Virus record (IMG/VR): IMGVR_UViG_2667527770_000007
DNA from: a virus
Lineage: Duplodnaviria; Heunggongvirae; Uroviricota; Caudoviricetes
Strand: one strand, 5' to 3'
DNA length: 30,007 nucleotides
The notes beneath the pieces were generated by a model. That model was not told where the DNA came from. It did not search any database and was given only the letters and a program-made list of their open reading frames with translations. The translations under genes and the position numbers were made by a program. This document shows, piece by piece, positions 1 to 30,007 of the stretch; within the stretch, counting starts at the first letter, position 1; the number at the start of each line of letters is the position of its first letter.

Positions 1-936
1 ATGAAAATTTCTTTAGTCGTTCCGGTCTTTAACGAAGAGGCCACGATACCTATTTTTTATAAAGCCGTGCGCGAATTTGAAGGGCTTCAGCAGCATGAAG
101 TCGAGATAGTCTTCATAAACGATGGCAGCAAAGACGCTACAGAATCAATTATCAACGAGCTTGCTGTTGCCGACCCGCTTGTGGTTTCGCTGTCGTTCAC
201 ACGTAACTTCGGCAAAGAACCTGCCCTGTTCGCAGGTCTGGACCATGCTACCGGGGAGGCAATTATCCCGATTGACGTTGATCTGCAAGACCCTATCGAA
301 GTTATTCCTCACTTGATAGAGAAATGGCAGGCCGGTGCAGATATGGTTCTGGCTAAACGCTCTGACCGCTCCACTGACAGCAGGCTGAAGCGTAAATCTG
401 CTGAGTGGTTCTATAAACTTCATAACAAAATCAGCAACCCTCAGATAGAAGAGAATGTTGGCGACTTCCGGCTCATGTCTCGCGAAGTAGTAGAAAACAT
501 TAAGCTCATGCCAGAACGAAACCTGTTTATGAAGGGGATACTATCCTGGGTAGGTGGTAAGACAGATGTGGTTGAATACGTAAGAGCCGAAAGAGCCGCA
601 GGAAAAAGTAAGTTTAATGGCTGGAAACTGTGGAACCTTGCTCTAGAAGGTATCACAAGCTTCTCAACTTTCCCTCTGCGCATGTGGACTTATATCGGCC
701 TGTTCGTTGCTGGCGTGGCGTTCCTGTACGGAGCGTGGATGATTATTGATACCCTTGCTTTCGGTAATGCTGTGCGCGGTTATCCATCTCTGTTGGTTTC
801 GATACTCTTCCTCGGCGGTATTCAACTTATAGGTATTGGCGTGCTTGGAGAGTACATAGGTCGAATTTATATTGAGACAAAAAGAAGACCGAAATATTTA
901 TTGAAAAATTCCAAGGGGAATAGTGTTGATGTTTAG
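1..936 (+). CDS. gtrB: Bactoprenol glucosyltransferase GtrB (GT2 family); window begins at its ATG
   Basis: 311-aa ORF; N-terminus [13 protein letters not shown]...INDGSKDAT and DxD-type region (IPIDVDLQD) with C-terminal TM helices are typical of GtrB/YfdH as I recall it. Identity is from memory, not a search. Confidence 0.9.
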
Positions 937-2326
937 TAAGTTAATGGCATTGAAAATTGATGAAATAGGCCGTGAGAAGTCACTGGCATTTATGGTATTA
1001 TTTAGTTTCGTGGTAATGATGCTAGGTAGCTCAAGAAGCATATATGGCGTTTACATGCCTGATGACTTTTTATTGGCCTCTCAAAAGATGCCTATGTCAT
1101 TCTATCTCAATCAAGGCCGCTTTATCCAAGCTGCCATTACAGGCTTTTTTAACTATATTGACATCAATATTGTATCTTCAAGCCCTATATTCACCCCGCT
1201 ATTTTTTATTTCAACATCACTTGCATCATCTTTATTAGTAATTACCTTATTAGAAAAAAGATCTTCTTTAATTATTTCATGTTTACTTTCGGGTGCAATT
1301 GTTAGCCACCCAGCTTTCAGCATGATGTCTGTATATCACCTTGCTGTTGTTTGCTTTGCTCTTTGCATGATTTGCATTGTTGGTTACATGATTTCATTTG
1401 ATGATTTCATAAAAACACACAATACCAGATCTGCTCTAACTGCTTCTTTTTTCGTGCTTCTAGTTTGCGGAAATTATCAATCCGCCTTTATAGTAATAAT
1501 AATTTACTCAGTTATTCGGATATATATTGTAGAGCATAAATTGTTAACTTTGAACAATATTAAAGCGGCCTACCCTATCATTGTTGGTTTAGTTGCTTAT
1601 GCTATCTTCTTTAAACTAACAAAAAATATGCTTGGTGAAAACCACTGGGATTCAAGAGCTGGTTTAGTCGAAGATCCATCGCTGCGCATACGGGAAATAT
1701 TTGCTTTCCTCCCTAGCTTTTTTTATAAAAATTGGTGGGTTATTCCAAAGCAATTTGGCATAGTTTTATCAGTTGCTTCAGCCTTTTACATTACAACTTA
1801 TTTATATAAATCAAATAAACTAACTGCATCATTAGCATTAATCCCTTTTCTTTTACTAACAGCTATTGTAATGCCTCTGGCTTTACTGAAGGTATGGGAC
1901 CCAACCCCCCGAGCACTATTTTCTATTTCGTTTCTTTATCCTTCTGTCATGATTCTCTTTTACAATGAGTCGATGATTAGACTTAAGGCAATATTGCTTT
2001 CAATAGCTGTACTGTTTGGACTTATCTCTTCTAATGGCTATCTTTATCAGACGGAAATGGCACAAAAGAAAGATGCCTTACTAGCGATAAAATCGTACAA
2101 CTTGGTAAAGAATAGCAGAGTTAAGGCGAACAGAATCGCTATTGTGAATAATAATGCAATAAACGTCGACTCCTGGGCCTTAAATGGGCTTATCTACTTC
2201 TTGACAAATGAGAATATGAATATCTCATCGCCAACTGAAGATGAGATTGAGCAGTGTGATAAATTTAAAAACGAAAATCGCTTGATTGAAGGTAAAGAAT
2301 CACTTTTAGTTTGCTTGTCTAATTGA
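929..2326 (+). CDS. Serotype-specific O-antigen glucosyltransferase (GtrC-type), polytopic membrane protein
   Basis: 465-aa strongly hydrophobic ORF immediately after and overlapping gtrB (ATG at 929 preceded by AAGGGGA; the ORF track's 923 start is GTG). Markedly AT-rich compared with the rest of the window. Position and composition are classic for the type-specific third gene of gtrABC; family assignment is positional, specificity unknown. Confidence 0.7.
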
Positions 2327-2348
2327 CTGGAAGAATTATTCGTTTAGA

Positions 2349-2367
2349 AGGCTCCTCAATGGAGCCT
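2349..2367 (+). terminator. Hairpin downstream of gtrC (AGGCTCC-TCAAT-GGAGCCT), possible weak terminator
   Basis: 7-bp perfect inverted repeat seen in sequence 23 nt after the gtrC stop; no clear U-tract, so function is uncertain. Confidence 0.3.
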
Positions 2368-2435
2368 AATATTAAGGTTTCTCAGGCCAACTAATGTTAG
2401 GTGCTACAGATGTATCTATCTCCTGAACCTTTTTG

Positions 2436-3632
<1,197 letters not shown>

Positions 3633-3839
3633 CTAAGCCAAAGAGATTGAACTCACCTCACCGGGGGTATAGACTTGCCTTGATTCACAACAAATTGATT
3701 TCTTGAAAGAGATTTCTCTACCTCCCGGTTCCCGACCGTGAGGGATTTTTTTTGCCAAACGTGCTGATATGCCCCTTACCCATTTACTTTATATGGCTAT
3801 ACCATTAGCATGCGCGCCGCTTTGTTATAAACTAGGTGA

Positions 3840-3885
3840 TGGTGCCGATAATAGGAGTCGAACCTACGACCTTCGCATTACGAAT
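3840..3885 (-). other. Partial tRNA-Thr(CGU) gene, 3' 46 nt only (anticodon loop to CCA); phage attachment-site relic
   Basis: Minus-strand sequence ...ATTCGTAATGCGAAGGTCGTAGGTTCGACTCCTATTATCGGCACCA matches the 3' portion of thrW-type tRNA-Thr as I recall it; the 5' half (acceptor/D arm) is absent and the sequence diverges upstream of the anticodon stem. Confidence 0.7.
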
Positions 3886-4119
3886 CTGTAGCACCAATCA
3901 TAACTATCTGTTTTAGCAAGCATTAACCGCATTCACTAAGTTATAGTTGATGGCACAAACAGAAAGTTGATGCATGATGTTGTCATGCGTATGTCACAAA
4001 TACGGCACAACAATCTTCAAATATGTAGACACACATCCACAGGAGAGCACAAAGCCTTGCAATACAGTGCAAAGCCTTGTGTGTCTCAGTTTTGTCCTGT
4101 GTGCCAGATATTGAATGGC

Positions 4120-4722
4120 CTACGCCTCCGGCAGTTCAGGCCAGATGACATCCGGCGCGGTGCTGGTATCTGTTGCCGTCACCGCGTCAATGTAATCCAG
4201 CACAGCGTTAAGGCGGGTTGTTTCTGCTTGCGTCAGCTGCCGCCCGGCCCGTAATTTCAGCTGAATCAGACTAATGGAAGCCATTGCAGCATCAATCAGT
4301 GACTGGCGTTGGATTTCTGCCGCGTCCACTGCGGCGCTATATTGTGCCTCAGTATCCGTCACCCATTTCTCACCATCCCATTTATCATATGGCGTTAACG
4401 GGGCGATAGTGGTTGTATTTTCAGGGTAATCACCCAGAGCTGTGATTTCTTTCGATTCTCCTGTTTCGGTGCTATAGATGATTTCACCGCGATGGTCTGG
4501 CACATATTCCCATGAGTTAAAATCTGCAGAACGGCAGATTGCATAACCAGCTTTGTTTGAGCCAGGAGCATCTAAACAGGAATGCGCCGGAATACCGACA
4601 CCCACAGCAAGATACTCAGTTGATGTGGAAATATATCCCCGCGTTTCTCCGTTGTAGTTATAAACGTTAATAAAGCCGGGTTCCGTGGCAATAAATTCAC
4701 TGTTTAATTTTGCCTGTGTCAT
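4120..4722 (-). CDS. Tail fibre assembly protein (Tfa chaperone)
   Basis: 200-aa ORF with the conserved Tfa-type C-terminal region (...KWDGEKWVTD...AETTRLNAVLDYIDA...), overlapping the tail-fibre stop by 1 nt (TAATG). Confidence 0.8.
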   Translation of the reverse strand: MTQAKLNSEFIATEPGFINVYNYNGETRGYISTSTEYLAVGVGIPAHSCLDAPGSNKAGYAICRSADFNSWEYVPDHRGEIIYSTETGESKEITALGDYPENTTTIAPLTPYDKWDGEKWVTDTEAQYSAAVDAAEIQRQSLIDAAMASISLIQLKLRAGRQLTQAETTRLNAVLDYIDAVTATDTSTAPDVIWPELPEA

Positions 4723-5423
4723 TATGCAGCCCTCACGATGTAGTTAAATGCAATGTTGCGGGGGCGCGTTTCATTTCCGCCTGTGTCGCTGGTATCTCTG
4801 CCTGCTTCACCGTGAAAATCGTATACAGCACCAGTTCCGTTATCTGCAGCCCAGGCTTTAAAAAACTTAAATTCGTGGTGGTGCGCTTTAAATAAATCGG
4901 ACTGCGCCGAGAGAAGCGCGCGCCCTTCATCCACCCCACGTCCGTCATCCCAGCCACGGATAAATTCTCCGCGTAAATCAGGCAATCTATTTGTTGGATA
5001 AGCCTTTGCCAGTTCCGGGTATTCTTCAGCAGAAAATGCCGCACCGTTGCATTTCAGCCAGCCTGTTGGCGGTGTGGCTGAAGGCCATGGAACAGGCACA
5101 CCAACAGGTAATGCAGAGCCTTCTCCCAAATCAAGATTTTCGAGAGCCGTTTTCACCGTGCCATCCGATTTGATATCGCCAAACGGATTCTTGCGGCTTA
5201 ACAGCAGCGCACGAAGTGCGGTAAGCAGCTGGTCATGCCGCCCTTTCTCCAGGCTGGCACCGGAGGCCTCCACCACGCTACAAAGTTCTTCCTGCAACAT
5301 GTCAAAGTAGTCATCATCCAGATCGGTGGCAGGTGTGCCGGTCTGGGGGTTACCACGGGTAAAACCGTTCTTACCCGCGCCGAACTTATCCTTCTGCGCG
5401 GTTTTCGTGTCTATACGATGCAT
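4722..5423 (-). CDS. Short tail fibre protein with C-terminal tail-collar-like domain
   Basis: 233 aa; N-terminus [21 protein letters not shown]... typical of baseplate-attached tail fibres; directly upstream of tfa. Confidence 0.7.
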
Positions 5424-5426
5424 GGA

Positions 5427-6011
5427 TTACTCCGGATATTTAAAAATTACGTAGGTATGCGAAGGGCAGAGTTTGTTAAGCACGCACTCGACGACGGTGT
5501 CGCCCCAGATACGCAGCGCGGTATCACAGGGATCGCCACATGTCATCCAGGTGGTGTTGGTGGCGGCTGGCATGTTGACCTGCCAGTAATACCGCCATTC
5601 CGGCGCATTCACCGCGTCAGTACAGGCCGATGAGCAGGTAAACGTGCTTTTATCGTATCGCGTGATAGTGGCGTCTGGTCTGCCCAGGGCAGCAAGCTGT
5701 GCAAGGTAAAAATCCTCATTGATGCCGCCCGCCAGATTAACCTTCGCATCCAGCCGTTGCTGACGCTGGCGAAGGGTCTGTGTCCCTGCGGGAATACATT
5801 CATCCGGCAGACCGCACAGACGCTCCCAGCGGTTTATCAGTTCAGTGGTGGTGCGCGGATCCAGCTCCCGCATCAGGGCATCCGCACGCTGATGAACGCG
5901 GGTTAATGACGGTGCCGCACCGGCAATCGCCGGATCTCTGGCTGACCACGCCGGACCGGGTGGCAACAGTGCCGACAACAGACGGATGTAATCATCGTTT
6001 GTCACGTCCAT
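5427..6011 (-). CDS. Mu gp48-like tail protein (DUF2313-type)
   Basis: 194 aa; position between baseplate-J-like gene and tail fibre; family call by pattern recognition only. Confidence 0.55.
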
Positions 6012-7060
6012 GAAATCGTCCCCAGAACCGCCAGTTCATTTTTCGCAATGGAGATATTGTCTGCCGGTGCAAGCAACTGATGGCTATATTCCCCGTTCGC
6101 ACCGGAAATCGCCTCACTGATACGCGATACCTTCAGTTCTCCCTGCGGATAACCATCACGCAGAAGAAACGAACGCAACTCCGCGGTGATGGCGGCTCGT
6201 ATTTCTGGTGTGTCCGGCGTCACGCGGATATGAAAATCCACCGTATGTGCCACCGGCCTGAATACATACAAATCAGAGCCTGCCACCGGGGCCAGTGGCA
6301 CGATATGTTGTCTTGCTGCCGTTTCCGTTGATTCTTCCGGAATGGGATTAATCAGGTCACTGCTGGCAATCATCACACCGACAGTTCCCGTTCCCATCCA
6401 GTGACGGTATGTCCATGCGCGGGTAATGCCGGGCACTTCTTTAGCCCAGACGACATAGTCCCCGTCAGCCCCGCCCTGAGGCGTCCAGTAATACCGCTCA
6501 ATGACGCGGGCGCGCCACGTTTCCAGCTCTTCAGTATCAAATCCGCCTGTAAGGGTGTCAGCCACACCGGAAGACGGCAGACCATTCACCGGCGTGACCA
6601 GGATTAATGCCGTACCGTCGTCAGCGTTACCGACCGCGCCTGAACTTGAGCAGGCGATCGGCACGCGCAGGACACCACCGGAGCTGGTTGCATCGGCAGT
6701 TGCCGTGTACTGAACCAGGTCATCGCGCTGAATAACACTCCCGGCGGTCACCTTCAGGCCATCGCTGACACCTTCCCAGCGCATATACCCGCTGGCAGCC
6801 GTGGCCCCCTTGCGCGGACACCGTTTCATCGCAGCATGTCGCGCCAGCCAGGACTCATCGCACAGGTCAGGCAGCATGTTCATTGCCAGATAATCGATGT
6901 AACCGTAAACCGTATGCAGCGCCGCCGCATACACCTTTGCCCGCACGTCTTCATCCATGCGCCGGAGCGTGTCGCTGACGTCCAGCCTGGCGAATAAATC
7001 GTTACGGAGCATACTGATATTTTCTGCCAGCGTCGGGCGCTGAAATTCACTGTCCGCCAT
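6002..7060 (-). CDS. Baseplate J-like protein (Mu gp47-like)
   Basis: 352 aa; synteny inside a Mu-type baseplate cluster (gp44-gp48 order). Confidence 0.65.
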
Positions 7061-7475
7061 GCGTTATCGCACTCCACAGATCATCAAAAGAAATCATTAC
7101 CGGTCCGTCACGACGCCAGAGAGTGATACTGTTACCCAGTTCATTAATCCCGGTGCGGCGGATATCCAGATCAATACGGGACACCACGCCATCATCAATC
7201 ATCCATTGCAGGCATTCGCGGATATACCCCCTTACCGTCTGCACCAGCTGATTGGTCAGTTTGCTGCGCTGAAGCAGCCACAGTCGGGAGCCGTAACGGT
7301 CATTCTGTACCGCAGGCCAGGTATCCCCCCACCATCCCATCGGGACGTCGGCGTTGTCATCAGGCTCCGCCCGCCGCCAGGTGAACAGGGAAATCACCAC
7401 GGCGCGGGTCAGCGGATCCAGCGGTGCGCTGGCGCAGGTGCGTTTACCGTTCACCGTCAGCCACAGTTCCATCAT
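7047..7475 (-). CDS. Mu gp46-like baseplate protein
   Basis: 142 aa; conserved position between V-like and J-like genes. Confidence 0.6.
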   Translation of the reverse strand: MMELWLTVNGKRTCASAPLDPLTRAVVISLFTWRRAEPDDNADVPMGWWGDTWPAVQNDRYGSRLWLLQRSKLTNQLVQTVRGYIRECLQWMIDDGVVSRIDLDIRRTGINELGNSITLWRRDGPVMISFDDLWSAITHGGQ

Positions 7476-8020
7476 GCCTCCATCGCTTTATCAGGTTTGT
7501 CGGTGTTACTTCCCTGACCGTTCTCTCTGTGACGATGCCCGTTATAGGCAAGCCGCATCGCTGACATGGTGGTGCCGCCGGAGTCGCACAGGTCTTTCAC
7601 CTGTCCTGTCACTTCCAGGTCCATTTCAAAACGTGCCTTAGGCGCATTGCGAAACGTGATCGTTTTACCTGCACCGTCCACCACGATCCCCTCCCGGGTC
7701 AGCGTCACGGACTGCCCCTGATCGTCATAGACAGCCACCTCCCCCGTTTGCAGCCCTTTCAGGCGGTAGCGACGGTCCGACACCGTAACAACCACCGCAT
7801 GAGAACGGTCGCCATCCGGAAACAACACCACCGCTTCCGCACCGCTGTTTGCCCTTGCGGTAAAACCGTAGGGTTCAAGATGTTCAACCCCGGCTTTGGG
7901 TTCACCGGCAATCAGGGACACATCCACGGTCTGACATTTCGTGGCGGCACTGATGCTTTTCACCACGGCCCGCCCAATCAGGCCGAGGAGTTGTCGCTGC
8001 ATGGCTTCAATCGTCCTCAT
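7472..8020 (-). CDS. Baseplate assembly protein V / spike (Mu gp45-like)
   Basis: 182 aa; synteny and size. Confidence 0.6.
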   Translation of the reverse strand: MRTIEAMQRQLLGLIGRAVVKSISAATKCQTVDVSLIAGEPKAGVEHLEPYGFTARANSGAEAVVLFPDGDRSHAVVVTVSDRRYRLKGLQTGEVAVYDDQGQSVTLTREGIVVDGAGKTITFRNAPKARFEMDLEVTGQVKDLCDSGGTTMSAMRLAYNGHRHRENGQGSNTDKPDKAMEA

Positions 8021-9099
8021 CAGAACGGGTCCTCCTGTACTCTGGCTTTTTTCTTTTTCCGCGCGCCGGGGGCTTCGGGTTCAGGCAGATAAGCATCAGG
8101 TGGGCCGACACGGATTTCCGTCAGGGTGCCGTTCTGGTCCTGAGTAAACGTGACTTCCGAAACAAGCAGTTCGGTATTGTCGAAACCACAGACCGGATCA
8201 AAGACAATCACCCGCTGGTTGGGCTGCCACAGCGTACCGTTACCCTGTCGCCAGCCCTGCACCACATAGGTGGTTTCATCCGTCCGCGCCGCCCGTTGTC
8301 GGGCTTCAAAGTCCGCACGGGCAATACAGCCTGCCCCCGTAGCCTGCCCTGTCTGCCTGATATACATCGGACGGTAACGGGCAATAAATGCGTCCTCTGT
8401 GCGGGCCCGCAGCGCGGTGGTGGTGGCCTCACCGAAATCATCGTCGTTTCCGGCACGCTGCCCCGCCACCTGGTAAACAGAAAACCGCTCCCGGATACTC
8501 TTCTCCGTATCGCAGGAAAGGATGTTTTCCCCGAGTACCAGCGCAGTATGTGCCCGCGTTGAGCCAATACCGCCAATCACCAGCCTGCCGTGCGGGTCGT
8601 CGTAAGCCAGTGCCTGCTGCTGACCGAGTATTTTGTTGATTACCTCAATCACCGTTTCACCGTGATCAGGCTGGACATCAGGAATAACACCCGACGGCGC
8701 ACCGTTGTTCACCACCTCAATGCCGAAAGGCGCAGCAAGCGCCTGCGCAATCTGTACCAGCGATCGTCCGTTAAACTGTGTCGATTCGGCTGCACAGTCA
8801 ATCAGGTCAGCGGTCAGACTGCGTCCGGCAATACCGGTGCTGACCGAACGGGCATCGTAACGAACGGGCGTCGCCTCCACCCAGCCGGTGATCACCAGCT
8901 CATCACCAATCAGCACCTCCACTTTTGAACCGTTTTTAATGCGCGGCTGAAGCGTGGTAATACCCTCATCTCCCGGCCACTGGCGGGTGATCTCCACACT
9001 GAAATCCCGCGCCAGCCGTTCAATACCGGCACCGATGCGCACCGATGTCCAGCCATTCCACTCCCGGCCATTTACCCGTAGCGTGACATTGTCGTTCAT
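8020..9099 (-). CDS. Baseplate hub protein (Mu P/gp44-like, phage late control D family)
   Basis: 359 aa; synteny immediately downstream of the N-like gene. Confidence 0.6.
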   Translation of the reverse strand: MNDNVTLRVNGREWNGWTSVRIGAGIERLARDFSVEITRQWPGDEGITTLQPRIKNGSKVEVLIGDELVITGWVEATPVRYDARSVSTGIAGRSLTADLIDCAAESTQFNGRSLVQIAQALAAPFGIEVVNNGAPSGVIPDVQPDHGETVIEVINKILGQQQALAYDDPHGRLVIGGIGSTRAHTALVLGENILSCDTEKSIRERFSVYQVAGQRAGNDDDFGEATTTALRARTEDAFIARYRPMYIRQTGQATGAGCIARADFEARQRAARTDETTYVVQGWRQGNGTLWQPNQRVIVFDPVCGFDNTELLVSEVTFTQDQNGTLTEIRVGPPDAYLPEPEAPGARKKKKARVQEDPF

Positions 9100-10466
9100 T
9101 GCACTGGCACCTTCAGAGGGATCACCGGCACAAAGCCGGGATGCGTAATGGCATTACGCCGGATAATGTCCGCGTCACGCGCCGCGTTATCAAACCAGGT
9201 CGCCGCCAGCACCAGCGCGGGTAAAACCTCATCCGGTGTGCGCTGAATGATCCGTGCAGACTGTTCAAGGCGCGTGTTGATATCCGCATTCAGATCTGCT
9301 TTCACCCGGCGCAGCGCCAGAAACAGCGCATCACTGGTTGTACGGGACAACTCCTTATCAATTGCCGTATTCAGTGTGTCGCGAATGTCAGTCAGTTCTT
9401 CCCACGTCGGCAGGTCAACTGTGTTTTTCACCGCCGGTGCATTGTTCAGTGCCGGAGGCGTGACGGAAGGCCAGCCAGTGCTCTGCGCAGGTGTTGTTGC
9501 CTGCCCCACTGCGGCATTCTGCATCACCGCGGAAGTTGTTGGCGCAGGCAATCGGGTGACGGCATACGCCGCTTCGCTGATTGCGGTCGTACGAAGGGTG
9601 CTGGCAACCACGTTACGCTGCTGCGTAGCCGTGGCGGTGGTTTTACTGTCCGTTTTCCAGACGCCGCGCGGTTGCAGATCGCTGCCGAGGCTGACACCGG
9701 AAAGCGTTTTGATCATGGTGACCAGGTCGCTGGCGTTACCATAAAGGCGTTTCCCGGTACGCCACATTTTCTGCACCTGCTCAACGAAATTTTTGCCTGA
9801 CGATGGCGGCGGCAGAAGTACCGAGATATCCCCCTGCAACAGCCTGGCGGCATCCGATACGGCAGAATCCACCACTTTCATCGCATCAGAAACATACCCA
9901 AGCATTGTGCTGGCATTACCGACGACATCGTTCTGCACAAAATCTGCCACGCCATCGATACTGAAACTACTGAAACTGTCACTGATGCAGTCATCCAGTG
10001 CAGAACAGGATGACATCAGCGTCTGCGCCGTCGCCGCACCTGATGTGGGGTAAGAGAGTTCTCCCGCTTCGACAAACTTCAGGTCAAAGCGGACAATACG
10101 CCCTTCACTCTTCGATGTGCTGACCCGAACTTCCCCGTCAACACAGACTTTCAGCTCACCGTAAGTCGGATGGACAAGCGTGCCGGGACCGGGTTTATTC
10201 AGCGCGTCAATCAGGCGATCGCGCTGGTCAAAGCAGTCATCTCCCACCACATAAGCTGTGATGGACGGGCGGAAAGTGACTTTTCCCAGATCTTCGGTAT
10301 AGGGTTTGTCGCGGTTCGGGTATTCGTGCGTTTCCACACGACGACCGGTTCCCGCACTTTCTTCTTCAACCTTAAACGGCACACCGCGAAATGACGCGTC
10401 CTGAAGTCTGTCTTTCCACGTCATATAAACTCCGTACATAAAAAATCCCACCGGAGTGGGACTCAT
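9096..10466 (-). CDS. DNA circularisation protein N-like (Mu gp43-like) tail protein
   Basis: 456 aa; N-terminal region (...WKDRLQDASFRGVPFKVEEE...) resembles the Mu N family as I recall it. Confidence 0.6.
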   Translation of the reverse strand: MSPTPVGFFMYGVYMTWKDRLQDASFRGVPFKVEEESAGTGRRVETHEYPNRDKPYTEDLGKVTFRPSITAYVVGDDCFDQRDRLIDALNKPGPGTLVHPTYGELKVCVDGEVRVSTSKSEGRIVRFDLKFVEAGELSYPTSGAATAQTLMSSCSALDDCISDSFSSFSIDGVADFVQNDVVGNASTMLGYVSDAMKVVDSAVSDAARLLQGDISVLLPPPSSGKNFVEQVQKMWRTGKRLYGNASDLVTMIKTLSGVSLGSDLQPRGVWKTDSKTTATATQQRNVVASTLRTTAISEAAYAVTRLPAPTTSAVMQNAAVGQATTPAQSTGWPSVTPPALNNAPAVKNTVDLPTWEELTDIRDTLNTAIDKELSRTTSDALFLALRRVKADLNADINTRLEQSARIIQRTPDEVLPALVLAATWFDNAARDADIIRRNAITHPGFVPVIPLKVPVQ

Positions 10467-10682
10467 TAACAGATTAATTTTTCATTACCTGCCAAAGCGC
10501 GTATAGCCAACATCATGGCTGACATCAAAACCGCTGGATCGCGTTTCCATAACCCGCATACCCGGAGGCGAATTCACAAAAGAGACCTTGATCTCACCAT
10601 CAACTTTTGGCGCAGAAGCTTTGTTAATCATGAAGGGATTCGGGCCTGTGGCACCGGAACCAGCGTATTCGACGGAATGGTG

Positions 10683-10853
10683 TTAAAGCTTATCGTCATC
10701 GGTATTCACCTTTTTATTCACGCGCCGGATATCACCCGCTGCTTCACGGCGCAGCCAGTAGTTGTTCTCGTCAACATTTCGCCCTTCGGCGGGCAAAAGG
10801 TCGCCGCGGGCAGGGTCAGGCACTGACCGCCCTTTAACAGGTTTGACAAACAT
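10683..10853 (-). CDS. Small Mu gp38-like protein (DUF2635-like)
   Basis: 56-aa ORF (MFVKPVKGRSVPDPARGDLLPAEGRNVDENNYW...) found by manual translation; below the ORF-track length cut-off. Family call is tentative. Confidence 0.4.
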   Translation of the reverse strand: MFVKPVKGRSVPDPARGDLLPAEGRNVDENNYWLRREAAGDIRRVNKKVNTDDDKL

Positions 10854-10861
10854 GAGGATCC

Positions 10862-11422
10862 TCAGGAAGGAAGGGTTATTTCGGTGTGATGTTCGATATC
10901 GCCGTCAGGCCCGTTACCGGGCTCGAGATAATCAACATCAATCGCCAGCGTTTGCAGTTCATCCAGACTGTTCAGATCATCCTGCTGGCGGGTATCGTCT
11001 TCAGTCAGCTCGCTGATGACCGAAAAATCGAACTGATAAATCAGCTCATGACGATTCAGATCCAGCAGCGTGCCGCCGTCATAGGTAATCGGGTTACCGC
11101 ACGCTTCCGGGTTCCAGCCCAGCAGGGCCTTAAAGAGCATCTGCCGGACATCGTCCACCACATCATACGAGGCAAACTGACCGCGCTCATCACGCCCGTT
11201 ACTCAGTATGACAACCACGGAGAAGCCCTCTTTCAGCTCCTGCCAGTAGTCGGTCTGGCTTTTGTTTTCTCCCGGAGAGTCATCACCCGGTACCACATAC
11301 GCCGCCGGGAGTCTCAGCTTTCCGACCTCCGGCAGATTTTTGAACTGTGCCGCGCCTGCCACCCGGTTTTCAAAATACGGGCAGCGGGCACGCAGCGCAG
11401 CAATAACAGGCGTCAGTTTCAT
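10862..11422 (-). CDS. Mu gp37-like protein (DUF1834-like), tail-associated
   Basis: 186-aa acidic protein; position upstream of the gp38-like ORF. Confidence 0.45.
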   Translation of the reverse strand: MKLTPVIAALRARCPYFENRVAGAAQFKNLPEVGKLRLPAAYVVPGDDSPGENKSQTDYWQELKEGFSVVVILSNGRDERGQFASYDVVDDVRQMLFKALLGWNPEACGNPITYDGGTLLDLNRHELIYQFDFSVISELTEDDTRQQDDLNSLDELQTLAIDVDYLEPGNGPDGDIEHHTEITLPS

Positions 11423-11925
11423 CTGTGTCGTCGCTCCGGCTTCAGTGATTTACGCAATTCCCGCGCCAGAAAATAGCGTGTCCAGCTGCGGTTCTTTTCA
11501 AGCGCTTCCACCATGAAGTTATTACGTGGAGCCAGTCGCCAGCCGCTGCCACCGGATGCACCACGATGATGACTACGACGACGTTTTGCTCCTCCCCGGA
11601 CACCAAAAAACAGAAACGCCGGATAGAAGTCACCAGAGATCATCCGGTTCCCCTTCCCGTTGCGCTGGTTAGGGGCAATGCGTGTCATAAAACCGGCTCG
11701 CTTTTTACTGGCTCTCGGCACCATATAACCAATCGAACGAGCCAGGCGTCCGGTCTGATAACCGGGGTTTTCACCCGGTGCCGACCGCGCACGGCGCATC
11801 ACCAGCCGACGGGCATCACGCATATGACGCTGCCCAATCGTGACAAACGCCCGCCGGACACGGGCGCGGTTAAAGCGCATCTCGGCGGGCTGCTGAACAT
11901 CAACGTGAAAAAAGGGAGTCGCCAT
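11419..11925 (-). CDS. Virion morphogenesis / tail-completion protein (HK97 gp10-like)
   Basis: 168-aa basic protein; position after head-tail joining genes. Confidence 0.45.
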   Translation of the reverse strand: MATPFFHVDVQQPAEMRFNRARVRRAFVTIGQRHMRDARRLVMRRARSAPGENPGYQTGRLARSIGYMVPRASKKRAGFMTRIAPNQRNGKGNRMISGDFYPAFLFFGVRGGAKRRRSHHRGASGGSGWRLAPRNNFMVEALEKNRSWTRYFLARELRKSLKPERRHR

Positions 11926-12310
11926 TGCTGCCTCCGTGACTCTGCCTACATTCGCCCAGCTCCGTACACTCCAGCAGCAGAAAGCGCCGCGCCCCGTTCA
12001 GATCGCGCTGACGTTTCACCCGGTACACACTGTCACCGCAGACCACCTCATAATCAGCGGTGATCCCCCGGCGGTAACGAATGGTGATGTAATGGGTGAT
12101 GGCGTCCCCGGTCTGCGCGGTTTCCTGCCAGGTGGTGGCACTGGTCTGGATAACCTTCGCCCATGTCCGGAACGTAACCGGGTATTGAGGCTCCACGCCA
12201 AAGTTATCCGCGGGCATATCCACCCGCAGGCGGATCAGGACGCGTTTATTCAGTTCACCGGGGTCCGGCAGAATGTAGGTTGCGCTGGTCTGCGCCTGAC
12301 GAATTTTCAT
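11900..12310 (-). CDS. Head-tail joining (head closure) protein
   Basis: 136 aa; position directly after the gp6-like connector gene. Confidence 0.5.
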   Translation of the reverse strand: MKIRQAQTSATYILPDPGELNKRVLIRLRVDMPADNFGVEPQYPVTFRTWAKVIQTSATTWQETAQTGDAITHYITIRYRRGITADYEVVCGDSVYRVKRQRDLNGARRFLLLECTELGECRQSHGGSNGDSLFSR

Positions 12311-12630
12311 TGCGGAAAGTACCTGTACGGGCCGACAAGCCAGCCAAAACTCTGCGGCATGTCGAGTTTCTCCACTTCCGTAACCGACGAGCGGTTTTCG
12401 TAAAAATGGCTGATAAGCATCAGCATCCCCAGACGAATATCATCCGGCAGGTGCAGCCCGTCCGGATCGCTCTCCGGAATGGTTTCATCCGGTGCATAGA
12501 GCTTCCGGTTCAGATACGTTTCCGTCCGCTTTTGCGCCGCACAGGCCAGCAGTTGCAGATGGCGGTCATCAGCATCGAAATCCTCATCCAGCCGGAGTTG
12601 GGCTTTAATCTCTTCCATTGTCAGAAGCAT
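12307..12630 (-). CDS. gp6-like head-tail connector protein
   Basis: 107 aa (MLLTMEEIKAQLRLDEDFDADD...); typical N-terminus and position after the capsid gene. Confidence 0.6.
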   Translation of the reverse strand: MLLTMEEIKAQLRLDEDFDADDRHLQLLACAAQKRTETYLNRKLYAPDETIPESDPDGLHLPDDIRLGMLMLISHFYENRSSVTEVEKLDMPQSFGWLVGPYRYFPQ

Positions 12631-12632
12631 AC

Positions 12633-12833
12633 TCAGCCCTCTTTACTGGTCGTGGCTTTTTTCTCTTTTGCCGCTTTACTGCTTTTTGCACTGGTTCCGC
12701 GCTCTGCTAACCCGGCCTGAAGTGCAATCTCCTGCACCCGGGCAGGAAGCGCCCCGTCGTCATACTCACCGGCCCGAATGACCTCAACACGCATACCGTC
12801 CGGTGACCATTTCAGATCTTGTTTCAGGATCAT
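12633..12833 (-). CDS. Small hypothetical protein between major capsid and connector genes
   Basis: 66-aa ORF with Lys-rich tail, tightly packed between flanking genes. No recognised family. Confidence 0.4.
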   Translation of the reverse strand: MILKQDLKWSPDGMRVEVIRAGEYDDGALPARVQEIALQAGLAERGTSAKSSKAAKEKKATTSKEG

Positions 12834-12855
12834 GATTCTTCACCCGTCAGAACAG

Positions 12856-12877
12856 GGGGCGCGGTTCCGCGCCCCTG
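12856..12877 (-). other. GC-rich hairpin immediately downstream of the major capsid gene
   Basis: Inverted repeat GGGGCGCGG-TTC-CGCGCCCC seen in sequence; no U-tract, so more likely an mRNA-stabilising or partial terminator structure. Confidence 0.35.
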
Positions 12878-12882
12878 AGTGA

Positions 12883-14088
12883 TTACGCCGCTGCAATCTT
12901 CAGCAGTTTGATGGCCTGCGAATCGACCAGCATCCCGCCGGTGCGCTTGGTGGTATAAAAACCGACAAACGGTTTATTGGTGTACGGGTCACGCAGAATG
13001 CGGGTGCCGATACGGTCAACGATGGTGTAACCCCGTTTGAAGTTACCAAATGCAATGGCTTTCGCATCAGCGGCGATATCCGGCATCTGTTCGTTTTCAG
13101 CGATACCGTAACCCGCCAGAGAGGACGGCTGCCCCAGTTCCAGCCCCGGACGCCACAGATAGTTACCCTCGGTGTCTTTCAGCAGACGGATGGCAAACAG
13201 GCTGTTGTTGTTCATCATGAACTTCGCGCCAGTGCGGTGTGCCTTACGCAGCGTGTAAATCAGTTTGATAATGGCGTCTGCGGTCACCGCGGTCGCTTCG
13301 CCGGATACAATATGCTGAAGTTTGCCGAACGCCCGGACCTTGTCGGTTTCATCAGTGGATTCATACGCCAGGAACCCTTTCGGCTTCTTGGTGCCATCGC
13401 CTGAGGTAAAGGCAATTTCTTCCTGTTCGGCAAATTCGGTTGCCAGCTCGCTGTTGATCCAGGCCTCCACGTTGAAGAAGGCATCGTCCAGCATTTTCTG
13501 GGTAGCCTGCGGGTTGCCGTAGATTTCCCCCATGAGAGGTTCAATCAGCTCCAGTCTGGAGGTGGCAGTCTGGGATCGCGTATCCGTTTCCCCCACCCAC
13601 CCGGAAGCCGTACCGCCCAGATTCACCAGTTTTTTGTAGTCGGAACCGCCAACGGTGATCACCGTGGCTTCCTGACGCATCACCACTTCATCTTTCAGCA
13701 GGTTAAGAATGTTGCGATCCAGTTCTTCCGGCACGGCGTAGCCACCGTCTTCATCGGTACCCACCTGCAATGCCTTACGCTCCAGATCGCGCAGACCGTC
13801 TTCACGGCCTTTACGTAGAAAGCCCACAAACGCCTCTTTATGCTCGGTGGCCAGTTTATTTTGCGCTCCACCTGCCGGACGTTTCAGCTCAAGCAGCTCT
13901 TTTTCAAGGTCGCTTTTGAGATTTTCCAGCTCGCTGAGTTTCCCGTTCAGGGTTTCCACCTGCCCGGCAAGCTTGCCTTTTTCCTGCTCAATCGCATCCA
14001 CGCGCTTGTCGTTCTTTGCTTTGAAGTCGTCAAACTTCTGCTGCAGCTCCTGCGCGACCTGTTCGACATCTTTAATATCAACCGCCAT
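12883..14088 (-). CDS. Major capsid protein, HK97 family
   Basis: 401 aa with coiled-coil N-terminal delta-domain-like region (MAVDIKDVEQVAQELQQKFDDFKAKND...) then capsid body; downstream of the prohead protease. Confidence 0.85.
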   Translation of the reverse strand: MAVDIKDVEQVAQELQQKFDDFKAKNDKRVDAIEQEKGKLAGQVETLNGKLSELENLKSDLEKELLELKRPAGGAQNKLATEHKEAFVGFLRKGREDGLRDLERKALQVGTDEDGGYAVPEELDRNILNLLKDEVVMRQEATVITVGGSDYKKLVNLGGTASGWVGETDTRSQTATSRLELIEPLMGEIYGNPQATQKMLDDAFFNVEAWINSELATEFAEQEEIAFTSGDGTKKPKGFLAYESTDETDKVRAFGKLQHIVSGEATAVTADAIIKLIYTLRKAHRTGAKFMMNNNSLFAIRLLKDTEGNYLWRPGLELGQPSSLAGYGIAENEQMPDIAADAKAIAFGNFKRGYTIVDRIGTRILRDPYTNKPFVGFYTTKRTGGMLVDSQAIKLLKIAAA

Positions 14089-14102
14089 CGTATTTCTCCT
14101 GA

Positions 14103-14789
14103 TTAGAAGTTCAGATTTTTCAGTGCATTCAGTGCAGAGCCCACATCCTCAGCGTCGCGCAGGGACAGTGCGCCATAGCCCCCGGCCATGAATGCTTTGG
14201 CCTGGGTACGGGAGAGTCCGACATCACGCAGGACTCTTTCGATTTTTTTCTGTTCGGGGATTTCCCCGCGGGCCAGCGCGTTCTTGACGTCGCTGATCCG
14301 CGCCTCGTCGTTAGACGGAAACGTCACCAGACTGACTTCCCAGAGGTCGATTTCTTTCAACAGAAAGGCTTCTTTGCTCCGGTCGTATTCCCAGTCTTTC
14401 AGGACGTACCCAATAGAAAGGCCGGTTAACGAACCGGCCTTCATGTGTGCATGTGCGCGTTTTGCGAGGGGATCATCATCAATAAGCAACCGTCCCCTGA
14501 CGTAAAGCCCGACATCGTCTTCCTTCATTTCGGTGTAAACACCGATGGGTTCATCCATGCGGTGCTGCCAGAGCAGCGCAGGTAACGCTTTTCTGTCACT
14601 CCACGCCCGCAGGGAAGCAGCAAATGCCCCGGACATCACCACATCATCGTGGCTGTCCTTTACACCAAAGACGGAGCCATACCCTTCAAACTCACCGGAG
14701 TCACTGACAGATTTCAGACTCAGCGGTACATCAAGACGTTGTTTCGTCTGCATTGGCGTTATCCTTCTGCTTACCGGCTTTACTGCCAT
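14103..14789 (-). CDS. Prohead protease, HK97 family
   Basis: 228-aa ORF between portal and capsid genes. The true start may be an internal Met, since the ORF as given overlaps the portal end by 59 nt. Confidence 0.75.
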   Translation of the reverse strand: MAVKPVSRRITPMQTKQRLDVPLSLKSVSDSGEFEGYGSVFGVKDSHDDVVMSGAFAASLRAWSDRKALPALLWQHRMDEPIGVYTEMKEDDVGLYVRGRLLIDDDPLAKRAHAHMKAGSLTGLSIGYVLKDWEYDRSKEAFLLKEIDLWEVSLVTFPSNDEARISDVKNALARGEIPEQKKIERVLRDVGLSRTQAKAFMAGGYGALSLRDAEDVGSALNALKNLNF

Positions 14790-15972
14790 CGGAGGGTTTC
14801 GTGGTCATGTTCATCGGTGTGAGATAGACATCCCCACCGGGACGCGGATTCATATCTTCCAGGTCGCGGCAGTCATTGGGAGAGTAAATTCCCCAGTTAA
14901 TCCCGGTGGCGTAGGCTTCAAAACGGGACTTCATATCCCCGCGCAGTAACGCCCCGGCGTTAAATTTGGCGTAATAAACGCCCTGCTTACTTTTTCGTAC
15001 CAGTCCGGTGTTGATCCGCTGCTCAATGCGGGTCAGATACGGCACCAGTGAATAGTTGATAAATCCCAGCCCCAGTTCTTCGATATTGTTGAAGGTGGCG
15101 CGATCGGTGTTCTGCACCATGTGCAATGGCACACGGAACAGACGACAGATTTCTTCAAGCTGAAACTTGCGGGTTTCCAGGAACTGGCTGTCCTCGGCGT
15201 TCAGCGCCATCGACTTCCAGTCCAGCCCCATCTCAAGGATCATCGGGCGGTGAGCATTACCAAGCCCGGTGTGACGCTCCTCAAAATCTTTCTTCAGACG
15301 CTCATAAGCCTGATCCGACAGCGTCTGCTCTGTACGCAACACACCGGACGTCACCGCACCATTGCTGAACAGTCTGGCCCCGTGCTCTTCGGTCGCAGCT
15401 GCCAGCGATATTGCCTCGCGGGCATAGGCGATGGGATTCAGTCCCACCAGACCGTCCAGCGTTAGCGTGCGCACATGCCAGATATCTTCCTGGCTCAGTA
15501 CATCCGTGGAGCCGTCCGGGAATGTGACCTGGTAAACCGGTTCCCAGCTACTGTTAAGCTTCGGTACCACACAACCTGGGTCGACGGGCAGCAGTTCAGC
15601 CACTTCGCCAAATGCTTTCACTTTGTAGGCGTAAAAGTTTCCCCGCAGGCACAGACAGGTGACCACCAGCTCCCAGAACTCCTGCGGCGTCATATAGCCA
15701 TTGGGATGCGTGGAGATCAGCTTATGCAGACGTTCGCCGGTGGCTCTCTGTTTCAGGCTGCCGTTCAGGTGATACAGGTTGCAGGGCAACATCCCGACCG
15801 ACTCCGCCAGCACCCTGACGCAGGAAAAAACCGCCGTCAGTCGCATGGCCCGCTGGCTGCTGATCTGCTTTCCGGTATAGGTGTCATATGACAGCCCGAT
15901 AGCATCCGCCAGCTCTGCTGGCGTGGTCACCGGTGCGTCACTTTTTCGTTGAAATAATCCCGAAAAGAACAC
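14731..15972 (-). CDS. Portal protein, HK97 family
   Basis: 413 aa; position after TerL. Confidence 0.8.
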   Translation of the reverse strand: MFFSGLFQRKSDAPVTTPAELADAIGLSYDTYTGKQISSQRAMRLTAVFSCVRVLAESVGMLPCNLYHLNGSLKQRATGERLHKLISTHPNGYMTPQEFWELVVTCLCLRGNFYAYKVKAFGEVAELLPVDPGCVVPKLNSSWEPVYQVTFPDGSTDVLSQEDIWHVRTLTLDGLVGLNPIAYAREAISLAAATEEHGARLFSNGAVTSGVLRTEQTLSDQAYERLKKDFEERHTGLGNAHRPMILEMGLDWKSMALNAEDSQFLETRKFQLEEICRLFRVPLHMVQNTDRATFNNIEELGLGFINYSLVPYLTRIEQRINTGLVRKSKQGVYYAKFNAGALLRGDMKSRFEAYATGINWGIYSPNDCRDLEDMNPRPGGDVYLTPMNMTTKPSDGSKAGKQKDNANADETTS

Positions 15973-16154
15973 TATTTACCTCCGCCGACAGACGGCTGTG
16001 TACGGTCGAGATATCGCGCCACCAGCCACGACCAGAACAGGCACAGCGCCCCGGCAACAACAAACCCCGCCGGGGGATAAATCAGCCAGGCACCATACGC
16101 CAGCAAAAGCGCACCCAGCACGCCCACCAGAGGCGCGAGAATCAGCATGATCAT
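15972..16154 (-). CDS. Small two-TM membrane protein (hypothetical) between terminase and portal genes
   Basis: 60-aa [52 protein letters not shown]... with two hydrophobic helices; 1-nt overlap with the portal start. Confidence 0.45.
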
Positions 16155-16165
16155 AATTACCTCAG

Positions 16166-17899
16166 TTAAAGCGAGCGGATCCCGTAGGACTCAATGTGAT
16201 CAGACAGCGTGTCTTCTTTCTCGTACAGCATGGCTCTGCCAACCGCCATAATCAGCGCAACTGCACCATCAATTTTGTTTTCCGCCTGCTCCTTGACGGG
16301 CTTCACCACATCATCGTTACCCGGAATGGTTTTGCCGACCACGTTGCCGATACACCAGGTCATGATGGGATTGCCGTCATGATGAAAACGCCCCGATTCA
16401 ATTGCCGCTTCCAGCTCTTTCATCGGGTCGGACATGTTGGTGTAGTTCTGAATGATGGTGATGGGGTTCAGGTCTTCATCCGCAAGGTCATGCGACAGCC
16501 CGGTCGCCCCGAAGGGGTCGATGGGTGACTCACTGACCGGGCTGATTTTGTTCGCCGCTTTGGCCTCCTCGAGGATGTAGCGATAATCCACCTCCGCACC
16601 ATCGGTAACGGTCAGAACGCCCATTTCCACCCATTTCTGAAAGCGCTCGGCTGTCCGGCGATCTTCATTTTTCTCGACGCTGTACACCGTGTCATACGGT
16701 ACCCAGAAGCGCGGAGCCACACTGTAGTAATGCGTTTTACCGTCAATCTCGCGGGTATAAAGTCGCGCCATACTGTTCATATCCAGCTTACGCGCCAGGT
16801 CAAAGGCCAGAATGCACGGCTGCCCCTCAAACTGCTCAAGGGTCAGTGATTTATTCTCGCAGCTCTGCCAGCTCACCAGGTTGAAATACGCCGAACGCGC
16901 CGACACCCAGATATTGAGGTGTTTTGTTTTAAAGACGTTTGCCAGACGGGCGTTATTTTTCGCACGTTGCTGCTGGCTTAACAAAAACTCGCGATAAACC
17001 GACACACCGATATTCGGGTTAGCTTTTTCAAGTACCTGCGGGTCGGTCCAGTCGTCGCCTTCGTCAACGGTATAGATGATCCCGAACAGTTCATCGTTGG
17101 GCACCGAGCCGTTGAGCATCTCGATGACTTCCCGCCGTTTGTCGTAGCACGGCCCCTCAATGTTGTACCCGGCGGTGGTAATGGCCCACATCAGTGGCTG
17201 GCGTCGCGCCCCCATCCCGGTAAGCATCGTGGTGTAAAGCGCATCTGTGGCGTGCTCGTGATATTCATCCACCACGGCACAGTGGGGTGATGAACCATCA
17301 CCAGGGTTACCGATCAGCGGTTCAAACCGCGCACCATCCTCCGGACGGTTCATGTTTGAGGCGTTAACCTCAATCCCGAACGCTTCCGTCAGCATGGGTG
17401 TGCGTTTACACATCAGTCGTGCCGGACGAAAGACTTCCCATGCCTGTTTCTCCGTCGTGGCACCGGAATACACTTCCGCGCCGAACTCGTTATCACAGGC
17501 AAAACAATACAGGGCAACACCGGCAGAGATTGCCGATTTGCCGTTCTTACGGGGAATTTCGGTATACACCTCCCGGAAGCGGCGCAACCGGGTGCCTTTA
17601 TTGACCCAGCCAAACGCACAGCAGATCACAAAGAGCTGCCACGGCTCCAGCGTGATGGGCATCCGTTTAAATGCCCACTCACCCTTGGTGTGCGGCAACA
17701 GCTGAATAAATTTCGCGGCCCGTTCAGCCAGGTCCTTGTCGAAGCGGTAACGAAACGACTTACTTTTTTCCTCCATCAGGTCATCAAGATGGCGCTGGCA
17801 GGCCTGAATCACAAACTGGCAGGCCACAATCTTTCCGCGCACGACATCACGGGCATACTGATTGGCAGCATTTACGTTGGGGTAAGATTTCCGGCTCAT
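16166..17899 (-). CDS. Terminase large subunit
   Basis: 577 aa with ATPase-like region and C-terminal nuclease-like region; follows TerS with a 4-nt overlap. Confidence 0.85.
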
Positions 17900-18399
17900 G
17901 ATTCGATGATTTTCAGAAACGGGTTAGTGGCTTTCTTCTGCCCCGCCAGGCCAATCAGACGCTGGCGGCTGCTGGGGTCGAGTCCGAGCATTGCCCCCGT
18001 ACTGCTCATCTCGGACTCCTGTTCTTTTTTGGCGGTCAGCTCCGGATTTTTGACCATACCGCCCATTGCACCGGTGATGGTGTTGCCCTGTCTGGCAATA
18101 TTTTTCACGGCACGTCGCCAGAACTCGTAGGCCACGCACCACCGCTCAAGCACCGCGAGGTCAGTCACGCACAGCAGACCCTGACCGCAGAGTTCTTTAG
18201 TTGTCAGTTGCCACATGATCGTAGCGAGAGGGAGATCTTCTTCAGCGAACCACTCCGGTGGCTCAACACCTTTGATGGGCGTAAAAACAGGTTCATCTTT
18301 ATTCAGGGCTCGCTTGCCGGGGTTTCCGGCCAGCGCCTTGCGCGCCGTTGGCTTGGGGCGACGCCCGGAACGCCCCGCCGTTCCAGCCATATGCGGCAC
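17896..18399 (-). CDS. Terminase small subunit (P27 family)
   Basis: 167 aa; N-terminus [18 protein letters not shown]...GNPGKRALN typical of P27-family TerS. Confidence 0.75.
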
Positions 18400-18515
18400 T
18401 CCTGGTTAAATTTCATTTTTCGCGGGTATAAAAAAACGATGGGGCGGGCAGTCCGGAAGACGTCAGGCTGCAGGGATTTGACCCGCCCCTCCCCTCATGC
18501 AGTTGAGAATTATTA

Positions 18516-18866
18516 TCACTTTAGCCGTTCACGGGCCGTCTTCGCCTTATGGCACGGCCAGCACAGGCTCTGCAGATTACTGTCTGCATCGGTGCCGCCA
18601 TGCGCTTTAGGGATGATGTGGTCAACGGTTTTAGCTTCACGCACCACACCGGCACGCAGACATAACTGACACAGGCCTTTGTCACGTTTCAGCACACGCG
18701 CACGGATAACGTCCCACTTCGAACCGTAGCCGCGCTGATGACGGGATTGTCCTGGCTTGTATTGCTTCCAGCCTTCGCTTTTGTGGCTTTCGCAGTAGCC
18801 TGACGGGTCTGTCGTGGTATTACGGCAGCCGCGAACGCGGCAGGCTTTTGGAGTTCGAGGGGGCAT
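18516..18866 (-). CDS. HNH endonuclease (terminase-associated)
   Basis: 116 aa with Cys pairs and a His/Asn motif (...VDHIIPKAHGGTDADSNLQSLCWPCH...); located just upstream of TerS as in HK97-like cos phages. Confidence 0.8.
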   Translation of the reverse strand: MPPRTPKACRVRGCRNTTTDPSGYCESHKSEGWKQYKPGQSRHQRGYGSKWDVIRARVLKRDKGLCQLCLRAGVVREAKTVDHIIPKAHGGTDADSNLQSLCWPCHKAKTARERLK

Positions 18867-18892
18867 AAATATATTCCTGTTCTTTGTTCGGA

Positions 18893-19165
18893 CTATTTGA
18901 CTGCTGCCAGCAAAGCGTTACGGCGCATCTCGATACTTCGAATCCCCGCTTTGTCAATATTGCATTGTCCCAACGCCGAAAGCAGGCTCACATTCAGATC
19001 CAGACTGGCCCCATAGGTCAGCGGCTCGGGAATGACTGGCTGGGGAGTTTCAGTAGTCAGGCTTGCTGGCAACGGTACCGCCGGAATCGGTACGTAAACT
19101 GTTCGCGTACTTCCGCAACCGGTCAGCAGCGGCAGCAGGCACAGGACGTGAAGCACAATCATCAT
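18893..19165 (-). CDS. Rz1-like outer-membrane spanin (o-spanin) lipoprotein
   Basis: Lipobox LLTGC after a signal peptide (MMIVLHVLCLLPLLTGCGS...), proline-rich; starts inside Rz in another frame and runs past its stop (overlapped architecture). Confidence 0.65.
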   Translation of the reverse strand: MMIVLHVLCLLPLLTGCGSTRTVYVPIPAVPLPASLTTETPQPVIPEPLTYGASLDLNVSLLSALGQCNIDKAGIRSIEMRRNALLAAVK

Positions 19166-19442
19166 CCGCAACAGCCACTTTGATATCTTCCTGGGTTCTC
19201 TGTGACTCCAGTGCGATCTGCTGTTTTGCATGTTGATTCGCCTCCTGAATGATGTTCGTTATTGCCATAGTACGCAGAACATTCGCGGTGATAGCCTCAG
19301 TAGAATCAGCTCGCTGTTCCGCAGCGTCAGCACGCTTCTGTTCCTTCAGAAACTTTCCGTGGTAGTGATTAGCTGACCAGACAAGACCACCAGCAATACA
19401 AGCAATAAACGTTAAAATGAGCGCCCAATAACTCATCTTCAT
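19050..19442 (-). CDS. Rz-like inner-membrane spanin (i-spanin)
   Basis: 130 aa with N-terminal TM helix then charged coiled-coil-like region; directly downstream of the endolysin. Confidence 0.7.
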   Translation of the reverse strand: MKMSYWALILTFIACIAGGLVWSANHYHGKFLKEQKRADAAEQRADSTEAITANVLRTMAITNIIQEANQHAKQQIALESQRTQEDIKVAVADDDCASRPVPAAAADRLRKYANSLRTDSGGTVASKPDY

Positions 19443-20053
19443 ACCAGCAGCGCCGCCCGCGCCTTGTTGTATCGAACCTTACGATCCTCAATACCGTTCA
19501 GACCGCCGTTAATGATGCGCGTAACACGATTAATATCAGCACCGTAGACCATGCAGCCTTTAGAGGTGTAGAACCATGCAGCTGAGCGCGCGGCCTGTAG
19601 CTCCTGCTCCAGTTGTTCAGGTGAGGTCACCAGATCTAACTTCAGCGCCGCGCCACAGATGCGATAATTATGAAGGCCAGTGATTTGAATTAATCCTCTA
19701 CCACGATATTTCCAGCCATCACCGGGTGCTTTGTTACCCAGTCGGTTGCTATACACCAGATTGGCAATAGCATCCTGACGAGCTGCATGTCCGGATGTTC
19801 TGCCAAGGGCATCAGCCTGCTGCTGTGTGATCCTCTTTCCGAACGTCGCCACCAGCGCAGATGGTGTGTAGTTAAAATTTTCAACTACGGCGCTAAACCC
19901 CATCGACTCATGGCCTACCTGAGCGATAAACATTGCCTGATCCGCTGGTGCTGTAATGCCGAATTCCTTCATCGCCGCATCAATGTGCGGAAACCAGCGC
20001 GCAGCCAGCCCGGCGCTAATACCAGCCGCCTTTTGAAATAATTGTTGGTTCAT
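19439..20053 (-). CDS. Endolysin, glycoside hydrolase family 19 (chitinase-like lysozyme)
   Basis: 204 aa (...IAQVGHESMGF...YRGRGLIQITG...) resembling GH19 endolysins; sits in the lysis cassette. Confidence 0.75.
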   Translation of the reverse strand: MNQQLFQKAAGISAGLAARWFPHIDAAMKEFGITAPADQAMFIAQVGHESMGFSAVVENFNYTPSALVATFGKRITQQQADALGRTSGHAARQDAIANLVYSNRLGNKAPGDGWKYRGRGLIQITGLHNYRICGAALKLDLVTSPEQLEQELQAARSAAWFYTSKGCMVYGADINRVTRIINGGLNGIEDRKVRYNKARAALLV

Positions 20054-20334
20054 TAGTGCCTCAGATGATCAACCAGACGTGCAACGTTGCCTCTGACGGC
20101 CACCAGCACGGAAAGAAAAATAGTGTTCGCCACGATAATGGGCCATGAGGAATGAGGATAAATCCCACAGAGATAGGCCAACGGAACAGCACTGTATGTA
20201 ACAGTAATCAGCCAGGCTAAACGTGAAACCCAAGGACGATGCCGCGAATCACCACGACGATAAAACATCAGAGTAATAACAACACAAGCACATAACAGCG
20301 CATTTATAGTTGCTGTCGGGTCATTTAGCTCCAC
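20053..20334 (-). CDS. Holin/antiholin-like membrane protein
   Basis: 93 aa with predicted TM helices, between holin and endolysin. Confidence 0.5.
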   Translation of the reverse strand: MELNDPTATINALLCACVVITLMFYRRGDSRHRPWVSRLAWLITVTYSAVPLAYLCGIYPHSSWPIIVANTIFLSVLVAVRGNVARLVDHLRH

Positions 20335-20707
20335 CTGAACCTCCCCGGCGCGTTATGAGCGCCACCAGCGAGCCGATATCCTGATTATTCAGGAACGTCA
20401 GGATTTTAACGGCTAAAGCAGAGACGATTACGGCACCAATAGCATCCAGAGGTTTATCACTGTATCCGGTCAAGTTCGCCAGCTTGGAGCCAACCAACCC
20501 AGAGCAAAGAATCCCGGCAATATATGACACGATAAAATATGCCAGTCGGCGCGATGCACTCAGATCTGCTGCTGTTGCTATGTAGAATACAGCCCCTGCA
20601 AATGCGCCAAATACAACGCCGTAATCAGTTCCGGTCAGCAGTCCATAAACACTGGCACCCGTCAGGGCACCACCAGCCAGCCCAGTACCGGAAATCGGAT
20701 CGGACAT
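20321..20707 (-). CDS. Putative holin
   Basis: 128 aa, glycine-rich with multiple TM helices, first gene of the lysis cassette. Confidence 0.55.
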   Translation of the reverse strand: MSDPISGTGLAGGALTGASVYGLLTGTDYGVVFGAFAGAVFYIATAADLSASRRLAYFIVSYIAGILCSGLVGSKLANLTGYSDKPLDAIGAVIVSALAVKILTFLNNQDIGSLVALITRRGGSGGAK

Positions 20708-20786
20708 TTAGCCCCCTCTTAATTGCTGTTGGTCCTCTCAGATATGAGGGGAAGGGATCTTAATGACAGTCTGTTTATTATTTCAG

Positions 20787-21043
20787 TCAAACACTACCCT
20801 GTTGATGATTTCTCAGAAGCGAACTTGACTCCCAAGGGAAACTCAACTTTCCGTTAAAACCACCAGCAGACATTCGTTCAATTTCCACAGAAATATCACT
20901 GAGCCGTTCTTCAAGCTCTGCTTTTTCTTTTACCAGACGGTTATAGCGGCTTAGATGAAGCTTTTGCTGCTCCAGCCAGTCTTCAAGCTGTTCAACAGTC
21001 ATACCAGGGTTAAAAAAATATGGCTGCTGCTTTTCGCCCTGCA
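20787..21043 (-). CDS. Hypothetical protein, first gene downstream of tR'
   Basis: 85-aa ORF (MQGEKQQPYFFNPGMTVEQLEDWLEQQKL...) starting at the ATG preceded by CTGGAGG; the ORF track extends it to 21113 across the terminator hairpin, which I consider unlikely. Confidence 0.5.
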
Positions 21044-21060
21044 TTATTGACCTCCAGAAA

Positions 21061-21086
21061 AGCAAAAACCCCGCCGAAGCGAGGTT
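21061..21086 (-). terminator. Intrinsic terminator (tR'-like) for the short late leader transcript
   Basis: Minus-strand RNA CCUCGC-UUCG-GCGGGG followed by UUUUUGCUUUUC: 6-bp GC stem, UUCG tetraloop and U-tract, about 110 nt downstream of Q. Confidence 0.65.
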
Positions 21087-21134
21087 TGTTATGATTTCGT
21101 TAACGGCAGACATACAAAGCCCATCGTTAGGAGA

Positions 21135-21163
21135 ATCCTAACCATATTTTTTGAAAAATGCAA
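21135..21163 (-). promoter_or_regulatory. Candidate late promoter PR' (-35 TTGCAT, 17-bp spacer, -10 TAGGAT) with expected Q-utilisation site
   Basis: Sigma70-like hexamers read on the minus strand between the Q stop and the tR'-like terminator; the -10 is weak, so this is inference from lambdoid architecture. Confidence 0.4.
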
Positions 21164-21194
21164 GCATCATGTCGCCATCTTCGGCGAAAATCAT

Positions 21195-21947
21195 TTATCT
21201 TGTCACTTTTCTCAATTGTGTCTCTGCATATGCTTCTTCCTGCCAGCACTTTGTAACCAGTTTATCAATGACACCTGCATATCCTTTGTACCACTGATAA
21301 TCCGTCAGGTCCGGTACCAGCTTCTGGACATGATGCCGCGCCAGTGTGGTTGGTAAACGGCTAAACCGGTTTCCATTGCAACGCCCACAAATCTTATAAA
21401 CAGGCGTGCCATGAAGCCGGGTTCTTTTTTCATCCAGGACAATACCTTTACCCTTACACCCTCTGCACGCTGTGCTGACTTCTCCCTTACCATGACAATG
21501 CTGACATAGTTCCTTCACCCACTCCTCCTTGATAACAGATTCACCGCTTCTGGAGTGTTTCACCACTTCGCGCAATACATTATGAAATCCAGTACCAGCA
21601 CAATGCTCACAGCGAGCCTTACTTGCCGCAGACCTGGAATAATCAGCAAAGGCAAAATTCACAAGGTAAGGAATGATCTGTAGCCGGGTTTCTTCACTCA
21701 ATTTATTCAATGTCGGGTTATCCAGTGCCATCGCGTAATTGAGCAGACCTTCAATCGCAAACTGAGGATCCTGAACACCAACTTTTGCCAGGAATAAGGC
21801 AAAACCCAGTGGTGCTTTCGACTGCACCATCCCCTGCGCAGCCATCACATCCGTAATCGTTAAACCACCAGAGCCTGTCGCCGGTGCGTCATCGCTCAAT
21901 TTTGGAGATTTTGGGGAGTAATATTTTGGTAAGGCTTCAAGGTTCAT
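21195..21947 (-). CDS. Late-gene antitermination protein Q
   Basis: 250 aa with Cys-rich Zn-binding-like motifs (CEHCAGTG...CQHCHGKG...CRGCKGKG...CGRCNG); located upstream of the PR'/tR' module and lysis genes. Confidence 0.7.
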   Translation of the reverse strand: MNLEALPKYYSPKSPKLSDDAPATGSGGLTITDVMAAQGMVQSKAPLGFALFLAKVGVQDPQFAIEGLLNYAMALDNPTLNKLSEETRLQIIPYLVNFAFADYSRSAASKARCEHCAGTGFHNVLREVVKHSRSGESVIKEEWVKELCQHCHGKGEVSTACRGCKGKGIVLDEKRTRLHGTPVYKICGRCNGNRFSRLPTTLARHHVQKLVPDLTDYQWYKGYAGVIDKLVTKCWQEEAYAETQLRKVTR

Positions 21948-21960
21948 GCTCGTTCTCCAC

Positions 21961-22956
21961 TTACGCCAGTACGCCTATTGCCAGCGCACGATCGATAAAA
22001 CGAAATATCAGCTCCAGCTGGGAGCCATACTTCTCTTCAAATGCCACGGTATCCGCATGCAGCTCGTCGTGATGCTTTCTGCACAAAGGCAACACAAAAA
22101 GGTCATGCGCTTTTGTACCCATTCCACCCTGACCGTGGCCTATCAGGTGGTGGGGATCATCAGCAGGCTTTCCACAACATGCACACGGCTGTGTCTTAAC
22201 CCAGCGCGTGTACTTTTCATTAACCCAGCGGCGACGTTTTGGGCGTAACATAAAAGACTCCGGCGACTCCGGATCCACTTTCAGCGCCAGCACCTTTTTC
22301 GCCTTATCCTGGATGATGCTGGTGGCAGGAACCGAAGGCACAAGGTCACTTTCCCGGGTAACAGACGGCACAACAGGCTTCGGTAATCTCAGTGCCTTAC
22401 GGGCTGCACTTTCCGGTAAGGCATCCGCCAGATCATTACGAATCAGCCACCAGCACAGTTCCGGCATTGTCACAACGTGACTGTCATCAAAACCGAGATC
22501 CCGACGCACAACAGACAACACCCAGCGGGCACAGTTATCCGTTGCCATTGATTCCAGCCGTTCCGTGAACTGATCGCGCAGCTGGTTATCGCAGTGCCAG
22601 CACAGACGGATTGCACCCGGAGCGTGTCGCATTGTGGTCATGTTCTCGCTGTGCCAGTCGGAATGAGGCCACTGGCAGCCTTTTTCACGAAGTAACCAGC
22701 TTTCAAGACATTCCACGCCACCAGCACGACGGATCACTGCCTCATTGCGGAACACGGCCCGAACGGCAGGATCATCCGCCAGCGGTTGTGATGCCGCCGG
22801 AACGGCACCACTGGCGAAAGATGAATAACGCTCCGGCTCAGGCTCCAGCAGGACACGCCCCTGCATAAACAGGGGCATCAGCTCTGAACCTGGCCTGAAC
22901 AATACGATCCCCATACGCGGGGCAATTTCAGGGGTCAGTAGTGCTCTCACGGTCAC
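21961..22956 (-). CDS. nin-region protein, DUF968-like with C-terminal HNH-type Cys/His motif
   Basis: 331 aa; C-terminus ...CACCGKPADDPHHLIGHGQGG...LPLCRKHHDELH. Family name is from memory. Confidence 0.5.
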   Translation of the reverse strand: MTVRALLTPEIAPRMGIVLFRPGSELMPLFMQGRVLLEPEPERYSSFASGAVPAASQPLADDPAVRAVFRNEAVIRRAGGVECLESWLLREKGCQWPHSDWHSENMTTMRHAPGAIRLCWHCDNQLRDQFTERLESMATDNCARWVLSVVRRDLGFDDSHVVTMPELCWWLIRNDLADALPESAARKALRLPKPVVPSVTRESDLVPSVPATSIIQDKAKKVLALKVDPESPESFMLRPKRRRWVNEKYTRWVKTQPCACCGKPADDPHHLIGHGQGGMGTKAHDLFVLPLCRKHHDELHADTVAFEEKYGSQLELIFRFIDRALAIGVLA

Positions 22957-22957
22957 C

Positions 22958-23767
22958 TCAATGAACGGTATCGAGCAGCTTTAACAGCTCAGGGAATCGG
23001 GATTCGAAGAAATGCGGCTGCGTCTCGCGCGGATTTGCGGGACTGGTGATGTTCTTGCCGAACATGCAACCTTTCGCTGTCAGCGACCAGAATTTTTTGA
23101 TGTTGTTAATCGCGGTACGGCTGTATCGTTCGCGCTGCTCGACGATCCCCAGTTTCACCATCTGGTGATATGCCTGATTAGCCGTCAGGCGTATACCATA
23201 CTGTTTCAGCAGTGCACTCAGTGACAGTGTCGGGCGACTTGAGCCATCGTGTGCATCAGCAGGAGCATCAATGGCATAGCGCGGTGCCAGATTCGGTAAG
23301 CCAACAGCCTCCTGGAGTTTCTGACAGGCACCAAGCACTGAAGAGTTAGACAGGTTTAACTCCCGGCGCATAAAGTCCAGCAGGATCACGCCAGCCTGCA
23401 TCTTGTCAGCAGCCTGTCCGGATAATTTTTCCGGTGCGCTGGTTACCATATCGAAAGTACGGATCACCTTCAGATGGAATGACGGGCTGATCCACATTGC
23501 ATAGGCATACACCAGTTCCTTGCAGACATACGTTCCCCGTTCATTTCCCCCATGAATCACACTCACCGGGTCAACACCCAAATTCTGGGTGTTGGTCAAT
23601 TCATGAACAAGCTCAACAGTTTGTTGGCTGGAAAGAAACTTTCCCGGCTCCTTGGTTCTGGCATTTGCACCAGATGTTACTGCTGCGCGATGCAGATCGT
23701 TCAGGCTGTAACGCCCATAAGCATCACGACGAACTTCAATACCATCAATGACCATCAGATTATTCAT
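22958..23767 (-). CDS. KilA-N domain protein / antirepressor (Ant)-like
   Basis: Start chosen at the second Met (MNNLMVIDGIEVRRDAYGRYSLNDLHRA...), which is preceded by GAGGAG; KilA-N-like N-terminus with a Bro/Ant-like C-terminal region. Confidence 0.6.
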   Translation of the reverse strand: MNNLMVIDGIEVRRDAYGRYSLNDLHRAAVTSGANARTKEPGKFLSSQQTVELVHELTNTQNLGVDPVSVIHGGNERGTYVCKELVYAYAMWISPSFHLKVIRTFDMVTSAPEKLSGQAADKMQAGVILLDFMRRELNLSNSSVLGACQKLQEAVGLPNLAPRYAIDAPADAHDGSSRPTLSLSALLKQYGIRLTANQAYHQMVKLGIVEQRERYSRTAINNIKKFWSLTAKGCMFGKNITSPANPRETQPHFFESRFPELLKLLDTVH

Positions 23768-23786
23768 ACTTCGTTTCTCCTCTTGA

Positions 23787-24176
23787 TCAGGCGGCTGCAC
23801 CCGCCGTTTTCTCGTACTTACTGATAGTGATCTCGACCTTCCCTTTCGGGATAACCGGTCCCCACTCCACCAGCATTCTTTTCACCTGACTGTCGTCTTC
23901 CCACACACCCGCATGGGTCAGGGCGTCAAACAGCGCCTTGTTATAGTTGTCCAGATCGCGGATCCGGTTATCCGGAGGAAACAACACGATCTCCACTGAA
24001 GCAGGTGCCGACGTTGGTTTCGGCAGACGACGTAACTGCTCAACTATTGCTGCGCACGCCGCGCTCTGGAATTTTCGCCCCGCCGCGCTTATCAGGCTCT
24101 TACCAGCAAACGCCCCTTTGTTGGGGTGTCGCCAGTACGTGTTCACGCTGGGCGGAAAAGGCAGGATCAGCTTCAT
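23787..24176 (-). CDS. rusA: Holliday-junction resolvase RusA
   Basis: 129 aa (MKLILPFPPSVNTYWRH...RIRDLDNYNKALFDAL...) matching the RusA family pattern. Confidence 0.85.
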   Translation of the reverse strand: MKLILPFPPSVNTYWRHPNKGAFAGKSLISAAGRKFQSAACAAIVEQLRRLPKPTSAPASVEIVLFPPDNRIRDLDNYNKALFDALTHAGVWEDDSQVKRMLVEWGPVIPKGKVEITISKYEKTAGAAA

Positions 24177-24499
24177 ACTTTCAGGTCCCTCTCATGTAAC
24201 CAGTGGGTTGCACGCAGCCTTGCGTTTTCCTCACCGGCAAGCAGTGCGCGGATAATCCCGACAGCCTCGCTGTCGTCGTCCTTCACCGCGGTATGAAGCG
24301 TTATCCCCCGGGCCACGCCACGCTTTATCGTGATGACGCCTTTTTTCTCCAGTGCGCGAAGATGTTCCACCGCTGCATTCACTGAACGGTATCCCAGCAT
24401 GGTTGCCACCTCCTGATTGGTTGGCGGGAAGCCACGTTCTTTCTGATAAGAAATCAGCATATCCAGCACCTGCTGCTGGCATTGAGTTAACGTCGTCAT
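24173..24499 (-). CDS. LexA-like winged-helix DNA-binding protein (regulator; no peptidase domain)
   Basis: 108 aa; N-terminus LTQCQQQVLDMLISYQKERGFPPTNQEVATMLGYRSVNAAVEHLRALEKKGVI resembles the LexA N-terminal DNA-binding domain. Confidence 0.5.
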   Translation of the reverse strand: MTTLTQCQQQVLDMLISYQKERGFPPTNQEVATMLGYRSVNAAVEHLRALEKKGVITIKRGVARGITLHTAVKDDDSEAVGIIRALLAGEENARLRATHWLHERDLKV

Positions 24500-25149
24500 G
24501 CCGCCATCTCCCTGACCAGTTTTTCCGCCTGCTGGCGAACCTGCGCCAGAAACGCCTCACCACATGCCTCAAGTTCATCGCGCCCGATGTAGCTGATTGC
24601 CGGTCCCTTCCAGGTCTTGTCGAAAACAGCAATAGCACCAGCGAAGAACGCTCCTGTCGGCACCTGCTTCTCATCCTTCGGGATAAACCAGGCAGGCAGT
24701 TCAAAACCAATACGCCCGCGAATAAAAGCAATATGGTCTGCATCTTCCGGCCACCAAACTTCGCTGGTGGCAGCTTTGATCAGGAAAACATAGCGCCCGC
24801 CCTTATCACGCATGGCACTGGCATGCTTCATGATGTAACGCATGCCGGTGATGTATTGCCCCTCATGCTGACTGGCGCGGCTGTATGGGGGATTACCAAA
24901 GGCAGCACCTTTAAGCTCCGCAAGACGTTCTGACCAGTCATGCGCCAGCGCGTTGTCTTCCGCCGTGTAATACGCAGCACATTTGGCGTTATCACCGTCA
25001 GTGAACAGATCCAGAACAAACGGGCCAAACAGGGTGTTAATTCCCCAGAAAATGTTGTCCGGCGTGCGCCACTGATCACCTACTTCCTTCAGTTCATGGG
25101 CTGGTTTGTTCCGCAGTTCCACCAGCGCCTGGCAATATTTATTACTCAT
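24496..25149 (-). CDS. Phage DNA N6-adenine methyltransferase (Dam-type)
   Basis: Contains the NPPY catalytic motif (AAFGNPPYS). Start taken at the internal ATG (MSNKYCQ...) that overlaps the upstream stop as TAATG; the ORF track extends it to 25182. Confidence 0.75.
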   Translation of the reverse strand: MSNKYCQALVELRNKPAHELKEVGDQWRTPDNIFWGINTLFGPFVLDLFTDGDNAKCAAYYTAEDNALAHDWSERLAELKGAAFGNPPYSRASQHEGQYITGMRYIMKHASAMRDKGGRYVFLIKAATSEVWWPEDADHIAFIRGRIGFELPAWFIPKDEKQVPTGAFFAGAIAVFDKTWKGPAISYIGRDELEACGEAFLAQVRQQAEKLVREMAA

Positions 25150-25643
25150 TAAGCCCCCACGTAATTCCCTGACAGATACCACTCATCACCCGATACAGCG
25201 CGCTTGCTGCTTTTCCGTAAACACTGCTCACGACGCGCCAGAAAATTGTTGCGTTCTGGCTGGGAGTGGCTTTCACGGAATGCCGCCATCCACACCGTTG
25301 CAGCACGACGGTATAAGCCCCTGGACTCCAGTTCTTCCGCCTGGCGGGTCAGGCACAAAATCACCCGGGGATCGTTAGTGCCGACATAGAAATTGCGCAC
25401 AGGTCTGGTTTCACGAACTGGTTGTGGTTCCGGCTCCTGCGCTCTCTCGGTCAGGCGTGGGAAATGTCTGCGTGTATCTCCTTCACAACGGTGAGCCACA
25501 CGCCCACTCTGACGTAACTTGCTTGCTGACTGCAGAACGCGCTGCCGTGAGTAACCTGCAAAAGCATCCGCAATGTCTCCGGAAGTACACCCCGGATGGG
25601 CTTCAATGAATTTCTGAACTTCATTCAAAAGACTCATGATCAC
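25149..25643 (-). CDS. PerC-like transcriptional regulator family protein
   Basis: 164 aa; C-terminal region (...LYRRAATVWMAAFRES...RREQCLRKS) resembles PerC/Pch proteins as I recall them. Confidence 0.4.
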   Translation of the reverse strand: MIMSLLNEVQKFIEAHPGCTSGDIADAFAGYSRQRVLQSASKLRQSGRVAHRCEGDTRRHFPRLTERAQEPEPQPVRETRPVRNFYVGTNDPRVILCLTRQAEELESRGLYRRAATVWMAAFRESHSQPERNNFLARREQCLRKSSKRAVSGDEWYLSGNYVGA

Positions 25644-26632
25644 CCCCTGAATCCTGCCGGGATCTGGCTGTAGTCCACGTTGTCGTAACTGGCTTTGAAG
25701 TACGGGTCTTCACGTTTTTCTGTGTGCGTGCTGACGGACGGCGATAAGCGCAGGGAAAGCTCATCCCATTTTTCCCGCAACTTCGACGGGCTGAGCACGT
25801 TACGGCACCAGAACGGATCGCGGCTGACGCGGCTGTACATCTCGCAGATTTGTTTGTGAGTACGACCATCCTGCACACACATCAGGCGAATTTCGTTTGC
25901 CCATGCTGTCCAGTTCGGCTCTTTGGGACGAACCACCTCGCCGTCACATTCGGCGGCCTGCTCGTACAGGGCGATGATTTTTTTCCAGAGCCACTGTGCG
26001 CAGGTCAAATCATCCTGCGTTCCCCACTGGCGCTTTTTAGGGCTGAATACAACCGCATCAGGATGGCGAGTTAAAAACTCCTGTTCAGCCGTTTGCGTGT
26101 CCGGTTGCGAAGCGTCCGGACGAGAAGAGGTTTTATTCTCTGTAGTAATCTCTGTTGTATTCTCTGTAAGATCATTGGGCCATTTTGACCCGATGACAGC
26201 GTGTCGTTTTGAACCAATGGATCGTGTCATTTTGCGCCCATCCATCAGGTCACTTTGACCCGATGGAGAAGTGCATTTTGACCTGATGGATTCGTTCACT
26301 TTGACCTCTTCTAAAAGCTCACTTTCATAGTTGATCGTGTAGAAGTTGGTCATGTCACGCTTCGATTTATTGAGTTGCTCGCGACGCAAAACTCCAAGTG
26401 ATTTCAGGCTTGCAAATGTGCGTTTCAGAGTGGACTCTGACCAGAACGGAAACTGCTCCAGCCACTGTTCTGTCGTGTTATAAACCCAGCGAATTCCGCC
26501 ATGCTCAGTGCCTGAATTCGTTTCATTCAGCCAGTAATGAAGCTGCTGCAACACAATTGCCTCATTCAGACCAATACGGCATGCAAGATCACGATTTATC
26601 ACAATGGGCTGGGATGTCATTAACAGGCTCAT
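25640..26632 (-). CDS. Replication initiator (lambda O-like) with internal origin iterons
   Basis: 330 aa with N-terminal winged-helix-like region and a central low-complexity linker encoded by the iteron repeats; first replication gene after the CII-position genes. C-terminal DnaT-like resemblance is tentative. Confidence 0.7.
   Translation of the reverse strand: MSLLMTSQPIVINRDLACRIGLNEAIVLQQLHYWLNETNSGTEHGGIRWVYNTTEQWLEQFPFWSESTLKRTFASLKSLGVLRREQLNKSKRDMTNFYTINYESELLEEVKVNESIRSKCTSPSGQSDLMDGRKMTRSIGSKRHAVIGSKWPNDLTENTTEITTENKTSSRPDASQPDTQTAEQEFLTRHPDAVVFSPKKRQWGTQDDLTCAQWLWKKIIALYEQAAECDGEVVRPKEPNWTAWANEIRLMCVQDGRTHKQICEMYSRVSRDPFWCRNVLSPSKLREKWDELSLRLSPSVSTHTEKREDPYFKASYDNVDYSQIPAGFRG
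26181..26313. repeat. Replication origin iterons: six ~17-bp direct repeats (consensus CAyTTTGACCyGATGGA) at 23-24-bp spacing inside the O-like gene
   Basis: Repeats seen in sequence starting at 26181, 26205, 26228, 26251, 26274 and 26297. Confidence 0.75.
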
Positions 26633-26641
26633 GACCGACCT

Positions 26642-26980
26642 CTATTTCCCTGAATTTACGACGAAACTGCTCGAGCGGACTGAAGCATTCATGTTCATAG
26701 CCTTCACGGAGGTAGATAACCCGTTGTGTTTCCGGCTCCCAACGAATGACTCTGACGGGCACTCCGTAGTGATCTTTGAACCAGCGGTTAACTTGTCGCA
26801 AAGGACTGTCTCCTTCTGCCGGTTGAAATCACCCACAGCCCACTCTGCAAAGCTGTGGGTTACAATTTCCCTGTCACCTGGTACATTCACTGCATAGCAA
26901 TACTCCACCTTCGCTTTTCCACCCGGTACAGGAAGCGCAATCAGTTGCGAGCGACGGTAGTGTGTTGTTAAACTGTTCAT
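26642..26980 (-). CDS. Hypothetical protein, probably frameshifted (C-terminal half better encoded in the overlapping frame 26589-26801)
   Basis: 112-aa ORF whose C-terminal 50 aa are low-complexity and Ser-rich, while the overlapping frame gives a protein-like sequence ([39 protein letters not shown]...) that only begins at a TTG. Confidence 0.4.
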
Positions 26981-27561
26981 GCGTTAGTTTCTCCACAACC
27001 AGAAGCAATCGACGCCACGACGCCCGGAGCTGCACACTCGCGGGCGTTACTCTTTTCCGGCGCACAAAAAACACGAAATAACAGTGTTAAATGCTCCTGC
27101 CACTTCGCCATTACTTGGTAGCTGTTCTCTTCGATTTGCTCACGCTCAGCTTGGTCAATAACTCCATCAGCAGTTGCCTTGCGTAAGTACTGGGAATGCT
27201 TGCCAATCCATTCTATTGACTCCATCAGCCGCTGATTAATGTCACCATTGTCAATGTCATCAATGACCACCAGCGGCACAAACACCCCATTACTACGACG
27301 GGCTATTGCATCTGTTACATGCCTGGTACCACTGGCATCCTGTAAAACCATGGCCCACTCAAGTGGAAAAATTTGATCCCCACCGCTACGCAGTCTGTTA
27401 TGCAATTGATCTTTTGCTGGGGTGATATCATCAGATTTATACAAACCAAGAATTTCTGCTGCTTCCTCATAGCCATGAGGTAAATCAGCAATCGTTCTTC
27501 GTATTGCTGCCACCAGCCATGCTGGTTGTTTATCAACTTTCCATTCAGGTTCTTTACCCAC
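26977..27561 (-). CDS. CII-position early regulatory protein (possibly YdaT-like)
   Basis: 194-aa ORF immediately downstream of the Cro-like gene. Assignment is positional; family membership not verified. Confidence 0.35.
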
Positions 27562-27588
27562 GGTTAATTCCTCATTTCTGTGGTGTTT

Positions 27589-27786
27589 TTATGCCGCAGC
27601 ACTGTTAGTCTTTTGATATAAAGACACGTCAACTTTCAGTTTCCCGTTAGTAATTTTTTCTAACTGGTACGCTCGGCCTTCAGGAATAATCTCAGGCCAC
27701 TCTGAAACAGACGGATGCTTAATACCTAGGGCTTCGGCGGTTTTACAAACTCCGCCGAAATAATTAATCACGTCGGATTTCCGCAT
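27589..27786 (-). CDS. cro: Cro-like repressor (YdaS/Cro-type HTH)
   Basis: 65 aa (...FGGVCKTAEALGIKHPSVSEWPEIIPEGRAYQLEKITNGKLKVD...), divergent from cI across an operator region. Confidence 0.7.
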   Translation of the reverse strand: MRKSDVINYFGGVCKTAEALGIKHPSVSEWPEIIPEGRAYQLEKITNGKLKVDVSLYQKTNSAAA

Positions 27787-27818
27787 TTCTGTCTCCCGTT
27801 AAATTACGTTAAGCAGAA

Positions 27819-27883
27819 ATGTAGGATATCCAACATACCAATGTCAAGAATCCTACATGGGCATGTGGTAGGATTGCCTACAT
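27819..27883. promoter_or_regulatory. OR operator region: three operators with half-site ATGTAGGA (OR1 27819-27836, OR2 27841-27858, OR3 27863-27883); PR for cro on the minus strand (-35 TTGACA at 27843-27848, -10 TACATT at 27819-27824); probable PRM with cI starting at or next to the transcript 5' end
   Basis: Near-perfect 18-bp palindrome ATGTAGGATATCCAACAT and two related sites at ~22-bp spacing between the divergent cro and cI starts; consensus hexamers with 18-bp spacer. Confidence 0.7.
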
Positions 27884-28535
27884 GATGAACATGAGTGATC
27901 GTATTCGCCAAAGGCGAAAAGAACTGAACCTGACACAACAAGCACTGGCTGATTTGACTGGTGTGAACCGTGTCACGGTTACTGGATGGGAAAAGGACGA
28001 CTACCAACCAAATGGAGCCAACCTTCAAGCCCTAGCCAACGCACTTAAATGCGATCCTCTGTGGCTTGTTAGCGGAAAAGGCTCGCCTGAACCAAAGATA
28101 AATCTAAAACCTGAAATATTCGCAGTTAAAAAAGTCCCCCTCATCTCGTGGGTTCAGGCGGGTTCATGGACAATGACGGAGCCTGGTGTCAGGAAAGAAG
28201 ATGCTGAAGAGTGGGTTTATACTACCGCCCTTGTATCAGAAATGGCATTTGCACTACGGGTCCGTGGTGATTCAATGACCAATCCCCTCGGCTCACCATC
28301 GATACCAGAAGGTTCTATCGTTATCGTAGAGCCAGATATTATTGATACAGAGTGTATTAACGGAAAAATCGTTGTTGCCCATATCAATGGTGGGCAAGAA
28401 GCGACACTCAAAAAATTTGTTGAGGACTGGCCGAACAGGTATCTCGTCCCACTAAATCCTAACTATAAAACTATTGAATGCGGTGAGAACTGCAGAATAG
28501 TTGGTCTTGTCAAACAAGTAATAATGGATTTTTGA
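27882..28535 (+). CDS. cI: CI-type prophage repressor (HTH_XRE N-terminal domain + S24 LexA-like peptidase domain)
   Basis: 217 aa; HTH region (LNLTQQALADLTGVNRVTVTGWEKDD) and S24 autocleavage domain with GDSM Ser motif and downstream Lys (ATLKKF). Confidence 0.85.
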   Translation: MMNMSDRIRQRRKELNLTQQALADLTGVNRVTVTGWEKDDYQPNGANLQALANALKCDPLWLVSGKGSPEPKINLKPEIFAVKKVPLISWVQAGSWTMTEPGVRKEDAEEWVYTTALVSEMAFALRVRGDSMTNPLGSPSIPEGSIVIVEPDIIDTECINGKIVVAHINGGQEATLKKFVEDWPNRYLVPLNPNYKTIECGENCRIVGLVKQVIMDF

Positions 28536-28555
28536 CACATCTTCCTCACTATCGC

Positions 28556-28582
28556 AAAACCGGGGTATCCCCGGTTTTTTTA
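28556..28582 (+). terminator. Intrinsic terminator downstream of cI
   Basis: AAAA-CCGGGG-TAT-CCCCGG-TTTTTTT: perfect 6-bp GC stem, 3-nt loop and 7-T tract, 20 nt after the cI stop; A-tract upstream suggests it may act in both directions. Confidence 0.8.
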
Positions 28583-28597
28583 TGAGCCTATCTTTTT

Positions 28598-28651
28598 ATG
28601 TAGGATAACCAACATAAACTCTTGACACTCACATGTTGGATATCCTACATT
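28598..28651 (+). promoter_or_regulatory. OL/PL: two operators (28598-28615 ATGTAGGATAACCAACAT; 28633-28650 ATGTTGGATATCCTACAT) flanking a rightward promoter (-35 TTGACA 28622-28627, 18-bp spacer, -10 TACATT 28646-28651)
   Basis: The second operator is the exact reverse complement of OR1; promoter architecture is identical to PR. Seen directly in sequence. Confidence 0.7.
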
Positions 28652-28661
28652 TGTTTTTAGA

Positions 28662-28676
28662 GTTGTGGTGAATGCG
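28662..28676 (+). repeat. 15-nt motif GTTGTGGTGAATGCG, copy 1 (at the predicted start of the PL transcript), followed by hairpin GCGCA-GGCTGA-TGCGC
   Basis: Exact 15/15 direct repeat with copy 2 at 29317-29331. Confidence 0.5.
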
Positions 28677-28768
28677 CAGGCTGATGCGCGAAAGACATTG
28701 CAGCTATTGCGGAAAAGAGCTGTTCGGCGGGGCCATTAAACGCCCGTATCTGGAGGTTAAAGAACAAA

Positions 28769-29044
28769 ATGAAAGTCCAGATTTTAAACAATAGTGGTGA
28801 AGTCGTTTGGTCATACGACATAGCCGCTCCTGTAGATCAGAGCGGCGATAGCTGGACCAATGGGAAACATCAGATTATGGCTGGAGTTGTATTCTCTTTA
28901 CGCCGTGCTTTGGAACAGGCTGAAGTATTTCCATCAGACCCTGAATGGAAATGGCCTTTTTCTATTTGTCCAAATTCGGAGAGTACATTTCAGAAAATTG
29001 GTCAGAAAGTCGCACTCGAAGAGCATCAGCCAACTGTTTCCTGA
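28769..29044 (+). CDS. Hypothetical protein, first sizeable ORF of the PL (early-left) operon
   Basis: 91-aa ORF with GGAGG 12 nt upstream; its 3' end overlaps the convergent ORF 28962-29207 by 83 nt, so the C-terminal extent is uncertain. Confidence 0.4.
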   Translation: MKVQILNNSGEVVWSYDIAAPVDQSGDSWTNGKHQIMAGVVFSLRRALEQAEVFPSDPEWKWPFSICPNSESTFQKIGQKVALEEHQPTVS

Positions 29045-29207
29045 TTTTTTCAGGTAGCTCGTCGGCATCGCAGAAACAACAACGCTCGATCATGTTGAAA
29101 GCCGATTCGTAGAACTGTTTCTGCTGAGTGTCGCTGAGACAGGAAAAGAGCGACGTTACGATGATTTTATTAATTGCATTATCAAGTTCTTTTTCATCAA
29201 AAGTCAT
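28962..29207 (-). CDS. Hypothetical protein encoded antisense to the PL operon
   Basis: 81-aa ORF (MTFDEKELDNAINKIIVTSLFSCLSDTQQKQFYESAFNMIERCCFCDADELPEK...) with a good RBS (AAAAGGAAAA, 6 nt before ATG). Confidence 0.45.
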   Translation of the reverse strand: MTFDEKELDNAINKIIVTSLFSCLSDTQQKQFYESAFNMIERCCFCDADELPEKIRKQLADALRVRLSDQFSEMYSPNLDK

Positions 29208-29316
29208 TTGATTTTCCTTTTATGTATACGGGCTTAAAAGGATACCACCGAGCCTGAAGTGGTGAAAAGACAGGCACATAACAGCTAAGTATTTTCAACC
29301 AAAGAGAATCCTTAGC

Positions 29317-29331
29317 GTTGTGGTGAATGCG
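29317..29331 (+). repeat. 15-nt motif GTTGTGGTGAATGCG, copy 2, at the start of a structured non-coding region
   Basis: Exact repeat of 28662-28676. Confidence 0.5.
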
Positions 29332-29463
29332 GCTCAGCGCACGCGGGTTAAGGTTGAGGCTGACAGTCGACCTTCTGTGGATACCCACCCGTCTGGTGTG
29401 CAACCTTCGCCAGGCACCGGGAGGCACCCGGCACCACAACTTTATGCTGTGTGTAGTCCCGGC

Positions 29464-29596
29464 GGTACCAGTTTGTACCCTTGCTTCCGGCTGGTACCGT
29501 CCTTTTTACAAAACAGAGAAGAGCATCACCGGACGACGGGCTCATAACCCAATCCATCCGGGCGGCTGCCACCGCAGGTGTTCTTCTCTGTTTTGT
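29464..29596 (+). ncRNA. Candidate structured RNA element: 8-bp stem (GGTACCAG, 29464-29471 / 29491-29498) followed by a 15-bp perfect inverted repeat (ACAAAACAGAGAAGA 29508-29522 / TCTTCTCTGTTTTGT 29582-29596) enclosing a 59-nt GC-rich insert
   Basis: Inverted repeats seen in sequence. The region has no convincing coding frame (the ORF-track frame 29327-30007 has an Arg/Cys/Trp-rich, non-protein-like N-terminal 100 aa). Function unknown. Confidence 0.35.
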
Positions 29597-29644
29597 GGAG
29601 AAACTAATCGGCCTTGCAGGGTCGATATGATGAGGAGCAGCAAA

Positions 29645-30007
29645 ATGGCTAGCGAACGCAGTACTGATGTGCAGGCATTTATCGGGGAGCTGGACGGCGG
29701 CGTATTTGAAACCAAAATCGGCGCAGTTCTCAGTGAAGTCGCTTCCGGTGTGATGAACACGAAAACCAAAGGTAAGGTCTCACTCAACCTGGAAATCGAA
29801 CCATTTGATGAGAACCGTGTGAAAATCAAACACAAACTCTCATATGTTCGCCCGACTAACCGCGGGAAAATTTCCGAAGAAGACACCACCGAAACGCCGA
29901 TGTATGTCAATCGCGGTGGTCGCCTGACTATTCTGCAGGAAGACCAGGGACAGTTACTGACTCTTGCCGGTGAACCTGACGGAAAACTCCGCGCAGCAGG
30001 TCGTTAA
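29645..30007 (+). CDS. Hypothetical early protein (120 aa), function unknown
   Basis: ATG at 29645 preceded by GAGGAG with 6-nt spacing; stop TAA at 30005-30007. The ORF-track N-terminal extension to 29327 is rejected. No family recognised. Confidence 0.55.
   Translation: MASERSTDVQAFIGELDGGVFETKIGAVLSEVASGVMNTKTKGKVSLNLEIEPFDENRVKIKHKLSYVRPTNRGKISEEDTTETPMYVNRGGRLTILQEDQGQLLTLAGEPDGKLRAAGR

What the first reader, a model, noticed from the sequence alone, without database searches (positions are those of the whole stretch)
3840..3885. tRNA-Thr(CGU) 3' fragment between the gtr cassette and the phage tail genes
A 46-nt copy of the tRNA 3' end is the usual signature of a phage att core after site-specific integration. 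Here phage-type genes lie on both sides (gtr on the left, tail fibre on the right). So this is either the prophage boundary with the gtr cassette belonging to a neighbouring or tandem element, or an internal relic marking where the gtr moron was acquired. In the K-12 CPS-53 remnant, as I recall, gtr and tfa are neighbours but the integration tRNA is argW, which makes a thrW-type fragment here notable.
Basis: partly seen in the sequence, partly recalled or inferred. Interest (0 to 1): 0.45.

Follow-up and report, generated by a model that had tools for sequence, protein, structure and literature searches.

The report
Leftover thrW attachment half-site inside prophage
The 46-base tRNA-Thr fragment is real, but it is a leftover half of an old phage attachment site inside a mosaic prophage, not the present prophage boundary, so it is an ordinary recombination scar.

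Summary
**Observation: confirmed.** Window 3840-3885 (minus strand) matches nt 31-76 of E. coli thrW tRNA-Thr(CGU) 46/46, and base 3839 also matches. This is the published 46-bp attP core of SfI, SfII, SfV, SfX and P22.

**What it is.** It is half of an HK75/mEp213/SfX-type thrW attP.
- The core and the tail-side arm (3886-4109, 93-96% identical to those attP sites) are kept.
- In those phages int ends 13 nt from the core. Here the int-side arm and int are gone.
- They are replaced by 8 unassigned bases, a 198-bp spacer, an IS5-family element with no target duplication, and gtrB/gtrC.

**Context in relatives.** The same spacer-core-arm-tfa block occurs in 8 of 5,426 complete E. coli genomes. 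Seven are assigned to an integration site: sbcB/dacD (2), yecE (3), dusA (1) and thrW (1). The closest relative has a prophage bounded by the known 13-bp sbcB att repeat, and the fragment lies about 4 kb inside it.

The spacer normally follows a different cargo (GT-A plus a HAD-like gene). So the fragment does not mark where gtr was acquired.

**Verdict.** Most likely an inert scar of an integration-module or cargo swap. How the junction formed is unresolved. The window's own left flank cannot be seen. Interest is low.

The parts
1..936 (+). gtrB (family 2 glycosyltransferase). The window begins at its ATG.
   Evidence: Pfam PF00535, E=2e-30. Corresponds to the annotated GT2/yfdH gene in L001, L004 and L014.
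923..2326 (+). gtrC-type serotype-specific glucosyltransferase
   Evidence: Pfam PF14264 (GtrII), E=4e-12. 99.9% DNA identity to the cassette of ET82 at the dacD/sbcB locus.
2436..3632 (+). IS5-family element (ISKpn26-like), transposase 2504-3484. Left flank is TTTG and right flank is CTAA, so there is no 4-bp target duplication. It is a rearrangement joint.
   Evidence: The same right flank occurs in H1, E8 and I3. The left flank differs in I3 (inside gtrC) and the DNA to the right differs in ET82, so deletions have occurred next to both IS ends.
3633..3830 (+). Spacer: the 3' tail of a cargo module. Contains a hairpin at 3721-3743 followed by T8 (terminator-like on the + strand).
   Evidence: Found in only 11 of 5,426 E. 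coli genomes. In 8 of them it lies downstream of a HAD-like gene, preceded by GT-A in 7. In the MIN9/PK8277 type it is followed by a different tfa with no thrW core.
3831..3838 (.). 8 bp (actaggtg) of unassigned origin between the end of spacer homology and the core
   Evidence: The apparent match to the thrW flank of BR1220 is judged to be chance.
3839..3885 (-). thrW tRNA-Thr(CGU) 3' end (nt 31-76 plus 1), i.e. the 46-bp attP/attB core of thrW-integrating phages
   Evidence: PMC3636060.
3886..4109 (-). Tail-proximal arm of an HK75/mEp213/mEp043/HK446/HK542/SfX-type attP. Contains CACAAATACGGCACA (3995-4009) and a 50-bp block with two CAAAGCCTTG repeats (4046-4098).
   Evidence: 93-96% identity to annotated attP regions. 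Layout int -> core -> arm in HK75 and SfX. Motifs.
4120..4722 (-). Tail fibre assembly protein (tfa)
   Evidence: Pfam PF02413, E=5e-31.
4722..5423 (-). Tail fibre protein (collar domain), the end of an SfV/Mu-like tail module
   Evidence: Pfam PF07484. 96% identity to SfV, SfI, SfII and SfIV from 5120 onward.

Best explanation
The fragment is the core of a vestigial half attachment site. An ancestor of the tail/tfa module belonged to a thrW-integrating phage with the HK75/mEp213/SfX layout: xis -> int -> 47-bp core -> about 225-bp arm -> tail genes. In the lineage of this window, everything on the int side of the core was replaced. That includes the second arm, which in those phages lies inside the 3' end of int, and int/xis themselves. 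The replacement was first a cargo module (GT-A plus HAD-like gene plus terminator-like spacer). Later, an IS5-mediated rearrangement brought in a gtrABC cassette that travels with a different integration module.

Shown: the anatomy, the homologies, the break of homology at the core edge, and the absence of any integrase in the window. Also shown: in relatives the site lies inside prophages that use sbcB, yecE, dusA or SfV-type thrW integrases.

Inferred: the site is now inert, because it has no second arm and no cognate Int. It acts only as 47 bp of perfect homology to chromosomal thrW and to other thrW-type att sites.

Inferred with lower confidence (about 50:50): the junction arose by recombination at the core with a partner that carried a thrW 3' end followed by the spacer. 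This would be like the hybrid att site of a lambda-bio-type aberrant excision. The alternative is an illegitimate break that happened to fall at the core edge.
For: 1. 47/47 identity to thrW and to the published attP core.
2. 3839-4109 matches annotated attP sites of HK75, mEp213, mEp043, HK446, HK542, mEpX2, ECP1 and SfX at 93-96%. The match starts at the first core base.
3. In HK75 and SfX, int stops 13 nt from the core. The window has unrelated DNA there, and tblastn with five integrases finds no remnant anywhere in the window.
4. The identical spacer-core-arm-tfa junction occurs in 8 of 5,426 E. coli genomes. Seven are assigned: sbcB/dacD (GDSC2239PM, E8), yecE (WCHEC050613, W444, PI12), dusA (YD786) and thrW (I3). 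ET846 is unassigned.
5. The GDSC2239PM prophage is bounded by CGTAATCGTGAAA in the sbcB 5' end, with int next to sbcB. This is the attP core published for Sf101 and phage 2851.
6. Graded relics exist elsewhere: WEM25 keeps 18 nt of core plus the arm plus tfa, ES10 keeps 12 nt plus the arm, and ET120 has gtrC abutting tfa with no relic.
7. The IS5 lacks a target duplication in every carrier. The spacer belongs to the GT-A/HAD module.
8. In I3 the resident Int is SfV-type (98% to SfV Int). HK75 Int is 55% identical to SfV Int (57% to I3's Int), and the two attP types share only the core and a 46-nt block in their arms, so the relic's arm is non-cognate even there.
Against: - The window begins at gtrB, so its own integration site and integrase are unseen. 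No genome in the collection is identical to it.
- Strain I3 shows the block can lie in a prophage at thrW with three direct cores. A boundary-like or tandem reading therefore cannot be formally excluded for the window.
- The partner predicted by the recombination-at-core model is an intact thrW followed by the spacer. It was not found in 5,426 E. coli genomes, one IMG/VR scan or one metagenome scan. Other genera could not be scanned by DNA.
- 8 bp at 3831-3838 remain unexplained.
- Inertness is inferred, not tested.
Confidence: 0.8

Rival explanations
1. Active prophage boundary. The phage on the right is integrated at thrW and 3839-3885 is its attR. The gtr cassette plus IS5 would then be a neighbouring or tandem element.
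For: The site has attR-like geometry: phage arm, core, then non-phage-arm DNA. It has the same orientation as the late genes. In strain I3 the prophage is at thrW, and the gtr segment is bracketed by two direct cores, with the intact thrW as a third.
Against: - The DNA left of the core is not the thrW-downstream chromosomal flank.
- The same junction lies at sbcB, yecE and dusA loci.
- The window's gtr-IS5 part is 99.9% identical to ET82's, which lies at dacD/sbcB.
- In I3 the Int is SfV-type and its cognate arm is the outer one.
- The closest full-length relative is bounded by sbcB repeats.
Confidence: 0.08
2. A still-functional secondary att site. It would be used by HK75/SfX-type Int supplied in trans. 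It might serve as a landing pad for thrW-specific phages (prophage into prophage) or as a joint for site-specific gain and loss of the cargo cassette.
For: The core is intact and one full arm keeps its conserved motifs. thrW-specific phages are common. Prophage-into-prophage integration is documented in E. coli (PMC8112680, title and abstract only, listed).
Against: - None of the 8 E. coli carriers, nor the IMG/VR and metagenome contigs that carry the core, has anything inserted at the site. All have the same spacer-core-arm junction.
- No second arm is present.
- No cognate int is found in the window or in any inspected relative.
Confidence: 0.07
3. Chance similarity, or a host tRNA pseudogene unrelated to phage integration.
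For: None beyond the absence of a full tRNA.
Against: 47/47 identity against 0 expected by chance. The contiguous 225-bp arm is homologous to annotated attP sites.
Confidence: 0.01

Closest known systems
attP of thrW-integrating lambdoid phages HK75, mEp213, mEp043, HK446, HK542, mEpX2 and Shigella phage SfX
   Same: Identical 47-bp core and a 93-96% identical tail-side arm. The arm has the same orientation relative to the late/tail genes.
   Different: Those sites have int ending 13 nt from the core, so the second arm lies inside int. The window has unrelated spacer DNA, IS5 and gtr there, and no int.
SfV/SfI/SfII/SfIV serotype-converting phages (tfa - gtrC gtrB gtrA - attP - int)
   Same: Same 46-bp core and SfV-like tail and head genes. 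The gtr cassette is convergent with tfa.
   Different: In SfV the core lies beyond gtrA, next to int, and has a different arm. Here it lies between tfa and gtrC. SfV Int is only 55% identical to HK75 Int.
Hybrid att site of lambda-bio/gal-type specialised transducing phages (textbook knowledge)
   Same: One phage arm plus the core is joined to foreign DNA that replaces int/xis.
   Different: No donor locus with a thrW core next to the spacer was found, so this origin is a hypothesis. The phage then needed a new integration module.
ptwF, the thrW 3' pseudo-tRNA at the right end of K-12 cryptic prophage CP4-6
   Same: A displaced copy of the same thrW 3' end (match at L012 3710-3741).
   Different: ptwF is a genuine prophage-chromosome junction at the thrW locus. 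The window's copy lies inside a prophage and has phage or cargo DNA on both sides.
sbcB-integrating phages Sf101 and Stx phage 2851
   Same: The closest relative of the window's prophage uses the same 13-bp att core, CGTAATCGTGAAA, in the 5' end of sbcB.
   Different: Sf101 is Sf6-like and carries oacB. It matches only 52 nt of the conserved block in the arm (window 4044-4095), not the core or the rest of the arm.

Membership tests
thrW-type phage attachment core (SfI/SfII/SfV/SfX/P22/HK75) | 46-bp identity to the thrW 3' end (anticodon loop to CCA) | tested here: met
   46/46, and 47/47 with the next base.
Complete, functional attP of the HK75/SfX type | Tail-side arm homologous to known attP | tested here: met
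   3886-4109 is 93-96% identical to annotated attP regions.
Complete, functional attP of the HK75/SfX type | Int-side arm and a cognate int/xis immediately adjacent to the core | tested here: not met
   Homology stops at 3839. The spacer is unrelated, and no integrase or remnant is found in the window.
Prophage-chromosome junction (attL/attR) of this prophage | Chromosomal DNA on one side of the core | tested here: not met
   The left side is cargo spacer, IS5 and gtr. The same junction occurs at four chromosomal loci.
Prophage-chromosome junction (attL/attR) of this prophage | A second direct copy of the core at the other prophage end | not testable with these tools
   Neither end of the prophage lies in the window, and only one copy is present in 30 kb. 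In relative GDSC2239PM the terminal repeat is the sbcB 13-mer. In I3 the intact thrW and an outer core are the ends.
Functional tRNA gene | Complete cloverleaf detected by tRNA and RNA-family models | tested here: not met
   ARAGORN finds 0 genes. Rfam finds no hit at E<=1. Only nt 31-76 are present.
IS5-family insertion sequence (simple insertion) | DDE transposase and terminal inverted repeats | tested here: met
   PF01609 and PF05598. IRL GGAAGGTGCGAACAAG and IRR CTTATTCGCACCTTCC.
IS5-family insertion sequence (simple insertion) | 4-bp target-site duplication flanking the element | tested here: not met
   TTTG on the left versus CTAA on the right. No carrier has a duplication.

The most novel reading that the evidence does not exclude
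The orphan 'arm plus core' site is not dead. It would be a reusable modular joint. With an HK75/SfX-type Int supplied by a co-resident or superinfecting phage, it could let thrW-specific phages integrate into this prophage. It could also let the cargo segment next to it be captured or shed site-specifically. That would explain why different cargo cassettes and integration modules are found on its int side.
Probability: 0.08. Interest if true: 0.5.

Novelty: new member of a known kind. Interest (0 to 1): 0.2.

Why it matters
Practically, it is a warning for annotation. A perfect tRNA 3' copy next to phage genes is usually read as a prophage end. Here that would cut the gtr O-antigen-modification cassette off its prophage and assign the wrong integration site.

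Biologically, it is a datable scar. It shows that an SfV-like tail module once belonged to a thrW-integrating phage and has since been recombined with sbcB-, yecE-, dusA- and SfV-type thrW integration modules. It has also been joined to at least two different surface-glycan cargo cassettes, and IS5 took part in the joining. This illustrates how serotype-converting cargo moves between phages. It does not reveal a new mechanism.

Tried and rejected
- **tRNA and RNA-family searches.** ARAGORN on the window and Rfam on 3000-4600 gave nothing, so this is not a tRNA gene.
- **Search for a donor locus (intact thrW followed by the spacer).**
  - The spacer occurs in only 11 of 5,426 E. coli genomes, always in prophage context.
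  - IMG/VR gave 1 hit and JGI/ENA metagenomes gave 2 hits. These showed only the two known configurations.
  - No phage record matched the spacer.
- **The single genome-contig scan.** It found homologues in a Salmonella chromosomal glycan cluster near nei-gltA-sdh, about 70% identical over the full-length proteins found by the protein search, not next to thrW. This suggests where the cargo came from, not how the junction formed.
- **BR1220 flank.** An apparent extension of the match into the thrW flank of BR1220, which carries a P4-like satellite at thrW, was judged chance similarity.
- **Integrase remnant in the spacer.** tblastn with five integrases found none.
- **Terminator scan.** The simple scan did not flag the 3721-3743 hairpin plus T8. 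Folding shows it, but the z-score is not significant, so it is only 'terminator-like'.
- **CAAAGCCTTG repeats as Int arm sites.** I set this aside as unproven. The 50-bp block also lies upstream of gtrA in CPS-53, where no thrW att exists.
- **Alternative excision in I3 through the internal core.** This is unlikely because I3's Int is SfV-type and the relic's arm is HK75/SfX-type.

Full report
**1. The observation**

Window 3840-3885 reads tggtgccgataataggagtcgaacctacgaccttcgcattacgaat. Its reverse complement equals nt 31-76 of K-12 thrW, tRNA-Thr(CGU), at L003 2872-2947. The identity is 46/46, and base 3839 also matches the base after CCA.

A 45-nt exact search finds one copy in the window, against 0 expected in 100 shuffles. 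The stretch hits annotated tRNA-Thr genes at 100% in thousands of E. coli genomes. It is also the 46-bp attP/attL/attR core published for SfI, SfII, SfV, SfX and P22 (PMC3636060).

It is a fragment only. ARAGORN finds no tRNA in the window and Rfam finds nothing in 3000-4600.

**2. Anatomy of the neighbourhood**

From left to right:

| Window coordinates | Strand | Feature |
|---|---|---|
| 1-936 | + | gtrB |
| 923-2326 | + | gtrC, GtrII family |
| 2436-3632 | + | IS5-family element, ISKpn26-like (transposase 2504-3484) |
| 3633-3830 | + | 198-bp spacer |
| 3831-3838 | . | 8 bp of unassigned origin |
| 3839-3885 | - | thrW core |
| 3886-4109 | - | attP arm |
| 4120-4722 | - | tfa |
| 4722-5423 | - | tail fibre |

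Beyond the tail fibre lie an SfV/Mu-like tail module, an HK97-like head, terminase, lysis genes and a cI-like repressor. tblastn with five integrases finds no integrase or remnant anywhere in the 30 kb.

**3. What the fragment belongs to**

Window 3839-4109 matches the attP regions of HK75, mEp213, mEp043, HK446, HK542, mEpX2, ECP1 and SfX at 93-96% identity. Several of those records annotate the region as 'attP; prophage integration site; similar to thrW tRNA gene and ptwF'. The match begins at the first base of the core.

In HK75 and SfX the layout is xis -> int -> (13 nt) -> core -> arm -> tail or gtr genes. The second arm of those attP sites therefore lies inside the 3' end of int. In the window the int side is replaced by unrelated DNA.

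The site is thus one arm plus the core of an HK75/SfX-type attP. This is the geometry of a hybrid, attR-like site.

SfV, SfI, SfII and SfIV share only the 47-bp core and a 46-nt conserved block in the arm with the window. Their arm is otherwise different, and SfV Int is only 55% identical to HK75 Int.

**4. It is not the prophage end in any relative examined**

The spacer is rare, occurring in 11 of 5,426 complete E. coli genomes. Eight of these carry the full spacer-core-arm-tfa block:

| Integration site | Genomes |
|---|---|
| dacD/sbcB | GDSC2239PM, E8 |
| yecE | WCHEC050613, W444, PI12 |
| dusA | YD786 |
| thrW | I3 |
| not assigned | ET846 |

GDSC2239PM matches window 1-6000 over 100% of its length at 98.3% identity. 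Its prophage runs from sbcB|int to gtrA|dacD. It is bracketed by CGTAATCGTGAAA within the old and new 5' ends of sbcB. This is the attP core published for Sf101 and phage 2851 (PMC4159516). The thrW fragment lies about 4 kb inside that prophage.

The window's gtrB-gtrC-IS5 part is 99.9% identical to that of ET82, which also sits at dacD/sbcB.

**5. It does not mark gtr acquisition**

- The IS5 has no 4-bp target duplication: TTTG on the left and CTAA on the right.
- In I3 the left IS end sits inside gtrC. In ET82 the right IS end is joined to early genes. The IS has therefore produced rearrangements on both sides.
- The spacer right of the IS is, in 8 of its 11 E. coli carriers, the 3' tail of a HAD-like gene, preceded by GT-A in 7 of them. 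One IMG/VR contig and two metagenome contigs show the same spacer tail.
- In the MIN9/PK8277 type the spacer is followed by a terminator and a different tfa, with no thrW core. Homology to the window ends at 3830.
- ET120, an sbcB-type relative, has gtrC 30 bp from tfa and no relic.

So gtr and the fragment were brought together secondarily, probably through IS5.

**6. Graded relics**

WEM25, at dacD/sbcB and without gtr, keeps only 18 nt of the core (window 3868-3885) plus the arm and tfa. ES10 keeps 12 nt of the core plus the arm. The tail-side arm therefore persists next to tfa in several lineages whose integration module has been changed, with breakpoints at different positions. The window's copy is the variant in which the whole core survived.

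**7. The special case of I3**

The order in I3 is: proA, thrW, int (98% identical to SfV Int), then the rest of the phage up to tfa, arm, core, spacer, IS5, a truncated gtrC, gtrB, gtrA, SfV-type arm, core, chromosomal flank, yagP. There are three direct thrW cores.

However, the outer core with the SfV-type arm is the site cognate to the resident Int. The internal relic has the HK75/SfX-type arm.

**8. Mechanism**

Best explanation (confidence about 0.8): this is a vestigial half attP inside a mosaic prophage. It is inert because it lacks its second arm and a cognate Int. It acts only as 47 bp of homology to thrW and to other thrW-type att sites.

How the junction arose is uncertain.

- For recombination at the core, either Int-mediated or homologous, as in the hybrid att site of a lambda-bio-type aberrant excision: homology to attP ends exactly where attP/attB identity ends, and int/xis are the genes that were replaced.
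- Against it: no intact thrW followed by the spacer was found in E. coli, IMG/VR or metagenomes. Also, 8 bp are unaccounted for, and other relics break at arbitrary positions.

Homologues of the HAD-like cargo gene (about 70% identical) lie beside a GT-A-like gene in a Salmonella chromosomal glycan cluster near nei-gltA-sdh, not next to thrW.

**9. Comparison with known systems, and novelty**

The core, the thrW site, the sbcB site and gtr cassettes next to att sites are all described. But thrW is the usual site for SfV/SfX/P22-type gtr phages, so a thrW-type core is not surprising.

My two literature searches listed no paper on an internal HK75/SfX-type half attP between tfa and cargo, judging from titles and abstracts. 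Only two of the listed papers were opened. It is nonetheless an instance of well-known phage mosaicism. I rate it a new member of a known kind, with low interest (0.2).

The most novel reading not excluded is that the orphan site still works as a modular joint or landing pad when a cognate Int is supplied in trans. No occupied variant was seen among the 8 E. coli carriers or the IMG/VR and metagenome contigs that carry the core. I put this at about 0.08.

Noticed in passing
window 2436-3632 (also L005 5801-6996 and L014 8436-9631): The IS5-family (ISKpn26-like) element has no 4-bp target duplication in any carrier. In I3 its left end truncates gtrC at window position 1305. In ET82 its right end is joined to phage early genes, with the whole late region deleted. 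It looks like a repeated source of adjacent deletions and joins.
   Followed up: partly
window 4046-4098: A 50-bp block with two CAAAGCCTTG repeats followed by gtgtctcagttttgtc. It also lies upstream of gtrA in SfV, I3, GDSC2239PM, E8 and ET82. In K-12 CPS-53 it lies between intS and yfdG (L034 2226-2276, 90% identity). It seems to travel with the upstream boundary of the gtr cassette rather than with a particular att site. Its role (promoter or regulatory region, or a module-boundary sequence) is unknown.
   Followed up: partly
L005 3810-3887 (E. coli I3, chromosomal flank downstream of thrW); compare L011 3430-3500 and L010 2715-2784: The native E. coli DNA just downstream of thrW resembles the last ~70 nt of the HK75/SfX int gene, including CACAAATACGGCACA. 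That motif also occurs in the window's arm at 3995-4009. The chromosomal flank may itself be a fossil of an old integrase 3' end.
   Followed up: no
L002 3054-5844 (also L006, L007, L008, L009, L021, L036): An alternative cargo occupies the place of gtrABC: a GT-A glycosyltransferase plus a 647-aa HAD-like protein, with a truncated IS1 to its left in most E. coli carriers. The HAD-like protein is about 70% identical to a Salmonella chromosomal gene. That gene sits in a galactofuranose/ABC-transporter glycan cluster next to nei-gltA-sdh (L032). This is probably a second kind of surface-glycan-modifying moron.
   Followed up: partly
L029 3980-4010 (WEM25) and L030 3990-4012 (ES10): Truncated versions of the same relic: 18 nt and 12 nt of the thrW core, still attached to the HK75/SfX-type arm. 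In WEM25 the DNA to the left looks, by eye, like the 3' end of an integrase gene.
   Followed up: partly
L037 1123-2289 (E. coli ET846): A phosphoethanolamine transferase gene flanked by IS1 and IS5 copies lies just upstream of the HAD-like cargo of the related prophage. It was not checked whether it is an mcr-type gene.
   Followed up: no
L022 1-5845 (E. coli BR1220): In this strain thrW is occupied by a P4-like satellite (integrase, Icd-like protein, P2-family capsid gene, DUF927 primase-like gene). This illustrates how many element types compete for the same core.
   Followed up: no
window 6000-30007: The window is mosaic relative to every complete E. coli genome searched. Positions 1-3643 match ET82 best (99.9%, dacD/sbcB locus). 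Positions 3637-4119 match E8 at 100%. Positions 6000-30007 match dusA-integrated prophages best (GCEC19 and YD786, about 98%). No single source genome was found.
   Followed up: partly

Follow-up and report, generated by a model that had tools for sequence, protein, structure and literature searches.

The short interval between the Mu gp38-like gene and the baseplate gene N in the viral DNA analysed here (IMG/VR record IMGVR_UViG_2667527770_000007, a stretch of 30,007 nucleotides hereafter called the window) is very probably the scar of one 3,884-bp deletion in the late operon of an SfV-like temperate myophage prophage, which the deletion would have left tail-defective. Phages of the SfV-like type have an HK97-type head and a contractile tail of the Mu type, are regulated in lambdoid fashion, and carry a gtr cassette for O-antigen glucosylation. 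The window holds the head and packaging genes, the Mu-type baseplate and fibre genes, and the gtr cassette of this type, and the contractile-tail core is absent from it. The scar is a discrete structural difference, not a statistical signal.

The deletion junction and the missing tail genes

Three-way alignments of the window against phage SfV, E. coli RM10466, and E. coli GDSC2239PM resolve the scar into a single deletion with one seamless junction at positions 10655..10658 (no strand assigned). When positions 9000..12400 were searched against phage genomes with megablast, the query was never covered in one piece; records covered either its left 42%, with N and P, or its right 51%, with the gp38-like and connector genes. 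Blastn against the SfV locus (L002) split the window at 10652-10658 into blocks matching SfV 3462..5120 and 8998..10746. The left block ends at window position 10658, which corresponds to position 5120 of the SfV locus and 7309 of the RM10466 locus (L024), and the right block begins at window position 10652, which corresponds to SfV 8998 and RM10466 11187, so exactly 3,884 bases are missing in both comparisons. The blastn alignment to GDSC2239PM gives the same two-block split. In the SfV record, the missing segment is nt 7552-11435. At base level, both parental sites carry a 4-bp microhomology, CGGA, within a match of 6 out of 7 bases (CAnCGGA), and the junction contains 0 filler bases. An alignment against intact tail clusters, which the sequence-only reading had proposed as a check on its claim of a deleted tail module, thus maps to one clean junction.

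The segment removed comprises codons 16-498 of the sheath gene, the tube gene, the tail assembly chaperone, and codons 1-554 of the 611-codon tape-measure gene (91%). In SfV, vB_EcoM-720R4, GDSC2239PM, and RM10466, all annotated and intact, these four genes lie exactly between the two flanks, which agrees with the Mu-type order expected in the sequence-only reading. The intact module encodes a sheath of 498 aa, a tube protein of 118 aa, a chaperone of 89 aa, and a tape-measure protein of 610-611 aa, and its Pfam families run from sheath PF04984/PF17481/PF17482 to PF10618, PF10109, and PF10145; some intact relatives have one extra accessory gene ahead of N. The full four-gene tail module is also found in 7 of the 9 other loci that encode an identical N protein. 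The distance between the gp38-like gene and N is 258 bp in the window (10425..10682), as opposed to 4,142 bp in SfV and about 4.1 kb in E. coli RM10466. The true scar is 258 bp because N most likely starts at 10424 and the 56-aa ORF beside it is an intact gene. The sequence-only reading was therefore right that the gap is short and the loss of kilobase scale, but its figures of about 400 bp for the gap and 4-5 kb for the missing DNA were both somewhat too large.

To search for the missing genes elsewhere, every protein of the intact relative GDSC2239PM was compared with the whole window by tblastn. Even at E<=10, the chaperone and tube retrieved no meaningful match in the window, and the sheath and tape measure retrieved nothing beyond two remnants inside the scar. 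This bears out the claim that the tail module is deleted between the gp38-like and N-like genes. Nor do tail homologues occur elsewhere in the window, and the flank to its left consists of gtrA and host genes.

The first remnant is a 5' stub of the sheath gene (10628..10699, minus strand), in which 15 native codons (MTISFNTIPSNTLVP) are followed in translation by 8 out-of-frame codons and a TGA. This 23-codon stub begins at the native ATG at 10699 and ends at the TGA at 10628..10630; its first 17 nt overlap the end of the gp38-like gene, an arrangement shared with SfV, and residues 1-16 of a relative's sheath match at 10652..10699. The second remnant consists of the last 57 codons and the stop of the tape-measure gene (10485..10658, minus strand), identified by blastn collinearity with SfV and RM10466; by tblastn, tape-measure residues 555-609 match at 10494..10658 with 96% identity. 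Sheath codon 15 is thereby joined to tape-measure codon 555 out of frame, the deletion length being 3n+2. The 48-aa ORF at 10485..10631 is the tape-measure remnant read from an internal ATG, as the sequence-only reading had seen in calling it a fragment. The 56-aa ORF that it had listed alongside is no leftover but an intact gp38 homologue.

The stop of the sheath stub overlaps the ATG of the 48-aa ORF in the sequence ATGA at 10628..10631. Because of this overlap, a C-terminal tape-measure peptide could arise by translational coupling, but the arrangement is probably a coincidence. The 48-aa ORF was rejected as a marker of the deletion, since the tail module is complete in the 24 contigs where it occurs, none of which has the junction. 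In at least 24 contigs of relatives (L004-L013, e.g., L006 8316..10147), the tape measure is split into a product of about 562 aa and the same 48-aa C-terminal ORF by small frameshifting indels located some 40-60 nt upstream of the breakpoint seen in the window (a 4-nt deletion in L006). These indels could be real variation or sequencing error. We also treated as spurious a 103-aa plus-strand ORF that spans the junction (10515..10826), because it is antisense to three gene pieces; it has no Pfam match.

Between the tape-measure remnant and N lies the native spacer (10425..10484, minus strand), with a terminator-like hairpin at 10443..10464. The sequence is collinear with SfV and RM10466 through 10658, and the hairpin is not a product of the deletion. 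This spacer is a hot spot for accessory genes in relatives (L003 18425..19108, L015 9318..10000, L019 9508..10000), some of which carry there a gene for a 164-176-aa hypothetical protein or a 125-aa bPH-domain protein; it is empty of accessory genes in SfV, RM10466, and the window. Scans of the window for tRNAs and Rfam families returned nothing at threshold, so no RNA gene is hidden in the scar.

Genes retained around the scar

ORF tiling, Pfam scans, and the families called on the identical source contig place all of the prophage's late genes on the minus strand, in the order, from high to low coordinates, of regulatory genes, lysis cassette with an HNH gene, head, connectors, terminator, gp38-like gene, and N to Tfa. 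The first gene downstream of the scar is N, encoding a Mu gp43-like DNA circularization (baseplate) protein (9096..10424, minus strand; 442 aa, intact; PF07157, E=3e-34) with 98.6% full-length identity to its GDSC2239PM counterpart. Its start is most likely at 10424. The exact 442-aa product is recorded in 20 contigs and relatives are called at the same length, unlike the alternative reading of 456 aa from 10466, which is not on record and was rejected. On the other side of the scar stands the gene for a DUF2635 protein (10683..10853, minus strand; 56 aa, intact; PF10948, E=1e-16), the homologue of Mu gp38 and SfV orf10. This protein is 100% identical to WP_000497751.1 of GDSC2239PM, and its homologue is annotated in SfV as 'similar to phage Mu GP38'. 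It is followed by a Mu gp37-like tail terminator (10862..11422, minus strand; 186 aa, intact; PF23840, E=2e-26), which also has a weak match to PF09646 Gp37 below the family cut-off (E=0.0014), is 99.5% identical to its GDSC2239PM relative, and is a terminator without a tail to cap. Both the N-like and the gp38-like genes recognized by the sequence-only reading are genuine, though its gp38 label sat one gene off.

The baseplate and fibre genes P/gp44, gp45, gp46, J/gp47, gp48, fibre, and tail fibre assembly occupy 4120..9099 on the minus strand, all full length. Together with N, these genes carry the families PF07157, PF21683/PF22255/PF21929, PF06890, PF07409, PF04865, PF10076, PF07484, and PF02413. 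The head and connector module (11419..18399, minus strand) is likewise full length and comprises TerS, TerL, portal, S78 protease, HK97-type capsid, and connectors, the last being a head-tail connector, a head closure protein, and a 168-aa neck protein. As had been claimed from the sequence alone, the baseplate, fibre, and head-proximal genes are thus all present: by tblastn, every head, connector, baseplate, and fibre protein is full length and 90-100% identical to its GDSC2239PM counterpart, with the head and packaging proteins at about 99%. The regulatory genes kept include an HTH+S24 repressor, Cro, a CII-like protein, and antiterminator Q. The lysis region (19250..21100) encodes Phage_holin_8, Phage_holin_3_7, a GH19-like endolysin, and a DUF2570 protein, whereas the corresponding region of GDSC2239PM codes for a holin of the lambda family, a GH24 endolysin, and a DNA methyltransferase. 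The window's lysis cassette is a mosaic replacement and no defect.

The window shares with the serotype-converting Shigella/E. coli myophages SfV, SfI, SfII, and SfIV and Escherichia phage vB_EcoM-720R4 the same late-gene order, the HK97-type head, the Mu-type baseplate, the DUF2635 gene, and a cassette of gtrA, gtrB, and a type-specific gtr gene, and its flank DNA is 95-99.9% identical to theirs. It differs from this group in lacking SfV nt 7552-11435, in having a different lysis cassette, and in the presence of an IS5-like element, along with a 3' fragment of tRNA-Thr, on the DNA that links its gtr cassette to the tail fibre assembly gene. SfI, a close relative about 96% identical to the right flank of the window, has a contractile tail by electron microscopy (PMC3636060).

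Two other members of the same prophage family, each with an identical N or Gtr protein, also have internal deletions. One (L017, GCA_053262155.1) has a deletion running from inside the sheath gene to inside TerL, and at 5679..6718 a TerL fragment is joined to the sheath 3' end with about 7.9 kb missing relative to GDSC2239PM. In the other (L034, GCA_013680355.1; 14983..16253), gp45 directly adjoins the cro/cI region. The end points of both differ from those in the window, and both deletions are independent of the one described here.

The gtr cassette, chromosomal setting, and distribution of the junction

The left end of the window is taken up by the gtr cassette, with GtrB at 1..936 and a 465-aa type-specific glucosyltransferase of the Glucos_trans_II family at 929..2326, both on the plus strand, and with gtrA just outside the window on the source contig. 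Between this cassette and the tail genes sits an IS5-like (ISKpn26-family) element at 2437..3633 with 16-bp terminal inverted repeats and a plus-strand gene for a 326-aa transposase. The element is flanked by TTTG at one end and CTAA at the other, with no obvious duplication of a target site, which hints at an IS-mediated rearrangement. Farther in, at 3840..3885 on the minus strand, 46 nt reproduce exactly the 3' end of a tRNA-Thr gene, presumably thrW, and thousands of E. coli genomes have annotated tRNA-Thr genes with this sequence; neither ARAGORN nor Rfam found a complete tRNA in the window. The fragment, whose sequence looks like an att core, has the IS5-like element on one side and the tail fibre assembly gene on the other, whereas SfV's lies beside gtrA.

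The cassette from gtrA and gtrB through the 465-aa Gtr and the IS5 element to the tail fibre assembly gene (window 1..4722) recurs with exactly the same Gtr protein in 258 indexed blocks. Among the loci compared (L026-L035), it is joined to SfV/Mu-like tail modules, to lambda J/Lom/long-fibre modules, to another myovirus baseplate, or to no tail module, and its chromosomal neighbours vary between dacD, yfdC with an integrase, and, on the source contig, the truncated LysR gene. The gtr cassette behaves as a mobile mosaic cassette. CPS-53/KpLE1 of E. coli K-12 is a defective prophage with a cassette of the gtrA-gtrB-gtrS type and a tail fibre assembly gene. Like it, the window is a chromosomal prophage remnant that keeps both, but it is far less decayed, with a single lesion in a complete late region where CPS-53 has lost nearly all structural genes. 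Some relatives (L026, L035) carry the same gtr cassette at the yfdC-integrase site, beside the integrase.

Window positions 1..20424 are matched at 100% identity by the source contig (JRPZ01000005.1 of the draft assembly GCA_000785765.1; L014/L027), the junction included. Leftward of the window, the contig continues into gtrA and then into host genes, namely a truncated LysR gene, Fer2/FAD_binding_5/Ald_Xan_dh_C/XdhC dehydrogenase genes, which we take to be paoABCD-like, and EcpD. The phage-derived block is thus embedded in a bacterial chromosome, with host genes flanking gtrA. At its right side, the contig stops some 35 bp after the window, and the integrase end lies beyond that point, where only early genes would be expected from synteny with GDSC2239PM. 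About 20% of complete E. coli genomes carry the SfV-like phage type: the flanks match in 1,106 of the 5,426 searched, and the junction occurs in 0. The junction is also absent from GTDB species representatives (searched with 36-nt and 20-nt patterns), from JGI metagenomes, and from 33 other loci that we compared, so that among all 35 loci only those of the source contig have it.

Given that the source is a multi-contig draft, that a contig end follows the window after about 35 bp, and that the junction appears in no other genome or metagenome searched, one might suspect an assembly artefact, i.e., a collapse or chimera in the draft behind which the real prophage has an intact tail module. We consider this very unlikely. 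The 4 bp shared by the parental sites (6 of 7) are far below any assembler k-mer and therefore offer no substrate for a repeat collapse, the contig is uninterrupted for more than 10 kb on both sides of the junction, and the contig has been recorded in 2 samples. Moreover, the independent deletions in the two relatives described above show that such events are common.

Origin and consequences of the deletion

Taking the scar as a true deletion, the short microhomology points to RecA-independent illegitimate recombination, which would have proceeded by replication slippage or by microhomology-mediated end joining. The deletion looks recent because the other late genes are intact and near-identical to those of viable phages. 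A contractile tail starts with polymerisation of the tube on the baseplate around the tape measure, a step that the chaperone assists; the sheath next polymerises around that tube, and capping by the terminator completes the tail. With the tube, sheath, chaperone, and tape-measure genes lost, no tail should be able to form, and the prophage is almost certainly unable to build a contractile tail. At least one gene essential for virion formation has been lost (sheath, tube, chaperone, and tape measure), and the loss of the first three together with 554 of the 611 tape-measure codons supports the label of cryptic or defective prophage that the sequence-only reading had applied.

On induction, the prophage's replication, the filling of its heads, the production of baseplate and fibre proteins, and cell lysis would all still be possible, but the particles released would be non-infectious, DNA-filled heads without tails. 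It might be asked whether such heads could join the tails of a co-resident or superinfecting SfV-like phage, in which case the deletion would be real and the element nevertheless alive and spreading with a helper. The heads and tails of tailed phages assemble separately and then join spontaneously; here the genes for head, packaging, connectors, lysis, and regulation have all stayed intact, and SfV-like sequences are present in 1,106 of 5,426 complete E. coli genomes. Even so, we find this reading hard to credit: nothing points to a helper in the source genome, nothing in the baseplate and fibre genes still present suggests selection for life without a tail, and the confinement of the deletion to one contig argues against a spreading lineage. 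That the prophage is maintained as a helper-dependent element, with its DNA-filled capsids completed by the tails of SfV-like phages, is highly improbable, although if true it would represent an early step from prophage towards tail-stealing satellite. Rescue in trans would in any event leave the element tail-defective on its own.

Two further identities were dismissed on gene content: an R-type tailocin, since keeping the heads and losing sheath and tube is the opposite pattern, and a capsid-forming PICI or tail-stealing satellite, a cf-PICI being a small island that brings capsid and packaging genes of its own but none for tail, baseplate, or fibres, whereas this element exceeds 26 kb and still has the complete set of baseplate and fibre genes (about 6.3 kb) as well as a lysis cassette and a regulatory region of the lambdoid kind.

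The preferred reading, a single deletion in an otherwise complete late region, makes the window a strain-specific case of well-known, ordinary prophage decay. The element would persist as a defective prophage from which the host still gets gtrABX serotype conversion and repressor-based immunity. Because the head, baseplate, lysis, and regulatory genes remain, prophage predictors based on gene counts may score the region as intact, whereas the correct label is defective. The scar cleanly illustrates, at base resolution, the first inactivating event in the domestication of a prophage, here one bearing O-antigen-modifying gtr genes: a single microhomology-mediated deletion that would have spared everything else.

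Follow-up and report, generated by a model that had tools for sequence, protein, structure and literature searches.

Immunity region and RNA relic after PL

The window, by which we mean the whole stretch of 30,007 nucleotides, comes from a lambdoid prophage of the SfV/CPS-53/e14-like type in which Q is present and N is absent. Q (PF03589) lies at 21195–21947, PR' and tR' of ordinary type lie downstream of it at about 21160–21065, and the region revealed no arginine-rich product resembling N. Phage vB_EcoM-720R4 matches the full stretch at 99% identity, and phage SfV does so from position 28767 onward; in SfV the 91-aa open reading frame discussed below is orf33 and yfdP is orf32. The approximately 1 kb which follows PL had been put forward in the earlier note as a candidate novel module; its sequence is already known, having been public in GenBank since the SfV genome of 2002. 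Over this interval the prophage of E. coli CT02 (NZ_CP081698) is 99.5% identical.

The gene cI (27882–28535, plus strand) encodes an S24-type repressor with HTH_3 and Peptidase_S24 domains (Pfam search). It is followed at 28556–28581 (plus strand) by a terminator consisting of the hairpin AAAACCGGGG-UAU-CCCCGGUUUU and a U-run (dG −15.2, z −3.3), the equivalent of which is annotated as a terminator in the SfV record; as the hairpin has UUUU on the minus strand too, it may act bidirectionally. OL/PL spans 28598–28659 (plus strand), with operator repeats at 28598–28616 and 28633–28651, and a promoter scan identified the −35 hexamer TTGACA (28622–28627) and the −10 hexamer TACATT (28646–28651) with a spacer of 18. 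The hexamers and spacing of PR (27847–27818) are identical to these, PL being an inverted copy of PR; the two regions form a 40-nt inverted repeat which is 83% complementary, and operator repeats of 18–19 nt are found at 27819, 28598 and 28633. The PL transcript would be expected to start near A28659/G28660. A cI terminator followed by an OL/PL that copies PR had been described previously, and all of the elements were present where they had been reported.

We found that the 1 kb after PL consists of three parts: a relic of a structured RNA (28662–28747), an exchangeable cassette (28748–29243) and a conserved leader (29284–29644). The relic (plus strand) represents a class-1 cloverleaf leader RNA of which the 5' half survives, cut at a recombination junction. 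It holds the 5' strand of helix P1 (GUUGUGGUG), AAU, the hairpin P2 (GCGCA-GGCUGA-UGCGC) and part of a variable arm, and lacks P4 and the 3' strand of P1. In a sibling prophage with matching cI and PL (L005) the element is complete (133 nt) and placed immediately at PL, and the sequence departs from that of the window exactly after 28747. The ancestral order persists in such siblings, where PL is followed by a cloverleaf RNA that begins with the transcript's first base, and this in turn by an intrinsic terminator, a long hairpin and yfdP. Comparison with these siblings shows that recombination at 28747/28748 swapped the 3' part of the relic RNA for an SfV-like phage block. This block comprises a 5'-truncated cassette and a second, complete cloverleaf of the STnc100/PasD type, and SfV and vB_EcoM-720R4 share the window's cassette and RNA.

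A 40-codon, Cys-containing open reading frame at 28672–28794 (plus strand) had been listed in the earlier note among the genes of the locus. Its start AUG lies within the conserved GAAUGCG motif of the relic, intact L005-type copies of the element yield a 25-codon frame instead, and the frame ranges from 6 to 100 codons among class-1 elements. All 8 of the 8 substitutions observed in the region of this frame were non-synonymous; among them are ATG>AGG, Cys>Phe and a pair of changes that compensate each other in a hairpin. We rejected the frame as a gene because it is not kept and because the start codon and a Cys are lost in natural variants; it is probably an RNA element misread as a gene. 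The same probably applies to the e14 "ymfH" CDS of K-12 and to the open reading frames called over the leader in phage records; nothing relevant to ymfH was found in the literature. The 40-aa product matched no Pfam family and was also rejected as a C4-type zinc finger of the ClpX kind, since it has a single CxxC and no match to the ClpX zinc-finger Pfam family. A true ClpX-type zinc-finger gene of 67 aa, which differs in sequence from the 40-codon frame, sits upstream of gene A in another prophage (L236).

The exchangeable cassette and genes A and B

The junctions of the cassette were placed by prophage comparison, the left one (28747/28748) with L005 and L236 and the right one where conservation with e14 and Klebsiella phages begins. 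Its opening 13 nt (ATCTGGAGGTTAA) are the 3' end of the ClpX-type zinc-finger gene which precedes A in other prophages. Gene A (91 aa, 28769–29044, plus strand; phrog_3195) is the first gene of the PL transcript, while gene B (81 aa, 28962–29207, minus strand; phrog_3311) is antisense to PL; both frames, like the 40-codon one, are as listed in the earlier note. The two genes converge and overlap by 83 bp (28962–29044), and convergent, overlapping transcription would make the expression of A and that of B mutually exclusive.

Homologs of A (57–68% identity) come from Salmonella, Yersinia and unassigned prophages, and each of them follows directly on a repressor and PL; homologs of B (56–64% identity) were found in Salmonella, Klebsiella and Yersinia. 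The pair occurs in Escherichia, Salmonella and Yersinia prophages, always first after PL. Four prophage contexts, which between them have at least three different immunity regions, keep it as a convergent, overlapping unit immediately behind the repressor and PL. Outside the overlap, dN/dS for the pair is 0.12–0.28, and for B pN is 0.20–0.25 versus a pS of 0.68–0.88. Judged by these comparisons, A and B are real genes under purifying selection with frames kept among related prophages, the absence of such conservation having been named at the outset as grounds for discarding the locus.

The cassette itself is variable. At least 80% of it is present in 425 of 5426 complete E. coli genomes, whereas this PL is found in 126 E. 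coli genomes and the complete arrangement of the window in 90. It is absent from L005, and in ST64B the slot after PL holds non-coding RNA only. In e14 and phiES15 (gp10 region) the slot is occupied by an unrelated pair, ymfJ/ymfI, with a matching layout in which a PL-sense gene converges on an overlapping antisense gene and the hairpin and cloverleaf leader follow as in the window; A showed no homology to YmfJ, nor B to YmfI, by either BLASTP or hhalign. These comparisons, of the kind called for in the earlier note, agree with its expectation of variable cargo and support the view that the A/B pair with which the PL operon opens is accessory and dispensable.

The functional searches which had been proposed alongside gave a mixed outcome: the 120-aa protein downstream was identified as YfdP, and A and B matched nothing functional. 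As had been suspected, neither is an early-left gene that can be named, with Pfam and PHROG giving no N, kil, cIII or recombination gene for either, and PHROG families 3195 and 3311 carry no functional label. A is a small orphan family with 19 representatives among 1.84 billion proteins in an exhaustive profile search; profile searches of Pfam, NCBIfam, PADLOC and PDB gave no match, and its AlphaFold2 model (pLDDT 44) was unusable for fold search. B has no Pfam or NCBIfam family, a PDB profile search gave nothing meaningful and PADLOC returned noise alone (SspC, E = 0.035, 10 bits). The AlphaFold2 model of B (pLDDT 78) has three helices, predicted to form a three-helix bundle with an invariant CCxC motif, and a Foldseek search of this model against PDB and BFVD gave nothing below E = 1.

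B was correctly described in the earlier note as having a strong ribosome-binding site, AAGGAAAA, which lies 5 nt ahead of its ATG. About 35 nt upstream of the ATG is a hairpin, ACCAC-N10-GUGGU (29244–29263, minus strand), which covaries (ACCGC/GCGGU in prophage L006) in an alignment of four prophages, from E. coli, Salmonella, Yersinia and one unassigned. The same hairpin also precedes the unrelated antisense ymfI in e14 and phiES15 and is 95% conserved in Klebsiella phages. Neither a sigma-70 consensus scan nor an alignment of four upstream regions revealed a promoter for B. The cI terminator is positioned so that B transcripts could stop there and, as it is antisense to PL, B would be the sole part of 28748–29644 able to be expressed in a lysogen.

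This raises the question of whether the cassette, and chiefly B, could be a moron expressed in the lysogen for superinfection exclusion or anti-phage defence, as are rexAB and sieB. The cassette is present or absent between closely related phages at a module boundary, as is expected of a moron, and it varies at a known hotspot directly after PL. B opposes PL, so that its expression is possible under PL repression; ahead of it lie a good ribosome-binding site and a 5' hairpin that is conserved. Selection maintains both genes, and other antisense genes (ymfI) sit in this position in e14 and phiES15. In lambda (rexAB, sieB) and P22 (sieB), too, accessory genes lie by the immunity region and vary among relatives as A and B do. 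However, rexAB lies within the cI transcript, whereas the A/B cassette is downstream of PL, and profile searches found no similarity of A or B to RexA, RexB, SieB or the PADLOC families. A is clearly early lytic rather than lysogenic, B is modelled as a soluble-looking protein without structural relatives and with no sigma-70 promoter detectable, and SfV orf33 and its partner have no known phenotype. We consider this explanation unlikely, and nothing in the analysis favours an exclusion module.

The invariable association of two small genes, and the fact that A, being first in the PL operon, stands where N would, could also be taken to indicate a toxin-antitoxin or abortive-infection pair, or an N-like antiterminator (A) acting on RNA. 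Both variants appear highly improbable to us. Convergent overlap is unlike the way in which type II toxin-antitoxin operons are organised, the searches matched neither gene to a toxin-antitoxin, abortive-infection or PADLOC family and, in contrast to the arginine-rich N which comes first in the PL operon of lambda, with its nut site, A has no arginine-rich motif. It should also be noted that A is absent from L005 and ST64B, which have the same RNA and terminator, so A is not required for readthrough.

The conserved leader upstream of yfdP

The structured DNA of about 300 bp had been counted in the earlier note as part of the cargo. That it is highly structured was borne out: 29296–29650 folds at −148 kcal/mol, versus −121 ± 5.6 for shuffled sequences (z −4.8), and none of 100 shuffles was as good. 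It is not cargo, however, but a conserved leader belonging to the described STnc100/PasD group of sRNAs. It is common to phages with and without the cassette, and the leader of K-12 e14 is 90% identical to that of the window. The order of cloverleaf, linker motif and terminator recurs before different genes, namely yfdP (window, L005 and ST64B), xisE (e14) and kil (phiES15).

The leader opens with a hairpin, P0 (GCUAAG...CUUAGC, 29284–29316, plus strand), immediately 5' of the cloverleaf, which corresponds to the GGUAAGAGCA.../...UGCUCUUUCC hairpin of relatives (ST64B, phiES15 and the class-1 loci compared). A search for boxA, with the lambda sequence CGCUCUUA followed by a boxB hairpin as the reference, found UGCUCUUU just 5' of P1 in relatives, where it is paired within P0 with covariation, and AAUCCUUAGCG in the window. 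The cloverleaf RNA (29317–29440, plus strand) is assigned to class 2, the STnc100/PasD type, and is formed by P1 (5' strand as in the relic, 3' strand CACCACAAC), GAAU, P2, two internal hairpins and P4 (CCGGG-AGGCA-CCCGG, 29417–29431), which abuts the 3' strand of P1. P1 covaries in the class-2 alignment, and the fold of the cloverleaf alone is marginally better than shuffled (z −1.9).

Rfam model RF02076 (STnc100) matched 29295–29510 on the plus strand over its full length (model positions 1–206) with 40.5 bits and E = 4.4e−7; this is below the gathering score of 47 bits, and the match surfaced with an E-value threshold only, Rfam giving no match anywhere in the window at the gathering threshold. 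The structural plan of STnc100 is nevertheless present in the alignment to the model, in the MFE fold and in the class-2 alignment, with a multibranch domain closed by UGGUG...CACCA, then UGAAU and CACCGGGAGGCACCCGGCACCA and finally a terminator hairpin, and the 22-nt core CACCGGGAGGCACCCGGCACCA of the Rfam consensus is identical in the window. Both STnc100 and PasD1/PasD2 (the EcOnc13/EcOnc27 group) resemble the window in having a closing helix, (U)GAAU, a first hairpin and variable hairpins, and then a last hairpin of the same CCGGG-AGGCA-CCCGG sequence abutting the closing helix, followed by a single-stranded stretch and an intrinsic terminator.

All of these RNAs are prophage-borne, but their settings differ. 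Canonical STnc100 is found downstream of stx2B, and PasD occupies the space between Q and the lysis genes and has a dedicated promoter, at which PasD1 starts; the window copy stands at the head of the early-left operon, and no promoter specific to it was evident. No second STnc100/PasD-like element was found downstream of Q in the window's phage. PasD and STnc100/EcOnc27 are Hfq-bound sRNAs (PMC8550237; PMC12711010; bioRxiv 10.64898/2026.05.13.724894), accumulation as a discrete Hfq-bound RNA being known only for the PasD and EcOnc27 copies. The linker (seed) sequence also differs between the window and STnc100/PasD. In the window it is single-stranded (29441–29460, plus strand) and contains the motif UGCUGUGUGUAGUC, which ST64B, phiES15 and several class-1 loci also keep in front of the terminator. 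Since it stands at the position of the PasD seed (UGUGAG; PMC8550237 supplement), the linker is by analogy a candidate seed or Hfq region.

The intrinsic terminator (29461–29507, plus strand) has an 11-bp stem (GGCGGUACCAG/CUGGUACCGUC), a 19-nt loop and CUUUUU (dG −20.8, z −3.7), and is the terminator portion of the STnc100 model. Equivalents exist in L005, ST64B and phiES15, that of phiES15 being strong, and in e14 the stem is retained with a different loop. A riboswitch-like attenuator was considered and rejected, as the cloverleaf and linker offer the terminator's 5' arm only matches of 4–6 nt, which are not conserved among the window, ST64B and phiES15. After the terminator comes an 89-nt hairpin (29508–29596, plus strand) with a closing stem of about 22 bp (ACAAAACAGAGAAGAGCA.../...UGUUCUUCUCUGUUUUGU) and a small branched top (dG −47.8, z −7.3). 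It is kept before yfdP in L005 and ST64B and before xisE in e14, and may be a processing site for RNase III or another enzyme. The stretch 29609–29647 (plus strand) then holds a small hairpin (29609–29624), the Shine-Dalgarno sequence GAGGAG (29632–29637) and the yfdP ATG (29645). The 120-aa protein encoded at 29645–30007 matches phrog_204 and is named yfdP in RefSeq genomes; a Yersinia homolog has PF27127, and the window's product has no Pfam family.

Cloverleaf RNAs and the entrance to the early-left operon

Hundreds of phages of Enterobacterales, Pseudomonas and Aeromonas, temperate as well as virulent, carry cloverleaf elements, and class 1 has no Rfam entry. In class 1, P1 pairs at 7 of 7 positions in 75 of 89 elements, with 39 different P1 sequences and double substitutions at all nine pairs. 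Approximately 30% of the class-1 elements in phage contigs have a terminator within 160 nt and, as the share is no larger than this, the cloverleaf must do more than form the body of a terminated sRNA.

One possible role would be that of a tRNA mimic, a processing or stability signal at which RNase P or other tRNA-maturation enzymes cut the early-left transcript and free a stable RNA. The element is a four-way junction with an acceptor-like P1 of 7–9 bp, a linker of 2–3 nt, a P2 of 4–5 bp and a 5-bp P4 which stacks directly on the 3' strand of P1. The loops of P2 and P4 are complementary (GCUGA/UCAGC) and co-change to GCGAU/AUCGC in element L114, although this loop-loop pairing is based on very few informative variants. 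Copies also occur within tRNA gene arrays, 17 of 119 elements are no more than 1 kb away from a tRNA gene, and N-CCA follows P1 in several copies. Against this, the P4 loop of 9 nt is off the T-loop consensus, the class-2 copy of the window has neither complementary loops nor CCA, and ARAGORN was negative for the window and for the elements of L005, L114, L103, L079 and L130. We rejected the cloverleaf as a tRNA proper, the likeness being confined to overall topology, and think a tRNA mimic improbable.

A second possible role is that of a cis-acting, protein-independent antiterminator which, by an unrelated structure, does the job of put through the next and later early-left terminators. The phages concerned are without N, and in lambdoid phages the element is always just before a terminator blocking essential early-left genes, most strikingly in phiES15 (kil and gam). 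In HK022, also an N-less lambdoid phage, put is built of two stem-loops of about 70 nt and includes an RNA triplex, and the L005 element, like putL, has its first base at the start of the PL transcript (PMC9378689); the leader type seen here likewise places a structured RNA at or near the PL transcript start, before terminators. A put-like mechanism has been suggested for the N-less phage LLS (PMC12315714), which shows a short match to the leader (H75). However, the cloverleaf is a four-way junction of 120–135 nt, and comparison by eye revealed no similarity of sequence or architecture to HK022 putL or putR, so that a put-like RNA in the strict sense was rejected. Elements also occur in tRNA arrays, in virulent phages and in HK620, where a class-1 element lies between PR'/qut and tR', exactly in the leader which Q already antiterminates. 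Furthermore, PasD and STnc100 accumulate as terminated sRNAs, which implies efficient termination after the element in lysogens. An antiterminator here is quite improbable in our judgement. Similarly doubtful is the wider proposal that the elements form a large unrecognised family of tRNA-shaped phage RNAs which act in cis as a second class of antiterminator, unrelated to put.

The best explanation, for which we see roughly even chances, is that the 1 kb is a mosaic head of the early-left operon made up of a PL-leader RNA, the accessory genes A and B, and an sRNA gene joined to a transcription gate. On inactivation of cI, PL would transcribe first A and, after it, the RNA module, where the terminator at 29461–29507 would halt a share of the PL transcripts, leaving a stable structured RNA in which UGCUGUGUGUAGUC and the U-tail resemble an Hfq-dependent sRNA such as PasD or STnc100. 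Polymerases which read through would produce the mRNA running from yfdP to xis/int, perhaps processed at the 89-nt hairpin, and the RNA module would combine an sRNA gene with an early-left gate. The PL start, the efficiency of the terminator, the processing and Hfq binding are what we infer from the sequence. The complete cloverleaf lies 660 nt from PL, behind P0, so a discrete sRNA would require 5' processing or a further promoter, for which there was a single, weak candidate (AAGACA-17-TATTTT). Such a gate has a parallel in lambda PR'-6S RNA-tR' and in StxS-type arrangements, where a short, promoter-proximal structured transcript with an intrinsic terminator also gates a long operon, although the operon of the window is early-left, no Q-like factor is known at PL and the structure is unrelated to 6S RNA.

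The convergent, overlapping pair phrog_3195/phrog_3311 is defined here as one unit which can be deleted or expressed, making an accessory function at the PL hotspot testable. The analysis also places an STnc100/PasD-type RNA with its terminator at the entrance of the early-left operon of N-less phages, shows that the STnc100/PasD sRNA group belongs to a much wider set of phage cloverleaf RNAs, and corrects the reading of the PL-leader region for many genomes. Were the cloverleaf to prove an antiterminator, this would explain how early-left genes are expressed in N-less phages of the SfV, e14, ST64B and phiES15 type.

Layout of the early-left region

The window is an SfV/CPS-53/e14-type lambdoid prophage with its right operon on the minus strand, including cro (27589-27786, P22_Cro), a CII-like gene (26977-27561) and Q (21195-21947, PF03589). 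An O-like replication gene, Dam and RusA are also encoded in this operon, and Q is followed by an ordinary PR′ and tR′ (~21160-21065). The right operon also encodes a stand-alone LexA DNA-binding-domain protein of 108 aa (24173-24499) and a 164-aa protein with a PerC-like transcriptional activator domain (25149-25643). The plus strand encodes cI (27882-28535, HTH_3 plus Peptidase_S24), so that the DNA downstream of this gene is the early-left side.

An earlier note, made from the sequence alone, had placed a cI terminator and a PL copied from PR in this region, and folding and promoter comparison found both there: the terminator at 28556-28581 (hairpin and U-run, dG −15.2) and PL at 28622-28651 (TTGACA-18-TACATT), with hexamers and spacing identical to those of PR. 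Around PL, 40 nt repeat the PR region in inverted orientation, and operator repeats of 18–19 nt are present. The three ORFs listed in that note all exist, the DNA it described as structured folds far better than shuffles (29296-29650, z −4.8) and, in line with its statement that no early-left gene could be named, none of the products has a Pfam family match. The sequence itself is already known: phage vB_EcoM-720R4 is 99% identical to the stretch over its entire length and SfV is 99% identical from 28767 onward, the 91-aa ORF being orf33 and the 120-aa protein orf32 (YfdP). The 91-aa product, the 81-aa product and YfdP belong to the PHROG families 3195, 3311 and phrog_204, respectively.

BLAST searches of phages and of 5426 complete E. 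coli genomes split the interval into blocks which occur independently of one another. These are a leader-RNA relic (28663-28747), also found alone on ~95 kb phage-plasmids; the two genes A and B (~28748-29243), found at at least 80% of the block length in 425 of the 5426 genomes; a first part of a conserved leader (29245-29460), found in most relatives with the class-2 (STnc100/PasD-type) cloverleaf RNA; and a second part (29461-29640), which nearly always adjoins yfdP. Among the same genomes, 126 carry this PL and 90 carry the complete arrangement. The cassette is absent from a sibling prophage with the same cI and PL (L005, E. coli 01_3327). The earlier note was right to read the cassette as variable cargo, and its genes do not resemble N, kil or cIII. 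L005 also contains, at 393-581 and beside a Rha-family regulator gene, a C4 antisense RNA and isrK, which score 82 and 59 bits, respectively, and exceed the Rfam gathering scores; this is an immI-like antirepressor control region.

The A/B cassette and its slot

Prophages of Salmonella, Klebsiella and Yersinia, and unassigned ones, encode homologs of A (91 aa, 28769-29044, plus strand; 57–68% identity) and B (81 aa, 28962-29207, minus strand; 56–64% identity). We examined four genomic contexts; in each, the first gene downstream of the repressor and PL is A, and the convergent gene B, on the other strand, overlaps it by ~75–85 bp. In L006 the immunity is of YdaS/YdaT type; in L007 and L008, from Salmonella, the region is of P22_Cro type and kilR and gam come next; in L232 and L233, from Yersinia, there is a homologous S24 cI and yfdP comes next. 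Outside the overlap, A has a dN/dS of 0.12–0.28 and B a pN of 0.20–0.25 vs a pS of 0.68–0.88; inside it the ratio is higher (0.41–1.21 across both frames), as is expected of doubly constrained DNA. These patterns indicate that A and B are real genes which travel together.

An exhaustive profile search of 1.84 billion proteins recovered only 19 representatives of the A family, none of which contains a known domain. AlphaFold2 gave no usable model for A (pLDDT 44) and predicted B as a three-helix bundle (pLDDT 78), for which no structural relatives were found in PDB or BFVD below E = 1. The earlier note had guessed at an exclusion function for the cassette; searches of PADLOC, NCBIfam and PDB sequences with A and B were empty, the first two counting against this reading, which has no signal in its favour. 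The A/B cassette counts among the accessory gene units of the immunity-region hotspot, as a new and uncharacterised one.

In e14 and phiES15, an unrelated convergent pair, ymfJ/ymfI, occupies the slot of A/B, which makes this position a hotspot for small sense/antisense pairs. ST64B has ~700 nt without an annotated gene between PL and the yfdP homolog sb37 (L234 1100-1862); the first part of its leader (ACAGGCAGGACGCCCACGAAGUAGCC...) is common to the PL leaders of SfV, e14 and the E. coli ECE218 locus L236.

A conserved hairpin (29244-29263) lies ~35 nt 5′ of the B ATG in all four aligned upstream regions (E. coli, Salmonella, Yersinia and one unassigned prophage), and it is found upstream of ymfI as well. 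Copies of this 20-nt hairpin occur in e14 (L004 ~3003-3025), at L235 1393-1412 and in Klebsiella phages (H78-H85), always just upstream of the antisense cargo gene; together with its flanks (~45 nt), it shows 95% conservation among phages of Escherichia and Klebsiella whose cargo differs. It may be a 5′-UTR element, an operator or a module-boundary sequence. A consensus scan and the alignment of the upstream regions found no promoter for B.

The structured leader RNA of yfdP

The cassette is followed by hairpin P0 (29284-29316), a cloverleaf (29317-29440) closed by P1 (GUUGUGGUG/CACCACAAC), which its last hairpin (29417-29431) abuts, a conserved single-stranded motif, UGCUGUGUGUAGUC (29441-29460), an intrinsic terminator (29461-29507, dG −20.8), which stands between PL and all further early-left genes, an 89-nt long hairpin (29508-29596, dG −47.8, z −7.3), and a small hairpin, GAGGAG and the yfdP ATG (29609-29647). 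This ATG, at 29645 and preceded by GAGGAG, is the true yfdP start. The 226-aa ORF at 29327-30007 is an artefact of running the yfdP frame upstream through the RNA leader.

The same leader series heads yfdP in L005 and ST64B, xisE in e14 and, without the long hairpin, kil in phiES15. The structured DNA, which the earlier note had counted with the cargo, is not part of it; it is a conserved RNA leader which precedes different genes in relatives. The e14 leader (L004 3079-3390, K-12 lineage) is 90% identical to 29239-29634, including the cloverleaf, terminator and long hairpin, and lies under the annotated ymfH just upstream of xisE; K-12 ymfH is probably not a protein-coding gene.

The region 29295-29510 matches Rfam STnc100 end to end (40.5 bits, E = 4e−7), a match obtained with an E-value threshold and below the gathering score of 47. 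STnc100 and PasD are prophage sRNAs which were linked by structure in a recent preprint (bioRxiv 10.64898/2026.05.13.724894). The canonical STnc100, which overlaps the Hfq-bound EcOnc27, is found 75 nt 3′ of stx2B (PMC12370729, PMC12711010). PasD1 (NC_011601 1060260-1060432; PMC8550237 supplement) lies between Q and the holin gene with its own promoter at its start, and has the same plan as the window leader, with its seed UGUGAG in the single-stranded stretch before the terminator. The window RNA belongs to the STnc100/PasD group as a divergent member, but is at the head of the early-left operon, which is a new position for the group. A riboswitch-like attenuator was rejected as no conserved alternative pairing was found in the window, ST64B and phiES15, where matches reached only 4–6 nt, and comparison by eye found no similarity to HK022 put.

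The hairpin just 5′ of the cloverleaf (L090, L100, L042, L095 and other loci; ST64B, L234 1452-1514; window 29284-29316) has a conserved 3′ strand, (A)GUGCUCUUUCC, which reads like rrn or lambda boxA (UGCUCUUU) and is base-paired with GGUAAGAGCA, covarying with it; the string is degenerate in the window. The linker before the terminator is GCUGUGUG(U/A)AGUCUU, which recalls the PasD seed and also the G/U-rich sequence of lambda boxC.

The class-1 cloverleaf, its relic and the proposed working

The PL transcript of L005 opens with a complete 133-nt domain, GUUGUGGUG-AAU-GCGCAGGCUGAUGCGC ... GCCGGAGAUCAGCACCGG-UCACCACAAC, followed by a terminator, a long hairpin and then yfdP. The window matches L005 up to 28747 and diverges beyond, keeping only the 5′ 86 nt of this domain. 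The 40-codon ORF, which the earlier note had listed as Cys-containing cargo, starts at the AUG within the conserved GAAUGCG motif; it has 25 codons in intact copies and reaches 40 only because of the recombination junction. All eight substitutions among natural copies are non-synonymous; ATG>AGG, Cys>Phe and a premature stop are among them, as is a G>A/C>U pair which is compensatory in an RNA hairpin. The frame read from this AUG spans 6 to 100 codons across class-1 elements. With frame length and start codon varying among copies, the cargo reading fails, and the comparison points to a relic of an RNA element.

A ClpX zinc finger, suggested by the CSYCGK string of the ORF, was rejected, there being no second CxxC and no profile match. 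A genuine 67-aa ClpX-C4-type zinc-finger gene precedes gene A in L236 (1298-1501), and 28748-28760, after the junction, is exactly its last 13 nt; the window cassette is therefore a 5′-truncated ZnF-A/B cassette. The likeness of CSYCGK to CSFCG of the L236 protein appears coincidental.

Scans of IMG/VR with the 5′ motif and with the last hairpin of class 1 each gave > 120 loci. With that hairpin and the closest GGCUGA upstream of it as the only anchors, 75 of 89 distinct elements had a 7-bp P1 paired throughout at fixed offsets, with 39 different sequences. In a 30-sequence alignment, double substitutions were found at 9 of 9 P1 pairs, and no shuffle reached the observed P1 covariation. The plan is a four-way junction consisting of a hypervariable P1 of 7–9 bp, a linker (AAU in 71 of the 89), P2 (GCGCA-GGCUGA-UGCGC), a hypervariable arm of 30–150 nt and P4 (GCCGG-AGAUCAGCA-CCGGC), which is joined directly to the 3′ strand of P1. 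The loops of P2 and P4 are complementary to each other and change jointly in L114 (GCGAU/AUCGC), on thin evidence.

BLAST found pieces of the element in 231 phage records, and hundreds of viral contigs also carry class-1 cloverleaves. The carriers, both temperate and virulent, span several genera and include phages of Klebsiella, Pseudomonas and Aeromonas. Class-1 elements lie in L005 (2623-2757), in the PR′-tR′ leader of HK620 between PR′/qut and tR′ (L229 2501-2590), in the ban operon of phage P1 beside tRNA genes and under the annotated ‘plp’ ORF (L230 ~2001-2027), at L130 2700-3130 and across the IMG/VR loci L009-L228; they also occur in tandem within tRNA arrays of ~95 kb phage-plasmids. 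A terminator follows within 160 nt of ~30% of elements and a tRNA gene lies within 1 kb of ~14%. Class 1 had no Rfam match, and ARAGORN called no tRNA in the window or on the elements of L005, L114, L103, L079 and L130. The variable arm at L114 191-345 holds two perfect tRNA T-arm-like hairpins, GGTTCGA(A/C)TCC, and in several elements N-CCA directly follows the P1 3′ strand, as in tRNA genes. We think it improbable that the cloverleaf RNA, as part of a large unannotated tRNA-shaped family, is what lets N-less phages pass the early-left terminator.

The mosaic origin of the interval, the reality of A and B and the RNA family relationship are established here, and the anatomy taken by itself is very likely correct; for the composite of anatomy and working of the RNA module and B, we put the chances at about even. 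On derepression, PL would transcribe A and then the RNA module, where the terminator would halt part of the polymerases to give a stable, probably Hfq-binding RNA like PasD or STnc100. Polymerases reading through would make the message from yfdP to xis/int, which may be cleaved at the long hairpin. As B is read in the direction opposite to PL, a lysogen could make it; convergent transcription from PL, together with the 83-bp RNA duplex, would silence it.

Follow-up and report, generated by a model that had tools for sequence, protein, structure and literature searches.

The window (the whole 30,007-nt stretch of Caudoviricetes DNA analysed here) carries the 15-nt sequence GTTGTGGTGAATGCG twice. 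This sequence probably opens a structured phage RNA of modular build, of the STnc100/PasD kind; copy 1 heads a cut-short member (type A) and copy 2 a complete member followed by a terminator. The two copies are sister modules that share the same allele of a closing helix, P1, within one PL leader. Copy 1 belongs to a sister type that has no match in Rfam 15, and copy 2 is a divergent representative of an already known family. The features of the region are collected in Table 1. The + strand of the window corresponds to the 'leftward' direction of lambda, and the Cro-like, CII-like and replication genes are oriented opposite to the PL transcript.

Table 1. Features of the PL leader and its surroundings (positions are those of the window)
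Feature	Position	Strand	Basis or remark
cI-like repressor gene	27882-28535	+	HTH_3 and Peptidase_S24 domains
Intrinsic terminator 3' of the cI-like repressor gene	28560-28581	+	CCGGGG-TAT-CCCCGG, then a T run; read from sequence
PL-like sigma-70 promoter	28622-28651	+	TTGACA (28622-28627), 18-nt spacer, TACATT (28646-28651); 10/12 match
15-mer copy 1	28662-28676	+	P1 5' strand, GGUGAAU core, first bases of hairpin H1
Truncated type A domain	28662-28747	+	First 86 nt only; collinear with Lys8385Vzw, then divergent
SfV orf33-like gene, 91 aa	28769-29044	+	phrog_3195, E 8e-64; in the recombined-in module separating the copies
Convergent 81-aa ORF	28962-29207	-	phrog_3311, E 3e-55; inside the SfV-like module
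Short hairpin CUAAG...CUUAG	29285-29315	+	Directly 5' of copy 2; local version of the covarying 'Y' hairpin
15-mer copy 2	29317-29331	+	Exact sequence match
Complete type B (STnc100-like) domain	29317-29440	+	Rfam STnc100 match, minimum-free-energy fold, P1 covariation
Single-stranded linker (29441-29460, 20 nt), then intrinsic terminator	29441-29507	+	Sequence and fold
tRNA-like 'Y' module	29513-29591	+	Stem ACAGAGAAGAGCA/UGUUCUUCUCUGU; one arm with GGGCUCAUAACCC (29538-29550); degenerate GUUUUGUGGAGAAAC after it
yfdP-like gene, 120 aa	29645-30007	+	First conserved early-left operon gene; PGAP annotation of a 99.5% identical E. coli locus; phrog_204

The direct repeat described in the initial annotation is exact: both copies are on the + strand, 655 nt apart, and they are the only exact copies in the window. 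The likeness stretches to 20 nt with one mismatch (TTAG[A/C]GTTGTGGTGAATGCG). By count, a repeat of this kind is mildly unusual statistically. Our own estimate is that chance gives, per 30-kb window, ~0.4 direct pairs of exact 15-mers and ~0.03 such pairs less than 1 kb apart, and three further repeat families with seeds of at least 13 nt lie elsewhere in the window; because of this chance expectation and the other short repeats, the count alone is only modest evidence. The repeat is judged real because of homology, as ~110 of 127 matches to the 15-mer in viral contigs fall within one common conserved RNA scaffold. Within that scaffold, bases 1-9 of the 15-mer (GUUGUGGUG) are the 5' strand of P1, bases 6-12 are the core GGUGAAU, which is present in all members retrieved, and bases 13-15 (GCG) begin the first hairpin, H1. 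The proposal that the 15-mer is itself the conserved motif thus has to be narrowed: only GGUGAAU is conserved, and the GUUGU part covaries with its pairing partner.

The placement of copy 1 near the 5' end of the PL transcript is as first described. Transcription from PL is predicted to start at ~28657-28659, and copy 1 begins 10 nt past the -10 hexamer, that is, 3-5 nt downstream of the predicted start of a good promoter (about 5 nt had been claimed). The short hairpin reported to follow it, GCGCA-GGCTGA-TGCGC, is present at 28674-28689. By our reading of the sequence, operator-like inverted repeats lie upstream of the 15-mer and overlap the promoter. An identical PL promoter stands directly upstream of a complete type A element in phage Lys8385Vzw (L001) and in the relatives L075, L086 and L041.

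Copy 2 had been said to open a structured region before the 120-aa gene, and a closed multi-hairpin domain is indeed found upstream of the yfdP-like gene. In this domain, GUUGUGGUG (29317-29325) pairs with CACCACAAC (29432-29440) to form P1 around five hairpins, the last of which is CCGGGAGGCACCCGG (29417-29431); the minimum-free-energy fold of 29317-29440 consists of P1 and five hairpins (z = -1.9). The terminator that follows the linker is formed by GGCGGUACCAG (29461-29471) and CUGGUACCGUC (29491-29501) and is followed by UUUUU (29503-29507), the predicted 3' end of an RNA of ~190 nt. No consensus-like promoter is evident directly upstream of copy 2; therefore, the 5' end of such an RNA would need processing, or the domain would stay within the PL transcript. 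The short hairpin on the 5' side of copy 2 is one of the 'Y' hairpins that precede most family members in E. coli phages. Their stem covaries elsewhere (AAGAGCA/UGCUCUU, AAGGACA/UGUCCUU, AAUGACA/UGUCAUU and others), and ARAGORN called no tRNA at these upstream hairpins.

The element that begins at copy 1 keeps H1 and is without the 3' hairpin H3 and the 3' strand of P1. No CACCACAAC-like partner was found for it within 300 nt, and its fold is no more stable than that of shuffled sequences (z = 0.08). The origin of this state can be read from Lys8385Vzw, which has the same repressor and the same PL as the window; there the 15-mer opens a complete 135-nt type A element ending ...AAGCCGGAGAUCAGCACCGGUCACCACAAC, followed by the terminator that in the window stands 3' of copy 2, and by yfdP. 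A base-by-base walk shows the window to be collinear with Lys8385Vzw over ~26967-28747 and once more from 29461; collinearity with SfV runs in the window from ~28767 onward. The 3' part of the Lys8385Vzw element, 61 nt of the arrangement there, is swapped in the window for 713 nt that hold the SfV orf33-like gene, the convergent ORF, the short hairpin and the type B element. Since the SfV-like segment recombined in after 86 nt of the element, copy 1 is a recombination remnant, and the orf33-like gene now has it as a 5' UTR. Of 5426 complete E. coli genomes, 90 have this arrangement with the truncated copy 1, as do two sequenced phages.

Family members were retrieved by scanning viral contigs for the 15-mer and two 3' motifs, and species-representative genomes were scanned for GGTGAATGCGCAGGCTGATGCGC. 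Three types are distinguished. Type A has GGUGAAU-GCGCA GGCUGA UGCGC on the 5' side and AAGCCGG AGAUCAGCA CCGGC-CACC on the 3' side. Type B is represented by window copy 2, with an H1 that begins GCGGCUCAGCGC, and type S by STnc100 proper and PasD, with an H1 that begins CCCCCUGUGCGG; the 3' side is CCGGGAGGCACCCGG-CACC in both. Common to the three types are the 5' GGUGAAU and the 3' CACC, and the insert between the 5' and 3' parts is hypervariable (20-190 nt). In one lineage (L118, L094 and L105), the insert resembles 16S rRNA. Capture of host RNA was rejected as a general rule for the inserts, as the likeness to 16S rRNA is confined to that lineage.

The initial annotation had proposed that the feature acts at the RNA level, and variation in the family supports this. 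A match to CACCACAAC with at most one mismatch lies 61-191 nt downstream in 47 of 48 distinct 15-mer-bearing elements, and all internal substitutions in this strand among the 48 are G-U compatible. Bases 5' of GGUG covary with bases 3' of CACC (GUUGU/ACAAC, GUGUU/AACAC, UGAU/AUCA, GCAU/AUGC, GUGUA/UACAC, GAUGC/GCAUC and more). Among 104 distinct type A scaffolds, double-sided changes number 13-32 at each of three of the P1 pairs beside the invariant GGUG/CACC, and H1 covaries at all five of its pairs, around a fixed GGCUGA loop. These type A scores were reached by none of 500 shuffles and by no slid register. In 31 type B and S sequences, the window included, covariation is seen at four P1 pairs, of which three carry 12-14 double changes. 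Thus, across more than 130 distinct relatives the covariation of P1 is strong, and that of H1 likewise. Because the single substitutions are G-U compatible on the + strand, the feature works at the RNA level, in the operon's sense direction. The loops of H1 (GCUGA) and H3 (UCAGC) are complementary to each other and hardly vary, and the sole compensatory example, a matched GCGA/UCGC variant, is found in L082; a loop-loop contact between H1 and H3 is possible.

The same variation bears on two readings in which the 15-mer is not part of an RNA element. A DNA-level feature, either an operator bound by an early regulator or a recombination or boundary sequence where phages swap modules, would suit a family that sits at mosaic junctions with variable flanks on both sides of a conserved core, in a window that is itself recombinant. 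However, the crossovers in the window are at 28747/28767 and 29461 rather than at the 15-mer, the 15-mer lies downstream of the promoter hexamers with the operator-like repeats upstream of it, and the G-U-compatible partner changes, together with a covarying partner more than 100 nt away, point to RNA. The strand-specific nature of the variation speaks in particular against the binding site for an early regulator that had been offered as one option, and a DNA-level role as a whole is highly improbable. The chance that the repeat is accidental, or that it marks a short peptide starting at the ATG within the 15-mer, is close to negligible. By itself, a single exact 15-mer pair in 30 kb would be no great rarity, but a common scaffold surrounds the 15-mer in ~110 independent viral contigs. 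The ATG at 28672 opens a 40-codon ORF, that at 29327 opens an ORF running into yfdP, and PGAP calls a 'frameshifted hypothetical protein' across the RNA stretch in E. coli; nonetheless, among relatives the ORF from this ATG has random lengths, between 6 and over 60 codons, and type S is without the ATG because it has GAAUCC at that position.

The link to described small RNAs comes from copy 2. Region 29295-29510 matches the full model of Rfam STnc100 (RF02076) with 40.5 bits (E 5.9e-7), below the gathering cut-off of 47 bits; at gathering level the whole window has no Rfam match, copy 1 has no STnc100 match, and an Rfam search with type A returned nothing at E < 10. When copy 2 is aligned to STnc100, the 15-mer spans the closing helix's 5' strand as well as the conserved UGGUGAAU. 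The hallmarks of the STnc100 closing helix, UGGUGAAU on the 5' side, the CCGGGAGGCACCCGG hairpin and CACCA on the 3' side, and several hairpins, are all found in copy 2, and copy 1 has the 5' half only; the 3' intrinsic terminator is found at 29461-29507. Copy 2 thus resembles STnc100 in its closing helix (UGGUGAAU 5', CACCGGGAGGCACCCGGCACCA 3'), its internal hairpins, its 3' terminator and its prophage setting, and differs from it in the first and inner hairpins (type B versus type S) and in its place in the PL leader upstream of yfdP, whereas the STnc100 copies in the literature are found 3' of stx2 or close to lysis genes (PMC12370729).

The second relative is PasD, which has been judged structurally homologous to STnc100, both being of unknown function (bioRxiv 10.64898/2026.05.13.724894). 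PasD1 of EPEC E2348/69 is a 173-nt sRNA with Hfq-dependent stability, mapped by RNA-seq and northern blot (PMC8550237, table S6). It begins (NC_011601 1060260-1060432) at GCAUGGUGAAU (GCAUGGUGAAUCC), the homologous P1 strand, and has its own promoter (TTGACT...TAAAAA), followed by the core, a linker with the seed and a terminator. PasD1 and PasD2 (EcOnc13 homologues) share with the window element a domain that opens with the 5' strand of P1 followed by GGUGAAU, and the layout is also the same: a structured 5' core, a single-stranded linker and an intrinsic terminator. Like PasD1, copy 1 stands immediately behind a promoter, although it is truncated, and copy 2 has no such promoter of its own. 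PasD differs from the window element in a shortened 3' hairpin, in another P1 allele (GCAUGGUG), in the predicted seed UGUGAG of its linker, which is absent from the window element, and in its location in the late region downstream of Q; Hfq dependence, from northern blots, was shown only for PasD (PMC8550237). Folding of the terminator does not depend on P1: it still formed when P1 was forbidden, in the window, L062 and PasD1. The anti-sRNAs AgvB and AsxR offer a looser likeness, as they are prophage-borne and Hfq-binding, combine a conserved and a variable part and occupy conserved lambdoid positions, the 'moron' sites (PMC4104026). They differ in having 51-60 nt, a variable 5' end, a conserved 3' end and Rfam families of their own (PMC4104026), and they have no sequence relationship with the window element.

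By analogy with PasD and STnc100, we infer that copy 2 would start a functional module and that the window element may be expressed, bind Hfq and act in trans. When PL is derepressed, the 124-nt domain would fold behind the polymerase, closed by P1, and most transcripts would stop at the intrinsic terminator (29461-29507) to give a U-tailed RNA of ~190 nt. This RNA would behave like PasD and STnc100, that is, as an Hfq-associated trans-acting sRNA, with target pairing through the unstructured linker or the variable parts. The highly conserved domain itself might contribute stability or the binding of a conserved host factor. Read-through would lead into yfdP and the remaining early-left operon. 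There is about an even chance that the complete unit does yield an Hfq-type ~190-nt sRNA upon PL derepression, with the terminator attenuating entry into yfdP.

The wider genomic setting is varied. In E. coli phages and in distant Proteobacteria, family members have S24-type repressors or Q antiterminators as upstream neighbours, and yfdP, yfdQ, an HD hydrolase, or holin, lysozyme and spanin as downstream neighbours; no single protein family was found among the neighbours that could be a conserved partner beside the element. A terminator within 160 nt follows 41 of 90 type A, 6 of 16 type B and 32 of 38 type S elements, and several type A members directly abut a start codon. Type A members without a nearby terminator, or abutting a start codon, look more like cis elements than like sRNA genes. 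Tandem arrays of two or three elements occur. A tRNA on the same strand lies within 300 nt of ~12% of the elements, and a linkage to tRNAs was rejected. Only 10 of 144 distinct elements have a consensus-like promoter immediately upstream. The suggested placement at transcript 5' ends therefore holds at PL and for PasD1, whose start was mapped by RNA-seq and northern blot to the homologous nucleotide, and does not hold across the family; the stronger expectation, a position always just downstream of early promoters, fails by the same count (10/144), with the PL-adjacent members still forming a real subgroup.

Antitermination was the function first suspected for the repeat, with nut- and put-like sites as examples. 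The window element recalls lambda nut in lying near the 5' end of the PL transcript and in having, near its start, a 5-bp hairpin with a 6-nt loop; it differs in that this hairpin is one arm of a larger closed domain, with a covarying stem and the fixed loop GGCUGA. A scan for boxA (YGCTCTTWA) over 28657-29645 of the + strand gave no match with fewer than one mismatch, and the window total is at chance level. From PL to the end of the window, which the operon runs past, the + strand ORFs are the orf33-like and yfdP-like genes, so no N-like gene was found in this stretch; their products have no Pfam match and belong to PHROG families of unknown function. A lambda-style nut site is thus not borne out, in view of boxA at no more than chance on the + strand and no N-like gene. 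BoxA-like UGCUCUUU strings do occur upstream of many relatives, where they are one strand of a covarying hairpin.

The put sites of HK022 promote read-through of terminators in cis, dependent on the zinc-binding domain of beta'. Like put, the window element is a structured RNA that directly follows PL and precedes a terminator, in a lambdoid phage that lacks N behind PL. A put site, however, has two stem-loops in ~70 nt, whereas the window element has a closed helix, three to five hairpins and a variable insert. HK022 putL and putR and the annotated putL of HK639 align with one another and not with the window element, so the put-like reading is not upheld; the put blocks CGAACGGC and CAGGAUGA...GGCAAUG with their two stem-loops have no counterpart in the element. 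Put sites serve both early operons, and no GGTGAAT...CACC element was found on the PR (-) side of the window. HK639 carries a genuine put and a Q gene together with a type S element, which lies between Q/tRNAs and the holin gene in the late operon.

A rival reading is a processive antiterminator that resembles HK022 put in action but not in descent. Such an element would act in cis, bound to RNA polymerase, and read through the next and later terminators in early-left or late operons. Family members do stand, always in the sense orientation, at the start of a PL operon or between Q and the lysis genes, the window has no N-like gene behind PL, and a terminator lies immediately 3' of the element. 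In phage LLS, which has a similar early-left operon (yfdP, yfdQ and yfbR homologues) and no N homologue, put-like RNA antitermination has been suggested (PMC12315714). Extreme conservation across Proteobacteria would also fit the binding of a universal machine such as RNA polymerase. This reading is nevertheless quite unlikely, given an element that has no likeness in sequence or structure to putL, putR or HK639 putL and no counterpart in the PR operon of the window. HK639, with put and Q, still carries its late-operon element; other members occur in tandem, two or three together; PasD1 comes with a promoter and a terminator of its own; and the PL-proximal copy is truncated in those 90 complete E. 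coli genomes.

Conservation in type A calls for an explanation of its own. The 23-nt core GGUGAAUGCGCAGGCUGAUGCGC is found exactly in the genomes of 102 species of gamma-, beta- and alpha-proteobacteria, ranging from Enterobacterales to Burkholderiales and some alpha-proteobacteria. Because this conservation far exceeds that of usual Hfq sRNAs, the domain probably has a function beyond the sRNA label. A riboswitch-like or factor-sensing leader, in which the junction would bind a ligand or host factor and set the expression of the downstream operon, has some appeal: the anatomy is aptamer-like (invariant core nucleotides, covarying stems and an insert of variable length), a terminator follows some members and a ribosome-binding site directly follows others, the distribution is wide, and the complementary H1 and H3 loops would allow a loop-loop contact. 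It is very unlikely all the same, as the terminator hairpin of the window, of L062 and of PasD1 forms with or without P1, no alternative pairing linking the domain to an expression platform was found, the downstream genes are heterogeneous, and the family includes tandem arrays and stand-alone promoter-terminator units; the loop-loop contact itself rests on conservation and the single example L082.

A broader reading is unlikely, but it is kept in play because of conservation beyond that of ordinary sRNAs and because of the many leader-like members. Here the GGUGAAU...CACC domain would be an unrecognised and widespread class of phage RNA that stands at the head of early-left and lysis operons and there acts in cis or binds a conserved host factor, rather than working by sRNA base-pairing. 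If so, the STnc100 and PasD 'sRNAs' would be terminated by-products of this domain, and the domain could be, for example, a put-unrelated way of modifying RNA polymerase or termination in lambdoid phages without N.

On the preferred reading, a member of the STnc100/PasD kind of RNA, the suspected antitermination signal is instead the beginning of a prophage small RNA of known kind, and the duplication of the 15-mer is accounted for as a recombination scar. Parts of the query region match 2979 of 5426 complete E. coli genomes, a match that also spans the promoter and the start of yfdP, and in E. coli genomes the RNA stretch is unannotated or mis-annotated. With the same PL in front of each, the truncated copy in the window and the intact one in Lys8385Vzw lend themselves to a paired comparison. 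Set against what its Rfam entry would suggest, the family is far larger and far more conserved, and in temperate phages throughout the Proteobacteria it stands at the heads of early-left and lysis operons.

Beyond the shared scaffold, members of the STnc100/PasD-kind family of structured phage RNA domains differ in their inserts, their number per locus and their surroundings. In one type A lineage, the variable insert is similar to 16S rRNA around nucleotides 254–282 (GGTGGGGTAATGGCTCACCATGGCGACGA), being identical at 26 of 29 positions (blastn-short E value 2e-4 against one rrn operon only), and other inserts contain T-arm-like GGTTCGAnTCC strings. Some loci carry two or three family elements each (L010, L134 and L178; L090, L091 and L103), with covarying 'Y' hairpins alternating with the elements. 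Some of these elements are arranged in tandem, type A followed by type B, at a spacing of 260–380 nt. In the window, the sequence GUGAAAAGACAGGCACAUAAC (29262–29282), located 5′ of the short hairpin that precedes the complete type B element, is similar to the hairpin plus CACACAAC with which another scaffold type, found in L080, L095 and L031, ends on its 3′ side; this resemblance suggests that 29262–29282 is the relic of an additional, now decapitated, unit.

The leaders of the early-left promoter PL in SfV-type phages share ACAGGCAGGACGCCCACGAAGUAGCCGCC...CAGGAUGA (SfV, L003, 2375–2475; L091, 2968–3068), and stem II of putL and putR of HK022 contains the CAGGAUGA block as well. The SfV-type phages might carry a distant put-like site directly behind PL. 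In HK639, a putL-like RNA is annotated at PL, and a type S element lies elsewhere in the genome.

The motif GUUGUG resembles the seed of GcvB. In the family, the 3′ strand of the closing helix P1 together with its flank often reads CACAACA (L001, Lys8385Vzw, 2745–2760, and many copies from E. coli phages), and the P1 3′ flank of the type B element in the window reads CACAACU. The R1 target consensus of GcvB, as cited for the prophage-encoded anti-sRNA AgvB, is likewise CACAACA (PMC4104026).

In a 99.5% identical E. coli locus, PGAP labels the RNA region (window 29320–29630) as a 'frameshifted hypothetical protein', which is probably an annotation artefact on top of the structured RNA. In the window, an ATG at 29327 opens an ORF that continues in frame into yfdP (29327–30007). 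The two ORFs listed in the table are convergent, and their 3′ ends overlap by 83 nt.

Features of the window and of related loci
Feature	Location	Strand	Remarks
16S-like type A insert	L118, about 1590	-	also L094, L105
Type S (STnc100-like) element with terminator	L126 (HK639), 44805–44925		Q gene and tRNA-like sequences on one side, holin gene on the other
ORF, phrog_3195	window 28769–29044	+	PHROG family of unknown function
ORF, phrog_3311	window 28962–29207	-	PHROG family of unknown function
tRNA-like 'Y' module	window 29513–29591		between terminator and yfdP; motif in one arm at 29538–29550

One arm of the tRNA-like 'Y' module upstream of yfdP contains the motif GGGCUCAUAACCC, which is identical to the anticodon stem-loop of the E. 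coli initiator tRNA-fMet. Across 3.8 Mb of fetched loci there are 58 instances of the pattern GGGNYCATAAYCC, all but one of them (57/58) lying no more than 500 nt from a family element, and ARAGORN called no tRNA at these sites in the loci scanned. The module might be a decoy or a processing signal.

Follow-up and report, generated by a model that had tools for sequence, protein, structure and literature searches.

In phage lambda, the first unit after the repressor gene and PL comprises a first gene that is co-directional with the operon and a second gene that converges on it tail to tail, in the order PL, nutL, N, convergent sieB and then ral. N (complement 35037–35438) and sieB (34482–35036) abut with a 0-nt gap and do not overlap. 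In the Rac prophage of K-12, racR is followed by ydaG and ydaF, both co-directional with the early-left operon, and then by convergent sieB, with a 4-nt overlap. In the e14 prophage, the LexA-family repressor gene ymfK and PL precede the convergent pair ymfJ/ymfI, which overlaps by 63 nt. Both ymfJ/ymfI and sieB–ydaF have been listed as convergent excludons, and ymfJ belongs to the late-induced genes of the SOS response. Term-seq of e14 revealed a dominant 3′ end on the PL strand at MG1655 position 1201423(−), further 3′ ends at 1201257(−) and 1201195(−) in the leader region and, in the ymfI direction, a 3′ end together with a Rho termination region (Rho score 6.6) inside the antisense ymfJ (PMC7815308). 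The Term-seq list contains no 3′ end in the Rac sieB region, and the ROSE in vitro promoter map has no entry for ymfI, ymfJ or ymfH. In P22, the sieB/esc/sas system combines a prophage exclusion gene of the PL region, an antisense RNA that alters its expression and a phage-encoded escape factor (PMC12197685, PMC7067206).

We analysed a stretch of 30,007 nucleotides from a virus of the Caudoviricetes (IMG/VR record IMGVR_UViG_2667527770_000007), referred to here as the window. A first-pass annotation had described a plus-strand open reading frame (ORF) of 91 residues and a minus-strand ORF of 81 residues, here called MKVQ and MTFDE, as overlapping tail to tail by 83 nt, each with its own ribosome-binding site (RBS). 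The ORF coordinates confirm this geometry, and the separate sites are present as well, with GGAGG before the plus-strand ATG and AAGGA before the minus-strand ATG. GGAGG lies 12 nt 5′ of the MKVQ ATG, which is a long spacing (GAGGA at 7 nt is found in other lineages), and AAGGA, as read from the sequence, lies 7 nt 5′ of the MTFDE ATG.

Genomic setting of the convergent pair

The pair directly follows the cI-like repressor gene and PL of an SfV/e14-type lambdoid prophage (Table 1), in which the repressor gene locates the immunity region and shows which way the early-left operon runs. Judging by its sequence, the hairpin behind the repressor gene is a probable terminator, and SfV is annotated with a rho-independent terminator at the equivalent place. 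In the related loci, the pair is always located directly after the repressor gene, with the plus-strand gene co-directional with the early-left genes, and several of these cassettes reside in Rac-like prophages with ydaS/ydaT and recE. Phage Lys8385Vzw is identical to the window up to position 28747 and then continues directly with the terminator and the yfdP region, without the cassette. Left-hand conservation stops at the MKVQ RBS, while about 75 nt past the MTFDE ATG are conserved.

Table 1. Features of the immunity region and of the convergent cassette in the window.
Feature	Position	Strand	Description or basis
CII-like gene	26977–27561	−	Pfam
P22_Cro gene, divergent	27589–27786	−	Pfam
PR-like promoter, mirror-image site	27847–27818	−	Promoter scan
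cI-like repressor gene	27882–28535	+	HTH_3 PF01381 (1.1e-15), Peptidase_S24 PF00717 (3.7e-25)
Probable bidirectional terminator after the repressor gene	28556–28581		Hairpin CCGGGG-TATC-CCCGG between an A run and a T run
PL-like promoter	28622–28651	+	TTGACA, 18 nt, TACATT; promoter scan 10/12; operator-like repeats around
5′ fragment of the PL leader RNA	28662–28747	+	Opens with GTTGTGGTGAATGCG, repeated at 29317; left recombination junction of the cassette
MKVQ gene	28769–29044	+	ATG start, 91 aa; SfV orf33; PHROG 3195
Tail-to-tail ORF overlap	28962–29044		83 nt in the window; 74 to over 176 nt in other lineages
MTFDE gene	28962–29207	−	ATG start, 81 aa; PHROG 3311; convergent with PL
Hairpin TCCTTTTA / TAAAAGGA	29215–29242		One arm complementary to the MTFDE Shine-Dalgarno
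Candidate MTFDE promoter TGGTATCCT	29239–29247	−	Extended −10-like motif (TGnTAnnnT); put forward from conservation
S1/S2 conserved structured element	29244–29277		S1 ACCAC 29244–29248 / GTGGT 29259–29263; S2 GCCTG 29252–29256 / CAGGC 29271–29275
Structured leader RNA, STnc100-like	29295–29510	+	Closing helix 29317–29325 / 29432–29440

Conservation and selection in both reading frames

Both ORFs occur together in eight further lineages, Salmonella, Klebsiella and Yersinia among them, at 40–65% amino acid identity, and the distance from start to start is exactly 439 nt in eight of the nine lineages (the window counted), with no indels. Compared across these loci, the recurrence of the ORF pair is far above chance. 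The homologues of MKVQ share 58–64% identity with it, down to 34%, and those of MTFDE in Salmonella, Klebsiella and Yersinia share 56–64%. In all 43 near-identical E. coli haplotypes, both ORFs are full length. Profile comparisons placed MKVQ in PHROG 3195 (8e-64, residues 1–91) and MTFDE in PHROG 3311 (3.1e-55, residues 1–81), both of which are families of unknown function. A profile scan with MTFDE over one genome per species yielded no confirmed locus, profile scans of viral contigs returned only near-identical E. coli copies among the 80 loci kept, and the distant relatives P0064 and P0068, used as queries, yielded no useful match.

The first-pass annotation had proposed that conservation and selection be compared in both frames across homologous loci, and this comparison bore out both ORFs, each of which varies at the third positions of its own frame. 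MKVQ (columns 1–192) exhibits a pN/pS of 0.34 with a third-position peak in the plus frame, and MTFDE (columns 277–439) exhibits a pN/pS of 0.27 with a third-position peak in the minus frame, as opposed to 1.72 and 1.37 for the opposite-strand control frames. The SNPs within E. coli, with synonymous to nonsynonymous counts of 8:17 and 6:11, are too shallow on selection and only weakly informative. Judged by their conservation and by the selection acting on each frame, the two overlapping small ORFs are real, co-inherited prophage genes.

Origin of the overlap

Variation by codon position follows the plus frame to about column 210 and only the minus frame from column ~211, the overlap included. 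The selected part of MKVQ corresponds to about 28769–28980 (residues 1–70); the remainder forms a variable tail that is modelled with low confidence (pLDDT 40–51). Depending on the lineage, the plus-strand stop is located at column 276, 282, 333, 369 or beyond, and it reaches past column 439. The MKVQ tail is thus variable in length and looks unconstrained.

A true dual-coding overlap, in which both tails have a function and selection acts on the overlap as such, for example through translational or structural coupling, would account for the presence of an overlap in all lineages examined and for the constant distance between the two starts. It would also fit columns 226–255, whose two strands encode VALEE and ALRERL; this block is ambiguous as to frame because all three codon positions are conserved. 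We nevertheless regard dual coding as unlikely. The mean divergence in the overlap is 0.29, no lower than the 0.27–0.28 of the single-coding parts, and the variation there tracks the minus frame only, so that neither purifying selection on both frames nor raised conservation was found in the shared stretch. In the distant L183 locus, VALEE is lost in the plus frame, whereas ERLIERL is kept in the minus frame. Since the plus-strand stop shifts between lineages, from column 276 to past column 439, the shared 83 nt do not constitute a conserved dual-coding segment. The overlap exists mainly because the plus-strand ORF lacks an early stop, its first stop lying well inside the minus-strand gene. 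The overlap is mostly a by-product, with selection following the minus frame.

Properties of the two proteins

Searches of Pfam, NCBIfam and PADLOC gave no significant match for MKVQ or MTFDE, PDB sequence-profile searches gave no match for either protein, and a fold search returned nothing significant. In the profile searches, no resemblance of either protein to SieB, N or a defence family emerged; MTFDE lies outside the SieB family, with no SieB among its Pfam, PHROG, NCBIfam and PADLOC matches. MTFDE is predicted to form a three-helix bundle comprising helices 5–21, 26–46 and 53–75 (AlphaFold2 pLDDT 74). Both proteins are soluble, acidic and hydrophilic, with a maximum 19-residue Kyte–Doolittle score of 0.80–0.89 and no hydrophobic peptide. 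The cysteine cluster CCFCD to which the first-pass annotation had drawn attention is present at residues 43–47 of MTFDE but is not universally conserved. It reads CC[FY]C in most lineages, HCRFC in L182 and HFYCV in L183, and only one Cys is universal.

Structured elements beside the convergent gene

For most of 16 variants, minimum free energy (MFE) folding of either strand predicts the hairpin facing the MTFDE Shine-Dalgarno. The base pair beside the AAGGA core is U-A, C-G or G-C depending on the lineage, and the flanking stem positions covary among the cassettes. The S1 and S2 stems of the adjacent element are pseudoknot-compatible. Their covariation is pronounced, with 98% of cells paired, three pairs showing compensatory change and none of 500 shuffles reaching the observed score, whereas slid controls were 17–44% paired. 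The dominant 3′ end of e14 lies 2 nt after S2, at the position equivalent to 29277 of the window (PMC7815308). The acting strand of S1/S2 is ambiguous, because this 3′ end is on the plus strand but four variants favour the minus strand, where they form G-U in place of the A-C of the plus strand. Folding energy failed to indicate on which strand the S1/S2 and Shine-Dalgarno hairpins function, the energies being similar on both strands with z-scores of about −1.0.

In the candidate MTFDE promoter, the hexamer retains T1, A2 and T6 in 15 of 15 SfV/e14-type variants, and the TG is kept in all but one. The candidate scores 8/12 on its hexamers, under the threshold of the promoter scan, and a motif of this type is not kept upstream of lambda sieB or Rac sieB. 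If it is the promoter, the hairpin arm that sequesters the Shine-Dalgarno would fall outside the mRNA.

The structured leader that follows ends in an intrinsic terminator (about 29461–29507), ahead of a yfdP-like gene (29645 onward). It shares 77% identity with Salmonella phage ST64B. Its match to Rfam RF02076 (STnc100), at 40.5 bits and E = 1.3e-6, falls below the gathering score of 47 and denotes a likeness rather than membership. The HK022 put RNA was dropped as an identity for the leader, no HK022 record being among the best 40 of 65 blastn records.

Alternative functions of the pair

The first-pass annotation had also raised a toxin–antitoxin-like module. In a module of this kind, one toxic protein would be neutralised by its partner or by antisense RNA from convergent transcription. 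Several features are consistent with such a module: the two small genes are strictly co-inherited, the PL transcript would be antisense to the full minus-strand gene, the covarying hairpin is able to sequester the MTFDE Shine-Dalgarno, as is typical of type I toxin mRNAs, and the neighbouring ydaS/ydaT-type genes bear "toxin" Pfam names. However, the absence of matches for either protein in Pfam, NCBIfam and PADLOC and the varying cysteine cluster make it quite unlikely. Their hydropathy, at most 0.9 over any 19 residues, sets the two acidic, hydrophilic proteins apart from type I toxins, and the genes are convergent, unlike co-directional type II operons. Moreover, at least four unrelated families of minus-strand genes, plus sieB in lambda and Rac, share the slot, with a convergent plus-strand ORF wherever inspected and the S1/S2 element after all of them. 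This sharing argues for a cargo slot rather than an addiction module.

MKVQ could alternatively be the functional counterpart of lambda N, an antiterminator acting past S1/S2 and the terminator, in which case the pair would be core regulation, not cargo. MKVQ indeed holds the N position, first after PL and upstream of a 3′-end-forming element and an intrinsic terminator, and none of the other genes in the region examined looked N-like. Yet MKVQ is acidic (pI 4.95), whereas N-type antiterminators are small and basic, and it has no arginine-rich motif, no arginine-rich N-terminus and no Pfam match. Lys8385Vzw lacks the cassette although it shares the repressor, PL and the downstream genes, only 408 of 5426 complete E. 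coli genomes (about 7.5%) carry it, and sister phages have unrelated plus-strand genes in the slot, all of which renders an N-like role highly improbable. It is scarcely credible that just one ORF is genuine and its antisense counterpart is open by chance: although the public annotations inspected call either the plus-strand ORF alone (SfV, orf33) or the minus-strand ORF alone (vB_EcoM-720R4 and RefSeq/PGAP), and frames antisense to coding DNA are often open, this option is refuted because both frames are conserved, with conservative substitutions in both proteins across nine lineages, and under purifying selection.

Proposed expression of the cassette

We consider it probable, and the best explanation of the locus, that the PL operon opens with an accessory cassette of two genes, in which a PL-driven plus-strand gene and a lysogen-expressed minus-strand gene are mutually exclusive. 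Because the conserved block supplies no promoter for MKVQ, this gene would be read from PL, with a predicted start near 28659, and would therefore be made only after the cI-like repressor is inactivated. MTFDE would be expressed in the lysogen, from its own RBS and the candidate extended −10 promoter, with a predicted start near 29230–29280, and its transcript would run antisense into the MKVQ gene. After induction, the PL transcript would cover the whole MTFDE mRNA in antisense and would end or be trimmed at S1/S2, just past the MTFDE start. Since the ORFs overlap by 83 nt, the two transcripts must overlap if both are made, and convergent transcription may render their expression mutually exclusive, in an excludon-like manner.

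Judged by its position and orientation, MTFDE most likely acts in the lysogen as an accessory factor for superinfection exclusion or abortive infection, and MKVQ may be an early lytic factor that counteracts it. We infer the MTFDE promoter, the mutual exclusion and any function of the proteins; the 3′ end at S1/S2, the Rho-terminated opposing transcript and the late SOS induction of the plus-strand gene are carried over solely from the homologous e14 locus and would apply to the window by analogy. From the same locus, we infer sense/antisense regulation of the window pair. As to the forms of such regulation that the first-pass annotation had named, exclusion-gene control fits the anatomy of the locus well, namely the slot of lambda N/sieB and Rac ydaF/sieB, the orientation and the element, whereas the toxin–antitoxin-like form gained no support.

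A broader reading, which we offer tentatively and consider doubtful, is that the interval from PL to S1/S2 is a diversity hotspot where lambdoid prophages of Enterobacterales swap a lysogen-expressed antisense effector together with an early PL-driven partner, sieB being the only characterised occupant. MTFDE/MKVQ, YmfI/YmfJ and at least two further pairs would then be exclusion or abortive-infection systems with self-immunity, switched by convergent transcription, and S1/S2 would be both a portable cassette boundary and the point where the immediate-early PL RNA ends. If the antisense occupants are truly exclusion or defence genes like sieB, the slot would offer a simple rule for finding new ones, and e14 of K-12 would lend itself to experiments straight away; otherwise, the pair would be an ordinary moron. 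The annotation conflict, in which databases call one ORF or the other but never both, is settled, and two small protein families confined to Enterobacterales prophages join the real but uncharacterised genes.

Comparison with known systems

The window pair has the anatomy of a PL-proximal convergent module, in its place after the repressor gene and PL, in its orientation and in the S1/S2 element beside the 5′ end of the convergent gene. This place and orientation are those of lambda N/sieB, but the 83-nt overlap contrasts with the flush junction in lambda, and MKVQ and MTFDE are not homologous to N and SieB, Pfam and PHROGs having yielded neither an N nor a SieB signal. SieB is a membrane-associated protein of about 190 amino acids, whereas MTFDE has 81 residues and is soluble. 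Upstream of lambda sieB, positions 34393–34427 are identical to the window S1/S2 at 33 of 35 positions, in the same orientation, about 85 nt from the sieB ATG as compared with about 37 nt from the MTFDE ATG. We take this lambda copy to lie within the tL1 terminator region. Rac likewise carries a covarying S1/S2 copy upstream of sieB, but its genes are others, and two short plus-strand genes occupy the place of one.

In e14, the S1/S2 element is identical to that of the window and an STnc100-like leader is present, in addition to the shared order of repressor, PL and overlapping convergent pair. YmfJ, however, is basic (pI 9.1), unlike the acidic MKVQ, and homology of MKVQ/MTFDE to YmfJ/YmfI was rejected, the hhalign probability being at most 0.3% in all four combinations. 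P22 differs in that an in-frame part of sieB itself encodes the escape protein, and sas is an RNA of 105 nt, whereas the partner in the window is a separate convergent gene. The P22 switch is a working precedent for the proposed logic, in which an antisense RNA and an early counter-factor act against a lysogen gene. These comparisons show that the lambda N/sieB position is a general slot, bounded by PL and by a conserved structured element, which holds several unrelated convergent pairs, ymfJ/ymfI included. On the evidence of its place, orientation and adjoining element, MKVQ/MTFDE is a new occupant of this known kind of accessory-gene slot, in the position of lambda N/sieB.

The convergent gene pair and its position in the prophage

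The window represents a lambdoid, SfV-like E. coli prophage, with 99% identity to phages SfV and vB_EcoM-720R4 across the region. As described in the first-pass annotation, a 91-aa plus-strand ORF (MKVQ) and an 81-aa minus-strand ORF (MTFDE) overlap tail to tail by 83 nt in the ORF list, Shine–Dalgarno sequences are found ahead of both, and the 81-aa protein contains the CCFCD motif. The public annotation of the pair is divided between the two strands: the SfV record lists the plus-strand ORF alone, as orf33, while vB_EcoM-720R4 and RefSeq/PGAP list the minus-strand ORF alone.

A cI-like repressor gene (HTH and S24 peptidase), accompanied by divergent P22-Cro-like and CII-like genes, lies upstream of the pair. 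The hairpin following it might act as a bidirectional terminator and thereby shield the repressor gene from minus-strand transcripts of the cassette formed by the pair. In all related loci, the pair is located directly 3' of the repressor gene, and the plus-strand gene points the same way as the early-left genes (kilR, gam, recE, ydfE, and yfdP/yfdQ). Conservation between lineages starts at the MKVQ ribosome-binding site and extends approximately 75 nt past the MTFDE start. The sister phage Lys8385Vzw carries the repressor, the early-left promoter PL, and the leader as in the window up to 28747 and continues directly with 29461 (its positions 1191–1729 align to window 28530–28747 and 29461–29720); it has neither the cassette nor the structured S1/S2 element beyond the MTFDE start. 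Lys8385Vzw thus represents the empty site and defines the recombination junctions. Of 5426 complete E. coli genomes, 408 carry the cassette. Within the PL leader, a 40-aa CxxC-containing ORF reaches into the MKVQ start; it has no family match and is probably not a gene, since it overlaps the leader-RNA fragment.

Features of the convergent pair and its surroundings (window coordinates)
Feature	Position	Strand	Remarks
G+C hairpin	27019-27048	+	GACGCCCGGAGCTGCACACTCGCGGGCGTT; antisense to 3' end of CII-like gene 26977-27561 (-)
Hairpin after repressor gene	28556-28581		A run before, T run after
PL-like promoter	28622-28651	+	upstream of pair
40-aa ORF	28672-28794	+	MRRLMRERHCSYCGKEL...
MKVQ ORF	28769..29044	+	91 aa, starts MKVQILNN
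MTFDE ORF	28962..29207	-	81 aa, starts MTFDEKEL
Third hairpin	29215-29222 with 29235-29242		complement of MTFDE Shine–Dalgarno paired with its partner
TGGTAnnnT motif	29247-29239	-	kept in SfV/e14-type cassettes
S1	29244-29248 / 29259-29263		ACCAC / GTGGT
S2	29252-29256 / 29271-29275		GCCTG / CAGGC
Structured non-coding leader	29295-29510	+	upstream of yfdP-like gene; partial copy 28662-28747
Closing helix of leader	29317-29325 with 29432-29440		9 bp; GTTGTGGTG with CACCACAAC
Intrinsic terminator of leader	~29461-29507		

Both ORFs are genes under purifying selection

The first protein searches with either query returned near-identical E. coli sequences, and those with MKVQ also recovered true divergent homologs, Salmonella among them. 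The DNA flanking these divergent homologs contained, in every case, a convergent minus-strand ORF clearly homologous to the 81-aa protein. An MTFDE profile built from those sequences matched Salmonella, Klebsiella oxytoca, K. variicola, K. michiganensis, and Yersinia, and the plus-strand partner was present with each of these copies. An exhaustive MKVQ profile search yielded only 17 representatives among 1.8 billion proteins, including distant forms with 34–46% identity, and two loci of the latter again contain a convergent MTFDE-like gene. Both genes occur together in all nine lineages examined, and in eight of these their start codons lie exactly 439 nt apart with no indels. The spacing holds also in a lineage with the MKVQ domain fused behind another domain.

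In alignment columns counted from the MKVQ start to the MTFDE start, variation in columns 1–192 is highest at the third position of the plus frame (0.41 vs 0.16 at the second position), with a pN/pS of 0.34. In columns 277–439, it is highest at the third position of the minus frame (0.48 vs 0.16), with a pN/pS of 0.27, as compared with 1.72 and 1.37 for the wrong-strand control frames. Both ORFs thus encode proteins and evolve under purifying selection. The initial concern that one ORF is spurious, with only one frame or neither conserved, is refuted by the third-position signal that each frame shows on its own.

The overlap and the cysteine cluster

Sliding-window codon-position analysis of eight lineages revealed that the plus-frame signal persists to approximately column 210 (around residue 70 of MKVQ), and that the minus-frame signal dominates from approximately column 211. 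The ORFs overlap in every lineage, by 74 to >176 nt: the minus-strand ORF ends at columns 194–212 depending on the lineage, and the plus-strand stop falls at column 276, 282, 333, or 369, or past the module end. Mean divergence is not reduced within the overlap, and the MKVQ tail has a pLDDT of 40–51. The overlap resembles a tolerated MKVQ tail that reads through into the MTFDE 3' end rather than a selected dual-coding segment. This selection pattern does not support true dual coding, with the possible exception of about 30 nt: all three codon positions are conserved in columns 226–255 (VALEE / ALRERL), a segment of ambiguous status.

Most lineages have the cysteine cluster as CC[FY]C, and the two most distant have HCRFC and HFYCV in its place. 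Because of this variation and the location of the cluster within a predicted helix, an essential metal site appears unlikely.

Proposed exchange of convergent pairs at the PL-proximal position

A match in E. coli K-12, confined to approximately 50 nt past the MTFDE start, pointed to prophage e14. There, a LexA-family repressor gene (ymfK) is followed by the convergent ymfJ (+) and ymfI (−), which overlap by 63 nt, and then by an element of identical sequence, with the downstream leader also shared. YmfJ and YmfI share no homology with MKVQ and MTFDE. A viral-contig pattern search anchored on the minus-strand gene start, its ribosome-binding site, and GATACC uncovered further minus-strand small genes starting MTKEEKILY (63 aa), MTKEEFVSY (66 aa), and MTQFVARIEM (93 aa), and a second cassette in locus L009 has one starting MPSYFIRVEM (93 aa). 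The latter two resemble YmfI by eye. A convergent plus-strand ORF was present in all three new cassette types inspected, and the same element follows every new cassette. In Rac, racR, ydaG, and ydaF precede a convergent sieB with a 4-nt overlap; in lambda, PL, nutL, and N precede a convergent sieB with a 0-nt gap. The sequence upstream of lambda sieB, TGTGCCTGTCTTTTAACCACATCAGGCTCGGTGGT, matches the window minus strand at 33 of 35 positions, and Rac carries a covarying version of the element (GCCCGG/CCGGGC with ACCAC/GTGGT). Given this shared layout and the matching element, the MKVQ/MTFDE pair is a new occupant of the N/sieB slot.

Loci L037, L206, and L210 and similar viral contigs carry another convergent pair (a 68-aa plus-strand gene and the 63-aa MTKEEKILY gene) and retain the first 15 MKVQ codons (MKVQILNNNCEVVWA, then a stop). 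This remnant is the scar of cassette replacement via recombination inside the plus-strand gene. The L009 prophage (3439–3530 and ~4050–4140) contains an MTFDE homolog and, in tandem with it, a 93-aa gene resembling YmfI by eye; both are small antisense genes, each with one S1/S2 copy, and the copies differ by compensatory changes. A domain starting MEFKDLP (P0064 and P0065, L182 3001–3579; L194; L009 3572–3772) precedes the MKVQ domain as an N-terminal fusion in some prophages. Elsewhere, it forms a separate PL-proximal plus-strand gene or the plus-strand partner of the MTKEEFVSY cassette. These arrangements suggest a pool of small early proteins shuffled within the slot.

Conserved element and neighboring RNAs

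S1 and S2 interleave in an H-type pseudoknot topology. Standard pairs occupy 98% of the cells, and three pairs show compensatory change (15 distinct variants); none of 500 shuffles reached the observed score, and slid controls gave 17–44% pairing. The element presumably corresponds to the lambda tL1 region. In the third hairpin, which could act on either strand, covariation at the position adjoining the AAGGA core gives U-A, C-G, or G-C. The TGGTAnnnT motif, absent upstream of lambda sieB and Rac sieB, is a candidate extended −10 promoter.

In K-12, Term-seq detected a dominant PL-strand RNA 3' end at MG1655 1201423(−) (PMC7815308, supplementary files 1 and 3). This end lies 43 nt ahead of ymfH and scores 1.95 for Rho (not significant) and 1.18 as an intrinsic terminator. 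This e14 position equals window 29277, 2 nt past S2. In the ymfI direction, a 3' end lies at 1201911(+), and a Rho termination region (Rho score 6.6) lies at 1202011(+), inside and antisense to ymfJ (PMC7815308). By analogy with e14, we read S1/S2 as an element that may generate or protect the immediate-early PL transcript's 3' end.

The leader scores 40.5 bits against Rfam STnc100, below the threshold of 47, and is found in Salmonella phage ST64B with 77% identity. Its first 15 nt recur right after PL (28662–28676), and this repeat is the start of a second leader type, interrupted by the cassette. The e14 equivalent, annotated as ORF ymfH, has Term-seq 3' ends at 1201257(−) and 1201195(−) (PMC7815308). 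The leader RNA may act in antitermination or attenuation; no resemblance to HK022 put emerged among the 40 of 65 blastn records listed. The G+C hairpin has a near-identical e14 counterpart (29/30 nt), whose 3' end at 1203751(−), antisense to ymfL, is among the strongest in the region (Term-seq scores 1.4e7 to 5e7; PMC7815308). By this comparison, the hairpin looks like a counterpart of the lambda OOP antisense RNA.

Possible function and regulation

Both proteins are small, acidic, and hydrophilic (pI 4.95 for MKVQ and 4.56 for MTFDE). MTFDE is predicted to form a three-helix bundle. The MKVQ prediction has a beta-hairpin leading into helices, and this protein contains Trp, Asp, Gly, and Pro residues that are invariant. 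Family, defense-system, and structure searches returned no family, defense-system, or solved-structure match for either protein. From position alone, a lysogen-phase accessory or exclusion factor on the minus strand with an early partner on the plus strand is a tentative and rather doubtful assignment. The toxin–antitoxin reading prompted by the overlapping layout is improbable: neither protein gives a family signal or is a hydrophobic peptide, the genes are convergent, and the slot acts as a cargo site for at least four unrelated minus-strand gene families. Nor is MKVQ likely to be an N analog, as it is acidic, the cassette is missing from a sister phage that shares the immunity region, and unrelated plus-strand genes occupy the slot elsewhere.

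In the window, PL lies upstream of the pair, no promoter specific to the MKVQ gene is conserved, and the MTFDE gene faces PL with its own translation signals. Opposing transcripts exist at e14 in uninduced K-12 (PMC7815308), and ymfJ/ymfI and sieB–ydaF are scored as convergent excludons (PMC12288877). From this well-studied homologous locus, we infer that the MTFDE gene would be expressed in the lysogen, with a transcript that crosses the MKVQ gene in antisense orientation. Upon induction, transcription from PL would produce MKVQ and an RNA complementary to the entire MTFDE mRNA, ending at the S1/S2 element, and this RNA would shut down MTFDE through transcriptional interference and/or duplex formation.

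The pair is a real finding and is more structured than was visible from the sequence alone. The picture worth testing is that convergent gene pairs are exchanged in a PL-proximal slot with a conserved structured element as its boundary, and e14 in K-12 is the obvious model. The sole characterized occupant in this picture is sieB, and P22 sieB/esc/sas provides the precedent of a lysogen-expressed exclusion gene combined with an antisense RNA and an escape factor.

Follow-up and report, generated by a model that had tools for sequence, protein, structure and literature searches.

Several described phage and tRNA-related RNAs provide the background to the region analysed here. PasD and EcOnc27/sRNA103 are Hfq-bound sRNAs that end at an intrinsic terminator, while the P4 CI RNA and the C4 RNA of P1 and P7 are tRNA-like immunity RNAs. 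In phage lambda, RNase III processes the large hairpin of the N leader. Known mimics of tRNA include the thrS operator, viral tRNA-like structures and D-armless mitochondrial tRNAs. The put element consists of two stem-loops in a V shape, is about 70 nt long, and binds the zinc-binding domain of the β' subunit (PMC9378689).

The sequence analysed is a stretch of 30,007 nt, referred to here as the window. It has 99.8% identity to SfV, a Shigella phage, and represents an SfV-like lambdoid prophage. The interval of interest, 29317-29630, belongs to the early-left operon and is read on the + strand; pL and a cI-like gene precede it, a layout that agrees with the SfV annotation. The main features are as follows.

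27882-28535: cI-like S24 repressor gene; pL sits between this gene and the leader
28622-28651, + strand: pL-type sigma-70 promoter (TTGACA-18-TACATT; 10/12 in the promoter scan), which drives the early-left operon
28659-28747, + strand: A', a truncated 5' copy of another variant of module A, of the mEp460 type
29317-29440, + strand: module A, a multi-helix structured sRNA domain (Rfam match, covariation)
29445-29458, + strand: UGCUGUGUGUAGUC, a probably single-stranded stretch between module A and terminator B
29461-29507, + strand: module B, a predicted intrinsic terminator (RNAfold, inverted repeat)
29508-29596, + strand: module C, a three-way-junction RNA (model R1, 86.6 bits; covariation)
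29607-29626, + strand: hairpin D, with loop UUGCAG, directly 5' of the yfdP ribosome-binding site (from the fold)
29632-37, + strand: Shine-Dalgarno sequence GAGGAG of yfdP
within 29632-30007, + strand: yfdP (orf32), 120 aa, ATG at 29645, the first gene past the leader (ORF list, annotation)

Folding of 29300-29645 as + strand RNA gives -147.2 kcal/mol, compared with -119.8 +/- 4.8 kcal/mol for dinucleotide shuffles (z = -5.7, with 0/100 shuffles as good); the - strand of the same interval reaches z = -3.1. The strong structure described in the initial annotation of this DNA is therefore real. It had been taken as one unit of about 300 bp, but it is made up of three RNA modules (A, B and C), each of which is conserved independently. 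The same annotation had proposed covariation analysis and a search of RNA families. The stems prove to be kept in relatives through compensatory changes, and the family search gives a sub-threshold STnc100 match for module A and no Rfam match for module C. We consider it probable that the leader of the SfV-type pL operon consists of an sRNA/attenuator unit, formed by A and B, followed by a separate tRNA-like processing/stability module, C.

The long frame through the region had been judged not to be protein-like, and indeed no ORF crossing the region has a Pfam match; the 226-aa frame that is fused to yfdP is an artefact of the G+C-rich sequence. At gathering thresholds, Rfam finds nothing in the whole window. 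With E <= 10, the matches to Termite-leu, mir-9412 and ftsZ-DE are weak chance matches, leaving STnc100 as the sole credible one.

The truncated copy A' begins about 8 nt past the -10 element of pL; the 3' strand of the closing stem is missing from it. It is the same at 87 of 89 nt as the 5' part of a complete mEp460 element (L007 1351-1439), and it has the 15-mer GTTGTGGTGAATGCG in common with module A. The promoter scan found no promoter-like site between terminator B and yfdP. In an informal comparison, relatives show at the position of hairpin D a hairpin whose stem covaries and whose loop is YGCAG. Among 5426 complete E. coli genomes, 2864 match the query region, and 1736 of these contain 80% of it or more; modules A, B and C have been lost from CPS-53 of E. 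coli K-12. A mosaic boundary with Stx/mEp460-type phages runs inside the region, at about 29461. Among complements of the region's 9-mers over the whole window, there is a 15-nt repeat at 26984-98 besides the internal stems.

The STnc100 model (RF02076) aligns with 29295-29510 over its full length (1-206), with 40.5 bits and E 5.6e-7, not reaching the gathering score of 47. Canonical copies score 77-131 bits against RF02076, and the SfV-type relatives in phiES15, ST64B and P1 score 33-41 bits. In the RF02076 alignment, module A shows the closing helix round several hairpins, together with the UGGUGAAU and CACCGGGAGGCACCCGGCACCA blocks. Its parts are:

29317-25/29432-40, + strand: closing stem, 9 bp
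29322-28, + strand: invariant GGUGAAU
29343-48/29387-92, + strand: helix GCGGGU/ACCCGU
29393-98/29408-13, + strand: hairpin, whose loop CAACCUU (29401-07) pairs with AAGGUUG (29350-56)
29417-31, + strand: hairpin CCGGG-AGGCA-CCCGG

The last of these hairpins had been recognised in the initial annotation, where the closing stem had gone unnoticed. Invariant 5' and 3' blocks, a covarying closing stem (for example GUUGCGGUG/CACCGCAAC in phage P1) and a covarying long-range pairing, which differs between subtypes, are common to 99 unique copies of module A. In the middle of the module, where the MAFFT alignment is out of structural register, per-sequence duplex tests replaced the counting of pairs. 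A hairpin with a T-run is found within 120 nt of the module in 62/99 unique copies, and 24/99 start at +1 of a strong early-type promoter; many copies end at a terminator. Copies are also found downstream of stx2B and within RNA-gene arrays. For the SfV-type copy no convincing promoter of its own was found, the best candidate scoring 6/12. Judged by its sequence, module A is a divergent member of the STnc100/PasD prophage sRNA family. It adds sub-families that are missed at Rfam's threshold to a family that is known but functionally unexplained.

Between module A and the terminator, UGCUGUGUGUAGUC has no more than one change in ST64B, phiES15 and several prophages of Enterobacterales, the terminators of which are not alike in sequence. 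The stretch may serve the sRNA as its seed or as a contact region for Hfq. The stem that follows had been described as 8 bp with a 19-nt loop. Its location and the 19 nt between its arms were correct, but the stem has 9 bp (CGGTACCAG/CTGGTACCG, 29463-71/29491-99), and RNAfold lengthens it to 13 bp (29461-73/29489-501). The 13-bp hairpin of module B, of which the GGTACCAG stem is the core, has three G-U pairs and a 15-nt loop, and is followed by C and UUUUU (29503-07). It was overlooked by a simple terminator scan, which had a loop limit of 8 nt. At the equivalent position in ST64B and phiES15 there is a T-run after a hairpin of unrelated sequence. With a G+C-rich hairpin directly before a U-run, module B is, in its predicted fold, an intrinsic terminator. 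A simple cluster of Rho-independent terminators, which the initial annotation had named as a finding that would overturn its reading, describes only one of the three stems, the GGTACCAG hairpin.

Module C has the following parts.

29508-27/29577-96, + strand: helix P1, 20 bp, with two G-U pairs
29529-35/29555-61, + strand: P2 outer stem
29536-37/29551-54, + strand: internal loop AC/AAUC
29538-50, + strand: tip GGG-CUCAUAA-CCC
29562-65/29572-75, + strand: helix P3

The initial annotation reported a perfect inverted repeat of 15 nt around a 59-nt insert. The repeat is present (29508-22/29582-96), but it is merely the outer part of the 20-bp closing helix, and the insert is a conserved core. In alignment A1, 92% of cells are paired and 13 pairs are changed on both sides, compared with about 40% paired in slid controls. 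Alignment A4 has 33 distinct rows from 35 matches in genome contigs; 94.5% of its cells are paired, and 19 of the 22 pairs are compensatory. The invariance of the tip is partly by construction, most loci having been retrieved with an exact pattern spanning it; blastn found the Klebsiella and P1 copies through the tip segment. The sequence at 29537-29550, CGGGCTCATAACCC, is identical at 14/14 nt to the anticodon arm of E. coli metZ, an initiator tRNA. Three G-C pairs in the anticodon stem mark initiator tRNAs, and with CAU and three such pairs the tip has the make-up of an initiator-type arm.

Module C is not recognised as a real tRNA. ARAGORN finds 0 genes in the window and, at default settings, calls module C neither in standard nor in mitochondrial mode. 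The Rfam tRNA model matches only the true neighbouring tRNAs, and Rfam as a whole gives no match to module C even at E <= 10. The copy in the window has no acceptor-like NCCA end, the 20-bp P1 helix being followed by GGAGAAAC.

The module is present in at least 120 IMG/VR viral contigs and in about 27 Enterobacterales species, always in leaders or RNA-gene arrays. The genes found 3' of it are yfdP-like (69 copies), rdgC-like (13), tciA of phage P1, and holin genes. In phage P1 and other phages it stands immediately upstream of module A. In 11 of 13 Klebsiella-type loci, a tandem tRNA array ends with module C; in two of the loci (L003 and L028) it is spaced by 5 nt, the tRNAs of the array being themselves 5-6 nt apart. 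RCCA follows it in 14/14 Klebsiella-type copies. Helix P1 has 7-9 bp in the P1-phage and Klebsiella-type copies, compared with 20 bp here, and loop positions 32 and 38 are changed in the P1-phage copies.

As to how such a leader might work, module A, the single-stranded stretch and terminator B would together form one transcription unit of the STnc100/PasD kind. We infer that termination at 29503-07 would release an sRNA of roughly 190 nt. The 'prophage sRNA' suggested for this DNA in the initial annotation fits one part of the region, 29317-29507, with its divergent STnc100/PasD-type domain and terminator. Terminator B would act as an attenuator, such that pL transcription would reach yfdP, yfdQ, yfdR ... 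xis and int through read-through only, and module C would be present in read-through transcripts only.

The role of module C is the most conjectural part of this scheme. Its 20-bp P1 helix, which would be longer if the U-tract pairs with GGAGA, has a length suited to RNase III, like the hairpin in the leader of lambda N. About two turns of uninterrupted duplex before the first gene are the architecture of an RNase III site, and this helix may be cleaved. Module C may be an RNA-processing/stability module standing between the RNA gene upstream and the mRNA downstream and keeping the two apart, and a conserved tRNA-metabolism factor of the host may recognise its P2 arm. A 'processing structure', which had been proposed for the region in general, is for now the most plausible reading of the large inverted repeat. 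As the long P1 helix is restricted to pL-type copies, RNase III cannot be the common function of the module C family. It also counts against processing that a processing signal alone would not require a tip as conserved as that of module C.

A different role for module A, which we regard as possible though on balance unlikely, is that of a trans-acting immunity RNA of the P4 CI/P1 C4 kind, in which the prophage RNA would pair with the leader of a superinfecting phage and cause premature termination. A 2007 paper by Roberts et al. reportedly has transcription-termination-mediated immunity in SfV as its title. PMC3475682 cites that work for superinfection immunity via a non-coding RNA, and title and citation together point towards such a mechanism. 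So do the terminator directly 3' of module A and the arrangement of its sequence, in which conserved scaffolds frame a hypervariable pair of segments that is always self-complementary, the pattern expected of a specificity determinant. However, both complementary segments are within one closed domain, Rfam C4 gives no match, and a second, downstream target copy is not enriched within 600 nt. For the module A hairpin loop, the longest cognate downstream match was shorter than 7 nt in 61 of 93 copies and 9 nt at best, and in these 93 copies cognate matches were no better than those to non-cognate flanks.

For module C, we put forward tentatively, and as a rather doubtful proposal, that it may represent a previously undescribed class of phage RNA, an initiator-tRNA anticodon-arm mimic that would act on a conserved host or defence factor reading that arm. 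As a decoy it might titrate an anticodon-loop nuclease, for instance the tRNA-fMet-cleaving VapC/MvpT toxins of enteric bacteria; alternatively, it might be a ligand of IF3, MetRS or the P site of the 30S subunit. The Klebsiella-type copies would then represent tRNA-like RNAs that lack a D arm and mature together with the tRNA array. The 14-nt identity to metZ, including the three initiator-typical G-C pairs, is in favour, as is the constancy of the tip while all flanking helices covary. Membership of tRNA arrays, tRNA-like spacing and RCCA argue in the same direction, and in Klebsiella-type copies helix P1 (6-7 bp) and P3 (6 bp) add up to about 12 bp, resembling an acceptor/T stack. A VapC that cleaves tRNA-fMet moreover occurs in Shigella, the host of SfV: the VapC toxins of Salmonella and Shigella cut this tRNA in the anticodon stem-loop (PMC7180214). 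The resemblance is nevertheless incomplete. Under the three G-C pairs, the internal loop (AC/AAUC) replaces two more pairs; the changes at loop positions 32 and 38 in P1-phage copies, the 20-bp P1 helix without CCA in pL-type copies, and the rejection of module C by ARAGORN and the Rfam tRNA model also speak against mimicry. Full-text literature searches found no description of a phage initiator-tRNA anticodon mimic.

It is unlikely that module A is instead a put-like antiterminator acting in cis, whose nascent fold would make RNA polymerase resistant to the next and later terminators. The placement is suggestive: the 24 of 99 unique copies that begin at +1 of strong early-type promoters, and likewise the truncated A' at the window's own pL, have the equivalent position to HK022 putL, and no N gene was seen between pL and the terminator in these phages. 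An antiterminator would also be in keeping with the intricate, conserved fold of module A, its invariant nucleotides and the terminators downstream of it. Yet module A is unlike put in sequence and architecture, and a search of the HK022 early region for conserved blocks found none at a meaningful place and no shared motifs. Copies downstream of stx2B and inside RNA-gene arrays do not fit either. Relatives accumulate as short, terminated, Hfq-bound sRNAs, which implies efficient termination right behind the element.

Quite improbable is a thrS operator-like function, in which module C and hairpin D would form a cis translational operator of the first early-left gene. This would account for the regular order in pL-type copies, where C, a Shine-Dalgarno-like GGAGAA, D and the real Shine-Dalgarno sequence are always at most about 50-70 nt away from the start codon. 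It does not account for the variety of downstream genes (yfdP-like, rdgC-like, tciA, holin), nor for the tRNA arrays and phage P1, where an RNA gene or terminator comes next and there is no start codon. No segment complementary to the tip was found in the start region, and complements of the tip in the window are 8-9-mers at chance level. A leader peptide from GUG/AUG-GAG-AAA past module C was considered separately and rejected, this stretch varying as a covarying hairpin and not as a conserved peptide.

Finally, the idea that the inverted repeats are sites at the DNA level (for recombination, replication or protein binding, the first and last of which the initial annotation had listed) or chance palindromes is largely refuted and very improbable: the repeat is perfect over 15 bp and the mosaic boundary at about 29461 falls within the region, but the reading is unsupported because the helices are kept via compensatory changes (13 pairs in A1 and 19 in A4 changed on both sides) and contain many G-U pairs, which are strand-specific in that the other strand would have A-C mismatches, and against it are also the far better folding of the + strand and the constant orientation relative to promoters, terminators and tRNA genes.

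The position of module A at the head of early operons connects its family with attenuation of transcription, and perhaps with the RNA-based immunity reported for SfV. Module C is the more interesting part, being strongly covarying, without an Rfam family, and found in many Enterobacterales prophages, in phage P1 and in Klebsiella phages. Its tip reproduces the anticodon loop of the initiator tRNA exactly, and certain phages have the module as what looks like an additional gene of the tRNA array. Should it be a tRNA mimic, it would bring a new player into the current debate over the reasons for phage tRNA genes and the means by which phages withstand anticodon nucleases; should it be only a processing signal, it would still be a useful annotation for thousands of prophages.

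Compared with the known systems, module A is closest to STnc100/PasD/EcOnc27. In common with them it has a stem that closes the domain, a hairpin after GGUGAAU, the ACCGGGAGGCACCCGGCACC block, a middle part that varies and, on the 3' side, an intrinsic terminator, as well as a prophage location beside other RNA genes. It differs in its first hairpin, which is GCGGCUCAGCGC and not CCCCCUGUGCGGAGGGG, in its middle and pre-terminator stretch, in a score under the gathering score, and in its setting within the pL operon, where it has no clear promoter to itself. Like P4 CI and P1-P7 C4, it is a small structured RNA from a phage immunity/early region with a loop that pairs within its own transcript, and immunity based on ncRNA and termination has been reported for the early region of SfV; unlike them, it has no Rfam C4 match and no downstream target copy, and its complementary segments are inside one domain. 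It resembles HK022 put in being a structured RNA that comes just after early promoters and 5' of terminators, the lambdoid phages concerned having no N gene there. However, module A forms a closed domain of several helices, its sequence is not similar to that of put, and in its relatives efficient termination follows.

Module C can be set beside two systems. As with the RNase III hairpin of the lambda N leader, a large hairpin with a duplex of at least 20 bp stands between a pL-proximal RNA signal and the first early-left ribosome-binding site. There is no sequence relation, however, and the hairpin here holds a conserved three-way junction; the long duplex is missing in the P1-phage and Klebsiella-type copies. 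From the known tRNA mimics module C differs in being without a D arm and T-loop sequence, in the internal loop below its 3-bp anticodon stem, and in being missed by tRNA finders; the copy in the window is furthermore inside an mRNA leader, with a 20-bp helix P1 and no CCA. What it shares with them is a copy of an anticodon stem-loop, to which the Klebsiella-type adds about 12 bp of acceptor/T-like helices, RCCA and the setting of a tRNA array.

The window is SfV-like lambdoid prophage DNA. Over 29200-29660, identity to phage SfV is 99.8%, and to SfII, SfIV and several other phages of E. coli 96-98%. This query is matched in 2864 of 5426 complete E. coli genomes, with a coverage of 80% or more in 1736 of them. 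The mEp460, cdtI and Stx phages are homologous only from about 29461 onwards. The early-left region of SfV has, on one strand, cI (the S24 repressor), a terminator, pL, orf33, a predicted terminator, a non-coding stretch, orf32 (yfdP), and orf31 through to xis and int. A promoter scan of the window found no further plus-strand promoter-like sites between pL and yfdP. The features are as follows.

28622-28651, plus strand: pL (TTGACA-18-TACATT)
28659-28747, plus strand: A', a truncated 5' copy of the mEp460-type variant of module A, at the pL transcription start (87 of 89 nt agree with the 5' portion of the full mEp460 element)
28962-29207, minus strand: unannotated antisense 81-aa ORF, beginning MTFDEKELDNAINK
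29317-29440, plus strand: module A, STnc100/PasD-type RNA domain
29461-29507, plus strand: module B, intrinsic terminator
29508-29596, plus strand: module C, three-way-junction RNA

The initial annotation treated 29317-29630 as a single structured, non-coding region. Folding agrees with strong structure: the plus strand of 29300-29645 gives -147.2 kcal/mol (z = -5.7 relative to dinucleotide shuffles; minus strand, z = -3.1). All of the stems listed are present, together with an unlisted 9-bp stem (29317-25/29432-40), and no ORF that crosses the region matches Pfam. It is however not one unit, but splits into three modules with separate evolutionary histories. It is worth adding that a 226-aa open frame (29327-30007, plus strand) extends, with no stop codon, from within module A into yfdP. 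Arg, Cys and Pro are abundant in its first 106 residues, which lie over covarying RNA helices; the frame is very probably an artefact, open to mis-annotation by gene callers as a long YfdP.

The suggested search of RNA families reported nothing at Rfam gathering thresholds. With relaxed thresholds, the full STnc100 model (RF02076) aligns to 29295-29510 (40.5 bits, E 5.6e-7), a span that includes module A, while module C has no match even at E <= 10. The STnc100 model scores 33-41 bits for the SfV-type relatives in phiES15, ST64B and phage P1 and 77-131 bits for canonical copies in other phage contigs, and does not detect the mEp460-type variant. Because of these scores, we regard module A as a divergent STnc100 sub-family, lying outside the family by Rfam's own criterion.

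The 3' block ACCGGGARGCACCCGGCACC was found by pattern scan in at least 120 viral contigs, often several times in one contig. The 99 unique copies of A have in common a 5' GGUGAAU and hairpin, the 3' block, a hypervariable middle and a covarying closing stem (GUUGCGGUG/CACCGCAAC in phage P1, GUUGUGGUG/CACCACAAC in the window). The outer pairs of this stem occur in 65 different combinations, and its outer positions are 71.5% paired, compared to 60.5% (maximum 63.8%) with shuffled partners. The segment 3' of the first hairpin also pairs at long range with the loop of the hairpin preceding the 3' block:

Window: AAGGUUG/CAACCUU
phiES15: AAGGCUG/CAGCCUU
Phage P1: UGGUUAU/AUAACCA
Other sub-types: CCAGUC/GACUGG, AUCAGC/GCUGAU and many more

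Cognate segments form stabler duplexes than non-cognate ones (-15.5 vs -13.6 kcal/mol, Mann-Whitney p = 5e-8), and the fold of module A is compact and pseudoknotted.

Published members of the STnc100/PasD family are Hfq-associated prophage sRNAs with no assigned function. They include PasD1/2 (adjoining gene Q), EcOnc27/sRNA103 (downstream of stx2B) and STnc100, all with an intrinsic terminator at the end. Of our 99 copies, 24 have the closing stem about 3 nt downstream of a strong promoter (TTGACx-17/18-TAxxxT), placing them exactly at its +1. The SfV-type copy lacks one (best candidate, 6/12) and must therefore come from pL or read-through. Canonical STnc100 copies and module C are also seen in polycistronic RNA-gene arrays: a Stx-type contig (L129 8044-8560, minus strand) has, in this order, tRNA-Met, two tRNA-Arg and STnc100, and the phage P1 ban operon (L002, 68.8-71.0 kb) has, likewise in order, a dicF-like region, tRNA-Asn, tRNA-Thr, module C, module A, tciABC and tRNA-Ile.

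Module B is a 13-bp hairpin followed by a C residue and UUUUU; the GGTACCAG stem noted initially is real, but forms only the centre of this terminator hairpin. Hairpins of unrelated sequence with a T-run occupy the same position in ST64B and phiES15, and 62 of the 99 copies of A have a hairpin and T-run within 120 nt. Between A and B, UGCUGUGUGUAGUC (29445-58) is nearly unchanged in lineages with differing terminators, as expected of a seed or Hfq-contact region, which it may be.

The copy A' lacks the 3' strand and 3' half of the mEp460-type element. It shares with module A the 15-mer GTTGTGGTGAATGCG (28661-75 and 29317-31), which looks like a recombination joint of the mosaic; such a joint would have put orf33 and the antisense 81-aa ORF between A' and A. 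This ORF has no Pfam match. Just upstream of it is a minus-strand terminator-like hairpin and T-run (29244-29263), and the SfV annotation has a weak plus-strand terminator (TCAAA-AGTCA-TTTGA plus TTTTCCTTTT) over its start, at about 29195-29227.

In module C, the 15-bp perfect inverted repeat originally described exists, but as the outer part of a 20-bp helix, P1, the closing helix of a three-way junction. The P2 arm consists of a 7-bp outer stem, an internal loop that is invariant (AC/AAUC) and the tip GGG-CUCAUAA-CCC, and P3 is a 4-bp hairpin in the window. The core was found by blastn in Klebsiella phages and phage P1, and an exact-pattern scan found C in at least 120 viral contigs. Comparison of homologous regions, as had been proposed, revealed compensatory changes in the flanking helices of C as well as in the closing stem of A. 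Across 25 diverse copies of C, 92% of the structure is paired and 13 pairs carry changes in both partners, against about 40% paired in controls with partners slid by 1-3 columns. An independent set, from a collection with one genome per species (35 matches, 33 distinct rows), is 94.5% paired, with 19 of 22 pairs compensatory. The exceptions are the three invariant G-C pairs of the tip. The invariance of the tip is inflated because most loci were fetched with a pattern covering it, a selection that leaves the flanking-helix covariation unaffected; ST64B and the second C copy in L266 show slight tip variation. The many G-U pairs imply that the plus strand is the functional one. A genome scan gave 50 exact matches in 596 Gb, of which an estimated 35 or so could be chance; the model separates them, with 29 matches at 42 bits or more. 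Of these, 27 are in Enterobacterales, and the others are in an Acidobacteriaceae MAG (42 bits) and in a genome that bears the label Chryseobacterium sp. (71 bits), where the contig may be a contaminant.

Positions 29537-50 of C (CGGGCTCATAACCC) are identical to the anticodon arm of metZ, an initiator tRNA of E. coli. C ends a tandem tRNA array in 11 of the 13 Klebsiella-type loci; the gap to the preceding tRNA is 5 nt in L003 and L028, and the array tRNAs of L028 are 5-6 nt apart. RCCA follows the 3' strand of helix P1 in all 14 Klebsiella-type copies, where P1 (6-7 bp) and P3 (6 bp) together make about 12 bp, the length of a tRNA acceptor/T stack. ARAGORN does not call module C. In phage P1 and three other loci (L266, L073, L119) C precedes a module A by 4-5 nt, SfV-type phages have the order A, terminator, C, and few canonical STnc100 loci have C nearby, so that A and C are separable. 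The genes downstream of C are yfdP-like (69 copies), rdgC-like (13), phage P1 tciA and holin genes, which ties C to leaders and RNA-gene arrays rather than to a particular protein.

The pL-type copies of C keep a constant order of terminator U-tract, long P1, GGAGAA, small YGCAG-loop hairpin, SD and start codon. Small hairpins with a UUGCAG/YGCAG loop recur just 5' of the first gene's ribosome-binding site (29607-29626, plus strand, in the window) and in P3 of many C copies (L273, L244, L240); they may share a motif for protein binding or processing. The 15-mer TTGTGGAGAAACTAA, directly after C (29593-29607, plus strand), recurs in the rightward operon (26998-26984, minus strand; chance expectation about 0.02), where its GGAG is the Shine-Dalgarno of a 112-aa ORF starting at 26980. 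The two copies may share a role in translation initiation or mark a mosaic boundary. The yfdO-yfdP spacer of E. coli K-12 CPS-53 (L236 7380-7520) has lost modules A, B and C, and has in their place iteron-like tandem repeats of about 20 nt (CAGATTTTGACGGGT). A weak Termite-leu match in Rfam (28541-28623, minus strand, 21.7 bits against a cut-off of 51) lies over the cI terminator hairpin AAAACCGGGGTATCCCCGGTTTT and was judged a chance match to a bidirectional terminator.

We consider it reasonably probable that the leader combines an sRNA (A), a gating terminator and a tRNA-like processing module (C), with most of the uncertainty on C. The reading starts from what the sequences show: the folds, the relationship of A to its family, the terminator, a stretch free of promoters between B and yfdP, and the genomic contexts. 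Transcripts from pL or read-through would mostly stop at 29503-07, giving an STnc100-type sRNA, and the terminator would also gate the delayed-early genes. Termination-mediated immunity has been reported for SfV (Roberts et al. 2007, which PMC3475682 cites in connection with superinfection immunity through non-coding RNA). Read-through RNA would fold into C, whose duplex of at least 20 bp is a plausible RNase III site; the lambda N-leader hairpin is such a site. The tRNA-like core of C suggests recognition by tRNA-processing or tRNA-binding factors.

Of the alternatives, a P4/C4-like trans-acting immunity RNA for A is unlikely; its expected second target site was not found. It is quite unlikely that C imitates the anticodon arm of the initiator tRNA as a decoy or ligand, for example against VapC toxins, which in Shigella and Salmonella cleave tRNA-fMet (PMC7180214). 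The promoter-proximal placement of A would suit a put-like cis antiterminator, but A has no similarity to put and termination is efficient in its relatives, making this distinctly improbable. A cis translational operator fits the contexts and covariation of C poorly and is very improbable, and repeats acting as a DNA site, which fit them poorly too, can practically be dismissed.

Module A adds a new branch, below the Rfam threshold, to a known family. For module C there is no Rfam family, and a literature search with most subscription journals outside its range found no earlier description, although one may exist; C is new within a known kind, the tRNA-like or anticodon-arm-mimicking RNAs.
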